From Candidatus Shapirobacteria bacterium (GTDB taxonomy: Bacteria; Patescibacteriota; Microgenomatia; UBA12405): 56,130 bases of DNA. Of this stretch, positions 1-56,130 are shown in pieces; positions within the stretch are counted from its first letter, which is position 1; each line of letters begins with the position of its first letter. Under the pieces are notes generated by a model, which was not told the DNA's origin, searched no databases, and saw only the letters and a list, made by a program, of their open reading frames with translations. The translations under genes and the position numbers were made by a program. The DNA is taken from contig DPKG01000001.1 of NCBI GenBank assembly GCA_003542615.1, forward strand, positions 1 to 56,130. Reading direction: 5' to 3'.

Positions 1-731
1 CCATCCTCCCTCATTCTCTCCAACACATGCGCCGCCCTTTCAGAATAAGCTTGAGGAGTTCCCGAAAACGGTGAATATACATTTGGTCTTTGCGGAATTC
101 CCGCCAAAATTACACTTTCTACCAAATCCAAATCTTTTACTTTTTTATCAAAATATTGTTCTGAAGCCGTCCCTACTCCCCAAAAAGGTCCACCATATGG
201 CGACTCATTCAAATACATCAACAAAATTTCGTCTTTACTGTATTTTTTCTCAATCTGGACCGCCAAAATAAATTCCTTTATCTTCCTGGTTATCGTCCTG
301 TCCGAAGTCAATAATACATTTTTTACCAATTGTTGAGTCAGGGTAGAGCCTCCCGTAAGCCTATGTAGCACAAAAACGTTTTTTATGATTCTGAAAGGCG
401 CTAAAGGGTCAAATCCTTGATGTTTATAGAAATCTTTATCCTCGACTGCAACCACTGCTTCTCTTAGATATTTGGGAATATCATCTATCGATTCCACCGG
501 AGTTCTCTTTGAATCTTTATAGACATCATAAAGCAACTCGCCATTTCGGTCATAAATTCTACTTGCATAACCTTCTCTTCGGACCACCTTTGAAGGCGTT
601 GGTAAATCTTTAGAAAACCAGGCAAAAACAATAAATGACCCCAAAAATCCAACAATTGTTAACCCGAAAAAAGCCAAAACAAACCAATATGCCAGCCTTT
701 TTTTATTCAATTTTATCCCTTTTTTCCGCAT
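1..731 (-). CDS. Class A penicillin-binding protein: N-terminal TM anchor plus GT51 transglycosylase part (partial; 3' end lies beyond the window start)
   Basis: Absent from the ORF track because it runs off the edge. My reverse-strand translation from ATG 729-731 gives MRKKGIKLNKKRLAYWFVLAFFGLTIVGF. It continues with AVEDKDFYKHQGFDP, RLTGGSTLTQQLVKN and RKIKEFILAVQIEKKYSKDEILLMYLN, which are canonical GT51 motifs. Confidence 0.8.
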   Translation of the reverse strand, partial: MRKKGIKLNKKRLAYWFVLAFFGLTIVGFLGSFIVFAWFSKDLPTPSKVVRREGYASRIYDRNGELLYDVYKDSKRTPVESIDDIPKYLREAVVAVEDKDFYKHQGFDPLAPFRIIKNVFVLHRLTGGSTLTQQLVKNVLLTSDRTITRKIKEFILAVQIEKKYSKDEILLMYLNESPYGGPFWGVGTASEQYFDKKVKDLDLVESVILAGIPQRPNVYSPFSGTPQAYSERAAHVLERMRED

Positions 732-811
732 ATATTCAGATAAATTCCATTTTAACTGCTCGCATCTTTTTTTAAAACGAAAATAAAACAATTTTAATTT
801 TCTCTTCATCT

Positions 812-928
812 TCAAAAAGCAACGCTCAAAAAAGGAACGATGCTCGATAATAACAAAGCTACTGTCGCCAAAATCAAAACCATCTTCGTAACCGACTTCG
901 AATTAATCTTCTTTCCCAAAATTTTCAT
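812..928 (-). CDS. Possible 38-aa small membrane protein (MKILGKKINSKSVTKMVLILATVALLLSSIVPFLSVAF)
   Basis: Hand-translated ORF below the track length cutoff. It has one hydrophobic helix and sits upstream of the PBP gene on the same strand. No other support. Confidence 0.2.
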   Translation of the reverse strand: MKILGKKINSKSVTKMVLILATVALLLSSIVPFLSVAF

Positions 929-951
929 AAACTATAATAACATATCTGACT

Positions 952-2982
952 ATGCAACCATCAATTTTTAAGCTACCGGGAATCGGTCCAAAAACTTCCC
1001 AAAAATTGGCCAAACTGGGAATTTTTACCGATATTGACTTACTTAATCACATCCCCACCAGATACATAGATTTCTCACATACTACCACCATTTCTACTGC
1101 TGATCTAAACCAGAACCTCACAATTACCGGCAAAATTAACTCATTTAACAATATCTATACCCGATACGGTAAAAATATTCAGAAAGCCATAGTTTCCGAT
1201 ACCACCGGCAAAATTTCTTTAATTTGGTTTAACCAACCTTATTTAGCCCAATCATTAAAAGTAGGGGATACTTACAAATTCGCCGGTAAAATAAGCGAAT
1301 ACCAAGGAGCCAAAACCATTATTGCTCCCCAATTTGGAGACCATAACACCGGAAAAATAATTCCCATTTATCCGGAAACTCATGGCCTAAGTTCCAAATG
1401 GTTCAGAAAAATTATCTCCCAAAATATTTCTCAACTGTTGCCACAAATCATCGAAAATTTACCAAATTCAATTATAAAAAAATATAAATTAATGCCTCTC
1501 GATCTTGCCTATTCTGAGGTTCATTTACCTACCAAAGAAAAATTACTCCAAAAAGCCCGCCAAAGACTAGCCATCCAGGAATTGCTTTCCCTTCAATCTT
1601 ACTCTTTAATCCAAAAACAAAAATGGTCCCTAAACCAACCTCTACATACTCTAAAAATTTCACCCTCCATTTCCCAAAAAATCAAAAAACTTATCGATTC
1701 TTTACCTTTCAAACTGACTACTTCTCAAGTTAAAGTCTGGCATCAAACCCTCAAAGATCTGGTTAATCCCGATACCCCGGGAAATCGTCTGATTCAGGGA
1801 GATGTCGGCTCCGGCAAAACTATTATTGCCCTTCTTGCCACTTATTTTACCTCCCTAAATAAATTTTTAACCATTTACCTGGCTCCCACCGAAATTCTGG
1901 CCAAACAACATTACCAAACCTTCAATTCAATTCTCACTAAGCATCCCCAAATTCGCATAAAACTTTTAACTTCCTCAAACAAAATCACCGACAAGGATTT
2001 AAAAAATACCGATATCTTAATTTGTACTCACGCCGTTTTGTTTCGTTCTTCAACATTAGCCCAAAAAATAGGCCTTCTTATCATTGACGAACAACATAAA
2101 TTTGGCGTTAAACAAAGATCACGTCTGACCGATCCGCTTCACCCTCCTCACACTATCACCATGACCGCCACCCCCATACCCCGCACCATTAGCCTGACTT
2201 ACTTAGGGAACTTATCTCTTTCCACCATCGATCAACTGCCATCAGGCAGACTGCCGGTCAAAACATTTCTGGTCCCGAATTCCAAAAAATCCCAATGTTA
2301 CCAATGGATCAAAACAGAAATCAAAAAAAATCATGTTCAGTCATACATTGTTTGTCCCTTTATTGAAGAATCCGACATCAATCTGGAAGTCAAAGCCGCC
2401 ACCCAGGAATTTGAATTTTTATCCCAAAACATATTTCCGGACTTAAAATTAGCCTTAATACACGGTAAAACTAAAAATAGTCAGGACCTTATCGAAAAAT
2501 TCAAAAACAAAAAAATCGATATCTTAGTCACCACTCCCATTATCGAAGTCGGAATCGACATTCCCAACAGCACCATCATGATCATTCAATCCGCCGAACG
2601 CTTTGGCTTGGCTCAACTTCACCAACTTCGGGGCCGTGTCGGCCGGGGATCTACTCAAAGTTATTGTTATCTTTTTACCCAATCAATCGATCCAAAAACT
2701 TTAAACCGTCTCAAATTTTTCCAACAACATCCCTCCGGTTCTGATATTGCCGAATACGATCTTTCTCTCCGTGGTCCCGGGGAAATTTTCTCCGAACTTC
2801 AACATGGCCATCCCTCTCTCAAACTGGCCGATCTCCAAAACAGTCAACTTATCGAAACCAGCCAACAAATTCTAAAAGATATCACCCGTCAAAATCCAAA
2901 ATTTAATTTATCTCAACTTCTCAACCCTCACTTAAGCAAGCAACTTAAAATTTCTTCCCTTACCTCACTGGCTCAAAATTAA
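952..2982 (+). CDS. recG: ATP-dependent DNA helicase RecG
   Basis: 676-aa ORF with helicase motifs GDVGSGKT, DEQHKFGV, TATPIPRT and QLHQLRGRVGRG, plus an N-terminal wedge/OB region. Confidence 0.92.
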   Translation: MQPSIFKLPGIGPKTSQKLAKLGIFTDIDLLNHIPTRYIDFSHTTTISTADLNQNLTITGKINSFNNIYTRYGKNIQKAIVSDTTGKISLIWFNQPYLAQSLKVGDTYKFAGKISEYQGAKTIIAPQFGDHNTGKIIPIYPETHGLSSKWFRKIISQNISQLLPQIIENLPNSIIKKYKLMPLDLAYSEVHLPTKEKLLQKARQRLAIQELLSLQSYSLIQKQKWSLNQPLHTLKISPSISQKIKKLIDSLPFKLTTSQVKVWHQTLKDLVNPDTPGNRLIQGDVGSGKTIIALLATYFTSLNKFLTIYLAPTEILAKQHYQTFNSILTKHPQIRIKLLTSSNKITDKDLKNTDILICTHAVLFRSSTLAQKIGLLIIDEQHKFGVKQRSRLTDPLHPPHTITMTATPIPRTISLTYLGNLSLSTIDQLPSGRLPVKTFLVPNSKKSQCYQWIKTEIKKNHVQSYIVCPFIEESDINLEVKAATQEFEFLSQNIFPDLKLALIHGKTKNSQDLIEKFKNKKIDILVTTPIIEVGIDIPNSTIMIIQSAERFGLAQLHQLRGRVGRGSTQSYCYLFTQSIDPKTLNRLKFFQQHPSGSDIAEYDLSLRGPGEIFSELQHGHPSLKLADLQNSQLIETSQQILKDITRQNPKFNLSQLLNPHLSKQLKISSLTSLAQN

Positions 2983-3039
2983 ATTCTCCCTCGATTATTT
3001 CGGCAAAATCTAACTCTTTTATATTCCAGCTTTATTTTA

Positions 3040-3045
3040 TATAAT
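3040..3045 (+). promoter_or_regulatory. TATAAT -10 box 7 nt upstream of the rpmF ATG (possible leaderless transcript)
   Basis: Perfect TATAAT at 3040-3045; ATG at 3053; no purine-rich SD in between. Confidence 0.35.
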
Positions 3046-3052
3046 ACTCTCC

Positions 3053-3208
3053 ATGACAGCACTACCAAAACATTGGCCTAGTAGCCGCCGACAAGGCAAA
3101 AGACGGGCTTCTCAAAAAAACAGCAAAACTTTGACCAAACCGGTTATCTGTAAACATTGCGGATTTTCCAAAAGGGCTGGTTTTCTATGTCCTAACTGCA
3201 AACAGTGA
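3053..3208 (+). CDS. rpmF: 50S ribosomal protein L32
   Basis: Hand-found 51-aa ORF below the track cutoff: MTALPKHWPSSRRQGKRRASQKNSKTLTKPVICKHCGFSKRAGFLCPNCKQ. It has a basic N-terminus and a CxxC...CxxC zinc ribbon typical of L32. The TGA stop overlaps the nusB GTG start (GTGA). Confidence 0.8.
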   Translation: MTALPKHWPSSRRQGKRRASQKNSKTLTKPVICKHCGFSKRAGFLCPNCKQ

Positions 3209-3582
3209 AAAGTAAATACGACCCACGCCATATCAGGCGCATCAAAAACATGCAGGCAATTTTTGCCTGGCAATTCGGAAATCCCAAACCCATAAGCCCG
3301 GACTCTCCTCAAATCATTACTAAAATCAAAAAAATTGACCAACTTATTAGCCAATACGCTCCAAAATGGCCTCTGGAAAAAATCAACAAAGTCGACCTGG
3401 CCATTCTTCGCATTGCTATTTGGGAAATTATCTCATTCCCCGATGTCCCTCAAAAAGTTATTATTGATGAGGCTGTCGAATTAGCCAAAGAGTTTGGATC
3501 CGATTCTTCAGCTTCTTTTATAAATGGAGTATTAGGTACAACCATCAACCAAAACTCAAAAAAAGAAAATGACCAACCCTAA
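3205..3582 (+). CDS. nusB: Transcription antitermination factor NusB
   Basis: 125-aa ORF. The C-terminal IIDEAVELAKEFGSDSSASFINGVLG is the NusB signature region. Confidence 0.85.
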   Translation: MKSKYDPRHIRRIKNMQAIFAWQFGNPKPISPDSPQIITKIKKIDQLISQYAPKWPLEKINKVDLAILRIAIWEIISFPDVPQKVIIDEAVELAKEFGSDSSASFINGVLGTTINQNSKKENDQP

Positions 3583-4303
3583 ACAAATTCTCCCCCTAAA
3601 AACCGAAAATTTAAAATTACCCAAACTGGAAAAATTACTGCATATCAAATTTCTTGATATCCAAAAACTTAATCAGTCTCTTATCCACCGTTCCTATCTC
3701 AACGAAAATAAAAATCTAAAACTAAATTCCAACGAAAGATATGAATTTTTAGGTGATGCCGTTCTTGAACTTTGGGCTTCAAATTATCTTTTCACCAGAT
3801 TTCCTGAATTTGATGAAGGCAATCTTACCAATTTAAGAGCTCTCTTAGTCTGCACCACCTGTTTAGCCCAAATTGCCAAAGATTTCGGTCTTGGCGACTA
3901 TATTTACCTAAGCAAAGGCGAAATCAACAACAATGGCCGTTTAAATCAATCAATTTTAGCCGACAGCTTTGAAAGTGTCGTTGGTGCCATTTATCTCGAT
4001 CAGGGTTGGCCTATGGTTGACAAATTTCTTTCACACTTCCTGATTAGCAAAGTCGACAGTCTGGCCAAACAACAAGTTTTTAAAGATGATAAAAGTCTTT
4101 TTCAGGAAATCGCCCAAGCCAAAAAGGGGATTACTCCTCACTACGTGACTCTTACAGAGTCCGGTCCCGACCACAAAAAAATTTTTCAAGTCGCGGTTTA
4201 TCTCGATTCCCAACTGATTGCCAAAGGCAAAGGTCTCTCCAAACAGTCTGCACAAGAAGATGCTTCACGAAAAGCTACCAAAATTCTGACAAATCAGTTA
4301 TAA
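3569..4303 (+). CDS. rnc: Ribonuclease III
   Basis: RNase III signature ERYEFLGDAVLE and a C-terminal dsRBD-like region (KKIFQVAVYLDSQLIAKGKGLSKQSAQEDASRKA). Confidence 0.92.
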   Translation: MTNPKQILPLKTENLKLPKLEKLLHIKFLDIQKLNQSLIHRSYLNENKNLKLNSNERYEFLGDAVLELWASNYLFTRFPEFDEGNLTNLRALLVCTTCLAQIAKDFGLGDYIYLSKGEINNNGRLNQSILADSFESVVGAIYLDQGWPMVDKFLSHFLISKVDSLAKQQVFKDDKSLFQEIAQAKKGITPHYVTLTESGPDHKKIFQVAVYLDSQLIAKGKGLSKQSAQEDASRKATKILTNQL

Positions 4304-4328
4304 TAACCAACTAATATCTTTTAAAACT

Positions 4329-4694
4329 ATGCTTAAAATAAAACTCTACCCTCGTGGTAAAAAACATCAGAGAACTTTTCGAATCGTTGTCGCCGAAAGA
4401 CGATCAAAATTTAACGGCAAATTTGTCGAAGATTTGGGATTTTGGACTCCCCAAACCAAAACCATCCAAATTGATCAGGCCAAACTTAAACAATGGCAGG
4501 TCAACGGCGCTCAGGTAACCATCGGCGTTGATAAATTAATTAATCCCGACAAATATCCCCGCCAGAAAAAAGCCAAAACCGAAACCAAAGAAATTAAACC
4601 AATTAAAGAAACAAAAGCCCCGCAAGCTCCCAAAGCTCCCGCTCAAACCGAAGTTTCTCAAGAACCTAAAACCGAAACTTCAACCGAAAAATAA
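4329..4694 (+). CDS. rpsP: 30S ribosomal protein S16 with a K/P/E/T-rich C-terminal tail
   Basis: MLKIKLYPRGKKHQRTFRIVVAERRSKFNGKFVEDLGFW matches the S16 N-terminus. Confidence 0.9.
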   Translation: MLKIKLYPRGKKHQRTFRIVVAERRSKFNGKFVEDLGFWTPQTKTIQIDQAKLKQWQVNGAQVTIGVDKLINPDKYPRQKKAKTETKEIKPIKETKAPQAPKAPAQTEVSQEPKTETSTEK

Positions 4695-4706
4695 TTATTA
4701 ATTTAT

Positions 4707-4731
4707 GTCATCCTGAACTCGTTTCAGGTTC
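4707..4731 (+). repeat. Hairpin repeat GTCATCCTGAA-N5-TTCAGGTTC (copy 1 of 3)
   Basis: gtcatcctgaactcgtttcaggttc, 13 nt after the rpsP stop. Related copies at 19199 and 49811. Confidence 0.6.
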
Positions 4732-4742
4732 TATACACCAAA

Positions 4743-4982
4743 ATGAATTCTATCGATCAAACCCTGGAATATATTGTTAAAGCTATTACCCCCGAAGCCG
4801 ATTCTGTTTCCGTCACCGGTTCTCAGGACGAAAATGAATGTTTCAATCTGACTGTCTCCGCACCTCAACAACTTGTAGGCCAAATTATCGGCAAAAACGG
4901 ACGTGTTATTAAATCCATTCGCACTCTTCTCGGTATTGCTCACCCCAACACTCACTTCCTAATTCAATTCCAGGAAACCTAA
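4743..4982 (+). CDS. KH-domain RNA-binding protein (YlqC/UPF0109-like)
   Basis: 79-aa ORF with a GxxG loop (VGQIIGKNGRVIKSIRTLL), in the conserved position after rpsP. Confidence 0.8.
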   Translation: MNSIDQTLEYIVKAITPEADSVSVTGSQDENECFNLTVSAPQQLVGQIIGKNGRVIKSIRTLLGIAHPNTHFLIQFQET

Positions 4983-4985
4983 TTT

Positions 4986-5765
4986 TTACAATTCAAACGG
5001 ATTTTCCCTGTCGTAATTCTTGAATTCTCCCGATTTTATCAATCCGCTATCTATTACCATTCCGGCCGTCTTATCATACTCGGACAAAGTTTTTACCAAA
5101 CTCATTTCATCCTGTGTTAAGGTCAAATCAGCCAAAGTCAATTTATCCAAATTTGACTCAAATTTATCCGCAACAAAATAAGTCTCTACTTCCAATTTAA
5201 TTTGCGCCACTTCTCCCACATTTTTTACCTCAAAATTACTTATCGACAAAATCGGCAAAGTTCTCTCCAACGCTTTAACTACATCAACATAACTGCTTTT
5301 GGGACCCAACAAAGTCAACTCTACCGGGATATTTGTCAAACCAAATTTATTATTGACTGTCTGAGACGTCTCGGCAACTTCCTCAGTTTCTGCCTCAACT
5401 TCTCCCGGTGTGATGGAAAAAGCATCAATTCTGAAACCTTTCTGCTCCACCACATTACGCACTACATTTACCAAATAATAGGCATCCTTATTTTTTAGTA
5501 AAGATAAATTTAAATATTCCGCATTAGCTTCAACTTCGTCCTGATTTAAATTCATCAAATAATTCCTTTTTTCTTCGAGATTTTTTATCTGAATATTCTT
5601 TTGTTTGATTTGATTGTTGGTTGAAGTTAATTGATTAAATGAGGGAATCACTACAAAAATCAAACTGATTATCGCCAAAACCAAAATACTCAAAGGTAAA
5701 ACTATCATTTTTACCTGCCAAGACTCCAATCCAAAAACTTTGTCTGACTTTACTTCTATTTTCAT
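4986..5765 (-). CDS. pilO: Type IV pilus assembly protein PilO-like (N-terminal TM helix plus coiled coil)
   Basis: Position after pilM-pilN; TM segment VKMIVLPLSILVLAIISLIFVVIP followed by a coiled coil. I prefer the internal ATG at 5765 (MKIEVKSD...) because it forms an ATGA overlap with the pilN stop. The track start is 5795. Confidence 0.6.
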   Translation of the reverse strand: MKIEVKSDKVFGLESWQVKMIVLPLSILVLAIISLIFVVIPSFNQLTSTNNQIKQKNIQIKNLEEKRNYLMNLNQDEVEANAEYLNLSLLKNKDAYYLVNVVRNVVEQKGFRIDAFSITPGEVEAETEEVAETSQTVNNKFGLTNIPVELTLLGPKSSYVDVVKALERTLPILSISNFEVKNVGEVAQIKLEVETYFVADKFESNLDKLTLADLTLTQDEMSLVKTLSEYDKTAGMVIDSGLIKSGEFKNYDRENPFEL

Positions 5766-6304
5766 TTCAGTTTTACCTCCATCGTAAAATTCCAAGCATT
5801 ACTATCATAAGCCAAAGAACTTAGTTCAGCCGACCCAAAAGTCTCATCGGATCCTGAATTTATTTCTTCAATTTTATCTTCAACAATGTCCATAGTTGTC
5901 AATCCCAAAGCTATAGCTTGAATCGAAATACTGCCTGTTTCCACCAAATCATAATTTGTAATCGATATCTCCGGACCAAATAAACCCGCAATAGCGTCAA
6001 AAGCCTCTCCGTATTCAAACCGGTTATTTAAAATATTTCCCACAATTTTTGATTTATATTTAATCTGCTGAGTCAGAACCACATCTTTGGCAAAATTATC
6101 CATATCTAGTAAAATTCCTCGATATTTTTTATCCAACACATTAAAACGGGCTTTGTTAACAAAACTTAAACCAAAAATTAACACCACCATCAATACCCAA
6201 ACCCCTACAAATACCTCTACCGCCAATATAATTTGACTTTTAAATTTCAGCCTTTGCGCCTGAAATTTAGCTACATTTGGCAACAAATTTAAATCATTTG
6301 TCAT
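5762..6304 (-). CDS. pilN: Type IV pilus assembly protein PilN-like
   Basis: The N-terminus NLLPNVAKFQAQRLKFKSQIILAVEVFVGVWVLMVVLIFGL is the typical PilN (LLP ... TM) architecture. It directly follows pilM. Confidence 0.7.
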   Translation of the reverse strand: MTNDLNLLPNVAKFQAQRLKFKSQIILAVEVFVGVWVLMVVLIFGLSFVNKARFNVLDKKYRGILLDMDNFAKDVVLTQQIKYKSKIVGNILNNRFEYGEAFDAIAGLFGPEISITNYDLVETGSISIQAIALGLTTMDIVEDKIEEINSGSDETFGSAELSSLAYDSNAWNFTMEVKLK

Positions 6305-7331
6305 CTTCCAGACCTCTCATCGCCAACCCCGCCGCCAAACTAAAACGGCATCCGTCAGCGTTAATATTTATCGGCAACACCACTTTTTTAGTATCAATTT
6401 TTAAAAACGGTTGAATCACCTGAACCTCTATACCCAAAACTTTTGCCAATTCTTCGGTCAAACCAGGCATATTGGCCCCGCCGCCGCTAAGCACCAGCAA
6501 CTCAATTGATTTATTCAATTCCTCTCTATAAGAAACAATTGCCTTCCGAAGCTCTTCTGCCATACTGACAAAAACCGGCTGAATTGCCTGCCGAATTTTA
6601 CCCTCCAACTGCATTTCTTTCATACCATAAGCCTTTTTGTACTCTTCCGCCGAAGACATATCCAAACCCAAATTTATCGAAATAGCCCTAGTCAAAGATT
6701 CTCCTCCCACCGACATTGACCGGGTAAAATAAACTTTTTTATTATTTAAACTGACAACATCCGAGTATTTTTCCCCCATATCTACCAGCATTACGGAATT
6801 TACCGCTTCAACACTATGGTTAATCACTCTTTTCATTGCCACTGCCGGCGATTCTAAAGCTGCCAAATCCATTCCCAAACTTTTAAACAATTTTACATAC
6901 AATTGAATCGTTTCATTTTTGGCCGCAATCGCAAACACCGACAATCTCCCGGCATTATCTTTCTCCACTACCTCATAATCAATCGACACCTGATCCAAAG
7001 GATAAGGTACAAAAGTCTCCGCTTCAAATTTTAAAGCATCTATTATTTCATTGTCTTTCAAAGGCGGCAGACGAATCAACCGACTGATCACCTCATCTTC
7101 CGGCAGGGAAGCCACAATCTGTTTGGGTTTGGCTTTTAAATCATTAAACAACAATTTAACACTTGATGCTACTTCTGACCAATCTTTAGACTTAATTCCA
7201 TTTTTGATCCATTCCGGAGCCGGGTTTTTGACTTCACCAATTGCATCCAAAAACACACCGTTACCCGATTTGGACAGGGAGACTGTTTTAATGCTACCCA
7301 CTCCGACATCTATACCAAATAAATCACTCAT
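6294..7331 (-). CDS. pilM: Type IV pilus assembly ATPase-fold protein PilM
   Basis: 345 aa with an actin/HSP70-like fold pattern: FGIDVGVGSIKTV ..., VDMGEKYSDV, LSGGGANMPGL. Confidence 0.85.
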   Translation of the reverse strand: MSDLFGIDVGVGSIKTVSLSKSGNGVFLDAIGEVKNPAPEWIKNGIKSKDWSEVASSVKLLFNDLKAKPKQIVASLPEDEVISRLIRLPPLKDNEIIDALKFEAETFVPYPLDQVSIDYEVVEKDNAGRLSVFAIAAKNETIQLYVKLFKSLGMDLAALESPAVAMKRVINHSVEAVNSVMLVDMGEKYSDVVSLNNKKVYFTRSMSVGGESLTRAISINLGLDMSSAEEYKKAYGMKEMQLEGKIRQAIQPVFVSMAEELRKAIVSYREELNKSIELLVLSGGGANMPGLTEELAKVLGIEVQVIQPFLKIDTKKVVLPININADGCRFSLAAGLAMRGLEDDK

Positions 7332-7374
7332 GATTACAGTATAAACAAATTTCCGTCATTAACAAACACGAATT

Positions 7375-8217
7375 TTATTCACTGGTAATGTCTCCCGATT
7401 CCGAAGTTAACCCCTCAAAAAATATATCCGGAAAATCAAAAGTATCCATCACCCGAACCGTCCTTCTTACCCCGGTATTTTCATCTCCTACTATTCCTTT
7501 TGAGGCAATTTCTTTTCCCTGAGACGGTATTGACACACCACTACCAACCCGCAACATCACTCTGGTCGATCCAAAATAGGGAACCACAGACACTAGCAGT
7601 GGTGTATTATCAGTATAAACACCACCCCTGTTGTAAGTAGCTACCGTCTTGTACCCAGTCACACAGCTATTATTTGCCGGCGAAATACTGGCAAAACCGG
7701 AAATAATATTCGCACCCAAATTCGCTCCGGTTCTGCCTACTCCCACTGTCCCCAAAGCTCCCGACGTCTGACTATAAAAATAGTCCACCCCCACCGAACC
7801 GGTAAAAGCATTCTCCACACAAATATAAAAGACCGTTCCATCATAATTTGACGTGTCACTATAGTTTACATTTCCGTTACTATCGTGTGCCACCAACCAA
7901 AAATTAAATCTTTTATTTTGCGGCACCGAAGTTGTCGACACCAAAGTATTTCCGGTACCCACAATTTCTCTGGTCGAAATAAAGGCTTTTGAATCACTGT
8001 CAGACGCTTGATACTCAGTACTACCCGTACCCAAATAATAATCAATTCCCGACTCTGCCGTATTAAATGCCTGTTTTAAAGATTCCTCATCAGTATCAAT
8101 TTTAGTCTCAGTTACAATTCTTTTTGACGCTGACAATCCCAAAGTCAATGCCACCGCCGTCACCAAAAGCATTATCAAGGCAATTTGACCTTTTTGATTT
8201 TTTACTTTTATATTCAT
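7375..8217 (-). CDS. PilX-N-like pilus-associated protein (hydrophobic N-terminal helix, no Glu5)
   Basis: The N-terminus KNQKGQIALIMLLVTAVALTLGLSASKRIVTETKIDTDEE resembles the PilX N-terminal domain. It sits between the 1083-aa protein and pilM. Confidence 0.5.
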   Translation of the reverse strand: MNIKVKNQKGQIALIMLLVTAVALTLGLSASKRIVTETKIDTDEESLKQAFNTAESGIDYYLGTGSTEYQASDSDSKAFISTREIVGTGNTLVSTTSVPQNKRFNFWLVAHDSNGNVNYSDTSNYDGTVFYICVENAFTGSVGVDYFYSQTSGALGTVGVGRTGANLGANIISGFASISPANNSCVTGYKTVATYNRGGVYTDNTPLLVSVVPYFGSTRVMLRVGSGVSIPSQGKEIASKGIVGDENTGVRRTVRVMDTFDFPDIFFEGLTSESGDITSE

Positions 8218-8221
8218 ATTT

Positions 8222-11200
8222 TTAATTTGCCGTCACCTTCCATTCGGAAATTCCCCGACTTAGTCTCGGCGGCATAGTAAATAATAAATCTCCTTTATAT
8301 CTAATCAAAACCCCCGGATTTAAGTTGTTATTTGAAACAGTCGCAAAACCCCGATTTAAAGTCGCTCCTGAATTTGCCGACACCAATCCATTAATTACTA
8401 ATTGAGTGTTGTTTGATGTTGCCAGTGAGGTAATAAAACTGCCATCAGCCACAAATATTCCGGTCATTGTATTTACATTTTGAGCCACCGTAATATTGCC
8501 GTTCACCACCACCATCAAAAATCCACCCAACGTCAAGCTCTGATCCGCACCTACTGTCAAATTCCCGTTTACAAATACCAAACCCGTCCCGCCCACATTA
8601 CTGTTTGACAAAATTGTTTGTAAAGTCTGATTTCCATTAAAAGTCACTCCCACTCCCAATTTTGAAAAATATTCCTGATAAAAATATTCATAGTCATAAC
8701 TATCGTTTATCAAATTTGATTCTCTATTCATATTTTTCGGTAATCCAATACTACAATCACTGCATCCTGAATTATTATCAATTGCCGGTGCCGCCACCAA
8801 TCCGTTATTACTTTCACCATAATTTATGCTCATCGCCGCCAACGCCGGACTATTTAAATAATAAGTAATTGGTACATTATCAGTTATACTAACGCCTGAT
8901 TTTATTCCGGCACCTGCTACCTGAAACCAAGGTTCCTGATTCCTCAAAAATGAAAAATCTACCCTAAGTGAAGGGGTAGTTGAGTATGGAGTGACTATAT
9001 AAGGATTTGTCCTACCAACATTAAGTGTTGTATAACATGTAGTTGCTCCCAACCCAATATTACCCAAATCAATTGCCCTCATCACCTGATTGGTTCCGTT
9101 AATTTCCCCAAAATCCCTAAGATACGTACTTCCCCATATCAGACTATTCGCTCCGCTACTATAAGTTGCCGGTTGTGTTACTGTCATTACTTTATTTACT
9201 GAGGATGTATAAGTTAAAGAGGTAAACCCTAATTCTGCCGGCGCCGTAACATTAAAACCAGTATTCGGACAAACTGCTCCTCCCAAAGAACTGGTACTAT
9301 CATAAACCGTACCAACTACCGGCACCTGACAATTCCAAACCTTCAAATACCTATTACTATTTATCCATCCGCTACTGGCATTTGCTATATCCGTCACCCC
9401 CACCCGCAATTGATTCAAAGCCGTACTCGCATAATTATCATAAAAAATAATCGGAAATACCACTGATCTGGTAGTTCCACTAACCGCGGAAACGGTAACC
9501 GGTCCAAAATATCCTACCCCTGTTCCAGATATAGTTGACGAATTTGTTGCTCCCAAATTTACCGTAGCTGTCATCACTCCCATGTTAATACTGATTGTTC
9601 TGATATCACCGCCGCCATCCGGATCGGTTGCTGTTACTCCTATCCCAACTATCCTATTCCCCAAAAATCGGCTATCACAAATCTGATTCCCCGAATATCC
9701 CGTTCCTGTATTCTCAATCCTTACCAAAGTATGGTCACTATTGGCCAAAGTTAAATTTGCCCCCGGCGGAGAGTTGACAAAAGTCGGCGAAGCATTAAAT
9801 CTGAAATAACGATTCGGAGAAATTGGACTTCCTACAGAAGGATTGTAAGCCAAACAAGTATTGTTGTATGCGTAAACATTCCAATAATAAACTGTGCCTC
9901 CCACCCCCACAAAAGTACCTCCGGTTGAGCCTATTCCCACTACTGTTGTCCCGGCCAAAATTGCATTATTCGCCGCATTAAAAATTCTGTAATGATAACC
10001 ATCCGTCAAACCGTCTGTATTGGCCGTCCATCTCAAACTAGCCGTATTCAAATGAGGAATTATTGTCGGATTCGTTGATGTCCCCAAAGGATACACCTGT
10101 ACAGGCGTTGGTGGAGTACCATTATCCGCCGAAGAACAAGTTCCACATGTCGATGCCTGACCACACGCCGGTACACAGGCACCTGCCGGATTAACACAGA
10201 CAAACGCATTGTCTCCTCCTGTTGAATTAGCCGTTCCGGAACAATTTTTCCAATCAGCACATGAACTGGCCCCACCGTTAAAATCACACAATGGATTTCC
10301 GCTGCACTTTACTAAATTTCCATTCAAATCAGCGTTTAAATCACACCAAAAATTATAATTTCCCGTCGATCCAATTGACATAGATGCCGTTACCGAAGTA
10401 CTGGCCGCATTAGTCGAAGTCCGATTTAAACTTCCATAATTATAGATATATAAAGGATTATAATCATACATAGTAGTCCCCGGACTGAGCACAGTTGCGT
10501 AATTACTAATTGCCGTAAAATTATTTCTCGACACCCATAAACGGGTAGTATCTCCCCCGGCATTGATATGGGCGTTACCTGTTGTCGTCACCCTAAAAGT
10601 TTGCCCGATTCCAACTACCGACATATTAGAACTGACACTGCATTGTTTTGGAGCATAAGTATATCCGGTATTGGGAAAACACTGATTATTTACCGTCCCG
10701 CATCCATCCATATAAACATTGACATTAACAAACCCTCCCTGGGCATGAGTAGCCGCATTTATTGTCGCCTGCCACGTACCGCCTCCCAAATTTACTCCTT
10801 CGTACCAAACAATGTCATCCTGACCTCCAACCGTGGACCAAGTTGGAAACCTAACTCTGGTCGCCGATACTCCTACCCCAAGTGCCCGTACCCAAATTGT
10901 ACCCGTATTTTGGGGAGTTTCTACAAATTCTATCGACGTTCCGGTACAAGTCTGGGGAATATCCAATGTTCCATATGCCGTCCTCGTATCACCGCAAGGA
11001 CTTCCGGTTTGAGTAAACGGTTGGTCAGTACAAACTGTATTCGTAGCCGGAGCCCAAGAAGTATTTACACAACAAGCTTGCGTATTACAAGTTTGAGGCC
11101 AACTTGTACAACCATCGGTACAAGTCCGAGTCCCTCCCCCACAGCTCACCGAACACTCACCGCAAGTTGTCGCCACCGGATCACATACTGGCCAACTACA

Positions 11201-11473
11201 ACTTCCGGCTGATGCACAAACACTACATGCACCATCATTACACCAATCATAATTATAATTTGAACACGCCGTAGAAGCTTCTCCTACACACTCCGGTTCA
11301 CACGTACACCAATAATCTGCCGGATTACACCCTTCCGGGATACAAACTGTATATATTCCATGTCCACAATATATTGTGCCTTGACAATCTGTTGCCTGCG
11401 TCTTGACCACACCCAAAAACAATCCACAAAAAAATAAAAAAAGAAAGGATAGATATAAAAACCCTTTTCTCAT
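8222..11473 (-). CDS. 1083-aa secreted Cys-rich multidomain protein; candidate pilus-associated adhesin
   Basis: Signal peptide MRKGFLYLSFLFLFFCGLFLGVVKTQA. There are 24 Cys between residues 30 and 176, including CSVSCGGGTRTC (thrombospondin type-1-like core). VRFPTWSTVGGQDDIVWYEG...GTWQATINAATHAQGGFVNVNVYMDG resembles a GBS Bsp-like repeat. The C-terminus has VNGNLTV / VNGNITV beta-helix-like repeats. The start forms an ATGA overlap with the upstream ORF. Confidence 0.75.
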   Translation of the reverse strand: MRKGFLYLSFLFLFFCGLFLGVVKTQATDCQGTIYCGHGIYTVCIPEGCNPADYWCTCEPECVGEASTACSNYNYDWCNDGACSVCASAGSCSWPVCDPVATTCGECSVSCGGGTRTCTDGCTSWPQTCNTQACCVNTSWAPATNTVCTDQPFTQTGSPCGDTRTAYGTLDIPQTCTGTSIEFVETPQNTGTIWVRALGVGVSATRVRFPTWSTVGGQDDIVWYEGVNLGGGTWQATINAATHAQGGFVNVNVYMDGCGTVNNQCFPNTGYTYAPKQCSVSSNMSVVGIGQTFRVTTTGNAHINAGGDTTRLWVSRNNFTAISNYATVLSPGTTMYDYNPLYIYNYGSLNRTSTNAASTSVTASMSIGSTGNYNFWCDLNADLNGNLVKCSGNPLCDFNGGASSCADWKNCSGTANSTGGDNAFVCVNPAGACVPACGQASTCGTCSSADNGTPPTPVQVYPLGTSTNPTIIPHLNTASLRWTANTDGLTDGYHYRIFNAANNAILAGTTVVGIGSTGGTFVGVGGTVYYWNVYAYNNTCLAYNPSVGSPISPNRYFRFNASPTFVNSPPGANLTLANSDHTLVRIENTGTGYSGNQICDSRFLGNRIVGIGVTATDPDGGGDIRTISINMGVMTATVNLGATNSSTISGTGVGYFGPVTVSAVSGTTRSVVFPIIFYDNYASTALNQLRVGVTDIANASSGWINSNRYLKVWNCQVPVVGTVYDSTSSLGGAVCPNTGFNVTAPAELGFTSLTYTSSVNKVMTVTQPATYSSGANSLIWGSTYLRDFGEINGTNQVMRAIDLGNIGLGATTCYTTLNVGRTNPYIVTPYSTTPSLRVDFSFLRNQEPWFQVAGAGIKSGVSITDNVPITYYLNSPALAAMSINYGESNNGLVAAPAIDNNSGCSDCSIGLPKNMNRESNLINDSYDYEYFYQEYFSKLGVGVTFNGNQTLQTILSNSNVGGTGLVFVNGNLTVGADQSLTLGGFLMVVVNGNITVAQNVNTMTGIFVADGSFITSLATSNNTQLVINGLVSANSGATLNRGFATVSNNNLNPGVLIRYKGDLLFTMPPRLSRGISEWKVTAN

Positions 11474-12054
11474 CTTTTCTTTATCCTAAAATATCCGTCC
11501 AAATTAATAGATTTTGGATCAAAATCATAAAATAAATTTTTGCCGGGAATTGGCCCCCCTCCTTTTGATATCTTAAAAACGGTCTGGGCAATCCCCATGT
11601 TTACACTTCTCTCATCCCAATCTCTTCTGTAGATATCAATTTTTACCGTACCATCAGCCCCAACACTTTCGCCAATTGCATCCCAGACTTTACCCTCAAT
11701 ATCACTGGACACATAAAACGGATCTTTAACTTCCTTTACCAATTTAATTATCATTCGTTTCGCATCAGCTTTCAAAATAGCAGGACTGCTAAAATCCTTC
11801 ACAGTTTTACTTCCCCAAAAATCCAAGGTATCTAAATAACTGTTAAACCCAATTTCATCCTTCCAGACAAAACTCACCCCGGGAACCTCAGATATTAAAG
11901 CTATTTTGTTTGTCTTAATTAAAAATCCTCCTACAGATACAGCACCTCGATTTTTCCAACTGGACACAACCCAAAATCCAACAACAAAAATTATCACCAC
12001 TCCAATACTGACTAGAACAAATTTTTTAACCATGATACTAATAGATAATGACAA
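11470..12054 (-). CDS. Hypothetical single-pass membrane protein, translationally coupled to the 1083-aa gene
   Basis: 194-aa ORF with N-terminal TM KKFVLVSIGVVIIFVVGFWVV. Its stop overlaps the start of the downstream gene by 4 nt. No recognisable family. Confidence 0.6.
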   Translation of the reverse strand: MSLSISIMVKKFVLVSIGVVIIFVVGFWVVSSWKNRGAVSVGGFLIKTNKIALISEVPGVSFVWKDEIGFNSYLDTLDFWGSKTVKDFSSPAILKADAKRMIIKLVKEVKDPFYVSSDIEGKVWDAIGESVGADGTVKIDIYRRDWDERSVNMGIAQTVFKISKGGGPIPGKNLFYDFDPKSINLDGYFRIKKR

Positions 12055-12074
12055 AAACCATACCCCTTGTCAAT

Positions 12075-13475
12075 TTACTGGTTGATTGTTAGCGCCGAAC
12101 AACTATCCATCGAATCATAAAGATTACATCCCAAATCCTCGTATAAATAGTTGGATGAATATGAAAAACCAGTCCTTTTACCTATTTTAATCGCCATCGT
12201 AATAATTACTTGACGAAAAGCTCCTACAGGTTTTCCGATAAATGTAAAAGCCATTACAGAACTACCAGATCTATTGGTAAAATTATCATCAACCGCCTTA
12301 TCAATTGTTGAATAAGCATTAGTTGCTCCTGTCTCATCATTATAGATTAAAATGTCCTCCCCATCGAGAATCGAAAAATTACCAAAATAATATTTTGCCT
12401 CAGGATCCTTGATTTTTAAATCATCTTTTATAATTTCTATCTCTTCTTTAGTTACGGCAAACAAATTTAATAACTTATTAGTATCCCAATGCTTGGATGG
12501 ATCAGAATCAACCACAAAACTCGATCCATTCCACTTTATCTCGCTATTTTCCGAAACTAAAAATTCCATCCTATCATTCCATGCAATATGCTCAGTATTA
12601 ACATATAATTCTTTAGTTAAATTTATAAAATCTTCCCTAATTTTAGTTAGCGCCTCAGATGTAACTAAAAAAGACTCTATCGGTTCTCCATACACAGTCT
12701 CCCCAATCTTTCTCGCTCCTTCACTAATCTGAATAGTTATACCTTCTCCTTGATTTTTTAATTTTTCCGAAAAGACTACTTGGGCCACCTCAGCCGTCGC
12801 CGTCGCTGTCTCATTCGGTATTTCATCAGTCGGTACACTTGTCGCCATCGCTGTCGCCGTCGGTTCTACCCCCACCTCGGGTGTCAATGTCGGCTCTAGT
12901 TCTGCCGCCAACGCCGATTCTATAAAAAAATCCTCCAAAAATCCTTTTACCTGATCACCGATTCCGTTATCACCCTTGGGAGGTACTATCACCATATTGG
13001 ACGCATCTCTTAGATCAAAAGCCGCCTGATTGCCATCCGGATCTACCGTAATAATCGCCTTATATACCCCATCTTTAGGATCAATTATTCCGGCCACCTG
13101 ATATGTTCTTCCGTCTACTGTCGCTTCTTCCGCTATCAACATCTGATTCATGGTTACCGACTCAGTTTGATTTTGATATCCCACTACCACGAATTGTTCA
13201 ATCCCTTCATCCTGGACCGAACAATAAGAATAAGCAAAAGGCTTTTCCCCGACAATCTTCCATGTAGCAGCATAATTAACCTTATCATAGCCTAATTTCT
13301 CACAATAATCCTGTATTCTACCCAGTTCTTCCGGCGTCGGAGACGGCGTACCCAAATCCAAATTTGGTAGTTGGGTCGGAGATTCTACTTCCGAAATAAT
13401 CGGAGCCGCACAACCAGTCAACAAACTCGCAATCGTCGCTCCTGAAACTACCGCCAATTCCTTTTTATTATTCAT
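12075..13475 (-). CDS. Hypothetical lipoprotein (466 aa)
   Basis: Lipobox in MNNKKELAVVSGATIASLLTGCAAP; T/P/E/A-rich linker mid-protein; no recognisable family. Confidence 0.65.
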   Translation of the reverse strand: MNNKKELAVVSGATIASLLTGCAAPIISEVESPTQLPNLDLGTPSPTPEELGRIQDYCEKLGYDKVNYAATWKIVGEKPFAYSYCSVQDEGIEQFVVVGYQNQTESVTMNQMLIAEEATVDGRTYQVAGIIDPKDGVYKAIITVDPDGNQAAFDLRDASNMVIVPPKGDNGIGDQVKGFLEDFFIESALAAELEPTLTPEVGVEPTATAMATSVPTDEIPNETATATAEVAQVVFSEKLKNQGEGITIQISEGARKIGETVYGEPIESFLVTSEALTKIREDFINLTKELYVNTEHIAWNDRMEFLVSENSEIKWNGSSFVVDSDPSKHWDTNKLLNLFAVTKEEIEIIKDDLKIKDPEAKYYFGNFSILDGEDILIYNDETGATNAYSTIDKAVDDNFTNRSGSSVMAFTFIGKPVGAFRQVIITMAIKIGKRTGFSYSSNYLYEDLGCNLYDSMDSCSALTINQ

Positions 13476-13531
13476 ATATTTATCTTATAATATTACCAGC
13501 TATTTTACCACCTACCCCCAATAAATCAAGC

Positions 13532-14044
13532 CTATCTTCTTATGACTACCTTGGTCCGGAAAAACTTTTTAGCATAATTTTTTGAACCCGGATCGGTTGA
13601 CCCGGCACTTAGGGCAAAATTAAACTCCAAAGTAGGGGAGGCCGACCCCGTTATACAACTGGCTACAAAACCACCACAACCACTCACCCCCACGTCACTA
13701 CTGGTCAAAGACACTGTCGTTCCCACCCCCGAAATCGACGCAATCTGTCCCGTAATCCCCTCGATACAACGCAAAGTTGTCGTCACCCCGTCATACTTAT
13801 TGGTAAAAGTAACGGTGCTTTGTCCTCCGCCACAATCTATCGTAGTCGCATCAGCCTTATATAGATTTTTTTTGATTTCTTCCAACACCGCCGATCCGTT
13901 TCTATCGACCTTTTCCAAATAATTTATTTTATTATTCGCCTGAAGTGAATTGAAAATAATCACCGTAATAGACATCACTGCCACCGAAGTCAGTGCCAAA
14001 GTCACCAAAGTCTCTATCAATGTAAATCCTGTTTTTTTTCTCAT
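13532..14044 (-). CDS. Prepilin-type minor pilin (PilW/GspJ-like position)
   Basis: Class III signal MRKKTG|FTLIETLVTLALTSVAV. Confidence 0.75.
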   Translation of the reverse strand: MRKKTGFTLIETLVTLALTSVAVMSITVIIFNSLQANNKINYLEKVDRNGSAVLEEIKKNLYKADATTIDCGGGQSTVTFTNKYDGVTTTLRCIEGITGQIASISGVGTTVSLTSSDVGVSGCGGFVASCITGSASPTLEFNFALSAGSTDPGSKNYAKKFFRTKVVIRR

Positions 14045-14454
14045 CTCGTTTTTGAAAAAAATTTATCATAACTAACCGTTCTGGCCACATCATTTGTCCA
14101 TGATACCGTCACCACTGCCGTCACACAATTTCCCGCCGTGGCACATACTCCGCTGGAACTTGTTTGTGAAATAAAATCAATACTATAAGTATATCCCGGA
14201 AAATCCGAATTACTTTGCACTGCTAATTGAGTATCTTGCCAACTTGAACTAAACAAAGTTCCCGGATCATTGGCTTTCATCGCCACCAAATCTTCCATCA
14301 CTGATTCCGCCAACTGTGAAGCTTTCCGGTGATCAAAAACCTTAGATCTCGACCCCAAAGAATTAATTATCAACACCACCGCCCCCATCAACACCAAAGC
14401 CGCCGCCCCCAAAGAAAATACCACTTCAATAATACTTTGTCCTTTATTATTCAT
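14041..14454 (-). CDS. Pseudopilin-like protein (atypical G|QSIIE N-terminus)
   Basis: MNNKG|QSIIEVVFSLGAAALVLMGAVVLI, with Glu at +5 retained; overlaps both neighbouring pilin genes. Confidence 0.6.
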   Translation of the reverse strand: MNNKGQSIIEVVFSLGAAALVLMGAVVLIINSLGSRSKVFDHRKASQLAESVMEDLVAMKANDPGTLFSSSWQDTQLAVQSNSDFPGYTYSIDFISQTSSSGVCATAGNCVTAVVTVSWTNDVARTVSYDKFFSKTR

Positions 14455-14938
14455 TCACTACCCCCAAACTATCAATTATTACTACCGAGGTCGTCCCTGT
14501 CACCGAAGTTAAAGTAATCATCACACTACTTCCCACTCCCAACGTTACTCCCGTAGTTCCCACCATCTTTCCCTCAAAACTGGAAAATCTAATGGTATCA
14601 TTTCCGTTTGATTTGGAAATATTTACCGAATTAGACGTAAAATCTTTCGAATAATACGGAGTTGCTGTACTAACATCCGGATAAATACTCACCAATGATG
14701 ATCCGATATTTACACTGACATATCTCATCTCTCCGACAAAACCACTGGCTTTTTGCTGAGTCACCGCGTAATTTCTGGCCAATCTTATTGCCGATACCAC
14801 TTCATCTCTGACGGCTCCCAAATCCTGCCTGGCTCCAAATCCATTGATGTAATTCAAGCTAAATCCGCCCACCACCGCAAAAACAGCCACCGCCACCATC
14901 AACTCAATCAATGTAAATCCACTTTTTCTTGTCATCAT
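14447..14938 (-). CDS. Prepilin-type minor pilin (GspH/FimT-like)
   Basis: MMTRKSG|FTLIELMVAVAVFAVVGG. Confidence 0.75.
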   Translation of the reverse strand: MMTRKSGFTLIELMVAVAVFAVVGGFSLNYINGFGARQDLGAVRDEVVSAIRLARNYAVTQQKASGFVGEMRYVSVNIGSSLVSIYPDVSTATPYYSKDFTSNSVNISKSNGNDTIRFSSFEGKMVGTTGVTLGVGSSVMITLTSVTGTTSVVIIDSLGVVNE

Positions 14939-14968
14939 ATTAATATATTAATAATAGCAAAGGGTTTA

Positions 14969-15367
14969 TCACGGATTTCTCACCCGATAATTACAAGTTA
15001 CCGCCGGTGATCCACCACAACTTGTACCAACACTTGTACCTCCGGACTCCAAATAGGCATCCAAAGTATAGGTATAAGACGTCACCTGGGTATACACATA
15101 ATCATAATCCTTTGGATCGCTTGGCCATTCCTGTAAAAATTCCGTCACCAAATATGTTTCAGCATCCGTCGGATAAATTCCATTTTCCTGTTTATAAAGT
15201 TCCAGAGCTACTCTGATTTTTTCCAAATCTGCCATCCTTTTACTATCTCTGGCTTTCTCATTGGTTCCGGTAAATGTCACTATCCCTACTACCGATATCA
15301 CCATAATAATTGTCATTACTACAATCAATTCGATTAAAGAAAATCCTTTTTTGTTTTTAGCTTTCAT
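14969..15367 (-). CDS. Prepilin-type pilin (GspG/PulG-like)
   Basis: MKAKNKKG|FSLIELIVVMTIIMVISVVG ... KARDSKRMADLEKIRVALELY. Confidence 0.8.
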   Translation of the reverse strand: MKAKNKKGFSLIELIVVMTIIMVISVVGIVTFTGTNEKARDSKRMADLEKIRVALELYKQENGIYPTDAETYLVTEFLQEWPSDPKDYDYVYTQVTSYTYTLDAYLESGGTSVGTSCGGSPAVTCNYRVRNP

Positions 15368-15386
15368 TTTTATTATTTTTTTAATT

Positions 15387-15424
15387 TCCCTCCTTTTTCA
15401 AGGGAGGGGATAGGGGTGGGTTTT
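15387..15424. repeat. G/C-rich hairpin repeat, copy A (intergenic)
   Basis: tccctcctttttcaagggaggggataggggtgggtttt: stem ccctcc/ggaggg followed by G-runs. Related to copies at 18221, 18381 and 25782. Confidence 0.7.
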
Positions 15425-15427
15425 GCC

Positions 15428-15862
15428 CTATTGTTGATTTTTAACACAAAAATAAGCCCCACTGGAAGCCCAAACACAGTTATTAGTTGTCGAATTACCT
15501 GCCGCCGTATTTTCTACCGCTGCACAAGCACAATACCCACCGGTCACTGTTCCCGGATAAGAATAAGCTGTCCAACCTACCCCTTTTGGATCAGTCGGAA
15601 ACAATTCCAATACTATCTGGCCATTAGCAGTCCAGCTAGCCGGGGCCGAAGTGTTAACCGGATATGAATATGTTCCACTCAGTGAATAATATTGCTCCGC
15701 TGCAATTTTAATCGCATTCATATCCTCCAATCTTCTGGCATCTCTGGCTTTCTTTTGTGCTGCCGAAAAACTGACCGACACCAAAGCCGTCAAAATTCCA
15801 ATAATCGAAATACTCACCAAAAGTTCAAAAAGTGTAAATCCTCTTCTGTTATTTATTTTCAT
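15428..15862 (-). CDS. Prepilin-type pilin
   Basis: MKINNRRG|FTLFELLVSISIIGILTAL ... KKARDARRLEDM. I prefer the internal ATG at 15862. The track start at 15925 would add 21 residues before the signal peptide and overlap the upstream gene. Confidence 0.75.
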   Translation of the reverse strand: MKINNRRGFTLFELLVSISIIGILTALVSVSFSAAQKKARDARRLEDMNAIKIAAEQYYSLSGTYSYPVNTSAPASWTANGQIVLELFPTDPKGVGWTAYSYPGTVTGGYCACAAVENTAAGNSTTNNCVWASSGAYFCVKNQQ

Positions 15863-15900
15863 TTCTATAATTTTAATTACTAATTTAAGTATCTTTTCTC

Positions 15901-16359
15901 CTAATTTGCACAAACTACGAACCATTTTTCACTTGTACTATCTGTTATCCCCGCACCACAGACAGTATTCGTAATTGCACACCTCATTTGCGAATCTGCT
16001 ACATCCTCCCCGGTCGCCGCCTCCAAAGGCACGCACAACTGAAATCCATCGCCGTTATTAACCTGAGAATAATAATAGGTATAACCTATGCCCGAAGCTG
16101 AAGGTAAATACGAACCAAGTGTCACCCCAATACCCGTTACCTGACTTCCCGGCGGATAACTCTGTCTATCATTATAATAAAGCCTCAGGGCATTTTTGAC
16201 TGCCGTCATATCCTGCTTTTTTTGAGAATCTTTAGCCCTTTCTCTGGCCCCCATAAAATTTGGAAGCAATATTGCCGTCAAAGTAGCAATAATACTAATC
16301 GCTACCAACAACTCGATAAGCGTAAAACCTTTATTTTTATAAATCTGATAATCGTGCAT
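15901..16359 (-). CDS. Prepilin-type pilin
   Basis: MHDYQIYKNKG|FTLIELLVAISIIATLTAIL ... RERAKDSQKKQDM. Confidence 0.75.
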   Translation of the reverse strand: MHDYQIYKNKGFTLIELLVAISIIATLTAILLPNFMGARERAKDSQKKQDMTAVKNALRLYYNDRQSYPPGSQVTGIGVTLGSYLPSASGIGYTYYYSQVNNGDGFQLCVPLEAATGEDVADSQMRCAITNTVCGAGITDSTSEKWFVVCAN

Positions 16360-16831
16360 TTGGGCTTATGATGGCAAAATTATAATCATGACTACAAAAA
16401 TTATAAGGATTACCGTTATTCAGTTTATTGTAATCCGAGTCCAGATTATTTTCCAAATTAGAAAACAATCCATACATTTTTTGATCAGCCGAAACTACAT
16501 AACAATATTGATAAGGCGGACTGTTTATTCTATTTTCTGTTGGAACCGTTGCCATATAAGTATAGCCATCATCCTCAAAAACTCCTCCCCAATGTATTAT
16601 CTCACCACTAATTAATTGAATTTCACCAAGACTTGATCTGGGAAATTCTCCATAATCGGTATAATACATTTCCAAAGCCTTACCCAAAGCACTGATATCA
16701 CCCTTTCTTTGAACGTCTCTGGCTTTTCTTTGTGCCGTCATAAATTGAGCCACCGTAATTGTTGTCAAAATTCCCATAATCACTATCACTATCAACATCT
16801 CAATCAATGTAAACCCTTTTTTATTTTTCAT
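16337..16831 (-). CDS. Prepilin-type pilin
   Basis: MKNKKG|FTLIEMLIVIVIMGILTT ... QRKARDVQRKGDI. Confidence 0.8.
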   Translation of the reverse strand: MKNKKGFTLIEMLIVIVIMGILTTITVAQFMTAQRKARDVQRKGDISALGKALEMYYTDYGEFPRSSLGEIQLISGEIIHWGGVFEDDGYTYMATVPTENRINSPPYQYCYVVSADQKMYGLFSNLENNLDSDYNKLNNGNPYNFCSHDYNFAIISPNARLSDL

Positions 16832-16886
16832 TTTATTCTGGTTTTTGTCTTTATTTCCTAAATTAAATATACAACAATTTTAAAAA

Positions 16887-17543
16887 TTAATTACTACAAG
16901 TTGGTCCACAACAATCTGTAACACAAATTGCTGCATTTTCGCCATTATTATCAGCATAACACCCGCCGGGAGTAGTCAAATCACAACTAACCACTGATTG
17001 GCATCCCGAAGGTCCACAATCCGTACTACAAATACCACTACATGTTGACGATATAACATATTCATACCAATTCATATTTGTACTTGATACTCCATAATTA
17101 ACTTCCTGGCTTGGCAACAATACCCCTCCGCCTCCGACATTTCTAAAACTGTCATACCAATCCTCCGGAATATCGGCATCATTAACATTGTCCAAATTTG
17201 TCAAAATCTTAAACCACCTCGGACAATCCACATCGTCCACCACAATATAATATTGACTGCCATCGGGATCGCATGGCCATCTTTGTAACCAAGGAGCAAA
17301 ATCATCCGAATTACACGCCAATCCGGCCAACACCGTACTGGTCGGATAACAGCCATCATGATCATTACTATATTCCTCAAAAGCCACACTCAATCTTTTC
17401 AAATCCTTCTTTCGGGTTGCGTCCTGCCCCTTATTCAATACTCCCCAGGGATTCATCGAAGATACTACCAACGCTATCAACATCAACATAATCGTCATCG
17501 CCACTACCATTTCCATCAAAGTAAAACCCTGCATTTTTTTCAT
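16887..17543 (-). CDS. Prepilin-type pilin with a Cys-rich C-terminal module
   Basis: MKKMQG|FTLMEMVVAMTIMLMLIALVV. It has 14 Cys, most of them in the last 50 residues (CSGICSTDCGPSGCQSVVSC...CVTDCCGPTCSN). I prefer the ATG at 17543. The track start at 17609 overlaps pilD. Confidence 0.7.
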   Translation of the reverse strand: MKKMQGFTLMEMVVAMTIMLMLIALVVSSMNPWGVLNKGQDATRKKDLKRLSVAFEEYSNDHDGCYPTSTVLAGLACNSDDFAPWLQRWPCDPDGSQYYIVVDDVDCPRWFKILTNLDNVNDADIPEDWYDSFRNVGGGGVLLPSQEVNYGVSSTNMNWYEYVISSTCSGICSTDCGPSGCQSVVSCDLTTPGGCYADNNGENAAICVTDCCGPTCSN

Positions 17544-17563
17544 AATTAAATTTACCATATCTC

Positions 17564-18361
17564 TCACATAAAACCCTGCACCCAAAAAATAATTTTCTCC
17601 CCCCACCAATAAGCAACCACCACCCCCAAAATCAAAAATGGGCCAAATGGTATAGGTGTTGTTTTTTTTACCTTATTTAAAAGCATTAGACCACCTCCAA
17701 GCACTGCCCCTGTCAAAAAGGCAACATAGTAGGCCACGATTACCTTATACCCCAAAAACAATCCGATAAAAATAGCCAACTTAACATCTCCCAAACCCAT
17801 GCCTTTGCCTTTGGTAATTAAATATAAAACTCCCAAAAACAAAGTCGATCCCACTGCCGCCAAGATATGTTGCTGTAAGGGTGGATTTCCATATCCACTC
17901 CACAATAATACTCCGGCTCCAATTACCAAAATTACTGTCGAAAAATCCGGCAATATCATATACTTCAGGTCAAAAATAAAACTAAACACCAAAAACACCG
18001 AAATCAGCATCAAAAAAACTATCTGAAACCAATTTTCAAAATTTACCCAAAAAATAATCACAAAAATCACTCCCAAAATCAGTTCTATCAATGGATAAGA
18101 ATAGGGTAGGGGATTACCGCAACATCGGGATTTTCCCTTCAAAAAAAGCCAGGAGAATAGGGGGATATTGTCATACCAATTTAATTTTTCCCCGCACCAA
18201 TCACAAAATGATCTGTTTTTAGCCACCCTTTTCAAGGGGGGATCTAAAGGGGGTTTTATTTTATATCCCACCGCCACCCGATATTCCAGCATATTTACAA
18301 AGCTCCCCCAACTCATCCCCAACAAAAATACTAAAACCGATATAAATATTAAAATTACCAT
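17564..18361 (-). CDS. pilD: Prepilin peptidase / N-methyltransferase (A24 family) PilD
   Basis: Polytopic protein with CDWCGEKLNWYDNIPLFSWLFLKGKSRCCGNPL (Zn-finger region) and GMGLGDVKL (catalytic Asp motif). It contains repeat copy B in frame (KIKPPLDPPLKRV). Confidence 0.88.
   Translation of the reverse strand: MVILIFISVLVFLLGMSWGSFVNMLEYRVAVGYKIKPPLDPPLKRVAKNRSFCDWCGEKLNWYDNIPLFSWLFLKGKSRCCGNPLPYSYPLIELILGVIFVIIFWVNFENWFQIVFLMLISVFLVFSFIFDLKYMILPDFSTVILVIGAGVLLWSGYGNPPLQQHILAAVGSTLFLGVLYLITKGKGMGLGDVKLAIFIGLFLGYKVIVAYYVAFLTGAVLGGGLMLLNKVKKTTPIPFGPFLILGVVVAYWWGEKIIFWVQGFM
18221..18256. repeat. G/C-rich hairpin repeat, copy B (inside pilD, in frame)
   Basis: gccacccttttcaaggggggatctaaagggggtttt. 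It shares the exact 14-mer tcaaggggggatct with copy D in ligA. Confidence 0.7.
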
Positions 18362-18366
18362 AATTT

Positions 18367-18394
18367 ATTGTATTTTTTTTCCCCCTCTTGTCAA
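18367..18394 (-). promoter_or_regulatory. Candidate sigma70-type promoter for pilD (TTGACA-16-TACAAT), -10 box ending 5 nt from the ATG
   Basis: The reverse strand reads TTGACAagagggggaaaaaaaaTACAATaaattATG. The -35 box lies in the loop of repeat copy C. Confidence 0.5.
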
Positions 18395-18415
18395 AGAGGG
18401 GGTAGGGGGAGATTG
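18381..18415. repeat. G/C-rich hairpin repeat, copy C (intergenic)
   Basis: ccccctcttgtcaaagagggggtagggggagattg: 9-bp stem ccccctctt/aagaggggg with loop gtca. Confidence 0.75.
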
Positions 18416-18427
18416 GTCCTTCCCATT

Positions 18428-18455
18428 AAAAAACCCCGACTTCCGTCGGGGTTTT
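18428..18455 (-). terminator. Rho-independent terminator after the long-leader pilin gene
   Basis: The reverse strand reads aaaaccccgac-ggaa-gtcgggg followed by tttttt. It is a 7-bp GC stem starting 22 nt after the stop at 18477. Confidence 0.8.
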
Positions 18456-18476
18456 AATTACTTTCTTAAATTAGCA

Positions 18477-19190
18477 CTATTCCGGTACGCACCTAAATAA
18501 AGTATCATCAGCTGCCAAAGTAACGTAAGTAGCTGCCGCCATCTGTGCCACTGTAGCATCTATAACCTGGGTTGCAACACCTACATTATCAGTACCAGTT
18601 ACTGCCAACGACTTTAATTTCCAAGTAGCTGCTGCAGGCGGATTTCTATTTGCCTTTGCTTTTGGTACATAACAAACAAATATAGAATTCCCAGCAGTAT
18701 TATCAGTTTTAACAGCATACAACTCATCTTGAAAAGTCCAAGCCGGATCTGCCTGCACCCTGGTATAAGTTTTACTTAAAAACGATTCTTTAAGTTCTTG
18801 GGTTTCAATTAATTTCCCCGGAGTAGTCTGAGTATCACAACCGGTAGTCTGACTGACTCCAGTTGCCGTTAATGTTCCACACAAACCAAAACCTACCATA
18901 CTACTTCTACCTGAATACGCTTCATCTACCGAAAGAATAGTAGAACCAGTTACATCCATCCAAGGATAAGTAGCCGAATTAGTATAGTAACGCTCATAGG
19001 CGTTCAGGACTTCAGCCGCATCATTTTGAACTCTGGCATCCCGGGCTTTATTAGATTGCTCGATTGGATTGATAGTAGCCAATACCGCAACCGACAAAAT
19101 CGAGATCAAGGCGATAACGATTAATAGTTCCACCAAGGTGAAACCTTTCCCTGACAGCTTACGTACATTTTGGAGCAGTTTGTTTGTCAT
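18477..19190 (-). CDS. Type IV pilin with a 16-residue leader; candidate major pilin
   Basis: MTNKLLQNVRKLSGKG|FTLVELLIVIALISILSVAVLATINPIEQSNKARDA. It follows pilC and has its own terminator. Confidence 0.8.
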   Translation of the reverse strand: MTNKLLQNVRKLSGKGFTLVELLIVIALISILSVAVLATINPIEQSNKARDARVQNDAAEVLNAYERYYTNSATYPWMDVTGSTILSVDEAYSGRSSMVGFGLCGTLTATGVSQTTGCDTQTTPGKLIETQELKESFLSKTYTRVQADPAWTFQDELYAVKTDNTAGNSIFVCYVPKAKANRNPPAAATWKLKSLAVTGTDNVGVATQVIDATVAQMAAATYVTLAADDTLFRCVPE

Positions 19191-19198
19191 ATTTTTCA

Positions 19199-19222
19199 GT
19201 CATCCTGAATTTATTTCAGGAT
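19199..19222 (+). repeat. Hairpin repeat GTCATCCTGAA-N5-TTCAGGATC (copy 2 of 3)
   Basis: gtcatcctgaatttatttcaggatc, in the 67-nt pilC-pilin spacer, 9 nt from the pilin ATG. Confidence 0.6.
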
Positions 19223-19257
19223 CTTTAATTATTAAAATCTTAATTCATTATTGAACA

Positions 19258-20469
19258 CTAAAATTGCGATGTCAAGTTATAAATCGGCACTATCACCGCC
19301 ACCACCAAAAATCCAACTCCAATTCCCAACACAATCATAATCAACGGCTCGATCGCCGCCGTCAAACCTTTTACTGATTGTTCCGCTTCTGTCGAAAAAT
19401 ATTTGGCCACTTTTAGCAACACTTCATCCAACTTTCCCGTCGCTTCTCCGGTGGCCACCATTTGCGTCACAATCGGTTGAAATACCCCCGCCTCTTCAAA
19501 AGACTCCGACACATTAAAACCTTTTTCCACTCTTTCGGCAATTTTTAAATATGCCCTCCGGTAAACTTCATTATCGGCAACATTGGACACAATTCTTAAT
19601 GCTTCCACCAAAGATATTCCGGCCGTCAACAACATCGATAATGTCCTATTGGTATTGGCTACCACCGTTTTTTTGGTCAAATCACCAATAATCGGTAATT
19701 TCATAAAAATTTCATCTCTTTTATATCTGAAATTTTCATTTTTATCACCGGCTTTCATTACCGAATATATTCCCAAAGGTATCATTGGAAATAAAAACCA
19801 CAACTTTACCGTCCAAGTCGATATCGTCATCAGGGCCACTGTAATTGCCGGCATCTTCGACCCAAAATCTCCATACAGACTTAAAAGTTTAGGTATTACA
19901 AATACCATCATGATAAAAGCCACTATCAACATTCCGATAACCACAATTATTGGATAAATCATGGCTCCTTTTACCTTACCCCTAAACTCGGTGTCCGCCT
20001 CCAAACTATCCGCCAATTTTGACAACACATCTTCCAGCACTCCGCCTTCTTCACCGGCCTTGACCGAAGCCACGTAAGCTTCCCCGAAATAATTTTTGTA
20101 TTTCTCCAAAGCTTTTCCCAACGGTTGTCCCGACCGCACGATAGTCAAACAATCATCAATAATTTGATACATCACACTCCCCGAAGGACTCTGATTCCTC
20201 AACAAAGACAATGCGTCAGTCAGAGCCAAACCGGCTGTCATCATCGTCGACAGTTGACGGGTCAAATTTGAAATTTGTTTCCCGGTAACCCGATTAAACA
20301 TCCGTGAGTGCAACTCCTTAAATATATTATCTTTATCCTCGTTAACCTTTATCGGCACCAAACCATTTCCCTTTATCGACGATACCACCTCATTTATATC
20401 CATTGCCTCCAAAGTACCGTTTACGGTTTTTCCATTCCAATCTTTAGCTTTAAATTTATATTTCTTCAT
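19258..20469 (-). CDS. pilC: Type IV pilus inner-membrane platform protein PilC (GspF family)
   Basis: 403 aa with a duplicated GspF-type domain and 3 TM blocks. It lies between pilT and the pilin gene. Confidence 0.88.
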   Translation of the reverse strand: MKKYKFKAKDWNGKTVNGTLEAMDINEVVSSIKGNGLVPIKVNEDKDNIFKELHSRMFNRVTGKQISNLTRQLSTMMTAGLALTDALSLLRNQSPSGSVMYQIIDDCLTIVRSGQPLGKALEKYKNYFGEAYVASVKAGEEGGVLEDVLSKLADSLEADTEFRGKVKGAMIYPIIVVIGMLIVAFIMMVFVIPKLLSLYGDFGSKMPAITVALMTISTWTVKLWFLFPMIPLGIYSVMKAGDKNENFRYKRDEIFMKLPIIGDLTKKTVVANTNRTLSMLLTAGISLVEALRIVSNVADNEVYRRAYLKIAERVEKGFNVSESFEEAGVFQPIVTQMVATGEATGKLDEVLLKVAKYFSTEAEQSVKGLTAAIEPLIMIVLGIGVGFLVVAVIVPIYNLTSQF

Positions 20470-20472
20470 TTA

Positions 20473-21546
20473 TTAAATCTGAAATTTTTGACTTCTCAGT
20501 CTGTTTTGTAATTCGTCCGGTTTTAAGGCATAACTCATTGCTATCTCTTCTTTAACTTTATTGGTTTTTACCAAAGTTGCCAGTGAACTTTCCAAACTAA
20601 TCATCCCCAAATCCGAACTGGTTTGAATAATATTATCAATCATAAAATTTTTACCCTCTCTTATCGAATTTCTTACTGCCGGATTAGCAATCAACACCTC
20701 CACCGCCGGTACCCGACCTCCGTCCAAAGAGGGGAGTAGTCTCTGGGAAATTACCGCCGTAATTACCGTTGCCAACTGAGTTCTGATTTGAGATTTTGAT
20801 ACCTCCGGAAATACGTCAATAATTCTATCTATCGTTTGTGCCGCTGAATTTGTATGTAATGTCGAAAATACCAAATGTCCCGTTTCCGCCACCGTCAACG
20901 CCGAAGAAATTGTTTCCAAGTCCCGCATCTCACCCACAAACACTACATTAGGATCCTGACGTAAACAAGATCTCAGGGAATTTTCAAAACTCAAGGTATC
21001 CGAATGAACTTCTCTTTGAGAGATTATCGATTTTTTTGGTTTGATCACATATTCAATCGGATCCTCAATGGTAACTATATGACTATTCAAATTTTCATTT
21101 ATCTGATTCAACATCGAAGCTACCGTAGTCGATTTTCCATGCCCTGTCGGACCGGCAACAATTACAAAACCCTGCTTTTCATTTATTATATTTGCACAAA
21201 TCTCCGGTAAATTTAAATCTTTCAAAACCGGAATTTCATTTGGAACCACCCTCAGTGAACACGCCAATCTTCCCAAGGCAAAATACATATTTGCCCTAAA
21301 CCTAGCCATCGGCGTTGAAATAGAAAAATCCAATTCCCGATCTTCCAAAAGAATTTTCTTTTGCTCTTCATCTACCAAAGTCATCAGCATTTCCGTCATT
21401 GCTTCATCGCTTACTTCTCCAAAATTCGTTACGTTAGCCAATACTCCATGCACCCGAAGCTTTGGCCACTCTCCCACGGAAATATGTACATCAGATGCTC
21501 CATTCGACAGAGCCAATTCCAATAGTTGTTTGATTTTTATATCCAT
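20473..21546 (-). CDS. pilT: Twitching motility / retraction ATPase PilT
   Basis: 357 aa: ASDVHISVGEWPKLRVHG, Walker A GPTGHGKST, and the GspE-family Asp and His boxes. Confidence 0.88.
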   Translation of the reverse strand: MDIKIKQLLELALSNGASDVHISVGEWPKLRVHGVLANVTNFGEVSDEAMTEMLMTLVDEEQKKILLEDRELDFSISTPMARFRANMYFALGRLACSLRVVPNEIPVLKDLNLPEICANIINEKQGFVIVAGPTGHGKSTTVASMLNQINENLNSHIVTIEDPIEYVIKPKKSIISQREVHSDTLSFENSLRSCLRQDPNVVFVGEMRDLETISSALTVAETGHLVFSTLHTNSAAQTIDRIIDVFPEVSKSQIRTQLATVITAVISQRLLPSLDGGRVPAVEVLIANPAVRNSIREGKNFMIDNIIQTSSDLGMISLESSLATLVKTNKVKEEIAMSYALKPDELQNRLRSQKFQI

Positions 21547-21552
21547 ATTTTT

Positions 21553-23304
21553 TTAATATTCTGCAACTCTTTTAACTTCTTCTAGTGTAGTCGTTCCTTC
21601 CAAAACTTTCACGTACCCATCCTGTTTCATTGTCAACATTCCCTCTTCCATCGCCTGATTTTCAATATCACTAGCCGATGCCTTACTCACAATTAATTTA
21701 CTGATTTTTTCAGTTATCGGCATCACTTCGTAAATAGCAATTCTTCCAAAATAACCGGTGTTACCACATACTTCACACCCCTGAATCTGTTTGATCGTCA
21801 TCTTCTTTCCTTCCTTCTTCCACTTGTCCTCAACCATATCGTAAATTGGCCCCAACACTTTTTTCATATCAGCTTCAATATCCGGTGGAATCGGAATATC
21901 TTTAAAACATTCCTTGCAGACACGGCGCAATACCCGCTGGCCTACCACACAATTTAAAGAAGATACCAACAAAAACGGTTCCACTCCCATATCAATCATT
22001 CTCGGCGGTACTCCGGAAGCATTATTGGTGTGCAAAGTTGAAAACACCAAATGTCCGGTCAACGCCGCGTTAATAGCCAAATCAGCCGTTTCGGCATCAC
22101 GGACCTCTCCCACCATCATAATATTTGGATCTTGCCGCAAAAATGCCCGCAACGCATTTGCAAAAGTTAATCCCGCCTGCGAGTTTACCTGAACCTGACT
22201 AATTCCCTTAATTTGATATTCCACCGGATCTTCAATCGTCATTACATTTACTTTTGACGAAGACACTCTATCCAAAACCGAATACAAAGTTGTCGTTTTT
22301 CCCGATCCTGTCGGTCCGCAAACAATAATAATTCCGTGCGGTCTTTCGATTGATTCCATCAAATTTTTCAAAGCCAAACCTCTCAAACCCAAATCCGGCA
22401 ACGAAGGTACTTTTTGGGCTTTTTTCAAAAGACGCATTACCACTTTTTCCCCATAAGTCGTCGGTACTGTCGAAACCCGCAAATCCACATCATTATCATC
22501 CGCTGAAAAAAAGAAGCGACCATCCTGAGGTATTCTTTTTTCGTCAATTTTCATATTTGACAAAATCTTAATTCTGGACACCACCGCGTCATGAACATTA
22601 CGGGGTAATAAATATTTTTCCTGTAAAATACCGTCAATTCTATATCTGATTCTGACGTTGTCCTCCTGAGGTTCAATGTGAATATCAGAAGCCCTTGATT
22701 TGACCGCAAACTCCAAAATTGTCGATACTATTTTTGCAACCGGCGCTTCCGAAGAAACTTTTTTATTTTTCGCTACCAGGGTACTCCGCTCAACTTCGTC
22801 CTTCTTTCTTTCATCCAGAGCTTTTGTCACTTCCGAAGTTATTCCTTTTTCTCTAAGATATTTTTCCTTAATAAAGGCCACGATTTGTTTCTCTGTTGAC
22901 ATCGCCACTTTCACCGACAAGCCCGTCTTCTTTTCCAAAAATTCTATCGTTTCCAGATCAAGAGGATTGACCATTGTTACCATCAATACTTTTTCTTTGG
23001 TATCCAAACCATAGGGAACTACTTTATATTTTTCCGCCACCGATTCCGGTACCATCGACAGAGCTTCCGGTGCAAATCCAATTGAATCCAAGTCAACATA
23101 AGGTACTCTGATAAACTCAGACTTTGCCTCGGTCAATTGCTCCTCAGTCACCAACCTCATCGATCTGATTATCTCTTCTTCACTCTCTCCGGTTTTTACC
23201 TGTTTTAAGGATATTTCTTCACTTACCTTTATATCGATTAAGCCCTTATCAACCAGGACATCACGCAAATTTTTATATGTCTTTTGGGCAGAACCATTAA
23301 TCAT
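21553..23304 (-). CDS. pilB: Type IV pilus assembly ATPase PilB (GspE family)
   Basis: 583 aa: N-terminal GSPII_E_N-like domain, Walker A GPTGSGKTT, and the tetracysteine CKEC...CEVCGNTGY. Confidence 0.9.
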   Translation of the reverse strand: MINGSAQKTYKNLRDVLVDKGLIDIKVSEEISLKQVKTGESEEEIIRSMRLVTEEQLTEAKSEFIRVPYVDLDSIGFAPEALSMVPESVAEKYKVVPYGLDTKEKVLMVTMVNPLDLETIEFLEKKTGLSVKVAMSTEKQIVAFIKEKYLREKGITSEVTKALDERKKDEVERSTLVAKNKKVSSEAPVAKIVSTILEFAVKSRASDIHIEPQEDNVRIRYRIDGILQEKYLLPRNVHDAVVSRIKILSNMKIDEKRIPQDGRFFFSADDNDVDLRVSTVPTTYGEKVVMRLLKKAQKVPSLPDLGLRGLALKNLMESIERPHGIIIVCGPTGSGKTTTLYSVLDRVSSSKVNVMTIEDPVEYQIKGISQVQVNSQAGLTFANALRAFLRQDPNIMMVGEVRDAETADLAINAALTGHLVFSTLHTNNASGVPPRMIDMGVEPFLLVSSLNCVVGQRVLRRVCKECFKDIPIPPDIEADMKKVLGPIYDMVEDKWKKEGKKMTIKQIQGCEVCGNTGYFGRIAIYEVMPITEKISKLIVSKASASDIENQAMEEGMLTMKQDGYVKVLEGTTTLEEVKRVAEY

Positions 23305-23313
23305 ACTACTATC

Positions 23314-23342
23314 ATAGTAACTTCTTTCATCTTTAGTTACAA
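23314..23342 (-). promoter_or_regulatory. Candidate pilB promoter (TTGTAA-17-TACTAT), 9 nt from the ATG
   Basis: The reverse strand reads TTGTAActaaagatgaaagaagtTACTATgatagtagtATG. Its -35 box overlaps the holB -10 box TACAAT (23338-23343) on the other strand. Confidence 0.4.
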
Positions 23343-23351
23343 TATCAATAC

Positions 23352-23987
23352 ATGAACTTCCCGTCTGTTATTATTACCGGCACTGACTCATCACCGATTT
23401 CAAAACAAACCGACAAACTTTTTGCCGCCCTCAAAAATCAAAATCAACCCAACAATCCGGATTTAATTGTTATCGACCAACAATCAGGATATACCATCGA
23501 AAACATCAGAAAAATCAACCACTTTTTTTCCCAAAAACCAATTAAATTCAACACCAAAATCGTTCTTATTGTTGACGCCCAAAATCTCAACCTTGAATCT
23601 CAAAACGCTCTTTTAAAAACCCTGGAAGAACCCCCCAAAGATTGTTATCTCATTCTCACCTGCAGTCACACCCATTCCCTTATCCCCACCATAATTTCCC
23701 GCTGTCACCTAATCAAAACTACCCCAAATTCCACCAAATCAGATAACAAACCCTTAACTCCTCTTTCCTCTGTCAAAGACAATCTCCTTCTTTCTGAAAA
23801 AAACAGCCTCTCGCCACCGGAAACTCTAATCTATCTCCGAGATCAGCTAAATATTTACCACCAACTTCTAAACAAAAATCCAAATTTACCCCATCTTAAT
23901 TTCATCAAAAAAATTCTTAAGGCTATCGACATGGTCAAATCCAATGTCGACCCCCGTTCTGCCCTCGATTATTTGTTATTAAGCTAA
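23352..23987 (+). CDS. holB: DNA polymerase III delta-prime-like clamp-loader subunit (short form)
   Basis: NALLKTLEEPP and SRC motif (IISRCHLI); 211 aa. Confidence 0.7.
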   Translation: MNFPSVIITGTDSSPISKQTDKLFAALKNQNQPNNPDLIVIDQQSGYTIENIRKINHFFSQKPIKFNTKIVLIVDAQNLNLESQNALLKTLEEPPKDCYLILTCSHTHSLIPTIISRCHLIKTTPNSTKSDNKPLTPLSSVKDNLLLSEKNSLSPPETLIYLRDQLNIYHQLLNKNPNLPHLNFIKKILKAIDMVKSNVDPRSALDYLLLS

Positions 23988-24030
23988 CAAAACTGATTTC
24001 CGCATTTTCCCCTCAAAAAATGTAAAAATC

Positions 24031-24039
24031 TGTTATAAT
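24031..24039 (+). promoter_or_regulatory. Extended -10 promoter element TGTTATAAT upstream of fic
   Basis: TGnTATAAT at 24031-24039; ATG at 24050. Confidence 0.4.
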
Positions 24040-24049
24040 CTTTCTCAAG

Positions 24050-25183
24050 ATGTTTTTACCTGTCTTTAGCATTAATAACAAAATTCTCAAAAACATATGT
24101 GCCATTGAAGCGGCCAAGGCCATAATTGACGAAGCTCCTCTCATCCCGGCCTACGAAAAACAATTTCAGCAGGAAGCTGTCGTCCGAACCGTCCATTTTG
24201 GCACCAGAATTGAAGGTAACGATCTTACTTTCCAGGAAGTCGCCAGACTGGTCGAAGGTCAAAAAGTCACCGCCGGCCAAAGAGATATCCAGGAAGTCAT
24301 TAACTATCGAAATGTCGTTTCCTATCTTGAAGAATTATGGGCTCTCTACGACGCCAATATGCCTCTTCCTGAAGAAAAAAATCCCATCGATTTCGACAGT
24401 ACTACTCCCAAACGTTTTTTTTACAGCGAAACCATCATCAAAAAAATTCACCATCTGACTACCGACAAAATTATCACCGAAACCGAACTGGGCAAATATC
24501 GTCACCAACAAGTTGTACTCAAAAATACCCGTACCGGAGAAATTGCCCATCGACCGCCTCCTGCCATTGAAGTTCCTTATTTAATTACCGATCTGGTTGC
24601 CTGGCTAAACTCCGACCAATCAATAGACATCCATCCCGCCGTAAAATCGGCCATTTCTCAATATATTCTGGTTGCCATCCATCCTTTTATTGAAGGTAAC
24701 GGCCGGGTTGCCCGCGCTTTTGCCATGCTTCCTCTTTATGTCGAAGGTTATGACATCCGCCGTCTTTTCTCTTTGGAAGAATTTTTTGATAGAAATGCCG
24801 AAGATTATTACAATACCATCCAATCTACCCATCAATTATCATCCGAGGTTTTCAAAAGAGATCTTTCCGGTTGGATTGAATATTTTACCAATGCTCTGGC
24901 CATCGAACTTACCCGGGTCAAACAAAAAGTTCAAAATTTAAGCCACGATCTCAAACTCAAACAAAAACTGGGTGGCAAACAAGTTCACCTAAGCGAACGA
25001 CAAATCAAACTAGTCGAATATATGCAACAATTTGGCGGTCTCCGTATGCCCGATGCTCAATCACTTTTACCCATGGTTTCCGACGATACTCTCTGGAGAG
25101 ATCTTAAAAAACTAATCGATGATGGTGTTGTCGAAAAACGCGGCTCCACCAAAGGTGCCTACTACTGTCTGGTCAGCGCTTAA
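24050..25183 (+). CDS. fic: Fic family protein (Fic_N plus Fic core plus C-terminal winged-helix)
   Basis: Fic active-site motif HPFIEGNGRVARAF; N-terminal helix region with TRIEGN; C-terminal wHTH-like segment (LSERQIKLVEYMQQFGGLRMPDAQSLL). Confidence 0.88.
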   Translation: MFLPVFSINNKILKNICAIEAAKAIIDEAPLIPAYEKQFQQEAVVRTVHFGTRIEGNDLTFQEVARLVEGQKVTAGQRDIQEVINYRNVVSYLEELWALYDANMPLPEEKNPIDFDSTTPKRFFYSETIIKKIHHLTTDKIITETELGKYRHQQVVLKNTRTGEIAHRPPPAIEVPYLITDLVAWLNSDQSIDIHPAVKSAISQYILVAIHPFIEGNGRVARAFAMLPLYVEGYDIRRLFSLEEFFDRNAEDYYNTIQSTHQLSSEVFKRDLSGWIEYFTNALAIELTRVKQKVQNLSHDLKLKQKLGGKQVHLSERQIKLVEYMQQFGGLRMPDAQSLLPMVSDDTLWRDLKKLIDDGVVEKRGSTKGAYYCLVSA

Positions 25184-25217
25184 ATCCCAATCTCTCTAAA
25201 TCTTCTCTATAAAAAGA

Positions 25218-25223
25218 TATAAT
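25218..25223 (+). promoter_or_regulatory. TATAAT -10 box 6 nt upstream of the ligA ATG (possible leaderless transcript)
   Basis: gaTATAATcaaaccATG. Confidence 0.35.
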
Positions 25224-25229
25224 CAAACC

Positions 25230-27203
25230 ATGATTACCCTCAAAGACCTCGACCTAAAAAAAATGTCCACCGAAGAATTGGGCGAATTGCTAATTGATGC
25301 CAAAAAAGTCTACTACACCACCTCCAAACCCATCATGGACGACCATACCTACGATACTCTCGAAGAAATTTTACGTCAAAAAAACCCACACCACCGGATA
25401 TTTTCCAAAGCCGGCCATCCTAACTTTGATACCGGTTTTCCCAAAAAAAAACACAGCATGCCCATGGGTTCCCAAAATAAAGTCAATAACTTTTCCGATC
25501 TCATCCATTATTTTGAACTCAAAAAAATCCCCCAAAACTCCGAATTTATAGTCCAACCCAAATGTGACGGTTTATCATTGGAAATTGAATATCAAAACGG
25601 TCAGTTATTGGACGCCATTACCCGCGGAGACGGCAAAGTAGGGGATATCATCACTCAAAATGTAATTAAAATGAAAAATTTCCGTGAAAAACTTAATTTA
25701 AATTTTACCGGATCTATCCGTTGTGAAATCGTAGTCACCAAAACCGATTTCCAAAAATTAAATAAGATCGTATCCAAAAAGGCCCTCCTTTCTCAAGGGG
25801 GGATCTCCGAAGGGGAAGGGGGTTTTTATTCCAATCCTAGAAACGCCGCCTCCGGCATTTCCCAGCGCCTCGATAGTCTATATTCAAATTATTGCACTCT
25901 GGTTGCCGTAGACCTGATTACTCCCCATCAAAACTTTTCCACCGAAACTAAGGAATTAGATTATATAAAAAAATTAGGTATCGATCCGGTCGAATCCCAT
26001 CTTTGTCAAAACTTCAATCAAATCGAAACAATTTACCAGGAATTTCTCCAAAATAAACGCCAAAATTACGACTACGACATCGATGGTCTGGTTATCAAAA
26101 TTAACGATCAAAAAATCCAACAACAACTCGGATCCAAAAACCAACGCCCCAAAGGTCAACTTGCCTACAAATTTCCCAGTGAAACAGACCAAACCAAACT
26201 CATCTCCGTCAACTGGCAAACCGGTCCTATGGGTACTATCACCCCGGTAGCCGAAATCGAACCCATCCAAATATCCGGTGCCGTCATCACCTTTGCCTCC
26301 CTGGCAAATTATGACCTGATCAAAAAATATGACATCAATATCGGCGATATTGTCCAAATTAGTCGCCGCGGTGACGTTATTCCGCATATCGACAAAGTCA
26401 TTACCAAAGTCAATTCTGGCTACATCCTCGCCCCCCAAAAATGTCCCTCCTGCAATACCACCTTAATAACCGAAAACAAATTTTTAAAATGTCCCAACAC
26501 TTATTCCTGTCCGGCTCAAATTTTGGGTGTCCTACGGCTTTTTTGTTCTATTTTAGATATCAAAGGTATTTCTCAAAAAACCATCCAAAAACTTCACACC
26601 TCCGAAAAACTTAATTTACCGGGAGATTTTTATAATTTAACAGTCAACGACTTTAAAAATCTAGATGGTTTAGGCGAAAAATCCGGCAATAATATTATCC
26701 ACCAAATCCAACTTAAAAAAAATCTGACTCTCAAAGAAATCTTTAATGCCGCCAGCATTCCCGATTTTTCCTCAGCCAGAATTCAACAAATTATCGATGC
26801 CGGCTTCAACACTCCCTCCAAAATCCTAAACCTTCAGGTTTCCGACCTCGAACCTCTCGTCGGTTTTCAAAAAACTTTGGCCACCAAAATAGTTCAGGGT
26901 ATCTCTTCCCGAACCGAAATAATTCAATCAATTTTAGACCATGTCACCATCAAAACTATAAAATCCACCCTCAAACTCCAAGGCCTCACCTTTGTTATTA
27001 CCGGGCAACTTTCCCGTCCCCGCAAAGATATTATTGATGAACTCCAAACCCTCGGTGCCAAAATCTCTTCCTCCGTCACCCAAAATACCAATTACCTAAT
27101 CACCAATGAAACCAATTCAAATTCATCCAAATTCAAAACAGCCCAAAAGTTAGGTATAAAAATCATCAACGAAAATCAGTTAAAAAGTCTTCTTACTCAA
27201 TAA
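25230..27203 (+). CDS. ligA: NAD-dependent DNA ligase LigA
   Basis: Adenylation motif QPKCDGLS, NPRNAASG, Zn-finger CPSCNTTL...CPNTYSCPAQ, HhH region and C-terminal BRCT. It contains repeat copy D in frame (ALLSQGGISEGEGGF). Confidence 0.92.
   Translation: MITLKDLDLKKMSTEELGELLIDAKKVYYTTSKPIMDDHTYDTLEEILRQKNPHHRIFSKAGHPNFDTGFPKKKHSMPMGSQNKVNNFSDLIHYFELKKIPQNSEFIVQPKCDGLSLEIEYQNGQLLDAITRGDGKVGDIITQNVIKMKNFREKLNLNFTGSIRCEIVVTKTDFQKLNKIVSKKALLSQGGISEGEGGFYSNPRNAASGISQRLDSLYSNYCTLVAVDLITPHQNFSTETKELDYIKKLGIDPVESHLCQNFNQIETIYQEFLQNKRQNYDYDIDGLVIKINDQKIQQQLGSKNQRPKGQLAYKFPSETDQTKLISVNWQTGPMGTITPVAEIEPIQISGAVITFASLANYDLIKKYDINIGDIVQISRRGDVIPHIDKVITKVNSGYILAPQKCPSCNTTLITENKFLKCPNTYSCPAQILGVLRLFCSILDIKGISQKTIQKLHTSEKLNLPGDFYNLTVNDFKNLDGLGEKSGNNIIHQIQLKKNLTLKEIFNAASIPDFSSARIQQIIDAGFNTPSKILNLQVSDLEPLVGFQKTLATKIVQGISSRTEIIQSILDHVTIKTIKSTLKLQGLTFVITGQLSRPRKDIIDELQTLGAKISSSVTQNTNYLITNETNSNSSKFKTAQKLGIKIINENQLKSLLTQ
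25782..25826. repeat. G/C-rich hairpin repeat, copy D (inside ligA, in frame)
   Basis: gccctcctttctcaaggggggatctccgaaggggaagggggtttt. Confidence 0.7.
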
Positions 27204-27216
27204 GATATACTCTCTT

Positions 27217-27468
27217 ATGTCGCATCCTTTTGATAATCCCAACAATCTGTCGGAATACCTATTCGCTCTTAAACAAGCCGATTTCAAACTTACCTTACTC
27301 CCTTGTATTAAACGACTCAACGATACCTGTACTTCACTCAAACCAGTAAGCGTTGAAAGTTGCCTCAATTGTCGTCCTGTTACTCAAAGCCAGGATCTGA
27401 TTCGCCGACATGCCGGATATCAAGCCTTAGTTAATGCTCCACCTGGTAGTTTAAACTTAGAAAAATAA
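27217..27468 (+). CDS. Hypothetical 83-aa protein with four Cys
   Basis: ORF only. It fits tightly between ligA and pth on the same strand. No family recognised. Confidence 0.4.
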   Translation: MSHPFDNPNNLSEYLFALKQADFKLTLLPCIKRLNDTCTSLKPVSVESCLNCRPVTQSQDLIRRHAGYQALVNAPPGSLNLEK

Positions 27469-27490
27469 TATTAAATCTGACAATACTCTT

Positions 27491-28030
27491 ATGAAATTAA
27501 TCTTTGGTTTGGGAAACTTCGATAAAAAATACCAAAACACCCGACATAATCTCGGCCAACAAATTCTCCAATCATATTGTCAACAAAATTCCATCGACCT
27601 AAAAAATAAACTTAACTTTAGCGCTAGGGTAGGGGAGTCAAGCAAGAATTTTTTTGCCCATTCTTTGGGTTACATGAACAACTCCGGTACCCCCTTGGCC
27701 AAAATTGCTTCATATTACAAAATTTCTCCAAAAAATATTTTAGTCATCCATGACGATTTGGATTTACCAATAGGGGAGTGGCGCCTCCAATTTGACCGTT
27801 CCTCCGCCGGCCATAACGGTATCAAATCAATTGTCGATTCTTTAAACACCCAAGCTTTTTACCGACTTAGAATTGGCATTGGCCATCCCCGCAATTCAGA
27901 CAATCCCCAAATCCCCCCCGAAGACTATGTTCTCTTGCCTTTTAATGCCGATGAGAAGATTCTTGTCGATCAAACAATCAAAGACATTCTACCCGAAATT
28001 ACCAAAATAATTCAAACTTTCCGATCTTAA
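27491..28030 (+). CDS. pth: Peptidyl-tRNA hydrolase
   Basis: MKLIFGLGNFDKKYQNTRHNLG ... HDDLDLPIGEWRL ... GHNGIKS. Confidence 0.9.
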   Translation: MKLIFGLGNFDKKYQNTRHNLGQQILQSYCQQNSIDLKNKLNFSARVGESSKNFFAHSLGYMNNSGTPLAKIASYYKISPKNILVIHDDLDLPIGEWRLQFDRSSAGHNGIKSIVDSLNTQAFYRLRIGIGHPRNSDNPQIPPEDYVLLPFNADEKILVDQTIKDILPEITKIIQTFRS

Positions 28031-28107
28031 ACCGGTCATTCCAAAATCGCGTCGTATTGGCCCAAAAGGATGAAAAACTGGATTTTTTCAGATAAAATAT
28101 AGCCCGA

Positions 28108-28182
28108 GGGCCATTAGCTTATCTGGCAGAGCATAGCATTCGCATTGCTAAGAGGGCGGTTCGACTCCGCCATGGTCCACCA
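28108..28182 (+). tRNA. tRNA-Ala (anticodon CGC), CCA encoded
   Basis: Hand-folded cloverleaf: acceptor GGGCCAT/ATGGTCC with the G3:U70 alanine identity pair, anticodon arm TAGCA-TTCGCAT-TGCTA, T arm GCGG-TTCGACT-CCGC, then ACCA. Confidence 0.85.
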
Positions 28183-28258
28183 AACCCAAATTTCTTTTAT
28201 AATTGCTACCCAAAGGTCGCTGTACACACTTATACAAACTTGAACTTTTTCCCCAAAA

Positions 28259-28378
28259 ATGCCATACTCTCATATGAAAACTGATCATGTTACTATGGTA
28301 AAAAATATTGCTCGGTTCAATACCTTCCTCACTATTTTTCTCCTGTTTATCAGTGCTTTTATCCTGATTATTTTCTAA
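28259..28378 (+). CDS. Possible 39-aa small membrane protein
   Basis: Hand-translated MPYSHMKTDHVTMVKNIARFNTFLTIFLLFISAFILIIF. One hydrophobic helix. No other support. Confidence 0.15.
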   Translation: MPYSHMKTDHVTMVKNIARFNTFLTIFLLFISAFILIIF

Positions 28379-28416
28379 AATATTTAAATCCGAACCGTCA
28401 AAAACGTCCTAACATC

Positions 28417-28719
28417 ATGACCAAATCTTCAGATCCCACCCCACTTTTCCAACATTTGGACAAGCTCAAAGAAACCATATCCAAACGCCAAAAATACGTC
28501 AAAAACGAACATCAAGCTTATGGTTTGCAATTGGCCGAAGAACTCCATGATTGGAAAAACCGATCTCTCTACATCCGATTAGCCAAAACTCTCGACCGGG
28601 AAATTTTAGAAAAAGCCAGATATTTCGTCAAAGACCATTCTCCCGGCACTATCAAGACACCTTACAAACTTTTTATGTGGAAACTACGACAAATTCGTCT
28701 AGAAAATACTAAATCATAA
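28417..28719 (+). CDS. Hypothetical 100-aa basic, helical protein
   Basis: ORF only. No family recognised. Confidence 0.45.
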   Translation: MTKSSDPTPLFQHLDKLKETISKRQKYVKNEHQAYGLQLAEELHDWKNRSLYIRLAKTLDREILEKARYFVKDHSPGTIKTPYKLFMWKLRQIRLENTKS

Positions 28720-28760
28720 AACTTAAAAAAGTAACTTTTTGATGTATAATATCCTGTTTT

Positions 28761-29801
28761 ATGAAATCTATCCAAAAATATAAAAATAAACTTATCATTG
28801 CAGTTCTAATAGTTATTGCCTTAATTATCGGCATAAACTGGAACAATAACCGGAAATTCAGCGACCCCTCCGTCTTTAATCCTCAAAAAGACACTATCGT
28901 CACCGTCAAAAAAAGTGCCATTAAATCCGAATTAACTCTGGCCGGTTCCGTCAGTGCCGAAGAAATTGCCTTACTTCGTTTTCAAAACCCCGGCAAACTG
29001 GTTTGGGTTGGTGTCAAAGTAGGGGATAGTGTCAAAAAATGGCAGGCCGTTGCTTCCCTCGACAAAGAACAACTCAGAAAATCTCTTCAAACCCAATTCA
29101 ACAACTACCGCACCCAACTTAGTCAATTTTGGGACACTCAAGACAATTATAAAGACACCATAATCTCTGACACTATTCAAAGGATTTTAGACCGTACTCA
29201 ATATTCACTGGATAATTCCGTCATTAATTACGAAATCGCCGACATGGCCATTAAAGAAAGCACTCTTGTATCTCCCATTTCCGGAATCGTCACCCAAATA
29301 GACCAAGCCCAAGTCGGTACCAACATCAGTCCCGCTTCAACCTCAATTACCATAATTAATCCCGAATCCATTTTTTTCCGATCAGAAATCGATCAGGAAG
29401 ATGTCACCAAAATTAGCATCGGTCAGAAAGCCACTATCAGAATTGACGCCTTCCCCGATACCGATTTTGAAACTGAAATTACCCATATTTCCTTTATTCC
29501 CGTAGCCGGTCAATCTTCCACTGTCTATGAAATCCGTTTCAACCTTCCTATCGAAAATAAAAACCTAAACTACCGTTTGGGAATGGATGGAGATGTTCTC
29601 ATCACTCTCCAACAACAAGAAAACGCCTTAGTTATCCCCATTGATGCTCTCAATGATGACAACGGAAAAAGTTATGTTTGGGTCAAAAATGATGACAAAT
29701 TAATCAAAAAATACATCACCACCGGTATTGAAAATGACACTGAAATTCAAATATTAAAAGGCCTAAATTTCAATGACCCGATTGTTATCAAAAAAATCTA
29801 A
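28761..29801 (+). CDS. HlyD/MacA-type membrane-fusion (periplasmic adaptor) protein
   Basis: N-terminal TM, barrel-sandwich lipoyl-like motif (KVGDSVKKWQAVASLD), and a coiled-coil region. It sits upstream of MacB-like ABC genes. Confidence 0.75.
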   Translation: MKSIQKYKNKLIIAVLIVIALIIGINWNNNRKFSDPSVFNPQKDTIVTVKKSAIKSELTLAGSVSAEEIALLRFQNPGKLVWVGVKVGDSVKKWQAVASLDKEQLRKSLQTQFNNYRTQLSQFWDTQDNYKDTIISDTIQRILDRTQYSLDNSVINYEIADMAIKESTLVSPISGIVTQIDQAQVGTNISPASTSITIINPESIFFRSEIDQEDVTKISIGQKATIRIDAFPDTDFETEITHISFIPVAGQSSTVYEIRFNLPIENKNLNYRLGMDGDVLITLQQQENALVIPIDALNDDNGKSYVWVKNDDKLIKKYITTGIENDTEIQILKGLNFNDPIVIKKI

Positions 29802-30486
29802 ATCCACACAGCCTGTCCTGGAATTAAAAAATATTGTCAAAACCTACACCTCAGGCAATACCACTTTCAATGCCCTTGACGGTGTCTCTGTCTGCATCAA
29901 TCGGGGTGAATTCGTTTCTATCACCGGACCTTCCGGATCGGGAAAATCAACCCTCATGCACATCGTCGGCTTGCTGGATAATCCCACATCCGGCCAAGTT
30001 CTACTTGAAGGACAGGACATTTCTCATTTTAACGAGGAAGAATTAGCCAAAACCAGAAACATTACCCTCGGTTTTGTATTTCAACAATTTAATCTCCTTG
30101 CCAAAACTTCAGCCATCGAAAATGTCTCATTACCACTTCTTTATTCAAATGTCCCAAAATCAGAAAGACTCCCCAAATCCATTGAAATGTTAAAAAAAGT
30201 CGGATTAGGCGATAAATTAAAAAATACTCCGGCTCAACTTTCCGGTGGTCAACAACAACGTGTCGCCATCGCCCGGGCTCTTATCAACGATCCCAAAATT
30301 ATCATGGCTGATGAACCAACCGGCAATCTCGACTCAAAATCCGGCAAGGAAATTATGAATATTTTTCACCAGCTCCATCGGGAAAACCGAACCATCATCC
30401 TGGTTACCCATGATATGGAATTAGCCAAACAAGCCCAACGCATAATTATTATCAAAGACGGCAAAGTCACCAGCAACCCATGTTAA
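29773..30486 (+). CDS. ABC transporter ATP-binding protein (MacB/LolD type)
   Basis: Walker [10 protein letters not shown], signature [15 protein letters not shown], Walker [13 protein letters not shown]. Confidence 0.9.
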
Positions 30487-31700
30487 AACCATCCCTTGAA
30501 GATCTTATCCGCAGTTCTTTTCGAAGCGTCTTAAAAAATAAAAGCCGCACTATTTTGACCTCCCTAGGTGTCATCATTGGCGTTACCTCAGTAATTTTAT
30601 TAACCTCAATAGGTAATGGTCTAAAAACTTATGTTAATCAACAATTTGAAGCTTTAGGCAGCAACACTATTTTTGTCAGTCCCGGAAGAATATTTAATGA
30701 GCAAGGTGGCTTTGATAGAAGCGGTGCCGGTGGCTACATTTCCACCAGTTTTACCCAAAAAAATATCAATGATCTTAAACGTCAACTAAAAACAAATTTG
30801 GTCATACCCATGACAACTGTCTCATCAGAAGTCAAATCCATCTCTGGTAAAAAAAATGTCAGTATCGTCGGAACTACCTATCTTTATGGTCCCAACAATA
30901 ATGCCGAACCTTCAGCAGGAAATGGACGTTGGTTTACCAAAGAAGAAGAGGACAAAAACAGTAAAGTTGCCGTATTGGGTTACGATATCGCCAACGAACT
31001 TTTTCCAAACGGCAATGCCTTAGGTAAAAAAATTATTGTTAAAAGTAAAAATCTTAAAGTTATCGGTGTCAACGACAAAAAGGGGAGTAGCTTTGGCGGA
31101 CCAAGTGTCGATGAGTTTATTTATATTCCAATTGGTATCGCTTTCGACATAGTTGGTAACGAAAACATTCAAGAAATCATCATCAAAGCTCCCGACAAAA
31201 GTCAAATCGACAATTTTAAAGAGAGAACCACCGAAGTCCTTTTAAAACGTTTTGACAAAGATTCGTTTTCTGTCTTTGATTCCGCTCAATTACTCAATTC
31301 CATCAACGCCATTATTGGTACCTTAACCATTGCTCTTACCGGAATTGCCGCCATTTCTTTAGTAGTCGGAGGTATCGGAATTATGAATATCATGCTGGTC
31401 ACAGTTTCAGAAAGAACCAGAGAAATCGGACTAAGAAAAGCCATCGGAGCTTATCCCAGAGCTATTTTACTTCAATTTCTTTTTGAAGCTGTAATTCTTT
31501 CCGGAGTCGGAGGTTTTATTGGTATTATTCTTGGAACTCTGGGAACTTCTGCCATCAACAATTTCTTTCCAGCCAAAATCACTCTCGGTTCTATTACCCT
31601 AGCTTTCGGTGTTTCATTTTTAGTCGGAATAATTTTTGGAGTCGCCCCGGCCCGCAAAGCTTCCAAACTTTCACCGATCGAAGCCCTTCGCTACGAATAA
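30480..31700 (+). CDS. ABC transporter permease, FtsX/MacB family
   Basis: 406 aa: an N-terminal TM, a large extracytoplasmic domain, and a C-terminal FtsX-like 3-TM block (ERTREIGLRKAIGA). Confidence 0.85.
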   Translation: MLKPSLEDLIRSSFRSVLKNKSRTILTSLGVIIGVTSVILLTSIGNGLKTYVNQQFEALGSNTIFVSPGRIFNEQGGFDRSGAGGYISTSFTQKNINDLKRQLKTNLVIPMTTVSSEVKSISGKKNVSIVGTTYLYGPNNNAEPSAGNGRWFTKEEEDKNSKVAVLGYDIANELFPNGNALGKKIIVKSKNLKVIGVNDKKGSSFGGPSVDEFIYIPIGIAFDIVGNENIQEIIIKAPDKSQIDNFKERTTEVLLKRFDKDSFSVFDSAQLLNSINAIIGTLTIALTGIAAISLVVGGIGIMNIMLVTVSERTREIGLRKAIGAYPRAILLQFLFEAVILSGVGGFIGIILGTLGTSAINNFFPAKITLGSITLAFGVSFLVGIIFGVAPARKASKLSPIEALRYE

Positions 31701-31718
31701 TCTGCTAATATTATTCTA

Positions 31719-32282
31719 GTGAAAAAAGAATTAACCCTACACCTGGTCCCGTTAACCATAGTTTTTTTGATTACTTCTGTTTTTTGGTTACTCTCAAAAG
31801 TTAATTTTATCCAATATATATCTTTGTTTATTGGTTTGGGATTAGGTTCATTTTTTTTAGATATTGATCATTTTATTTATTGGTTTTATACCCACACCAA
31901 CCTCCAGGAAAGTCGCATTGCCAAGGCTGCTTTCAAACGAAACGATTACAAATCTCTTCTTGGTTTACTCGCTGCCACTCATAAAGGTCACGTTGACCTG
32001 ATATTTCATCATTACTTTTTTCAAATTTTACTGCTAACTATTTCCCTCTATGTCTTTTCATCCACCAGTACCATTTTTGGCAAAGCTTTTTTACTTGCCC
32101 TAAATATCCACTTATTAGTCGATGAATTTACTGATTTTAAAGAAAACCCCAAGCATCTGCAAAACTGGCTTTTTGCCCGGTCCCCAAAACAAATACCCCA
32201 ATCTCACCTCCAACAATATTTGTTTTTCTTCACATCTATTACTTTGGTTTTTTTCTTTCTTCTTATAAAATCTAGAGCATGA
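31719..32282 (+). CDS. Hypothetical polytopic membrane protein (possibly YdjM/DUF457-like metal-dependent hydrolase)
   Basis: Multiple TM helices and His/Asp clusters (LDIDHFIYW, THKGHVDLIFHHY). GTG start. ATGA overlap with the next ORF. Confidence 0.45.
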   Translation: MKKELTLHLVPLTIVFLITSVFWLLSKVNFIQYISLFIGLGLGSFFLDIDHFIYWFYTHTNLQESRIAKAAFKRNDYKSLLGLLAATHKGHVDLIFHHYFFQILLLTISLYVFSSTSTIFGKAFLLALNIHLLVDEFTDFKENPKHLQNWLFARSPKQIPQSHLQQYLFFFTSITLVFFFLLIKSRA

Positions 32283-32767
32283 CCGTTGACACCTCTCTCT
32301 TTCAACAAGCCCAACAATATCTATTTAACTCCCAACAAAAGGAGTTTTTGAAAGATATCGAAATCATTCTTCAAAGACTTGGACAAGAAGATAGTATCAG
32401 TGATTATTCTTTTATTGTTTCTCCTGCCGCCAAAGCCTACGAAGGTTTTCTGAAAGATTTTTTCTTAAAAACCCATATCATCGACCAATATTCCTATGAA
32501 AGTGATCGTTTCCGTGTCGGCAAAACTCTCAACCCTTCTCTTCGGTACAAAAGATATTCCATTTATCAAAAACTTGCCAACATCCATCAAGAGGGTGAAG
32601 AATTGGCTGAAATCCTTTGGAGTGCCTGGAAACGTGGACGAAATGAAATTTTTCATTTTTTCCCGGGAACCAGCCACAATCTCGACCGAGCCGATGCCGA
32701 AGAAAGAATTAACCTTATCCTCAAAGCCATTATTAAAGCCGGCCAATTCCAAAAGCAAATTATTTAA
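32279..32767 (+). CDS. Hypothetical helical protein with a HEPN-like RNxxxH motif
   Basis: 162 aa with WKRGRNEIFHF at residues 117-127 (nt 32639-32656 encode RNEIFH). Translationally coupled to the upstream membrane protein. Confidence 0.5.
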   Translation: MTVDTSLFQQAQQYLFNSQQKEFLKDIEIILQRLGQEDSISDYSFIVSPAAKAYEGFLKDFFLKTHIIDQYSYESDRFRVGKTLNPSLRYKRYSIYQKLANIHQEGEELAEILWSAWKRGRNEIFHFFPGTSHNLDRADAEERINLILKAIIKAGQFQKQII

Positions 32768-32778
32768 ATAAACAACTT

Positions 32779-32787
32779 TGGTATAAT
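32779..32787 (+). promoter_or_regulatory. Extended -10 element TGGTATAAT upstream of the ferredoxin gene
   Basis: The 12-mer ctttggtataat is repeated exactly at 34084-34095. Confidence 0.4.
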
Positions 32788-32809
32788 CATCAAACTGTTA
32801 AATAAACCC

Positions 32810-33022
32810 ATGGCATCATCTACCAAAAAAATAATAGTCAACCGGGACACCTGTATCGGCTGCAATAGCTGTTGTATTATCGACCCTGAAACCTTTGAAC
32901 TGGACACTACCGAATATAAAGCCAAGGTCATCAAACAACCCCAAGGTGACATCTCTGAGAATACCAAAACTGCCATATCGGCCTGTCCGGTCGGCGCCAT
33001 CAGTATTGTCGACGATAACTAA
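32810..33022 (+). CDS. Small ferredoxin (single Fe-S cluster type)
   Basis: 70 aa: CIGCNSCC ... ISACPVGAI. Confidence 0.8.
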   Translation: MASSTKKIIVNRDTCIGCNSCCIIDPETFELDTTEYKAKVIKQPQGDISENTKTAISACPVGAISIVDDN

Positions 33023-33087
33023 ATCAAAAAACAATTTGATTTATAAAAAAAATTCCTTATACTGATAACATTGCTCATCAGATAAAC

Positions 33088-34074
33088 ATGATTAAAAAAA
33101 CCAAAATATCTAAAATTCCCACCCAAGGTCTGATTTTTTTCAGCACTATTTCCACCATTCTTTCTTTTTTTCTTGGAACTTTAGCCTTTAAAATAAAATC
33201 TAATACCACCTCTATTGCAAAAGAACCCAAAAAAACCCAAATCGTTTTTGCCGCCGAAAAATCCACCAAACCGGAACTTAAATTTTTTGTCATGAGTTTT
33301 TGTCCTTACGGAAATCAAGCTGAAGAAGTTATCAAACCCATAGCCCAACTATTGGACAACAAGGCCACTTTTACCCCCTTATATATTTTTGAAAAAGTTT
33401 CCGGAAATCTGACCGATTATTGTAAAACCCGTACCGGTAATCCCGATCTTTGCGAGCAATATGTAGCCAACAGCAATGGCCAACTCAAAAATATCGCCGA
33501 ATGCCAACAGCTTATTTCTGACCAAATCAAACAATGTACGGATGAAACTAATTACCTAAAATTAGGTAATAATTTTTACTCATCTCTTCACGGTCGTCAG
33601 GAAGCTACCCAAAACATCCGTGAAATTTGTGCCTTCAATCTTACTTCAGACAAAACAAAATGGTGGAATTTTATAGATAATGTCAACACCAATTGCACTG
33701 CCGACAACGCCGATTCCTGTTGGCAGGCTCAGGCAAAATCAGCCGGACTTGACACCAACAAAATCACCGATTGTTTCAATAAAAATGCCTCCTCAATTAT
33801 TGAATCTCAAATAGTTGAAACAGAAAAATTCCAAGTCAATAGCTCTCCGACCATCATGGTTAACGATATTATTTTCCCGCCGGAATCAGCCTATACTCAA
33901 GACGGTACCGGCGCCTTAAAAATCGGCAAAACGGTAATTAGTCAAACTAAATATCGTACTCCCGACGCTATCAAACAAGCCATTTGTGCTTCTTTCAATA
34001 AAACTCCAAAAGAATGTAAAACTGTTTTACCTGAAGTTAACACCGCTCCTGCCGCTGCCGCTGGTTGTAACTAA
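33088..34074 (+). CDS. Membrane-anchored thioredoxin-fold (DsbA-like) protein with a CPYG active-site variant
   Basis: N-terminal TM; FFVMSFCPYGNQAEE at the usual CxxC position; later VNSSPTIMVND (cis-Pro loop-like); many additional Cys. Confidence 0.55.
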   Translation: MIKKTKISKIPTQGLIFFSTISTILSFFLGTLAFKIKSNTTSIAKEPKKTQIVFAAEKSTKPELKFFVMSFCPYGNQAEEVIKPIAQLLDNKATFTPLYIFEKVSGNLTDYCKTRTGNPDLCEQYVANSNGQLKNIAECQQLISDQIKQCTDETNYLKLGNNFYSSLHGRQEATQNIREICAFNLTSDKTKWWNFIDNVNTNCTADNADSCWQAQAKSAGLDTNKITDCFNKNASSIIESQIVETEKFQVNSSPTIMVNDIIFPPESAYTQDGTGALKIGKTVISQTKYRTPDAIKQAICASFNKTPKECKTVLPEVNTAPAAAAGCN

Positions 34075-34086
34075 TTACCTTAACTT

Positions 34087-34095
34087 TGGTATAAT
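34087..34095 (+). promoter_or_regulatory. Extended -10 element TGGTATAAT just upstream of the SpoU methyltransferase start
   Basis: TGGTATAAT at 34087-34095; TTG at 34101 and ATG at 34104. Confidence 0.4.
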
Positions 34096-34100
34096 CTGAC

Positions 34101-34649
34101 TTGATGAAACTCAATGCCAAACAACTCCGTCAAAGTCGGGTAGGGGACTCTCTTCAAAAACAAAAACAACTTCAACGTAACCCCATTGTTTTAGTCCTCG
34201 ATAACGTCCAAGATACCTACAATATCGGTTCCTTTTTTCGTTTGGCAGATGCCATCGGTGCTCAAAAAATTTATTTATGTGGCCCCGTCGTCACTCCTCC
34301 CAACATCAAAATCCACCGAAGTAGTATTGGCACTTGGAAATGGATTCCTTGGCAACACTTTGACTCCACCACTGACTGTGTCAATCAACTTAAAAAGTCA
34401 GGATATCAAATAATTGCCTGTGAGCAATCTCAAAATAGTATAAAATACTCCCAAGCCAAATACATATTTCCCTTAGCCATCATCGCCGGCAGCGAATCTC
34501 ACGGCATTTCTGCCAATGTGCTTAAACTGGTAGATCAAATTATTGAAATTCCAATGCACGGAATCAATATCTCTCTCAATGTATTAATTGCCACCGCCGT
34601 CATCAGTTTTCAATCCTTGACAAAAGTTTCTTCAGACCCCACCAAATAG
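34101..34649 (+). CDS. SpoU/TrmH-family RNA 2'-O-methyltransferase
   Basis: VLDNVQDTYNIGSFFRLADAIGAQKIYLCG ... AIIAGSESHGIS ... IPMHGINISLNV. The start may be the ATG at 34104. Confidence 0.85.
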   Translation: MMKLNAKQLRQSRVGDSLQKQKQLQRNPIVLVLDNVQDTYNIGSFFRLADAIGAQKIYLCGPVVTPPNIKIHRSSIGTWKWIPWQHFDSTTDCVNQLKKSGYQIIACEQSQNSIKYSQAKYIFPLAIIAGSESHGISANVLKLVDQIIEIPMHGINISLNVLIATAVISFQSLTKVSSDPTK

Positions 34650-34766
34650 CAACAAACTATATCAATTTTCTTACCTAAAAATAGGACTTTTCCCTCCAAA
34701 AAATAGACTCATTTTTAGGGTTTTTAACACACTTTATTTACCCTATCCTTCCATATATTTTGCTTA

Positions 34767-34795
34767 TTGTCAAGCTAATTTAACTCTGTTACAAT
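34767..34795 (+). promoter_or_regulatory. Candidate sigma70-type promoter for gyrBA (TTGTCA-17-TACAAT)
   Basis: ttgtca at 34767-34772, a 17-nt spacer, and tacaat at 34790-34795. It lies about 75 nt upstream of the gyrB ATG. Confidence 0.5.
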
Positions 34796-34830
34796 GAAAC
34801 TGATTCGAAATATGGAAAAATCAATTATAA

Positions 34831-36819
<1,989 letters not shown>

Positions 36820-36822
36820 ACT

Positions 36823-39462
36823 ATGTCCGAAGATAACAACAATACTTCCATCAACAAAGCTGTTCATATCGAAAATGTCGGCAAAGTTTTTAACATCGAT
36901 ATAGTTCCCGAAATGGAAAGGTCTTATTTGGACTATGCCATGAGCGTCATCGTTCAAAGAGCCCTTCCTGATGTCCGTGACGGTCTCAAACCAGTTCATC
37001 GCCGCATAATTTTTGCTATGAACCAAATGGGACTATCAGGATCCAGAAACTCCAAATCTGCCAAAGTTGTCGGAGAAGTTTTAGGTAAATATCATCCTCA
37101 CGGTGATATGTCTGTCTATATGGCCATGGTTCGTATGGCTCAGGAATTTTCCCTTCGTTACCCTTTGGTCAAAGGTCAGGGAAATTTCGGTTCAATCGAC
37201 GGCGATCCTCCGGCTGCCATGAGGTACACCGAAGTCCGAATGGACAAAATTTCTCAAGAAACCATCGCCGACATCAATAAAGAAACTGTTGATATGACCG
37301 ATAATTTTGATGGCACTCTAAAAGAACCTTCCGTCCTTCCCAGTCGTATTCCCACTCTTCTTTTAAATGGCGCTGACGGTATTGCTGTTGGAATGGCCAC
37401 CAAAATACCACCTCACAACCTCAAAGAACTCTGCCAAGCTATCGATCACATATTGGACAACTCTCAATTAGAACTCGTCAAATCGGAAGATTTAATTGAC
37501 ATCAAACCCATCCTAAAAACTGTCAGCACTACCGACATCGTTCTCAAAGACATCTATGAATTAGAAAAGAAAACCTTCAATCTCGATACTACCTCAACCG
37601 TTGAAGATTTAGCCAAATTTGTCCAGGGACCGGATTTTCCCACTTCTGGCGAAATTTACGGTAAAACCGGTATTATCGAAATGTACAACACCGGTCGTGG
37701 CAAGTTTGCCATTCGTGGTAAAACCAACATCGAAGAAACCAGGTCCGGTAAAGTCAGAATTGTCATCACTGAAATTCCTTACCAAGTCAACAAAGCCGAA
37801 CTGGTTAAAAAAATTGCCGACCTGGTCAGAGACAAAAAAATTATCGGTATCTCCGATCTCCGCGACGAATCCGATCGTCACGGTATTCGGGTAGTTGTTG
37901 AAATCAAAAAAAATGGCCGACCCAAATCAATTCTCAATAAACTTTTTAAATACACCTCTCTCCAATCTTCCTACAGCGCCAACATCCTCGCCCTAGTCAA
38001 CGGAGTACCTCAAACCCTTAATCTTCGTCAAATGTTATTACTATTTTTAAGACACCGGGAAAATATTGTCCGACGCCGGACCATTTTTGACCTAAAGGGC
38101 GCCAAAATGCGATCCCATATTCTTGAAGGACTCCACAAAGCACTCGATATTCTCGATCAGGTTATTGCCACCATCAGAGCCTCTGCTGACGCCGACGACG
38201 CCAGAAACAATCTAATGTCCAAATTTGGTTTTACCGATCTTCAGGCAAACGCTATCCTGGAAATGCAACTGCGAAAACTGGCAGCCCTGGAAAGACAAAA
38301 AATTGAAGACGAATTTAACGAGATCAAAAAAATAATTGAAGATTTAACCTCAATTATTACCAAACCTGCTGTCATGATTAAAGTTCTTAAAGATGAAAAC
38401 AAGGAAATCACCGACAAATATTCCGACCCTCGTCGTACCAAGATTTATATCCGTGGACTTGAAAATTTCACTGAAGAAGACCTGATTGCCAACGAAAGAA
38501 CCCTGGTCACCATTACCAAGACAGGTTACGTCAAACGTGTGTCCAAAGAGACTTACCGCAGCCAAAACCGTGGCGGTAAAGGAGTTGTCGGTATGGCTAC
38601 CAAAGACACCGATGAAATTGAAAACATCCTATCCGTCAACACCCACGACGATCTGCTTTTCTTTACCAACAAAGGTAAAGTCTTCAAAACAAAAGTCTGG
38701 GAATTAAACGAAAGTTCCCGCCAATCCAAAGGTCAAGCCATCATCAACCTCATCAATATTGACCAAAACGAATCAGTCCAGGCTGTATTACCCATCGGCA
38801 AAGACAATGAAGCCAAACACATTCTTTTGGCCACCAAAAACGGTGTTGTCAAAAAAACATCAATCAATCAATTCAAAAATATCCGTCAAAGCGGCCTAAC
38901 TGCCATCAAACTCGACCCCAAAGATGAACTTGTCTGGGCCAAACTTACTTCCGGAAATGATCAAATCTTTTTAGTCACCCACAACGGTAAATGTATCCGC
39001 TTTTCTGAAAAAGACACCAGACCCATGGGTCGTCATACCCGCGGGGTCCGCGGTATTCTCCTCAAAGAAAACGATTATCTAGTCTCTATGGATGTAATAC
39101 CGGAAAAGCTGGAAACTTCCCAAAAATCAGACAACAAATCCTTCCGACATCTTTTGGTCGTTACCGAAAAAGGAATTGGTAAAAGAACTGATGTTTATCA
39201 ATACCCGATTCAAAAAAGAGGCGGAGTCGGAGTCAAAGCCTCAAATTTATCCGATAAAACAGGAAAAATATCAGTTGCTCAGGTAGTTTCCGAAATTCAT
39301 GACCAGATAATTTTAGTCTCCAAAAAAGCAGTCACCATCAAACTTCCTCTAAAAAACATACCAATATTAAACAGAAATACCAAAGGAGTCATCTTAATGA
39401 GACTAAAATCCAACGAAGACAGTGTCACAGCCTTGACTATAATCGAACTTATTCAACAATAA
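36823..39462 (+). CDS. gyrA: DNA gyrase subunit A
   Basis: 879 aa: [24 protein letters not shown], catalytic AAMRYTE, and C-terminal beta-pinwheel repeats. Confidence 0.95.
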
Positions 39463-39558
39463 TTTATAGGCTATTTTTCACAAAAAAAGTCTAAATTTTC
39501 ACCCAAAAAGATAATAAAATACATTTTCTGCCGTTCTTTAGGGTATATTATTTATCTC

Positions 39559-39587
39559 TTGACTTGTTATACCAAACTTTCTATTAT
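39559..39587 (+). promoter_or_regulatory. Orphan sigma70-like promoter (TTGACT-17-TATTAT) with no ORF downstream
   Basis: ttgact at 39559-39564, a 17-nt spacer, and tattat at 39582-39587. It points into about 300 nt of non-coding DNA and then the 3' end of the recombinase gene. Confidence 0.4.
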
Positions 39588-39899
39588 ATAAATAGTTGTT
39601 GTGTCATCAGACTTTTTTAAAAAAAACACTATCACCTTATAACCTTAAAAGAGGCATTTAAATAAAAAAGTCCGTTTTAAAAATATTTAAGCATTGGATA
39701 GGGGACAAAGCTGTTACTATAGGACCATACCCAAGCACAATGTCATTTTAGCAGTCTTTTTTACTGTCTGTTAATCTGTATTGGAATTCTAGTATTACCC
39801 TAAATATCGGAAATATAAAATTTCTCAATTCATATTATCTCAAACCCTCAATAGGGGAGTCGGACCAATGAAAAAGGGGGTAACTATAGGACACACCAC

Positions 39900-40874
39900 T
39901 TACACATCTTTTTTCTTGTTCCCACTATGATATTTTTCGTGTACTTCCCGCAATCGGGCATCAGTAATATGTGTATAAACCTGAGTCGTTACAATATTTT
40001 TATGTCCTAAAAGTTCCTGAATCGATCTCAAATCGGCCCCTGCCCTCAACAAGTCCGTCGCCATCGAATGACGTAAAGTATGGGGCGTCGCATCCACCGG
40101 TAACTTAGCTTTTCGTACATATTCTTTTACTAATCTTTGCACCGATCTTACCGACAATCTTCTCTTTTCATCATCATCTGTGATCTCTTTTTTACCGGAA
40201 TTTCGGATAAATAATGGTTTGTAATTATCCGTCCTTGATCTTAAGTATCTGGACAAATATTCTGCCGCTCTTTTGGATAAAAACACCAACCTTGTTTTAC
40301 CTCCTTTACCGATAACCCCAAATTCCCGGGTGTCAAAATTTATTTTGTCTCTGTTTAAATACGTCAATTCCGACACCCGCAAACCGGTAGAAAACAAAGT
40401 CTCTAATATCGCTTTGTCTCTGAGACCATTTTTTGACGAAAGTAAAGGTTGATTCAACAACAAATCAACCTGTTTACTATCCAAAAATTTCAACGAATGA
40501 TTTTTATTTTTTGGTACATCCAATTTTTCCGGTTGCATTGTTTGATAATCATTTTTTACCAACCACTTTAAAAATGATCTTAAAGCAATGATGTAATAAC
40601 CCTGAGTGACAATTTTCATCTCACTGTTTGGTTCTACACCTTTCTGTCTGGAAAGATAAAGCCTGAACCTTCTGACTGTGTCCTGATTAATATCTGATAA
40701 CATTGCCGCCTTATCAATTTCTTTTTCCAAAAAAGTACAAAACACTTCTAAGTAATGTTTATAATTTCGGACTGTCAGCCGGGAGCAATTCCTTTCAATT
40801 TCCAAATGTTCCAAAAATTGCCTTATTAAAGTCATTAAATCTTTTTCTTGAGCCATTGTATATGAGGATAACAC
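39900..40874 (-). CDS. Tyrosine recombinase, XerC/XerD family
   Basis: 324 aa: N-terminal SAM-like core-binding domain (LIRQFLEHLEIERNCSRLTVRNYKHYL) and catalytic residues in GLRVSEL, HTLRHSMATDLL, LLGHKNIVTTQVYTH. Confidence 0.88.
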   Translation of the reverse strand: MLSSYTMAQEKDLMTLIRQFLEHLEIERNCSRLTVRNYKHYLEVFCTFLEKEIDKAAMLSDINQDTVRRFRLYLSRQKGVEPNSEMKIVTQGYYIIALRSFLKWLVKNDYQTMQPEKLDVPKNKNHSLKFLDSKQVDLLLNQPLLSSKNGLRDKAILETLFSTGLRVSELTYLNRDKINFDTREFGVIGKGGKTRLVFLSKRAAEYLSRYLRSRTDNYKPLFIRNSGKKEITDDDEKRRLSVRSVQRLVKEYVRKAKLPVDATPHTLRHSMATDLLRAGADLRSIQELLGHKNIVTTQVYTHITDARLREVHEKYHSGNKKKDV

Positions 40875-40921
40875 GATTTCATCGCTTCTAGAGGCTTTAG
40901 TGAAGCCATATATATTTTATA

Positions 40922-40933
40922 CCTATATATAGG
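40922..40933. repeat. Perfect 12-bp palindrome CCTATATATAGG upstream of the recombinase gene
   Basis: Read directly. It belongs to the TATAGG motif cluster flanking the gene. Confidence 0.6.
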
Positions 40934-41143
40934 CATTTATTACAATTTCCCTACCATTTTTAGCTTAGGGGAGTCAAAAAATAGCCATTTGTGCCTAAAG
41001 CCAGAAAATTCAAAATATAAGCAAACCGGAGGATAAACAGGTATTTGGCAAAATACATATTAATTAAAAAACTTATTAATAATTAATATTTAAAAAATTA
41101 TTTTTTTATTATTTTATGCCCTCCCCTCCACTCCCGTTTTTAT

Positions 41144-41175
41144 ATATGTCGCAAAAGATACATTGTGCGACATAT
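41144..41175. repeat. 10-bp-stem inverted repeat atatgtcgca-N12-tgcgacatat
   Basis: Read directly in the 730-bp non-coding stretch. Confidence 0.6.
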
Positions 41176-41606
41176 TAAATATTGATACCTTTCCCATAGG
41201 GAACTCCTCTTTTCCTAACTCCTCTCCTAATTGCTGTCAGATCATTTTTTAATTTAATAAATTAATTAACTATATACTGACTATCTCTCCCCCTAAGCCC
41301 TTGGCACCCTAATACTCCTCCCGCTAAAGTTTTCCACAGACTATATCATTACCTATCATATATCAAACTATATCATCTGTGAAAATTATAGGATATATTG
41401 TGAAAATAAATATAATATTATAGGACAATATATTATAGGTCATTCCCCTTCCCTATTTGTCCCTGAAACAAAAAAATCTTACAATTGATAATAATTATAA
41501 TTAAATTTAAAGCTAAACCATGCCCATTCAATTTCTCAAAATTTAATTTCAACCACCCAAACCCTCCTATAGAACCTATATTTTCCCTTACCCACTCCCC
41601 TTTTAT

Positions 41607-42419
41607 TTATTCTCCCCAGCTTGTCATTCCTACTACCCCGATCAACACCGCCAAAGCCACCCACAACAAACCTGTCCATGTCCTCTTAAACAGTCTTTCT
41701 CTGATATCCGCCTGCAACAACCCCAGTATTATGTAAAATACCGACACTAAATATACTGAGCCCTTAAAGATACCGACCGGCCAAAAAGAAAATATCAATG
41801 CCAGCTCTGCCATTACTATTGACGGAACTATCACATAAGCTGATATGCTTTTATTTTTTCCGTCATCAGGTAGTTCAATCGCAATCGCCCAAAATTGATA
41901 CAAAAATAAAAGCATCGATGTCAAAAACACGGCTATCGCATTTACCCAAAAATAAGTCCGAAAAGACAATATGGTGTCATAAGCAAAAAAAGCCGTCAAC
42001 AACATTACCATCAAAGAAAAAGTATAAGCCGCCCGATATAACGGCACTGTTTTATATCCAATCGCCACAAAAAAAATGTTTTCTATCGAAAAAATTACAT
42101 AACAGATTAATCCAAAAAAGATACTGGCCGGAATAGCCGTCAATAAATTATATGGAAATATAGCCATAAATAAACCAAAACCCACAAAAAATGCCACCGG
42201 TAAAGTCACCGGAACAATTTTGTTAAACAAGGACTCCTCAAATATTATCCCCAAACCAAACCAATAAATAAAAACAAGTAATACCACCCCCGCCATCAAC
42301 CCGTAATACCTGGCTTCAAACGGAAGTGAAATCAACATAAAAAAGATCAAACTTCCCAACAAAGATGAAGCAAAATATCTTAGTCTTTTAGGCATTGTAA
42401 GTAAAACCAGCAAAAACAC
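41607..42419 (-). CDS. Hypothetical polytopic membrane protein (about 8 TM)
   Basis: 270-aa hydrophobic ORF downstream of yebC on the same strand. The start is possibly at the internal Met (MPKRLRYF). Confidence 0.6.
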   Translation of the reverse strand: MFLLVLLTMPKRLRYFASSLLGSLIFFMLISLPFEARYYGLMAGVVLLVFIYWFGLGIIFEESLFNKIVPVTLPVAFFVGFGLFMAIFPYNLLTAIPASIFFGLICYVIFSIENIFFVAIGYKTVPLYRAAYTFSLMVMLLTAFFAYDTILSFRTYFWVNAIAVFLTSMLLFLYQFWAIAIELPDDGKNKSISAYVIVPSIVMAELALIFSFWPVGIFKGSVYLVSVFYIILGLLQADIRERLFKRTWTGLLWVALAVLIGVVGMTSWGE

Positions 42420-43098
42420 TAACTACATCCTCATTATCTTCCAAATCTTCCACCAGATCAACTACTTTCTCAACCTGATCTTCATTATCAATTATTATCG
42501 GAGATTTGGACTTCATCACAATTGATTTTGACACCACCTCTAAATTTTTAGATTCTAATAATTGAGAAATATTTTCCATGTCTTCCACCCTAACATACAA
42601 ATAATTTTCTTCTATATCCTCCACTCCCAAATCTATAATCTCTAACTGCTGATCATCCGTTAACTTATTCCCCAACTCAATCTCCCCTTTTCTGTCAAAC
42701 AAATAAGCCACACTCCCGCTTTCTCCCAAACTAACGCTATGATTTTTTAAAATCAATTTCACTTCACCCAAAGTTCGATTTTTATTATCGGTTTCCACTT
42801 CTATCATTAATGGCACCCCGCCACTGGCATAACCTTCCAGCCAAAAACTAACCAAATTATCTTTTTTGGCCTCAAAATTTTTCAATAATCTCTCAATGTT
42901 TTCCTTTGGCATGCTAGCCAATTTTGCCCTATCTATAGCCGTTCTCAATGAATTATTATTTTCAAGATTGGTGTTTCCGCCATTTTCTCTTATCGCCGTC
43001 AAAATATTTTTAGCTATCTTGGTAAAAGCCTCGCTTCTTTTTTTATCCTGCGCCCCTTTGCGATTTTTAATATTTGCCCATTTGGAATGTCCCGACAT
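42388..43098 (-). CDS. yebC: YebC/PmpR-family transcriptional regulator
   Basis: MSGHSKWANIKNRKGAQDKKRSEAFTKIAKNI is the family signature N-terminus. Confidence 0.92.
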   Translation of the reverse strand: MSGHSKWANIKNRKGAQDKKRSEAFTKIAKNILTAIRENGGNTNLENNNSLRTAIDRAKLASMPKENIERLLKNFEAKKDNLVSFWLEGYASGGVPLMIEVETDNKNRTLGEVKLILKNHSVSLGESGSVAYLFDRKGEIELGNKLTDDQQLEIIDLGVEDIEENYLYVRVEDMENISQLLESKNLEVVSKSIVMKSKSPIIIDNEDQVEKVVDLVEDLEDNEDVVSVFAGFTYNA

Positions 43099-43107
43099 AA
43101 ATCTATT

Positions 43108-43944
43108 TTATTTGTAACTAGAGTAGTTTATCATCTCAGCCAAATCTGACCCAATCAACATTTGCACCTCCACCCCTCCCAAATCTTTACTAAACATTTC
43201 ACTGCATTTTCCAATATTTTTAATCAATTCATAACTCTTTGTAAGCCTTACTTCCTCACTGGAATAAACTATCTGACATTCTTTTAACAACTTCTCAGAT
43301 GTCTCCAATCCCATTACCGACATCCCCGCCCATTCCATCCGTAAAGCCAACCAAGTCGCCAATCCGCTCATTTCGCTGGCATTTACCAAAGTAACTCTAA
43401 TCTGTTCCCCGGTTATTTTATTATCCGAAAAATCTCTAAATAAAGTCTCTTCCAATCCCCTATTATCCTTCAAATCTTTGTTTATAGTTTCCTCCTTAAC
43501 TAACATTATTTTCTCTTTTGATTTTAATTGAAATCCGTTTATTGGTCCAATCTTCCACCATAAATTATTTACCTTATCCCAATCTTCTTTAGTCTCCAAC
43601 CAAAATATTTTATCCGGTTTCAATCCAAAATTATAAAAAAATAACTCTGACACCTTATTTTGTTTATTCTCCTGTATTAAAAGTCTTTTTACCTTATCTG
43701 ATTGGTACCAACTTAACCCCCCGGGTACCCAAACCTCAACTTTCGGATCAATGTTTAAAACATTAACCATTCTCCTTTCCCATGACACCGATATTAAAGA
43801 AATTCCATTATCCGCAACTACCCCAAATTTCAAATCATCTCTTCCGTTCCACCAACCATATTTCCTCAAATAACCCGACACCAACAATACTCCAAACAAT
43901 ACACACCCTACAAAAATCAATAATATTGTCTTAGATTTTTTCAT
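43108..43944 (-). CDS. Membrane-anchored protein with a LytR_C-like C-terminal domain
   Basis: N-terminal TM. The C-terminal IRVTLVNASEMSGLATWLALRMEWAGMSV resembles LytR_cpsA_psr C-terminal domains. Confidence 0.5.
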   Translation of the reverse strand: MKKSKTILLIFVGCVLFGVLLVSGYLRKYGWWNGRDDLKFGVVADNGISLISVSWERRMVNVLNIDPKVEVWVPGGLSWYQSDKVKRLLIQENKQNKVSELFFYNFGLKPDKIFWLETKEDWDKVNNLWWKIGPINGFQLKSKEKIMLVKEETINKDLKDNRGLEETLFRDFSDNKITGEQIRVTLVNASEMSGLATWLALRMEWAGMSVMGLETSEKLLKECQIVYSSEEVRLTKSYELIKNIGKCSEMFSKDLGGVEVQMLIGSDLAEMINYSSYK

Positions 43945-44599
43945 ATAATTTTAAATGATCCCGCAAATCCATGCTCAATTCTTTATTAAATTCCACCGGT
44001 TCCATTTTTTTGGGATGAATAAACTTCAATCTTTTTGCCTCCAAAAAAGGCCGACCCAAACCAAAATTATCCTTACCTCCATAGGTCTTATCACCCACCA
44101 ATGGCCAACCCAAATAATTAAAGTGAACTCTGATTTGATGTGTCCTTCCAGTCTTAAGCTCTATTTCTACCAGACTATAGATCTTTCCGTCATTTTTATA
44201 TTTATCTAATACTTTAAACAAAGTCCTGGCACTTTTTCCATCAGGATCAACTCCCCATTTGCCAAAAACATATTTTGACCGTTTTATCGGAGCCAATACT
44301 TCTCCCTCAAAAGGTAAATCACCACCAAGCAAAGCCACATAAAATTTTTTGACAATTCTTTTTTTAAATTGGTTCTGCAAATTTTCCATACAATTCGTAT
44401 TTTTGGCAATTATCACCAATCCGGAGGTACCCTTATCCAACCGATGAACAATCCCTCCCCTACTTAACCCGGTTTTTAAATTTTCCTCCGACCAATTTTC
44501 CAAAGTATTTTCAGAAACATTACCCTCATTAGTTGTTACCATTCCTGCCGGTTTATCCACAACTACCAAACAATCATCTTTAAACACGATTTTTACCAT
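43931..44599 (-). CDS. RluA-family pseudouridine synthase (RluD-like, lacks the S4 domain)
   Basis: Catalytic motif HRLDKGTSGLVIIAK and RTHQIRVH. Confidence 0.88.
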   Translation of the reverse strand: MVKIVFKDDCLVVVDKPAGMVTTNEGNVSENTLENWSEENLKTGLSRGGIVHRLDKGTSGLVIIAKNTNCMENLQNQFKKRIVKKFYVALLGGDLPFEGEVLAPIKRSKYVFGKWGVDPDGKSARTLFKVLDKYKNDGKIYSLVEIELKTGRTHQIRVHFNYLGWPLVGDKTYGGKDNFGLGRPFLEAKRLKFIHPKKMEPVEFNKELSMDLRDHLKLYEKI

Positions 44600-44999
44600 T
44601 ATTTTTTTTAAAAATATATTCTATTACCAAAATCATTATACCTATAAATATCCCCCAATCAGCCAAATTATTATATAAGTCTACCCCAGGTAATTTCCAA
44701 TAATCTCGTACATATCCATAATTAATTCTATCCCACCAATTTATCCCCCCACCCGTCAATATTCCCATCCATCCCCAAAACACCTCTTTTTCTCTTAAAA
44801 AGACTATCAACACCGCCAAAAAAACAAACAAACTCAATATTAATTCTCCTCCAAATTTCAAACCAAAACTTACTCCTTCATTATTTACCGTCCCCTCTTT
44901 TAAAGATCCGCCCAAAAATTCGTGAACTAAAACACCCATCAAAATCATTCCCAATAAAAATACTACCCTCCTAAGCTTCTCTTTCTCTTTCACAAGCAA
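44580..44999 (-). CDS. lspA: Lipoprotein signal peptidase (signal peptidase II)
   Basis: NNEGVSFGL and GGGINWWDRINYGYVRDYW match LspA conserved blocks. Four TM segments. Confidence 0.75.
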   Translation of the reverse strand: MLVKEKEKLRRVVFLLGMILMGVLVHEFLGGSLKEGTVNNEGVSFGLKFGGELILSLFVFLAVLIVFLREKEVFWGWMGILTGGGINWWDRINYGYVRDYWKLPGVDLYNNLADWGIFIGIMILVIEYIFKKNNGKNRV

Positions 45000-45345
45000 T
45001 ACAAATAGTAGTATCTGGTTCTATAGCCAATCTGTCGGTATCAATCATCTTTCCGCACTTCTCGCAAATCCCAAATTTACCCAATTTTATTCTTGAAAGT
45101 GCCTTTCTAATTTGAACGATTTGCCTGGCTAAAAATTTTATTTTTACCTGTGAATCCATATGTCCCAATTGTTCATCCACATCATCATCCAAAGAGTTGT
45201 TTGAAGTTCTGGCTTCGTCCTTAAATGGATCAGCCGCCGTCAAACTGATCTTTGTCTTATTTAATTTATTCAGCTCATTTTCAAGAAACTGTTTTATCGG
45301 AGATATCAATCTGTTTGGAAATTTTACTATGTTATTTTGACTCAT
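44971..45345 (-). CDS. DksA/TraR-family C4 zinc-finger protein
   Basis: CEKCGKMIDTDRLAIEPDTTICIAC, preceded by a coiled-coil region. Confidence 0.7.
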   Translation of the reverse strand: MSQNNIVKFPNRLISPIKQFLENELNKLNKTKISLTAADPFKDEARTSNNSLDDDVDEQLGHMDSQVKIKFLARQIVQIRKALSRIKLGKFGICEKCGKMIDTDRLAIEPDTTICIACEREREA

Positions 45346-46042
45346 TAACGATTTTTTTGTTTTTAATTTTTAACAACCTAACAACATCTCCAAGGATAAA
45401 CAATCCAATCACTGAAAGCAAATTCCAAGTCAGATACAAAAGCTTCATCCACAATGGCTGATTCAACCAAAATAACATCCCTAGTCCTATAAATGAATAC
45501 CAGCCATTTATCCAAAAAAACAAAAAACCCTTCTTTCCCGAATAATACCAATTAAACGAACGATATTTTCCGCTAACCATTGAAGCCAATATCAACACCA
45601 TTGCCAAAGAAATAATTCTACCCAACCCTTCCATAGTCCAACCGCTAAACGAAAATTCACTAATCAATAAGGCCAAAATAAACAGAGTAAATATTATGCT
45701 CAAATCCTCCAAAACATTCCATAATTTCCATTCATATTTATTAACAGAAAACACCGTATAAATTAACACCGACAAATACCCCCCTAAATAACTAAATCCC
45801 GGCACCACCCACACCAATACCCAATCCAACCAATTTTCATTCCAAACCCCCCAATTAAACAAACCATAAAGCAATCTGCCTCCCAAAAAAAACACCAACA
45901 AAATCGACCAAGAAAATTTAATTAACTCCTTGTCATGGTAATCATCTCTCATATTTCTCCACATCAAATACAAAAAAACTACCACAATTAATACTCTGAC
46001 AATTCCAAAATACATATACCCTATTCTACTACATTCCCTCAA
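45332..46042 (-). CDS. Hypothetical polytopic, Trp-rich membrane protein (weakly Lgt-like by context only)
   Basis: 236-aa hydrophobic ORF in the lspA neighbourhood. I could not find canonical Lgt motifs. Confidence 0.4.
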   Translation of the reverse strand: MRECSRIGYMYFGIVRVLIVVVFLYLMWRNMRDDYHDKELIKFSWSILLVFFLGGRLLYGLFNWGVWNENWLDWVLVWVVPGFSYLGGYLSVLIYTVFSVNKYEWKLWNVLEDLSIIFTLFILALLISEFSFSGWTMEGLGRIISLAMVLILASMVSGKYRSFNWYYSGKKGFLFFWINGWYSFIGLGMLFWLNQPLWMKLLYLTWNLLSVIGLFILGDVVRLLKIKNKKIVNESK

Positions 46043-46098
46043 CTACTTAAAATCAAACCTAAGACATGAGATAATAATAAAGTTTTATATTCACACTT

Positions 46099-46183
46099 GC
46101 CGAAGTGGTGGAATTGGTAGACACGCAGGTCTCAAAAACCTGTGGCCTCATAAGCCGTGACGGTTCGATTCCGTCCTTCGGCA
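46099..46183 (+). tRNA. tRNA-Leu (anticodon CAA), long variable arm, no encoded CCA
   Basis: Hand-folded: acceptor GCCGAAG/CTTCGGC, anticodon arm CAGGT-CTCAAAA-ACCTG, T arm GACGG-TTCGATT-CCGTC. Confidence 0.88.
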
Positions 46184-46190
46184 CTCTTTT

Positions 46191-47510
46191 TTATGTTGCA
46201 CTAGCCGCTTGTTTTTCTACATCAAAAAAAGATACTTGTTTTCCGTTAAAATACAGATTAAAACTACCCGTCGGACCATTTCGGTGTTTTTCAATACTGC
46301 AGGTTACTGATTCTCTGATATCTTCATCTTCCCGATACAAAAACATCACCACATCAGCATCCTGTTCTATCGAACCCGATTCTCTCAAATCTGACAATCT
46401 CGGCCTCCCTCCCCTGGTCTCCATCGCCCTTGATAATTGAGCCAATGCCAAAATTGGAATTTTCAATTCCCTGGCCAAATTTTTCAATCCCTGAGATATT
46501 TCACTAACTTCCTGTACCCTATTATCCCGGGTAACTCCATGCATTAACTGTAAATAATCAACTACCACAAACTTAATTCCCTTCTCCAATTGTAATCTTC
46601 TGGCCTTAGTTCTGACCTCAGTTACCGTCATTCCCGGAGTATCATCAATATACAATGGAGCCTCTGCCAAAATACCCATCGATTCCGACAAAGAATTAAA
46701 ATCATCTTCATTAAGTTGCCCTGTTTTTAATTTCCAGGCATCTATCAATCCCTGTCTCACCAGCAATCTATCCACCAATTCTTCCTTGCTCATTTCCAAG
46801 GAAAAAAAACAAGTTGGCAATTTTGCCTCTACGGCTACATATCTGGCAATATTAAGTCCCAAAGCCGTCTTTCCGACTCCCGGTCTGGCCGCTAATATCA
46901 ATAAATTGCTGTCCTGCATTCCTGCCAAATTCCTATCCAATGAACCAAAACCCGTTGGTACTCCCCTCAAACCACTTCCCATTTTCTGTAATTCATCCAA
47001 ACGATCAAAACTGGCCGTTAATACATCCTTTAATGAAGTCGGAGCATTTCTAATATGCCGTTGAGTCAGGGCAAATATCTCCTGTTCCGCCACATCCATC
47101 AGTATTTCAGCTGTCATCGCCTCATCAAAGGCTTTTTCAGTAATTCTGGCTGCCGACGAAATCAGCTCTCTTTTTGCCGACAATGATTTGATAATTCTGC
47201 CATAGCTTTCGACATTTGCCGCCGTCGGTACTCCGTCTGCCAATCGCGCCAAGTAAGCCTTTCCGCCAATCTTTTTTAAAATCTTTAATTCCTTCAATTT
47301 CTCCGATACCGTTACAATATCAATCGGCATACGGTTTTCATAAAGAGACAACATTGCCTCATAAACTCCGGCTCTGTTTGAATCATAAAAATGTTCCGGT
47401 CTTAAAAATTCCGACACCGATAATACCGCCTCATTATCAATCAAAATTGCACCAAGCACACTCAATTCCGCTTCTTCTGATTTTGGAGGTAATTTAATTA
47501 CATCAGCCAT
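46191..47510 (-). CDS. dnaB: Replicative DNA helicase DnaB
   Basis: 439 aa: PPKSEEAELSVLGAIL, Walker A ARPGVGKT, SLEMS, and VVVDYLQLM. The length shows no intein. Confidence 0.93.
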   Translation of the reverse strand: MADVIKLPPKSEEAELSVLGAILIDNEAVLSVSEFLRPEHFYDSNRAGVYEAMLSLYENRMPIDIVTVSEKLKELKILKKIGGKAYLARLADGVPTAANVESYGRIIKSLSAKRELISSAARITEKAFDEAMTAEILMDVAEQEIFALTQRHIRNAPTSLKDVLTASFDRLDELQKMGSGLRGVPTGFGSLDRNLAGMQDSNLLILAARPGVGKTALGLNIARYVAVEAKLPTCFFSLEMSKEELVDRLLVRQGLIDAWKLKTGQLNEDDFNSLSESMGILAEAPLYIDDTPGMTVTEVRTKARRLQLEKGIKFVVVDYLQLMHGVTRDNRVQEVSEISQGLKNLARELKIPILALAQLSRAMETRGGRPRLSDLRESGSIEQDADVVMFLYREDEDIRESVTCSIEKHRNGPTGSFNLYFNGKQVSFFDVEKQAASAT

Positions 47511-47530
47511 TTCCTGATTATATCAAGATC

Positions 47531-48106
47531 CTAACAAGCCAATACGACCACTTCCATTCCGTCAGGTAAACTATCTGCATTAATTTTTAGACCATCTACT
47601 GGTTTTAAAGATTCCTGATCCAATTGATCCAAAAACTTCTCTAACTTCCCGTCTCCCTTCTCGTAACCAAAAGGAATCAAATAATTCGCACCCCATTTTT
47701 TAGCCCAAGCTTGAACAATCTTTCCATCTCCTAATTCTTTTCCTTCTACCGGCGCCAACAATACATCCAAACCACTAATTCTATCTATCCTTTTATCGCT
47801 CAACGCCAATTGAATATCTCCTAAATATCCAATCTCAACACCCTCAACCAAAATGGAGTAAATTGTTGAATTATCTCCGCTATTATAGCCTTTAATTTCA
47901 ATACCGCCCACCTCATATTCACCCGGACCCATTATTACCACTCTGGAATCATTAATTCCCTTTTTCAAAAAATCTTCCCGGCTAAAAATTATAATTCTAC
48001 TTTTACCTTGATATTTTTTTAATTGCTCATCTGTAGGGTTAATTAAAACACTTTCATTTTTACCCACTAAACTAAACGAGTTTTTTCCGATACATTTAAT
48101 TTCCAT
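47531..48106 (-). CDS. Hypothetical protein (faint resemblance to MBL-fold UPF0173 proteins but without the HxHxDH motif)
   Basis: 191-aa ORF. The pattern IKCIGKNSF...VLINP resembles the start of MBL-fold hydrolases. No catalytic His cluster seen. Confidence 0.4.
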   Translation of the reverse strand: MEIKCIGKNSFSLVGKNESVLINPTDEQLKKYQGKSRIIIFSREDFLKKGINDSRVVIMGPGEYEVGGIEIKGYNSGDNSTIYSILVEGVEIGYLGDIQLALSDKRIDRISGLDVLLAPVEGKELGDGKIVQAWAKKWGANYLIPFGYEKGDGKLEKFLDQLDQESLKPVDGLKINADSLPDGMEVVVLAC

Positions 48107-48149
48107 TTAAAAAACCTATTATAAAAATACTAACATTAACAACAGGATC

Positions 48150-48653
48150 ATGATATCATTTATACACAAAATGATCAAAGAACTATTACTTGCTATCATA
48201 TTAGGTAGTCTTCTCGGCTTTAGTTTAACCGGAGGAGTCATTGCTTTAAAGAAAAACAAAACAAATCAATCTGTTATCGTTAAAAATACCGGAATTGGTA
48301 AAAGTGTTTCCGAAACCAAATCCAAACCTGACCCCGAACCCTCCAGTTCCGTTCTTTCCGAAACCACCTCAGTCGACACCATGCCTTCCCTCGTTATTGA
48401 CACTCCCCAAAACGAATCTGTCTCTGACAAATCCCTTATAAATATTCAAGGCACCACCACCCCCAACAGTCTGGTTGTCGCTTCCACCACCCTCGAAACT
48501 CTTACCACTAATTCCGATGAATCAGGAAAATTTATCATCGAAAATTTCGAACTCGAAGCTGGTCTTAACTTCATCCAGATATCCTCGGTGAGTCAAAACG
48601 ATACTCAAAACAATACCGAAATTCAGGTTACATTTTCTACAGTCAAATTCTAA
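48150..48653 (+). CDS. Hypothetical membrane-anchored S/T-rich extracellular protein
   Basis: N-terminal TM LLLAIILGSLLGFSLTGGVIAL. No family recognised. Confidence 0.5.
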   Translation: MISFIHKMIKELLLAIILGSLLGFSLTGGVIALKKNKTNQSVIVKNTGIGKSVSETKSKPDPEPSSSVLSETTSVDTMPSLVIDTPQNESVSDKSLINIQGTTTPNSLVVASTTLETLTTNSDESGKFIIENFELEAGLNFIQISSVSQNDTQNNTEIQVTFSTVKF

Positions 48654-49433
48654 ATGTTCAAAATATATTCCAAAATTTCTGCCATCCTCCTCCTGCTTAC
48701 CCTAATTGGTTTTTCATTATTCAAGCTATCTACCATCAAAGCTCAGGAATCCCCCACTGAAATTCCGACTCCCAATACTAAAATTTCAGTTACCCCATCC
48801 AACGATGTTGAAGAAATACGAAAAGCCGTATCCGAAAAAGTCAAAGAAAAATTAGGCGAAATCACTTCTTCCACTCCCCGCAAAGCTTCCTGGACCGGTA
48901 CCATTAGTAGAATAGACCCCACTCAAATCGTCATAGATACCCCAAAAGGACCAAGAAATATTAATGTCTCCGACGACACCACCGTAATCAACTCAAAAAG
49001 AATCAAAATAGATCTTGCCAAACTGGTTCAGGGAGATTCGATTCTTTGTCTTGGTTACACTTCTTCCGATAAACCAGATTCACTTGATACCAAAAGAATC
49101 ATTGTCTACGATCCCAAAACCATAATTCGTCAACAAATTGTTTTAGGCAAAATTGTCGATGTTTCTCAAACCACCTCAATTTTGGTCCTAATCCCCAATA
49201 ACAACAAAAATCTTCAATATCAGATCAAAACCGACATCAAAACCATACTTAATGACAACCAAAACAAAAAACTAAAAACCGATTCCCTTGTTACCGGTAA
49301 AAAAATTGTTGCCATCATCCAACCTGATCCCAAAATAGCCAACACTTTTTACGCTTCAAGACTAATCTTTATGGATGCCCCTATACCTTCCACCACCCCA
49401 TCTCCTACCCCGACTCCTGCCTCCCAAAATTAA
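48654..49433 (+). CDS. Hypothetical secreted or anchored protein with a P/T-rich C-terminus
   Basis: Signal or anchor segment ISAILLLLTLIGFSLF. It starts directly after the previous stop. No family recognised. Confidence 0.5.
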   Translation: MFKIYSKISAILLLLTLIGFSLFKLSTIKAQESPTEIPTPNTKISVTPSNDVEEIRKAVSEKVKEKLGEITSSTPRKASWTGTISRIDPTQIVIDTPKGPRNINVSDDTTVINSKRIKIDLAKLVQGDSILCLGYTSSDKPDSLDTKRIIVYDPKTIIRQQIVLGKIVDVSQTTSILVLIPNNNKNLQYQIKTDIKTILNDNQNKKLKTDSLVTGKKIVAIIQPDPKIANTFYASRLIFMDAPIPSTTPSPTPTPASQN

Positions 49434-49479
49434 TTCATTGATTTTTGACAATTCGTGTTAAAATATCTTCAATGATATT

Positions 49480-49566
49480 GGCAAATAACATTCATCATAA
49501 CCACGCCCGAGTTTAAGCCCGGCGGTTATTTGCCTATCTACAAACCGCCAAAAGGCGGTTTTTTTG
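49480..49566 (+). ncRNA. Candidate small RNA (long-range stem plus intrinsic terminator)
   Basis: ggcaaataa (49481-49489) pairs with ttatttgcc (49527-49535). This is followed by the terminator accgcc-aaaa-ggcggt plus a T-run. A perfect TTGACA sits at 49445-49450 but only a weak -10 follows. No known family recognised. Confidence 0.25.
49544..49566 (+). terminator. Rho-independent terminator
   Basis: accgcc-aaaa-ggcggt followed by tttttt. Confidence 0.7.
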
Positions 49567-49620
49567 TGTTTTAAAAACACACCACCCCGGTCGAAGCATC
49601 GGGATAGTACCTTTTTACAT

Positions 49621-49695
49621 GGTGGTATTAGCTCAATTGGTTAGAGCGCAGCTCTGTGAAAGCTGAGGTTGCCGGTTCAAGTCCGGTATACCACC
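49621..49695 (+). tRNA. tRNA-His (anticodon GTG) with encoded G-1
   Basis: Hand-folded: G-1 plus acceptor GTGGTAT/ATACCAC plus discriminator C, anticodon arm CAGCT-CTGTGAA-AGCTG, T arm GCCGG-TTCAAGT-CCGGT. Confidence 0.88.
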
Positions 49696-49810
49696 CATCA
49701 GTCTCCGCCGTAGCTTCGGCGTAGGCGACCCCAAATTATGAAAATAATTTATATCAATAACCATCATACTCATACCGTGGCCCAAAACCCGCGGGGTATT
49801 TTTGGTGCCA

Positions 49811-49838
49811 TTTCATCCTGAGCCTGTAAAAAGGATCT
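49811..49838 (+). repeat. Degenerate copy of the TCATCCTGA...GGATC hairpin repeat (copy 3 of 3)
   Basis: tttcatcctgagcctgtaaaaaggatct. Confidence 0.4.
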
Positions 49839-49853
49839 CTCTTAATTTTTCGA

Positions 49854-49877
49854 ATCCCCGCCCGCGGGGATTTTTTT
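49854..49877 (+). terminator. Rho-independent terminator between tRNA-His and the M20 peptidase gene
   Basis: atccccg-cccg-cggggat followed by tttttt. Confidence 0.7.
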
Positions 49878-49903
49878 CCCAAAAAATAATATTTAAACAA
49901 AAA

Positions 49904-50983
49904 ATGAAAAATAAAATCATAAATTTAACCCAAGATCTGATCTCCATCCCCTCTTGGGTCGACAATCAAACTAATGAAATTAAAATCAATCAATTTATTT
50001 TTAATTATCTAAAACAAAACAGTCAGCTCACTGTAATTAAACAACAAGTAAATAAAGATCGTTTTAATATTCTGGCTTCTAACTCTACTAAAATTCAGAC
50101 TTTAATAATTGGTCACACTGATACAGTTGGTATCAATCAAGGCTGGACGACTGATCCGATCAAACCCATTATTAAAAATGGAAAATTATTTGGCCGAGGG
50201 GCTACTGATATGAAAAGCGGTCTAGCCGCCATGATCCTGCTTGCTTGTCAAAAAAAACTTCCAGATAATTTAGGCTTCCTCTTCTACGTAGATGAGGAAT
50301 ATAACTTTGTTGGTATCAAAAAATTTATAAATGATTTTGGTACCAAAATAAAGCCAAAATCAATAATTTCTCTTGACGGCTCGGAATTAAAAATTGCCAA
50401 CGGCTGCCGTGGATTAATTGAAATTTCAGCTACTATCGGGGGTGTCAGTTGTCACGCCGCTACTCCTCAAAATGGTATTAATGCCATTGAAGTCGCAACT
50501 AAGTCAATCGAAAAATTAAAAGACTATTTGTCCCAATTTAAGAATCCTGAATTGGGCAATACCACCATAAACTTAGCTCTAATTCAAGGCGGAAAAGCTG
50601 CCAATGTGGTCCCCGACAGTTGCCAAATAATTCTGGACATTCGTCCCAGTAAAAAAGAAATTAATGCCAACTTTATTATTAAACAATTAAAACTTTTTAT
50701 CTCTCAACAAGGTGGTAATTTAATCGATTTTCAAATAAAATTTAACTTTGGTTCCTGGTTAACTCCCAAATCAAAACTAATAAATTTGGGACTAAATTTT
50801 AAAGAGATCAATTCCTCTGGATTCATCGATATCCAATTACTTTGGCAGGCTTTTAAGCAACCTAAATGTCTAACCATCGGTGCCGGCACTCAAGGTACCG
50901 CTCACACCTCCAATGAATACGTTGAAATTAAAAAATTAATACAATTAGAAACCGTTCTTTCCGATATTATTAAAAAAATTTAA
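49904..50983 (+). CDS. M20-family metallopeptidase (ArgE/DapE-like)
   Basis: IGHTDTV, GRGATDMKSG and DEE metal/catalytic motifs. I prefer the ATG at 49904 (MKNKIINLTQDLISIPS). The track start at 49802 runs through a terminator hairpin. Confidence 0.8.
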   Translation: MKNKIINLTQDLISIPSWVDNQTNEIKINQFIFNYLKQNSQLTVIKQQVNKDRFNILASNSTKIQTLIIGHTDTVGINQGWTTDPIKPIIKNGKLFGRGATDMKSGLAAMILLACQKKLPDNLGFLFYVDEEYNFVGIKKFINDFGTKIKPKSIISLDGSELKIANGCRGLIEISATIGGVSCHAATPQNGINAIEVATKSIEKLKDYLSQFKNPELGNTTINLALIQGGKAANVVPDSCQIILDIRPSKKEINANFIIKQLKLFISQQGGNLIDFQIKFNFGSWLTPKSKLINLGLNFKEINSSGFIDIQLLWQAFKQPKCLTIGAGTQGTAHTSNEYVEIKKLIQLETVLSDIIKKI

Positions 50984-51000
50984 AATGTTAAAATAAACCT

Positions 51001-52242
51001 ATGAAAAACACACCTCAAACACTCAAGGGATTTCGGGATTTTTTACCCGAGGATATGATCATCCGTAATTACGTCAAAAATATTTTTATTGAAGTTTTTG
51101 AAAATTTTGGATTTCAACCTTTAGAAACTCCAACTTTGGAATATCTGTCTACCTTAACCGGTAAATACGGTTCAGATGCCGACAAACTTTTATATTCCTT
51201 TACCGACAAAGGCGACCGTCAAGTCGGACTCAGATATGATCTTACTGTCCCCGCGGCCAAAATCTTAGCCATGTATTCCAACACCATCTCTTTACCCTTC
51301 AAAAGATATCAAATTCAAAATATTTTTCGTGCCGAAAAACCTCAAAAAGGTCGCTACCGTGAAGTCATGCAATGTGATATCGACACCTTCGGCACAAACT
51401 CTCCTACCGCTGATGCCGAAATAATTGCTGTAATCTACACTATTTTAAATAAATTAAAATTTTCCAAGTACTCCATCAAAATAAATTCCCGTCAAGTTCT
51501 CTTCGATATTTTAGAAAAATCAAATATCAAAAATAACCAAAATTCGGTATTTCAATCTCTCGATAAATTCCAAAAAATAGGCCAGGATGGAGTAAATAAA
51601 GAGCTCATTTCAAAAGGACTTTCCAATAATCAAATAGCTTCAATTTTTGAGTATATCAAAACAGCTCAACCGGACCAAAATCTTAAAGATATCTTCGACC
51701 TTTTAAAAAATTATGGTATCCCCGACTCTGCTTTCCAGTTTGATCCCACCATGGTCCGTGGTCTCGATTACTACACCGATACAATTTTTGAAACCTATGT
51801 TGAAGAACCAAAAATTGGTTCTGTCACCGGCGGTGGCCGTTACAATAATTTAGTAAAAACACTTGGCGGCCCGGACATTCCTGCCGTCGGTACTACCATC
51901 GGACTTGATCGTATTTGTGATGTCATCACCGAACTCAATCTGCTGCCAAATCTTCCAAAAACTATTACTAAAGTCATGGTGGCCAATCTCGGTCTGGAAA
52001 CTCAAAATCAAGCTCTCTCACTATCCTCGAATCTCCGTCAAAACAATATTGCCACCGTATTCTATCCAGACCCCGAAAAACTAGGTAAACAAATTAAATA
52101 TGCCCTATCCTTAAATATTCCTTATCTAGCCATCATTGGTACCGACGAAGCCGCCCAAAACAAAATAACTTTAAAAAACTTAACCAGTCAACAACAACAA
52201 TTATTAAGTCTCGAAGAAATTATTGATATCCTAAAGCGATGA
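51001..52242 (+). CDS. hisS: Histidyl-tRNA synthetase
   Basis: LKGFRDFLPEDM, RYDLTVP, FRAEKPQKGRYREVMQCD, GGGRYN. Confidence 0.92.
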   Translation: MKNTPQTLKGFRDFLPEDMIIRNYVKNIFIEVFENFGFQPLETPTLEYLSTLTGKYGSDADKLLYSFTDKGDRQVGLRYDLTVPAAKILAMYSNTISLPFKRYQIQNIFRAEKPQKGRYREVMQCDIDTFGTNSPTADAEIIAVIYTILNKLKFSKYSIKINSRQVLFDILEKSNIKNNQNSVFQSLDKFQKIGQDGVNKELISKGLSNNQIASIFEYIKTAQPDQNLKDIFDLLKNYGIPDSAFQFDPTMVRGLDYYTDTIFETYVEEPKIGSVTGGGRYNNLVKTLGGPDIPAVGTTIGLDRICDVITELNLLPNLPKTITKVMVANLGLETQNQALSLSSNLRQNNIATVFYPDPEKLGKQIKYALSLNIPYLAIIGTDEAAQNKITLKNLTSQQQQLLSLEEIIDILKR

Positions 52243-53165
52243 CCAAAAAGTTTTCTTTGGCATTTACCTTGGTTGAAATAATAATTATAATTACAATTTT
52301 AGCGGTACTTACCGTTGGTGTACTTGCTCTTATTAACCCTGTAGAACAAAGAGCTAAAGGTAAAGATTCCGGCACCTACTCCCTCACCAATCAAATACTA
52401 TCTGCCTTCGACCGCTACTATCTTACCCGCAGAGCCCTACCCTACTCAGAAGACATCACCTCAACCTCTCTCACTTTATCTCCCGCATCCTCAACAATTT
52501 CAATTTTAACTTCACAGGAAGAATTGAAAGCATCTCTCTTAAACTCTCCATCCATTCAACCAATTTTACTAACCTCTTATCTTGATCCTGTTAGCTACCA
52601 TCTTTGTTTCAGACCCGCATCAAAAAATTTTCGGGAAAACAGTCAACTTTGTATTTATAATTCCGACGGATCCAAACAAGACACCCCCGATCCAAACAGC
52701 TGCTACCTCTGCACTGCCAGTATTCCCCAACAAAATCGGCCTGTAACTGCTCTGACCACCCTTGCTCCCACAATTGTCCCCACCCCCGCCGACCCCTGCG
52801 ACCAGGATCCGGATTTCCCTCACTACCCAACTACCAGTATGTATCTGGACGACCAATTTTTAGAATATGGCTGTGACCGTTTTAGTGTCCTCGATCGTAG
52901 CTGTTTGGAAAGTACCTGGTCTTCCTTGAACACCGAATGTGATACTTACTGTCAACCCGGCCAACGCTGCCTAATCAAACAATACACCTCTACTACTGTC
53001 AATTTTATTGATTTTATCAACTGCCTGACTCATTCCCAGGATGCCCGACAATATTATTGTACCGACGAACCCTATTCAAATTGCATCAATCATCCCGAAC
53101 TTTCCTCCGACCTTGACTTCGATTATGGCTGTAGTAATCCCATGCGACCTTATCAATGGAAATAA
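52239..53165 (+). CDS. Orphan prepilin-like protein with a Cys-rich C-terminal domain
   Basis: MTKKFSLA|FTLVEIIIIITILAVLTVGVLALINPVEQRAKGKD has Ala at -1 and Glu at +5. The INPxEQ block is shared with the pilin at 18477-19190. It has 14 Cys and an ATGA overlap with the hisS stop. Confidence 0.65.
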   Translation: MTKKFSLAFTLVEIIIIITILAVLTVGVLALINPVEQRAKGKDSGTYSLTNQILSAFDRYYLTRRALPYSEDITSTSLTLSPASSTISILTSQEELKASLLNSPSIQPILLTSYLDPVSYHLCFRPASKNFRENSQLCIYNSDGSKQDTPDPNSCYLCTASIPQQNRPVTALTTLAPTIVPTPADPCDQDPDFPHYPTTSMYLDDQFLEYGCDRFSVLDRSCLESTWSSLNTECDTYCQPGQRCLIKQYTSTTVNFIDFINCLTHSQDARQYYCTDEPYSNCINHPELSSDLDFDYGCSNPMRPYQWK

Positions 53166-53191
53166 TCGGATAAACCAAAATTAGATATATT

Positions 53192-53200
53192 TGATATAAT
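53192..53200 (+). promoter_or_regulatory. Extended -10 element TGATATAAT 8 nt upstream of the rpmE ATG
   Basis: TGnTATAAT at 53192-53200; ATG at 53209. Confidence 0.4.
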
Positions 53201-53208
53201 AACTAACT

Positions 53209-53469
53209 ATGAAACAAGGAATTCATCCACAATACAACCAAGTCCAAGTTACCTGTGCCTGTGGTAATAAATTTACCACCGGTTCTACTTTGGATAAAAT
53301 TGAAGTCGAAGTCTGTTCGGCATGCCATCCCTTCTTTACCGGTCAACAAAAATTTGTTGATACCAAAGGAAGAATCGATAAATTCATGGAAAAAGTCGAA
53401 AAGGGAAAAGTCTACAAAGCTGCCAAGGCTGCCAAAAAATCAGCCAAGAAAACTAAAAAATCTAAATAA
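53209..53469 (+). CDS. rpmE: 50S ribosomal protein L31 (Zn-ribbon type)
   Basis: [27 protein letters not shown]...[10 protein letters not shown]. Confidence 0.92.
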
Positions 53470-53496
53470 CGGGTTATTTTATAACTTATTTAGCTT

Positions 53497-54198
53497 ATGC
53501 CGAATATAAATCCAAACATTGCCATCATGGAGTTTCGTCCCGGACCCGGAGGTCAGGAATCTGCCATTTGGCTGGGAGATTTACAAAACATGTACGTCCG
53601 TTATGCCAACAAAGTTGGCTGGAAAGTATCCCAAGTCGATGACAATGTTATCCAAATATCCGGATACGATGCCTTCAACCAACTAAAATGGGAAACAGGC
53701 ACCCATCGGGTTCAACGAGTTCCCGTTACCGAAAAGAAAGGCCGCATTCACACCTCAACCGCTGCCATTGTTGTTTTACCTCAAATTAGTTCTAAAGACA
53801 TTGAGATCAATCCAAACGACCTGGAAATCACCGCTGCCAGAGCCGGCGGCCATGGTGGTCAAAACGTCAACAAAGTTTCCACCGCCGTTCGTCTTATCTA
53901 TAAACCTATTGGTTTAAATATTTTTGTCCGCCAGGAACGTTCTCAACAACAAAACCGGGAAATTGCCATGGATATTTTAAGATCCAAACTTTGGCAAATT
54001 GAAGAAGAAAAAAGATCCAACCAGGTCGGATCAGCCCGATCTGCTATTGGCCAAGCGCTCCGTGCCGATAAAATCCGAACTTACAATTATGCCCGTAATC
54101 AGGTCAAAGATCACCGTATCGACAAATCATTTAACCTGGACAAAATCCTCGCCGGCGATTTGAAAGATATGCTTTTGGAACTCACCGTCCTCGACTAA
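53497..54198 (+). CDS. prfA: Peptide chain release factor 1-like protein lacking the N-terminal domain (233 aa)
   Basis: RF1-type tripeptide region [18 protein letters not shown] and GGQ motif [18 protein letters not shown]. The ORF begins at the region equivalent to domain 2 ([18 protein letters not shown]). Upstream is the rpmE stop, only 27 nt away. Confidence 0.8.
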
Positions 54199-54554
54199 AC
54201 ACTTCTGATCTCAATATCATGCCTCAATAATCGTTTATTGACTATTCCAAGTCTTTGACCTGGAAACAGTGTTACATTTATTGTTTCAGAAGTTGCTTGT
54301 CCGGAAATTTCTATGGGACTATTTGGTTCTCTTGCACTAACTTGAAATTTCGCACCCCGGGATAATGAAACGACGCCCAACGACACCCTTCCTTCTTCAA
54401 TATCCGCAACACCACCAACGCTTGTTACCCTTTTAAAATCCGTAGGCAACAATTCCCAACCTTCACTTTGTAATTGATCACGCGTTACTGTTTCACCATC
54501 TTTAATTATTCGGGTTCTTAATGGATCTGTATTTATACGTTCCAGTATTATCAT
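54195..54554 (-). CDS. Hypothetical 119-aa protein
   Basis: ORF only. It overlaps the convergent prfA end by 4 nt. No family recognised. Confidence 0.4.
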
Positions 54555-54601
54555 ATATATTATTACAAACCTATAACAACTTTATTATAACAAATATATT
54601 C

Positions 54602-55783
54602 TTACTGACTTCTTTTTTCCAATGTAACTGTTACCGACTGTTCTTTCCCGTCTCTCCACAATTTTATCTCAACCTTATCCCCTATTTTTCTTTTATTTAT
54701 CAACTCAATTAGTGAAGTATCACTGCTATCTGTCAATTTATTTCCACCAATTTCCGTAATAATATCCCCTATTTTAATTCCTGCCTTTTCCGCCGGAGAA
54801 CCGGATATCACCTCCGAAACATATGCTCCCTGAGGTACTTCATTCAATAATGCCGATTGTTTGGTAATTTGTTTATAGGCTACCCCGATATATGGCCGCT
54901 CAAATTCCCCCGTAGTCTTGAAATTATTTATCGAATCTTTAACTATATTTATCGGTAAGGCAAATCCGATATTTTGTCCTTGTTGTGACACCGCTACATT
55001 TACTCCGATAACTTTTCCCGAAGTATCAAACAATGGTCCGCCGGAATTCCCCGGATTAATCGCGGCATCAGTTTGAATTACATTATCCAATTTTTCTGAA
55101 CCTTCAAATGGTGATCCGGCTGTAATCCCCCTACCCAACCCGGAAATCACTCCCGTCGTCACCGTCGACCTAAACTCACCCAAGGCCGTTCCTATCGCAA
55201 TTACCGTCTGTCCCACTTTTAATTTCCCCGAATCACCCAGCTCCACCGTTTTCAAATTATTCTTTTTTACCTTCAATATCGCCAAATCATTAACCGGATC
55301 CCGATAAATTTCCGTCACCTCAACCACTTCTTCCTTACCTATCACCACTCTATATTTTGCCGATGTATCCGACACTACATGCTTATTGGTTACTATCAGA
55401 CCATCGGAACTTATAATAAATCCCGTGCCAATATCCTGTTCAATTTGTTGTGTCTCAATTTGAGTATCACCCGGAATTCCAAAAAAATTTCCAAAAAAAT
55501 CAAATCCAAAAGGATTATTATTTTGTACCTGAGTTTTACTGATTGATACCGTCACTACACTGGGAGTTGCCCTCTCTACCACTGAAGTTACCACTGATTC
55601 CTGATCCAAAACCTCTTGTTTTAACACCGCACTACCTCCGACAGACCCCATCCTCGAAACAAAATTATCCACCAAAGCAATTCCCTTAATTCGGTCAATC
55701 ACCGCTCCGGTCAATATTGCTCCGGTCAATAAAAATCCCAAAAATAACCCGACCAAAAAGATTTTTAATGTATTTAATTTCAT
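54602..55783 (-). CDS. htrA: HtrA/DegP-family serine protease with a PDZ domain
   Basis: N-terminal TM, catalytic TNKHV, D, and GNSGGPL, then a C-terminal PDZ domain (GAYVSEVISGSPAEKAGIKIGDIITEI). Confidence 0.9.
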   Translation of the reverse strand: MKLNTLKIFLVGLFLGFLLTGAILTGAVIDRIKGIALVDNFVSRMGSVGGSAVLKQEVLDQESVVTSVVERATPSVVTVSISKTQVQNNNPFGFDFFGNFFGIPGDTQIETQQIEQDIGTGFIISSDGLIVTNKHVVSDTSAKYRVVIGKEEVVEVTEIYRDPVNDLAILKVKKNNLKTVELGDSGKLKVGQTVIAIGTALGEFRSTVTTGVISGLGRGITAGSPFEGSEKLDNVIQTDAAINPGNSGGPLFDTSGKVIGVNVAVSQQGQNIGFALPINIVKDSINNFKTTGEFERPYIGVAYKQITKQSALLNEVPQGAYVSEVISGSPAEKAGIKIGDIITEIGGNKLTDSSDTSLIELINKRKIGDKVEIKLWRDGKEQSVTVTLEKRSQ

Positions 55784-55842
55784 ATTTTTTAAATAAACCT
55801 TATTACTTTATTATAAAACAAAAGCTGATTTTTTCCTGAATT

Positions 55843-56130
55843 TCATTCCTCCAAAAGCACTTCCATTGCCTTATCCAATTGATTATCCACCGGTTCTTCA
55901 CCCTCTTTTAGCTCACCAAAATCCAAAATAACTTCTACATCAGGTTTTACCCCTACTTCATGAATATTATTTCCGTTGGGTAGTAACCACTTGGCAATAG
56001 TCACATGTAATCCCGATCCATCAGGAAAATCTTCCGGCTGCTGAACCGTACCTTTACCAAAACTCTTTTCTCCAACCAATTTTGCCCGCTTATAATCTTT
56101 TAATGCTCCCGCCAATATTTCAGATGCCGA
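55843..56130 (-). CDS. S41 C-terminal processing peptidase, C-terminal part (partial; 5' end beyond the window end)
   Basis: The reading frame is open to the window edge: SASEILAGALKDYKRAKLVGEKSFGKGTVQ is the S41 catalytic-region signature. Confidence 0.8.
   Translation of the reverse strand, partial: SASEILAGALKDYKRAKLVGEKSFGKGTVQQPEDFPDGSGLHVTIAKWLLPNGNNIHEVGVKPDVEVILDFGELKEGEEPVDNQLDKAMEVLLEE

Follow-up and report, generated by a model that had tools for sequence, protein, structure and literature searches.

Four G/C-Rich Elements of a Candidatus Shapirobacteria Contig Probably Belong to a Dispersed Repeat Family of Intrastrand Triplex Design

The window analysed here, a 56,130-nt stretch of contig DPKG01000001.1, comes from Candidatus Shapirobacteria, a groundwater bacterium with the AT-rich, roughly 1-Mb genome of a Patescibacteria member. 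It holds four G/C-rich elements, A–D, two of them between genes and two inside genes for the prepilin peptidase PilD and the NAD-dependent DNA ligase LigA. Each begins with a pyrimidine arm (Y) and continues through a loop into a purine arm complementary to Y (R), after which comes a second G-rich block (RH, the third strand):

15386–15424, + strand: copy A, intergenic, between two pilin genes
15386–15396, + strand: Y arm of A, TTCCCTCCTTT; loop at 15397–15399
15400–15410, + strand: R arm of A, AAGGGAGGGGA, then a 1-nt turn
15412–15422, + strand: RH of A, AGGGGTGGGTT plus TT
17564–18361, − strand: pilD (prepilin peptidase; Pfam A24_N_bact and Peptidase_A24), host of B
18223–18257, + strand: copy B, in pilD codons 35–47, antisense, read as IKPPLDPPLKRVA
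18223–18230, + strand: Y arm of B, CCACCCTT; loop at 18231–18233
18234–18241, + strand: R arm of B, AAGGGGGG; loop 2 at 18242–18247
18248–18255, + strand: RH of B, AGGGGGTT plus TT
18381–18414, + strand: copy C, intergenic, preceding the pilD ATG by 20 nt on the − strand
18381–18389, + strand: Y arm of C, CCCCCTCTT; loop GTCA at 18390–18393
18394–18402, + strand: R arm of C, AAGAGGGGG, then TA
18405–18414, + strand: RH of C, GGGGGAGAT(T)
18430–18455, bidirectional: terminator-like hairpin AAAACCCCGACTTCCGTCGGGGTTTT, adjoining C but outside the repeat
25230–27203, + strand: ligA (NAD-dependent DNA ligase; Pfam DNA_ligase_aden, OB and BRCT domains), host of D
25782–25827, + strand: copy D, in ligA codons 185–199, sense, read as ALLSQGGISEGEGGF
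25782–25790, + strand: Y arm of D, GCCCTCCTT; loop TCTC
25795–25803, + strand: R arm of D, AAGGGGGGA; loop 2, with a small nested hairpin, at 25804–25815
25816–25824, + strand: RH of D, AAGGGGGTT plus TTT

All four sequences that the first-pass annotation had quoted as related copies are present in the window, although B and D proved to lie at 18222–18257 and 25782–25827, each 1 nt off the positions given there. When the + strand was scanned without bias for a pyrimidine arm, a purine arm and a mirror purine block, A–D were the sole elements of the kind; the same scan gave one weak match on the − strand, overlapping A, and one match in the reversed-sequence control. A derived pattern, CCNCYYTTNTCAARG, matched four times on the + strand of the window and not at all on the − strand, and seven of the nine + strand runs of five or more G fall within B, C and D. 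The exact 14-mer said to be common to B and D, TCAAGGGGGGATCT, is indeed there (two matches), but it is not significant alone, at least two matches at up to two mismatches having been seen in 10 of 100 shuffles. Searched against Rfam 15 at gathering threshold, the window yielded three tRNAs only, and A–D matched no known RNA family.

Copy A lies 3 nt past the stop of one ORF (15428–15925) and 20 nt ahead of the ATG of another (14969–15367). Its hairpin has an energy of −21.4 kcal/mol, and its sequence is identical in the relative L001, in which C differs by one substitution. Terminator hairpins similar to AAAACCCCGACTTCCGTCGGGGTTTT follow many elements in other Shapirobacteria and are a typical neighbour.

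As the first-pass annotation had proposed, each copy has a Watson–Crick stem (8–11 pairs, with at most one mismatch). Its picture of a core followed by G-runs overlooked that the runs constitute a third strand mirroring the purine arm. Read 5′ to 3′, the G-rich strand consists of Y, a loop (usually NNTC), R, a short turn or nested GC hairpin, and a mirror G(A/T) block, in which G stays G and A becomes A or T. Y would be Watson–Crick-paired with R, along which RH would run in the antiparallel sense, forming G*G.C, A*A.T and T*A.T triplets. Judged from their sequence, A–D and their relatives are predicted to follow a class II purine-motif intrastrand triplex design that goes beyond plain hairpins, and we placed A–D in the BoxC/PIT intrastrand-triplex class because their G-runs correspond to a third strand mirroring the purine arm.

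The published ITxF definition (PMC4666352) asks for 5′-pyrimidine, purine, reverse-Hoogsteen-3′ blocks on one strand, an order found in 4/4 window copies. The stems (6–15 nt with at most one mismatch in that definition) comprise 11 pairs in A (counting G.T wobble as a pair) and 9 in C, without mismatches, and 8 in B and 9 in D, with one mismatch each. In the third block, for which one triplet mismatch is allowed, A (11 triplets) and C (9 triplets) are perfect, whereas B (8 triplets) and D each have one mismatched triplet. Against prescribed loops of 1–6 nt, we found 3 and 1 nt in A, 4 and 2 in C, and 3 and 6 in B, but a second loop of 12 nt in D.

Related Shapirobacteria DNA (1.5 Mb) contained 261 strand hits (156 unique) for Y/R hairpins, versus 6 in reversed sequence. 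In 131 of 153 such hairpins R was mirrored farther downstream with no more than one mismatch; joining the arms to the tails of other elements gave 73.9 ± 5.6 (maximum 90), and direct-repeat and upstream controls gave 73 and 11, respectively. Perfect copies of R were mirror copies in 91 cases versus direct copies in 17. Position by position, G in R was matched by G in RH in 391/419 instances, and A by A or T in 224/226 (76 distinct triples, 43 distinct R arms). The similarity thus did not dissolve under statistical scrutiny, since the family signal held against these controls.

The resulting 131 elements, about one per 11 kb, have a median length of 38 nt (range 31–50 nt). In 66 of them the second loop is longer than 5 nt, and around half have a further hairpin nested between their R and RH blocks; of 60 long second loops, 56 fold into hairpins, whose stems differ. 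Identical 31–41-nt elements occur at different loci in 3–5 species, and the 20-mer core common to A and D was matched 48 times across 596 Gb of genome sequence, some 24 of these matches being in Candidatus Shapirobacteria MAGs. The three-block architecture with its co-variation, the multi-copy dispersal and the patchy presence at orthologous sites, described below for LigA, are all plain in these data.

Two thirds of the elements are intergenic and 46/131 lie within open frames 150 codons or longer. Those in frame reside in variable, poorly ordered protein loops, the host genes including those for LigA, PilD, RadA, TsaD, the CCA enzyme, TrxB and TsaC/E; in TsaD the element occupies one same site in two species. 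Depending on frame and strand, the same DNA encodes unrelated peptides (ALLSQGG, PALSREG, PTPNPSLEKGG, KPPLDPPLK). Copies B and D leave their frames unbroken, as the first-pass annotation had noted. Its view of B as an insertion in PilD was borne out in part: the N domain has 93 residues versus 82 profile positions, i.e., 11 more than the Pfam profile, but the site is a hypervariable linker and only about 5 aa longer than in the shortest orthologs. A PilD ortholog with 88% identity has a perfect element at the same place, and the 92%-identical contig L001 has a different perfect element there, in another frame (THPNPSLEKGG). At B, where the PilD chain forms a coil linking TM helix 1 to the Zn finger, AlphaFold confidence is at its lowest.

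At D, LigA residues 185–197 are modelled by AlphaFold at pLDDT <50, in a coil between helices 171–187 and 203–211. Solved LigA structures show a 10-residue alignment gap exactly over KALLSQGGIS. Among 7860 LigA homologs the closest are from Candidatus Shapirobacteria; one LigA at 96% identity has the insert and one at 73% is without it. Homologous residues in the orthologs would have spoken against an insertion, but among 79 Shapirobacteria-type orthologs 48 are empty, having the short form LNQISEEKYSNSRNA, while 22 carry the triplex motif and 7 other hairpin families. REP-like GTAG...CTAC hairpins, a separate family, occur in this same loop in other Shapirobacteria species, and the relative L004 has here a perfect stem with a nested hairpin, CCCCGAAGGGG. 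On the tree, the site underwent at least 20 presence/absence changes (gains or losses); counts overstate independent events, because many LigA-locus copies are orthologous.

Filled and empty sites could be paired at 85–95% flank identity. Target-site duplications, which the first-pass annotation had suggested looking for, were absent from these comparisons and the boundaries were ragged. Because 'empty' sites sometimes retain the tail or the pyrimidine tract, in-situ growth or decay may look like insertion.

Relative to GC skew, the elements are also strongly biased in orientation. The G-rich strand lies on the locally C-rich genome strand in 112/131 elements (p = 3e-17), or 45/49 by independent loci, and this orientation tracks GC skew rather than gene direction (sense 27/29, antisense 17/17, intergenic 68/85). 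Assigning leading and lagging strands from GC skew is a convention that may not hold in the Shapirobacteria lineage.

BoxC, PIT (potential intrastrand triplex) or TM_ECO elements occur in E. coli, other Proteobacteria and Cyanobacteria (Holder et al. 2015, PMC4666352; for BoxC/PIT, Hoyne et al. 2000 as cited therein). BoxC/TM_ECO has a class II design that formed a triplex in vitro, and in-vivo DMS footprinting of TM_ECO in E. coli detected no triplex (PMC4666352). The elements described here resemble them in being G/C-rich, about 35–40 nt long and multi-copy, in lacking associated mobile-element genes (here, among the window ORFs scanned), in showing local sequence turnover between relatives, and in their class II purine motif (5′-Y, loop, R, loop, reverse-Hoogsteen block on one strand), which is predicted for them from sequence. 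The sequence family is nevertheless not TM_ECO/BoxC: its consensus, CCCTCNCCC N3-6 GGGNGAGGG N3 GGGNGAGGG, matches neither the window nor any Shapirobacteria locus, its three occurrences all falling in the non-Shapirobacteria loci L010 and L021. Moreover, TM_ECO is reported to be always intergenic and without strand bias (PMC4666352), whereas about one third of Shapirobacteria copies occupy open reading frames, keeping the frame of housekeeping proteins, and 85–92% share one orientation versus GC skew. The nested loop-2 hairpin of about half the elements exceeds the 1–6-nt loops that define the ITxF class, and the host is here an AT-rich member of the Patescibacteria, of roughly 1 Mb, with about one element per 11 kb.

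Small mobile palindromes offer another point of reference. Rickettsia palindromic elements (RPEs) are non-coding palindromic repeats of about 100–150 bp, specific to Rickettsia, found between genes and in frame in conserved proteins, to which they add a surface peptide; they are not known to have a mirror purine block. REP/BIME sequences, associated with the Y1 transposase RAYT, are very small, hairpin-forming dispersed repeats devoid of coding capacity, with small repeats nested, and cyanobacterial small dispersed repeats (Elhai et al. 2008) are reportedly also very small, hairpin-forming, non-coding and nested. The likeness to RPEs (also mentioned in PMC10969869) drawn by the first-pass annotation holds for in-frame residence in conserved protein genes alongside intergenic copies; membership does not, given a length of 31–50 nt and a host from an unrelated phylum. 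Our elements share with REP/BIME and the cyanobacterial repeats their tiny size, hairpins, dispersal and nesting, but they have a third-strand block and no GTAG/CTAC head, and are not confined to extragenic DNA. A MITE was rejected as a candidate, there being no target-site duplication and no sharp boundaries, with ends (CCCTCC... and ...GGGTGGGTTT) that are not inverted repeats.

It is quite unlikely that the elements are ordinary miniature palindromic transposable elements (RPE-, MITE- or REP-like), i.e., hairpins mobilised in trans by a transposase or RAYT, with incidental G-runs. Dispersal, patchy orthologous presence, in-frame copies, nested hairpins and the REP-like hairpins in the LigA loop of other species would suit such an origin, but a plain hairpin does not predict a third block that co-varies with the purine arm over 43 arm variants; terminal inverted repeats beyond the stem, target-site duplications and the GTAG head are missing, the length falls short of that of RPEs, and neither a transposase, another mobilising enzyme nor a RAYT was found among the about 50 ORFs scanned, all within the window. 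A regulatory module, in which the opposite-strand loop is a TTGAnn −35 box, A and C, upstream of genes, serve as promoters for mRNAs with a short leader or none and the copies within genes are accidental, also appears unlikely. Some copies may supply a −35 box: on the − strand of C, the loop TTGACA is followed by 16 nt, TACAAT, 5 nt and ATG, and the top three sigma-70-like matches in 15200–18700 are the − strands of C (11/12, the best), A (10/12) and B (9/12), the −10 box ending 4–5 nt ahead of the ATG for A and C. In seven species a triplex motif upstream of the pilD-sized ORF retains TTGAnn-16 nt-TA(A/C)AAT-5 nt-ATG despite differing arms, and a start codon lies 25–32 nt past the hexamer in 13/38 intergenic copies. 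However, the total of promoter-like sites is not above that in shuffles (14 vs 10.7 ± 3.1), most of the 27–29-nt cases are one orthologous site, and a −35 box needs no mirror third block. The third of elements that are intragenic, in both orientations, and an orientation obeying GC skew rather than gene direction also tell against it, as does the lack of promoter or terminator activity of E. coli PIT elements, as far as that work is cited in PMC4666352.

Copy A (GGGAGGGGATAGGGGTGGG) conforms to the canonical four-tract motif, as if the G-tracts folded into a G-quadruplex with the C-rich arm merely competing. This seems very unlikely for the family, because four tracts of three or more G occur in only 18/131 elements (in the window, in A alone) and a quadruplex would not require the A/T positions to mirror the purine arm almost without exception. 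Hardly credible is the absence of any element, the likeness being due to chance among low-complexity G/C patches or to selection for linker peptides rich in Pro and Gly. Variable linkers do make up the host sites, and the 14-mer by itself is within chance expectation, but against this stand the 156 unique hairpins versus 6 in reversed-sequence controls, the mirror-copy excess, the window scan finding exactly A–D, the predominance of intergenic copies, and the unrelated peptides read from the same DNA in different frames and on both strands.

We consider it likely, instead, that A–D belong to a large family of short repeats dispersed in Shapirobacteria, with a class II intrastrand triplex design. 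Such elements would be gained and lost often, without target-site duplication; gains might occur through copying from other copies or structure-provoked repair, and losses through slippage across the hairpin. Within genes, copies would survive selection only where they keep the frame, contain no stop and fall in a surface loop that tolerates them, and the encoded Pro/Gly/Ser/Glu/Lys-rich peptides would be by-products. According to Holder et al. 2015 (PMC4666352), RNA does not form triplexes of the purine motif, so the elements would act at the DNA level. If a triplex folded on whichever strand is single-stranded while the DNA is replicated, the polymerase would stall, so that survivors would have their triplex-forming strand on the other template, which may explain the orientation bias. 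Finally, the conserved loop motif and the sequences shared exactly between species are hints of a partner or function that is sequence-specific and goes beyond this passive model.

Repeat copies A and C (both intergenic), B (antisense within pilD) and D (sense within ligA) lie on a fragment of a Candidatus Shapirobacteria (Patescibacteria/CPR) genome with a G+C content of 39%, whose closest contigs (L001–L004) are short and come from a groundwater metagenome. The GC skew of the + strand ranges from −0.13 to −0.51 over the whole window; being negative everywhere, whatever the gene orientation, it implies a very strong replication-type strand asymmetry, with no origin or terminus inside the window. 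The window LigA has thousands of homologs, the nearest named ones being from Shapirobacteria, and an exact-sequence look-up found no record of this very protein. The genes concerned are the following:

5–23 kb, − strand: type IV pilus cluster, with PilM, seven pilin-like genes, PilD, PilC, PilT and PilB
After the pilus cluster, + strand: holB, a Fic gene, ligA and pth

All four sequences reported by the first-pass annotation exist in the window, with B at 18222–18257 and D ending at 25827, each one nucleotide away from where it had been placed. Their common core CCNCYYTTNTCAARG gave four matches on the + strand and none on the − strand, and seven of the nine + strand runs of five or more G fall in B, C and D. 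The 14-mer common to B and D, which had been put forward as a shared feature, is present, but it is within chance expectation and was dropped as evidence for a repeat family. An independent test was offered by the 20-mer CCCTCCTTTNTCAAGGGRGG, common to A and D: in one-genome-per-species GTDB DNA (596 Gb) it had 48 matches, about 24 of them in Shapirobacteria MAGs, a count that takes in MAGs titled 'uncultured Gammaproteobacteria' with a Shapirobacteria-type LigA. The LigA of these 'uncultured Gammaproteobacteria bacterium' MAGs (SRP.../binchicken; L056, L058, L061, L067, L068, L070 and others) is about 60% identical to that of the window and, carrying the same repeats, the MAGs look like mislabelled Shapirobacteria. 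The fold energies of single copies were unremarkable relative to shuffled sequences (z-scores −0.3 to −1.9), because the shuffles preserve G and C runs; consequently, the case for the elements rests on comparative data. The repeat is real, and the in-frame behavior for which it had been likened to Rickettsia palindromic elements (RPEs) was borne out, but a kinship to RPEs was not.

Beyond the hairpin formed by a pyrimidine arm (Y) and a purine arm (R), the genome-wide matches share a tail: CCCTCCTTTTTCAAGGGAGGG is followed by a 2–4-nt turn or by a second, variable GC hairpin, and GGGTGGGTTT closes the element. A rule-based scan for pyrimidine-arm/purine-arm hairpins over 1.5 Mb of Shapirobacteria DNA (the window, pattern-hit loci and 80 ligA loci) returned 261 strand matches at 156 unique places, versus six in the reversed sequence. 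The 3′ G-rich block (RH) was found to co-vary with the arms, as a mirror image of R in which G stays G and A stays A or T.

Examples of arms with their mirror blocks
AAGAGGGGG-ta-GGGGGAGATT
AAGGGAGA-ttt-AGAGGGATT
AGGGAGGG...GGGTGGGT
AAGGGGAG...GAGGGGTT

Allowing at most one mismatch, a downstream mirror block accompanied 131 of 153 hairpins, as against 73.9 ± 5.6 (maximum 90) when arms were compared with the tails of other elements, 73 for direct repeats and 11 on the upstream side. Perfect mirror matches numbered 91, versus 17 in the direct-repeat control. When R and RH were made to face each other (76 distinct triples, 43 distinct purine arms), G stood opposite G in 391 of 419 positions and A opposite A or T in 224 of 226. 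Watson–Crick pairing of a mirror purine block with either arm is impossible. A purine-motif triple helix, on the other hand, is built from G*G.C, A*A.T and T*A.T triplets, with its third strand running antiparallel to the purine strand, and a mirrored RH block is what such a helix requires of a candidate third strand. The three-block scan of the window returned exactly four elements, each of them on the + strand: A (11 perfect triplets), C (nine perfect), and B and D, in both of which one pair and one triplet are mismatched. The reversed window sequence gave one match. About half of the family has a nested hairpin between R and RH, and 56 of 60 long loops fold, with stems of differing sequence. 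D contains a small nested hairpin, a perfect version of which occurs in the relative L004.

Open frames of at least 150 codons harbor 46 of the 131 elements. The notion that D is an insertion with respect to LigA orthologs was upheld; when solved LigA structures are aligned, a gap of 10 residues covers KALLSQGGIS. The comparison took in 120 protein homologs as well as 79 loci. From F..LN to YSNPRNA, 48 of the 79 loci have a stretch of 19 residues; at the expanded sites, the cassette DNA was a triplex motif in 22 cases, a GTAG...CTAC REP-like palindrome in five, a GTCATTGCGAG-type hairpin in two and a decayed remnant in two. Presence or absence at this site requires at least 20 changes on a LigA tree from which the site itself was left out. 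A 96%-identical LigA carries D with a better stem, and a 73%-identical one is devoid of it. In the AlphaFold model of LigA (mean pLDDT 87), D maps to a predicted coil, residues 185–197, between helices 171–187 and 203–211, and these same residues are the main segment scoring below 50.

Some further features of ligA were recorded. In other species, the REP-like GTAGAGACG...CGTCTCTAC stands in frame in the LigA loop and is read as VETLRATSLQ; GTAG-type hairpins occur in this loop at L067, L073, L094, L114 and L125, GTCATTGCGAG-type hairpins, likewise in frame, at L083 and L104, and L094 has three consecutive hairpins. Two more LigA hot spots for triplex motifs exist in other species (e.g., L090 10322, L130 10304 and 10744, L093 1284), directly before the VQPKCDG adenylation motif and before F.TE.EKI.FL, both empty in the window ligA. 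Between ligA and pth, a 274-bp segment (27212–27485) holding an 83-aa ORF (27217..27468) without a Pfam match is missing from L004, which is 97.5% identical.

In PilD, B occupies the linker from transmembrane helix 1 to the zinc finger, which is hypervariable among 120 homologs and is the lowest-confidence part of a model with pLDDT 91. The 92%-identical relative L001 has an identical A and a C with one substitution, and at the B site a different, perfect triplex motif in another reading frame (THPNPSLEKGG). In other proteins the repeat mostly lies antisense and yields PTPNPSLEKGG or NPPALRAPSLEKGG; the hosts include RadA, TsaD (same site in two species), the CCA-adding enzyme, thioredoxin reductase and a TsaC/TsaE fusion (two copies). 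Since the same DNA is read in several frames and on both strands, the peptides are probably by-products. In L132 (490–600), a relative with 72% identity, the region upstream of pilD has a run of antisense triplex motifs from another subfamily (AATCCCTCTAAATCTCCCTTTGACAAGGGAGA), some partial and some complete, with remnants stacked in tandem. L001 also has an extra GC hairpin, GGGCGGGCACAAGGCACGCCC (about 1075–1110), between a pilin stop codon and the terminator, absent at the corresponding window position 18456–18476.

Filled and empty sites with flanks 85–95% identical were found between tRNA genes, upstream of a gene and in LigA, and none of the four filled/empty pairs showed a target-site duplication or clean insertion boundaries. 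One 'empty' site retains the RH tail only, and in two empty LigA sites the position of the Y arm is taken by a short pyrimidine tract. Identical elements of 31–41 nt, nested hairpin included, recur at different loci in three to five species; LigA identity between the species sharing them is 77% in one pair and 60% in another. No transposase was found among about 50 window ORFs scanned, the only recombinase being of the XerC/D tyrosine type (39900–40874). The gene for this recombinase adjoins a lower-GC stretch (0.35; 40000–46000) with a skew of −0.5, the most extreme of the window. Viral carriage was rejected, as none of the three core matches in IMG/VR had a mirror block. An Rfam search of the window returned tRNAs only, and a literature search on palindromic elements, in-frame insertions and repetitive elements in the Candidate Phyla Radiation/Patescibacteria yielded no relevant paper.

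The G-rich strand of the element was on the locally C-rich strand in 112 of 131 cases (p = 3e-17), with local skew computed leaving out the element and 60 nt on each side. The same orientation was seen in 27 of 29 sense, 17 of 17 antisense and 68 of 85 intergenic copies, implying that it follows the chromosome-wide strand asymmetry and not transcription; among independent, non-syntenic loci it held for 45 of 49 (p = 8e-10). In most bacteria the strand with G>C is the leading strand. If this assumption is applied here, the triplex-forming strand would be on the leading-strand template, and any copy that could fold on the exposed template of the lagging strand might stall replication and be lost. 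Polymerase arrest by purine-type triplexes is cited in Holder et al. 2015 (PMC4666352).

A regulatory reading starts from the element loop, which on the − strand reads TTGAnn; the best promoter-like matches in 15200–18700 are the − strands of C and A. On the − strand of C, TTGACA-16-TACAAT stands 5 nt ahead of the pilD ATG, and the pattern TTGAnn-16-TA(A/C)AAT-5-ATG is kept upstream of a pilD-sized ORF in seven species whose arms differ. This suggests that some copies serve as the source of a −35 box for genes with a short leader or none. The evidence comes largely from one orthologous site, and such donation leaves the genic copies and the third strand unexplained. The −10-like TACAAT/TAAAAT 5 nt before the pilD ATG is itself conserved (window 18359–18394, − strand; L059, L065, L081, L089, L116, L119), suggesting a putatively leaderless or very short-leader pilD mRNA. 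Other roles were discarded: against an intrinsic terminator, the G block separates the T-run from the hairpin, and the only tool match, a weak one, was inside A; a hairpin sequestering the SD sequence would act on AAGGAGGG, which at about 20 nt from the ATG is too far; just 18 of 131 elements qualify as G-quadruplexes; and a DNA-uptake sequence, an idea raised by the pilus/competence context, is unlikely, since both the density of about one per 11 kb and the three-block structure differ from DUS/USS.

To our knowledge, 25 years after BoxC repeats, or potential intrastrand triplex (PIT) elements, became known, they have neither an established function nor evidence of folding in vivo. After their re-description as PIT elements, these E. 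coli repeats received the name TM_ECO and were assigned to the class II purine-motif intrastrand triplexes; the triplex is stable in vitro but was not shown in vivo, and TM_ECO is devoid of promoter or terminator activity and linked to local genomic instability (Holder et al. 2015, PMC4666352). According to the same paper, purine-motif triplexes do not form in RNA, and TM_ECO in E. coli K-12 is always intergenic and without strand bias. By contrast, the Shapirobacteria elements are dense, sit in frame in core proteins at recurrent hot spots and are strongly polarised relative to the chromosome strand asymmetry. The TM_ECO consensus had no match in the window or in any Shapirobacteria locus, meaning that these elements share the structural class of TM_ECO without being members of its sequence family. 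Judging from sequence, they fit best as a new variant of the known BoxC/PIT intrastrand-triplex class, one that invades coding DNA and is strand-polarised, and not as kin of RPEs, MITEs or REPs.

A bolder reading, which we regard as improbable, is that the triplex repeats of Shapirobacteria (perhaps of Patescibacteria) effect an active, structure-dependent genome remodelling, in which spread or conversion between loci would read the folded DNA of three strands, the replication fork would dictate orientation, and essential proteins would repeatedly gain new peptide loops and genes such as pilD their −35 boxes. Integration might then be guided to short pyrimidine tracts, as hinted by the 'empty' LigA sites. 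If this remodelling does occur, purine-motif intrastrand triplexes forming in living cells would have their first genomic signature in the strand bias.

Apart from this bolder reading, the polarity offers a testable in vivo footprint of a non-B DNA structure. In Patescibacteria proteins, the elements also account for a class of lineage-specific insertions and of spurious peptides of low complexity, which matters for annotation, alignment and phylogeny. They further lend themselves to studying, in a natural setting, how repeat-encoded loops are tolerated by essential enzymes.
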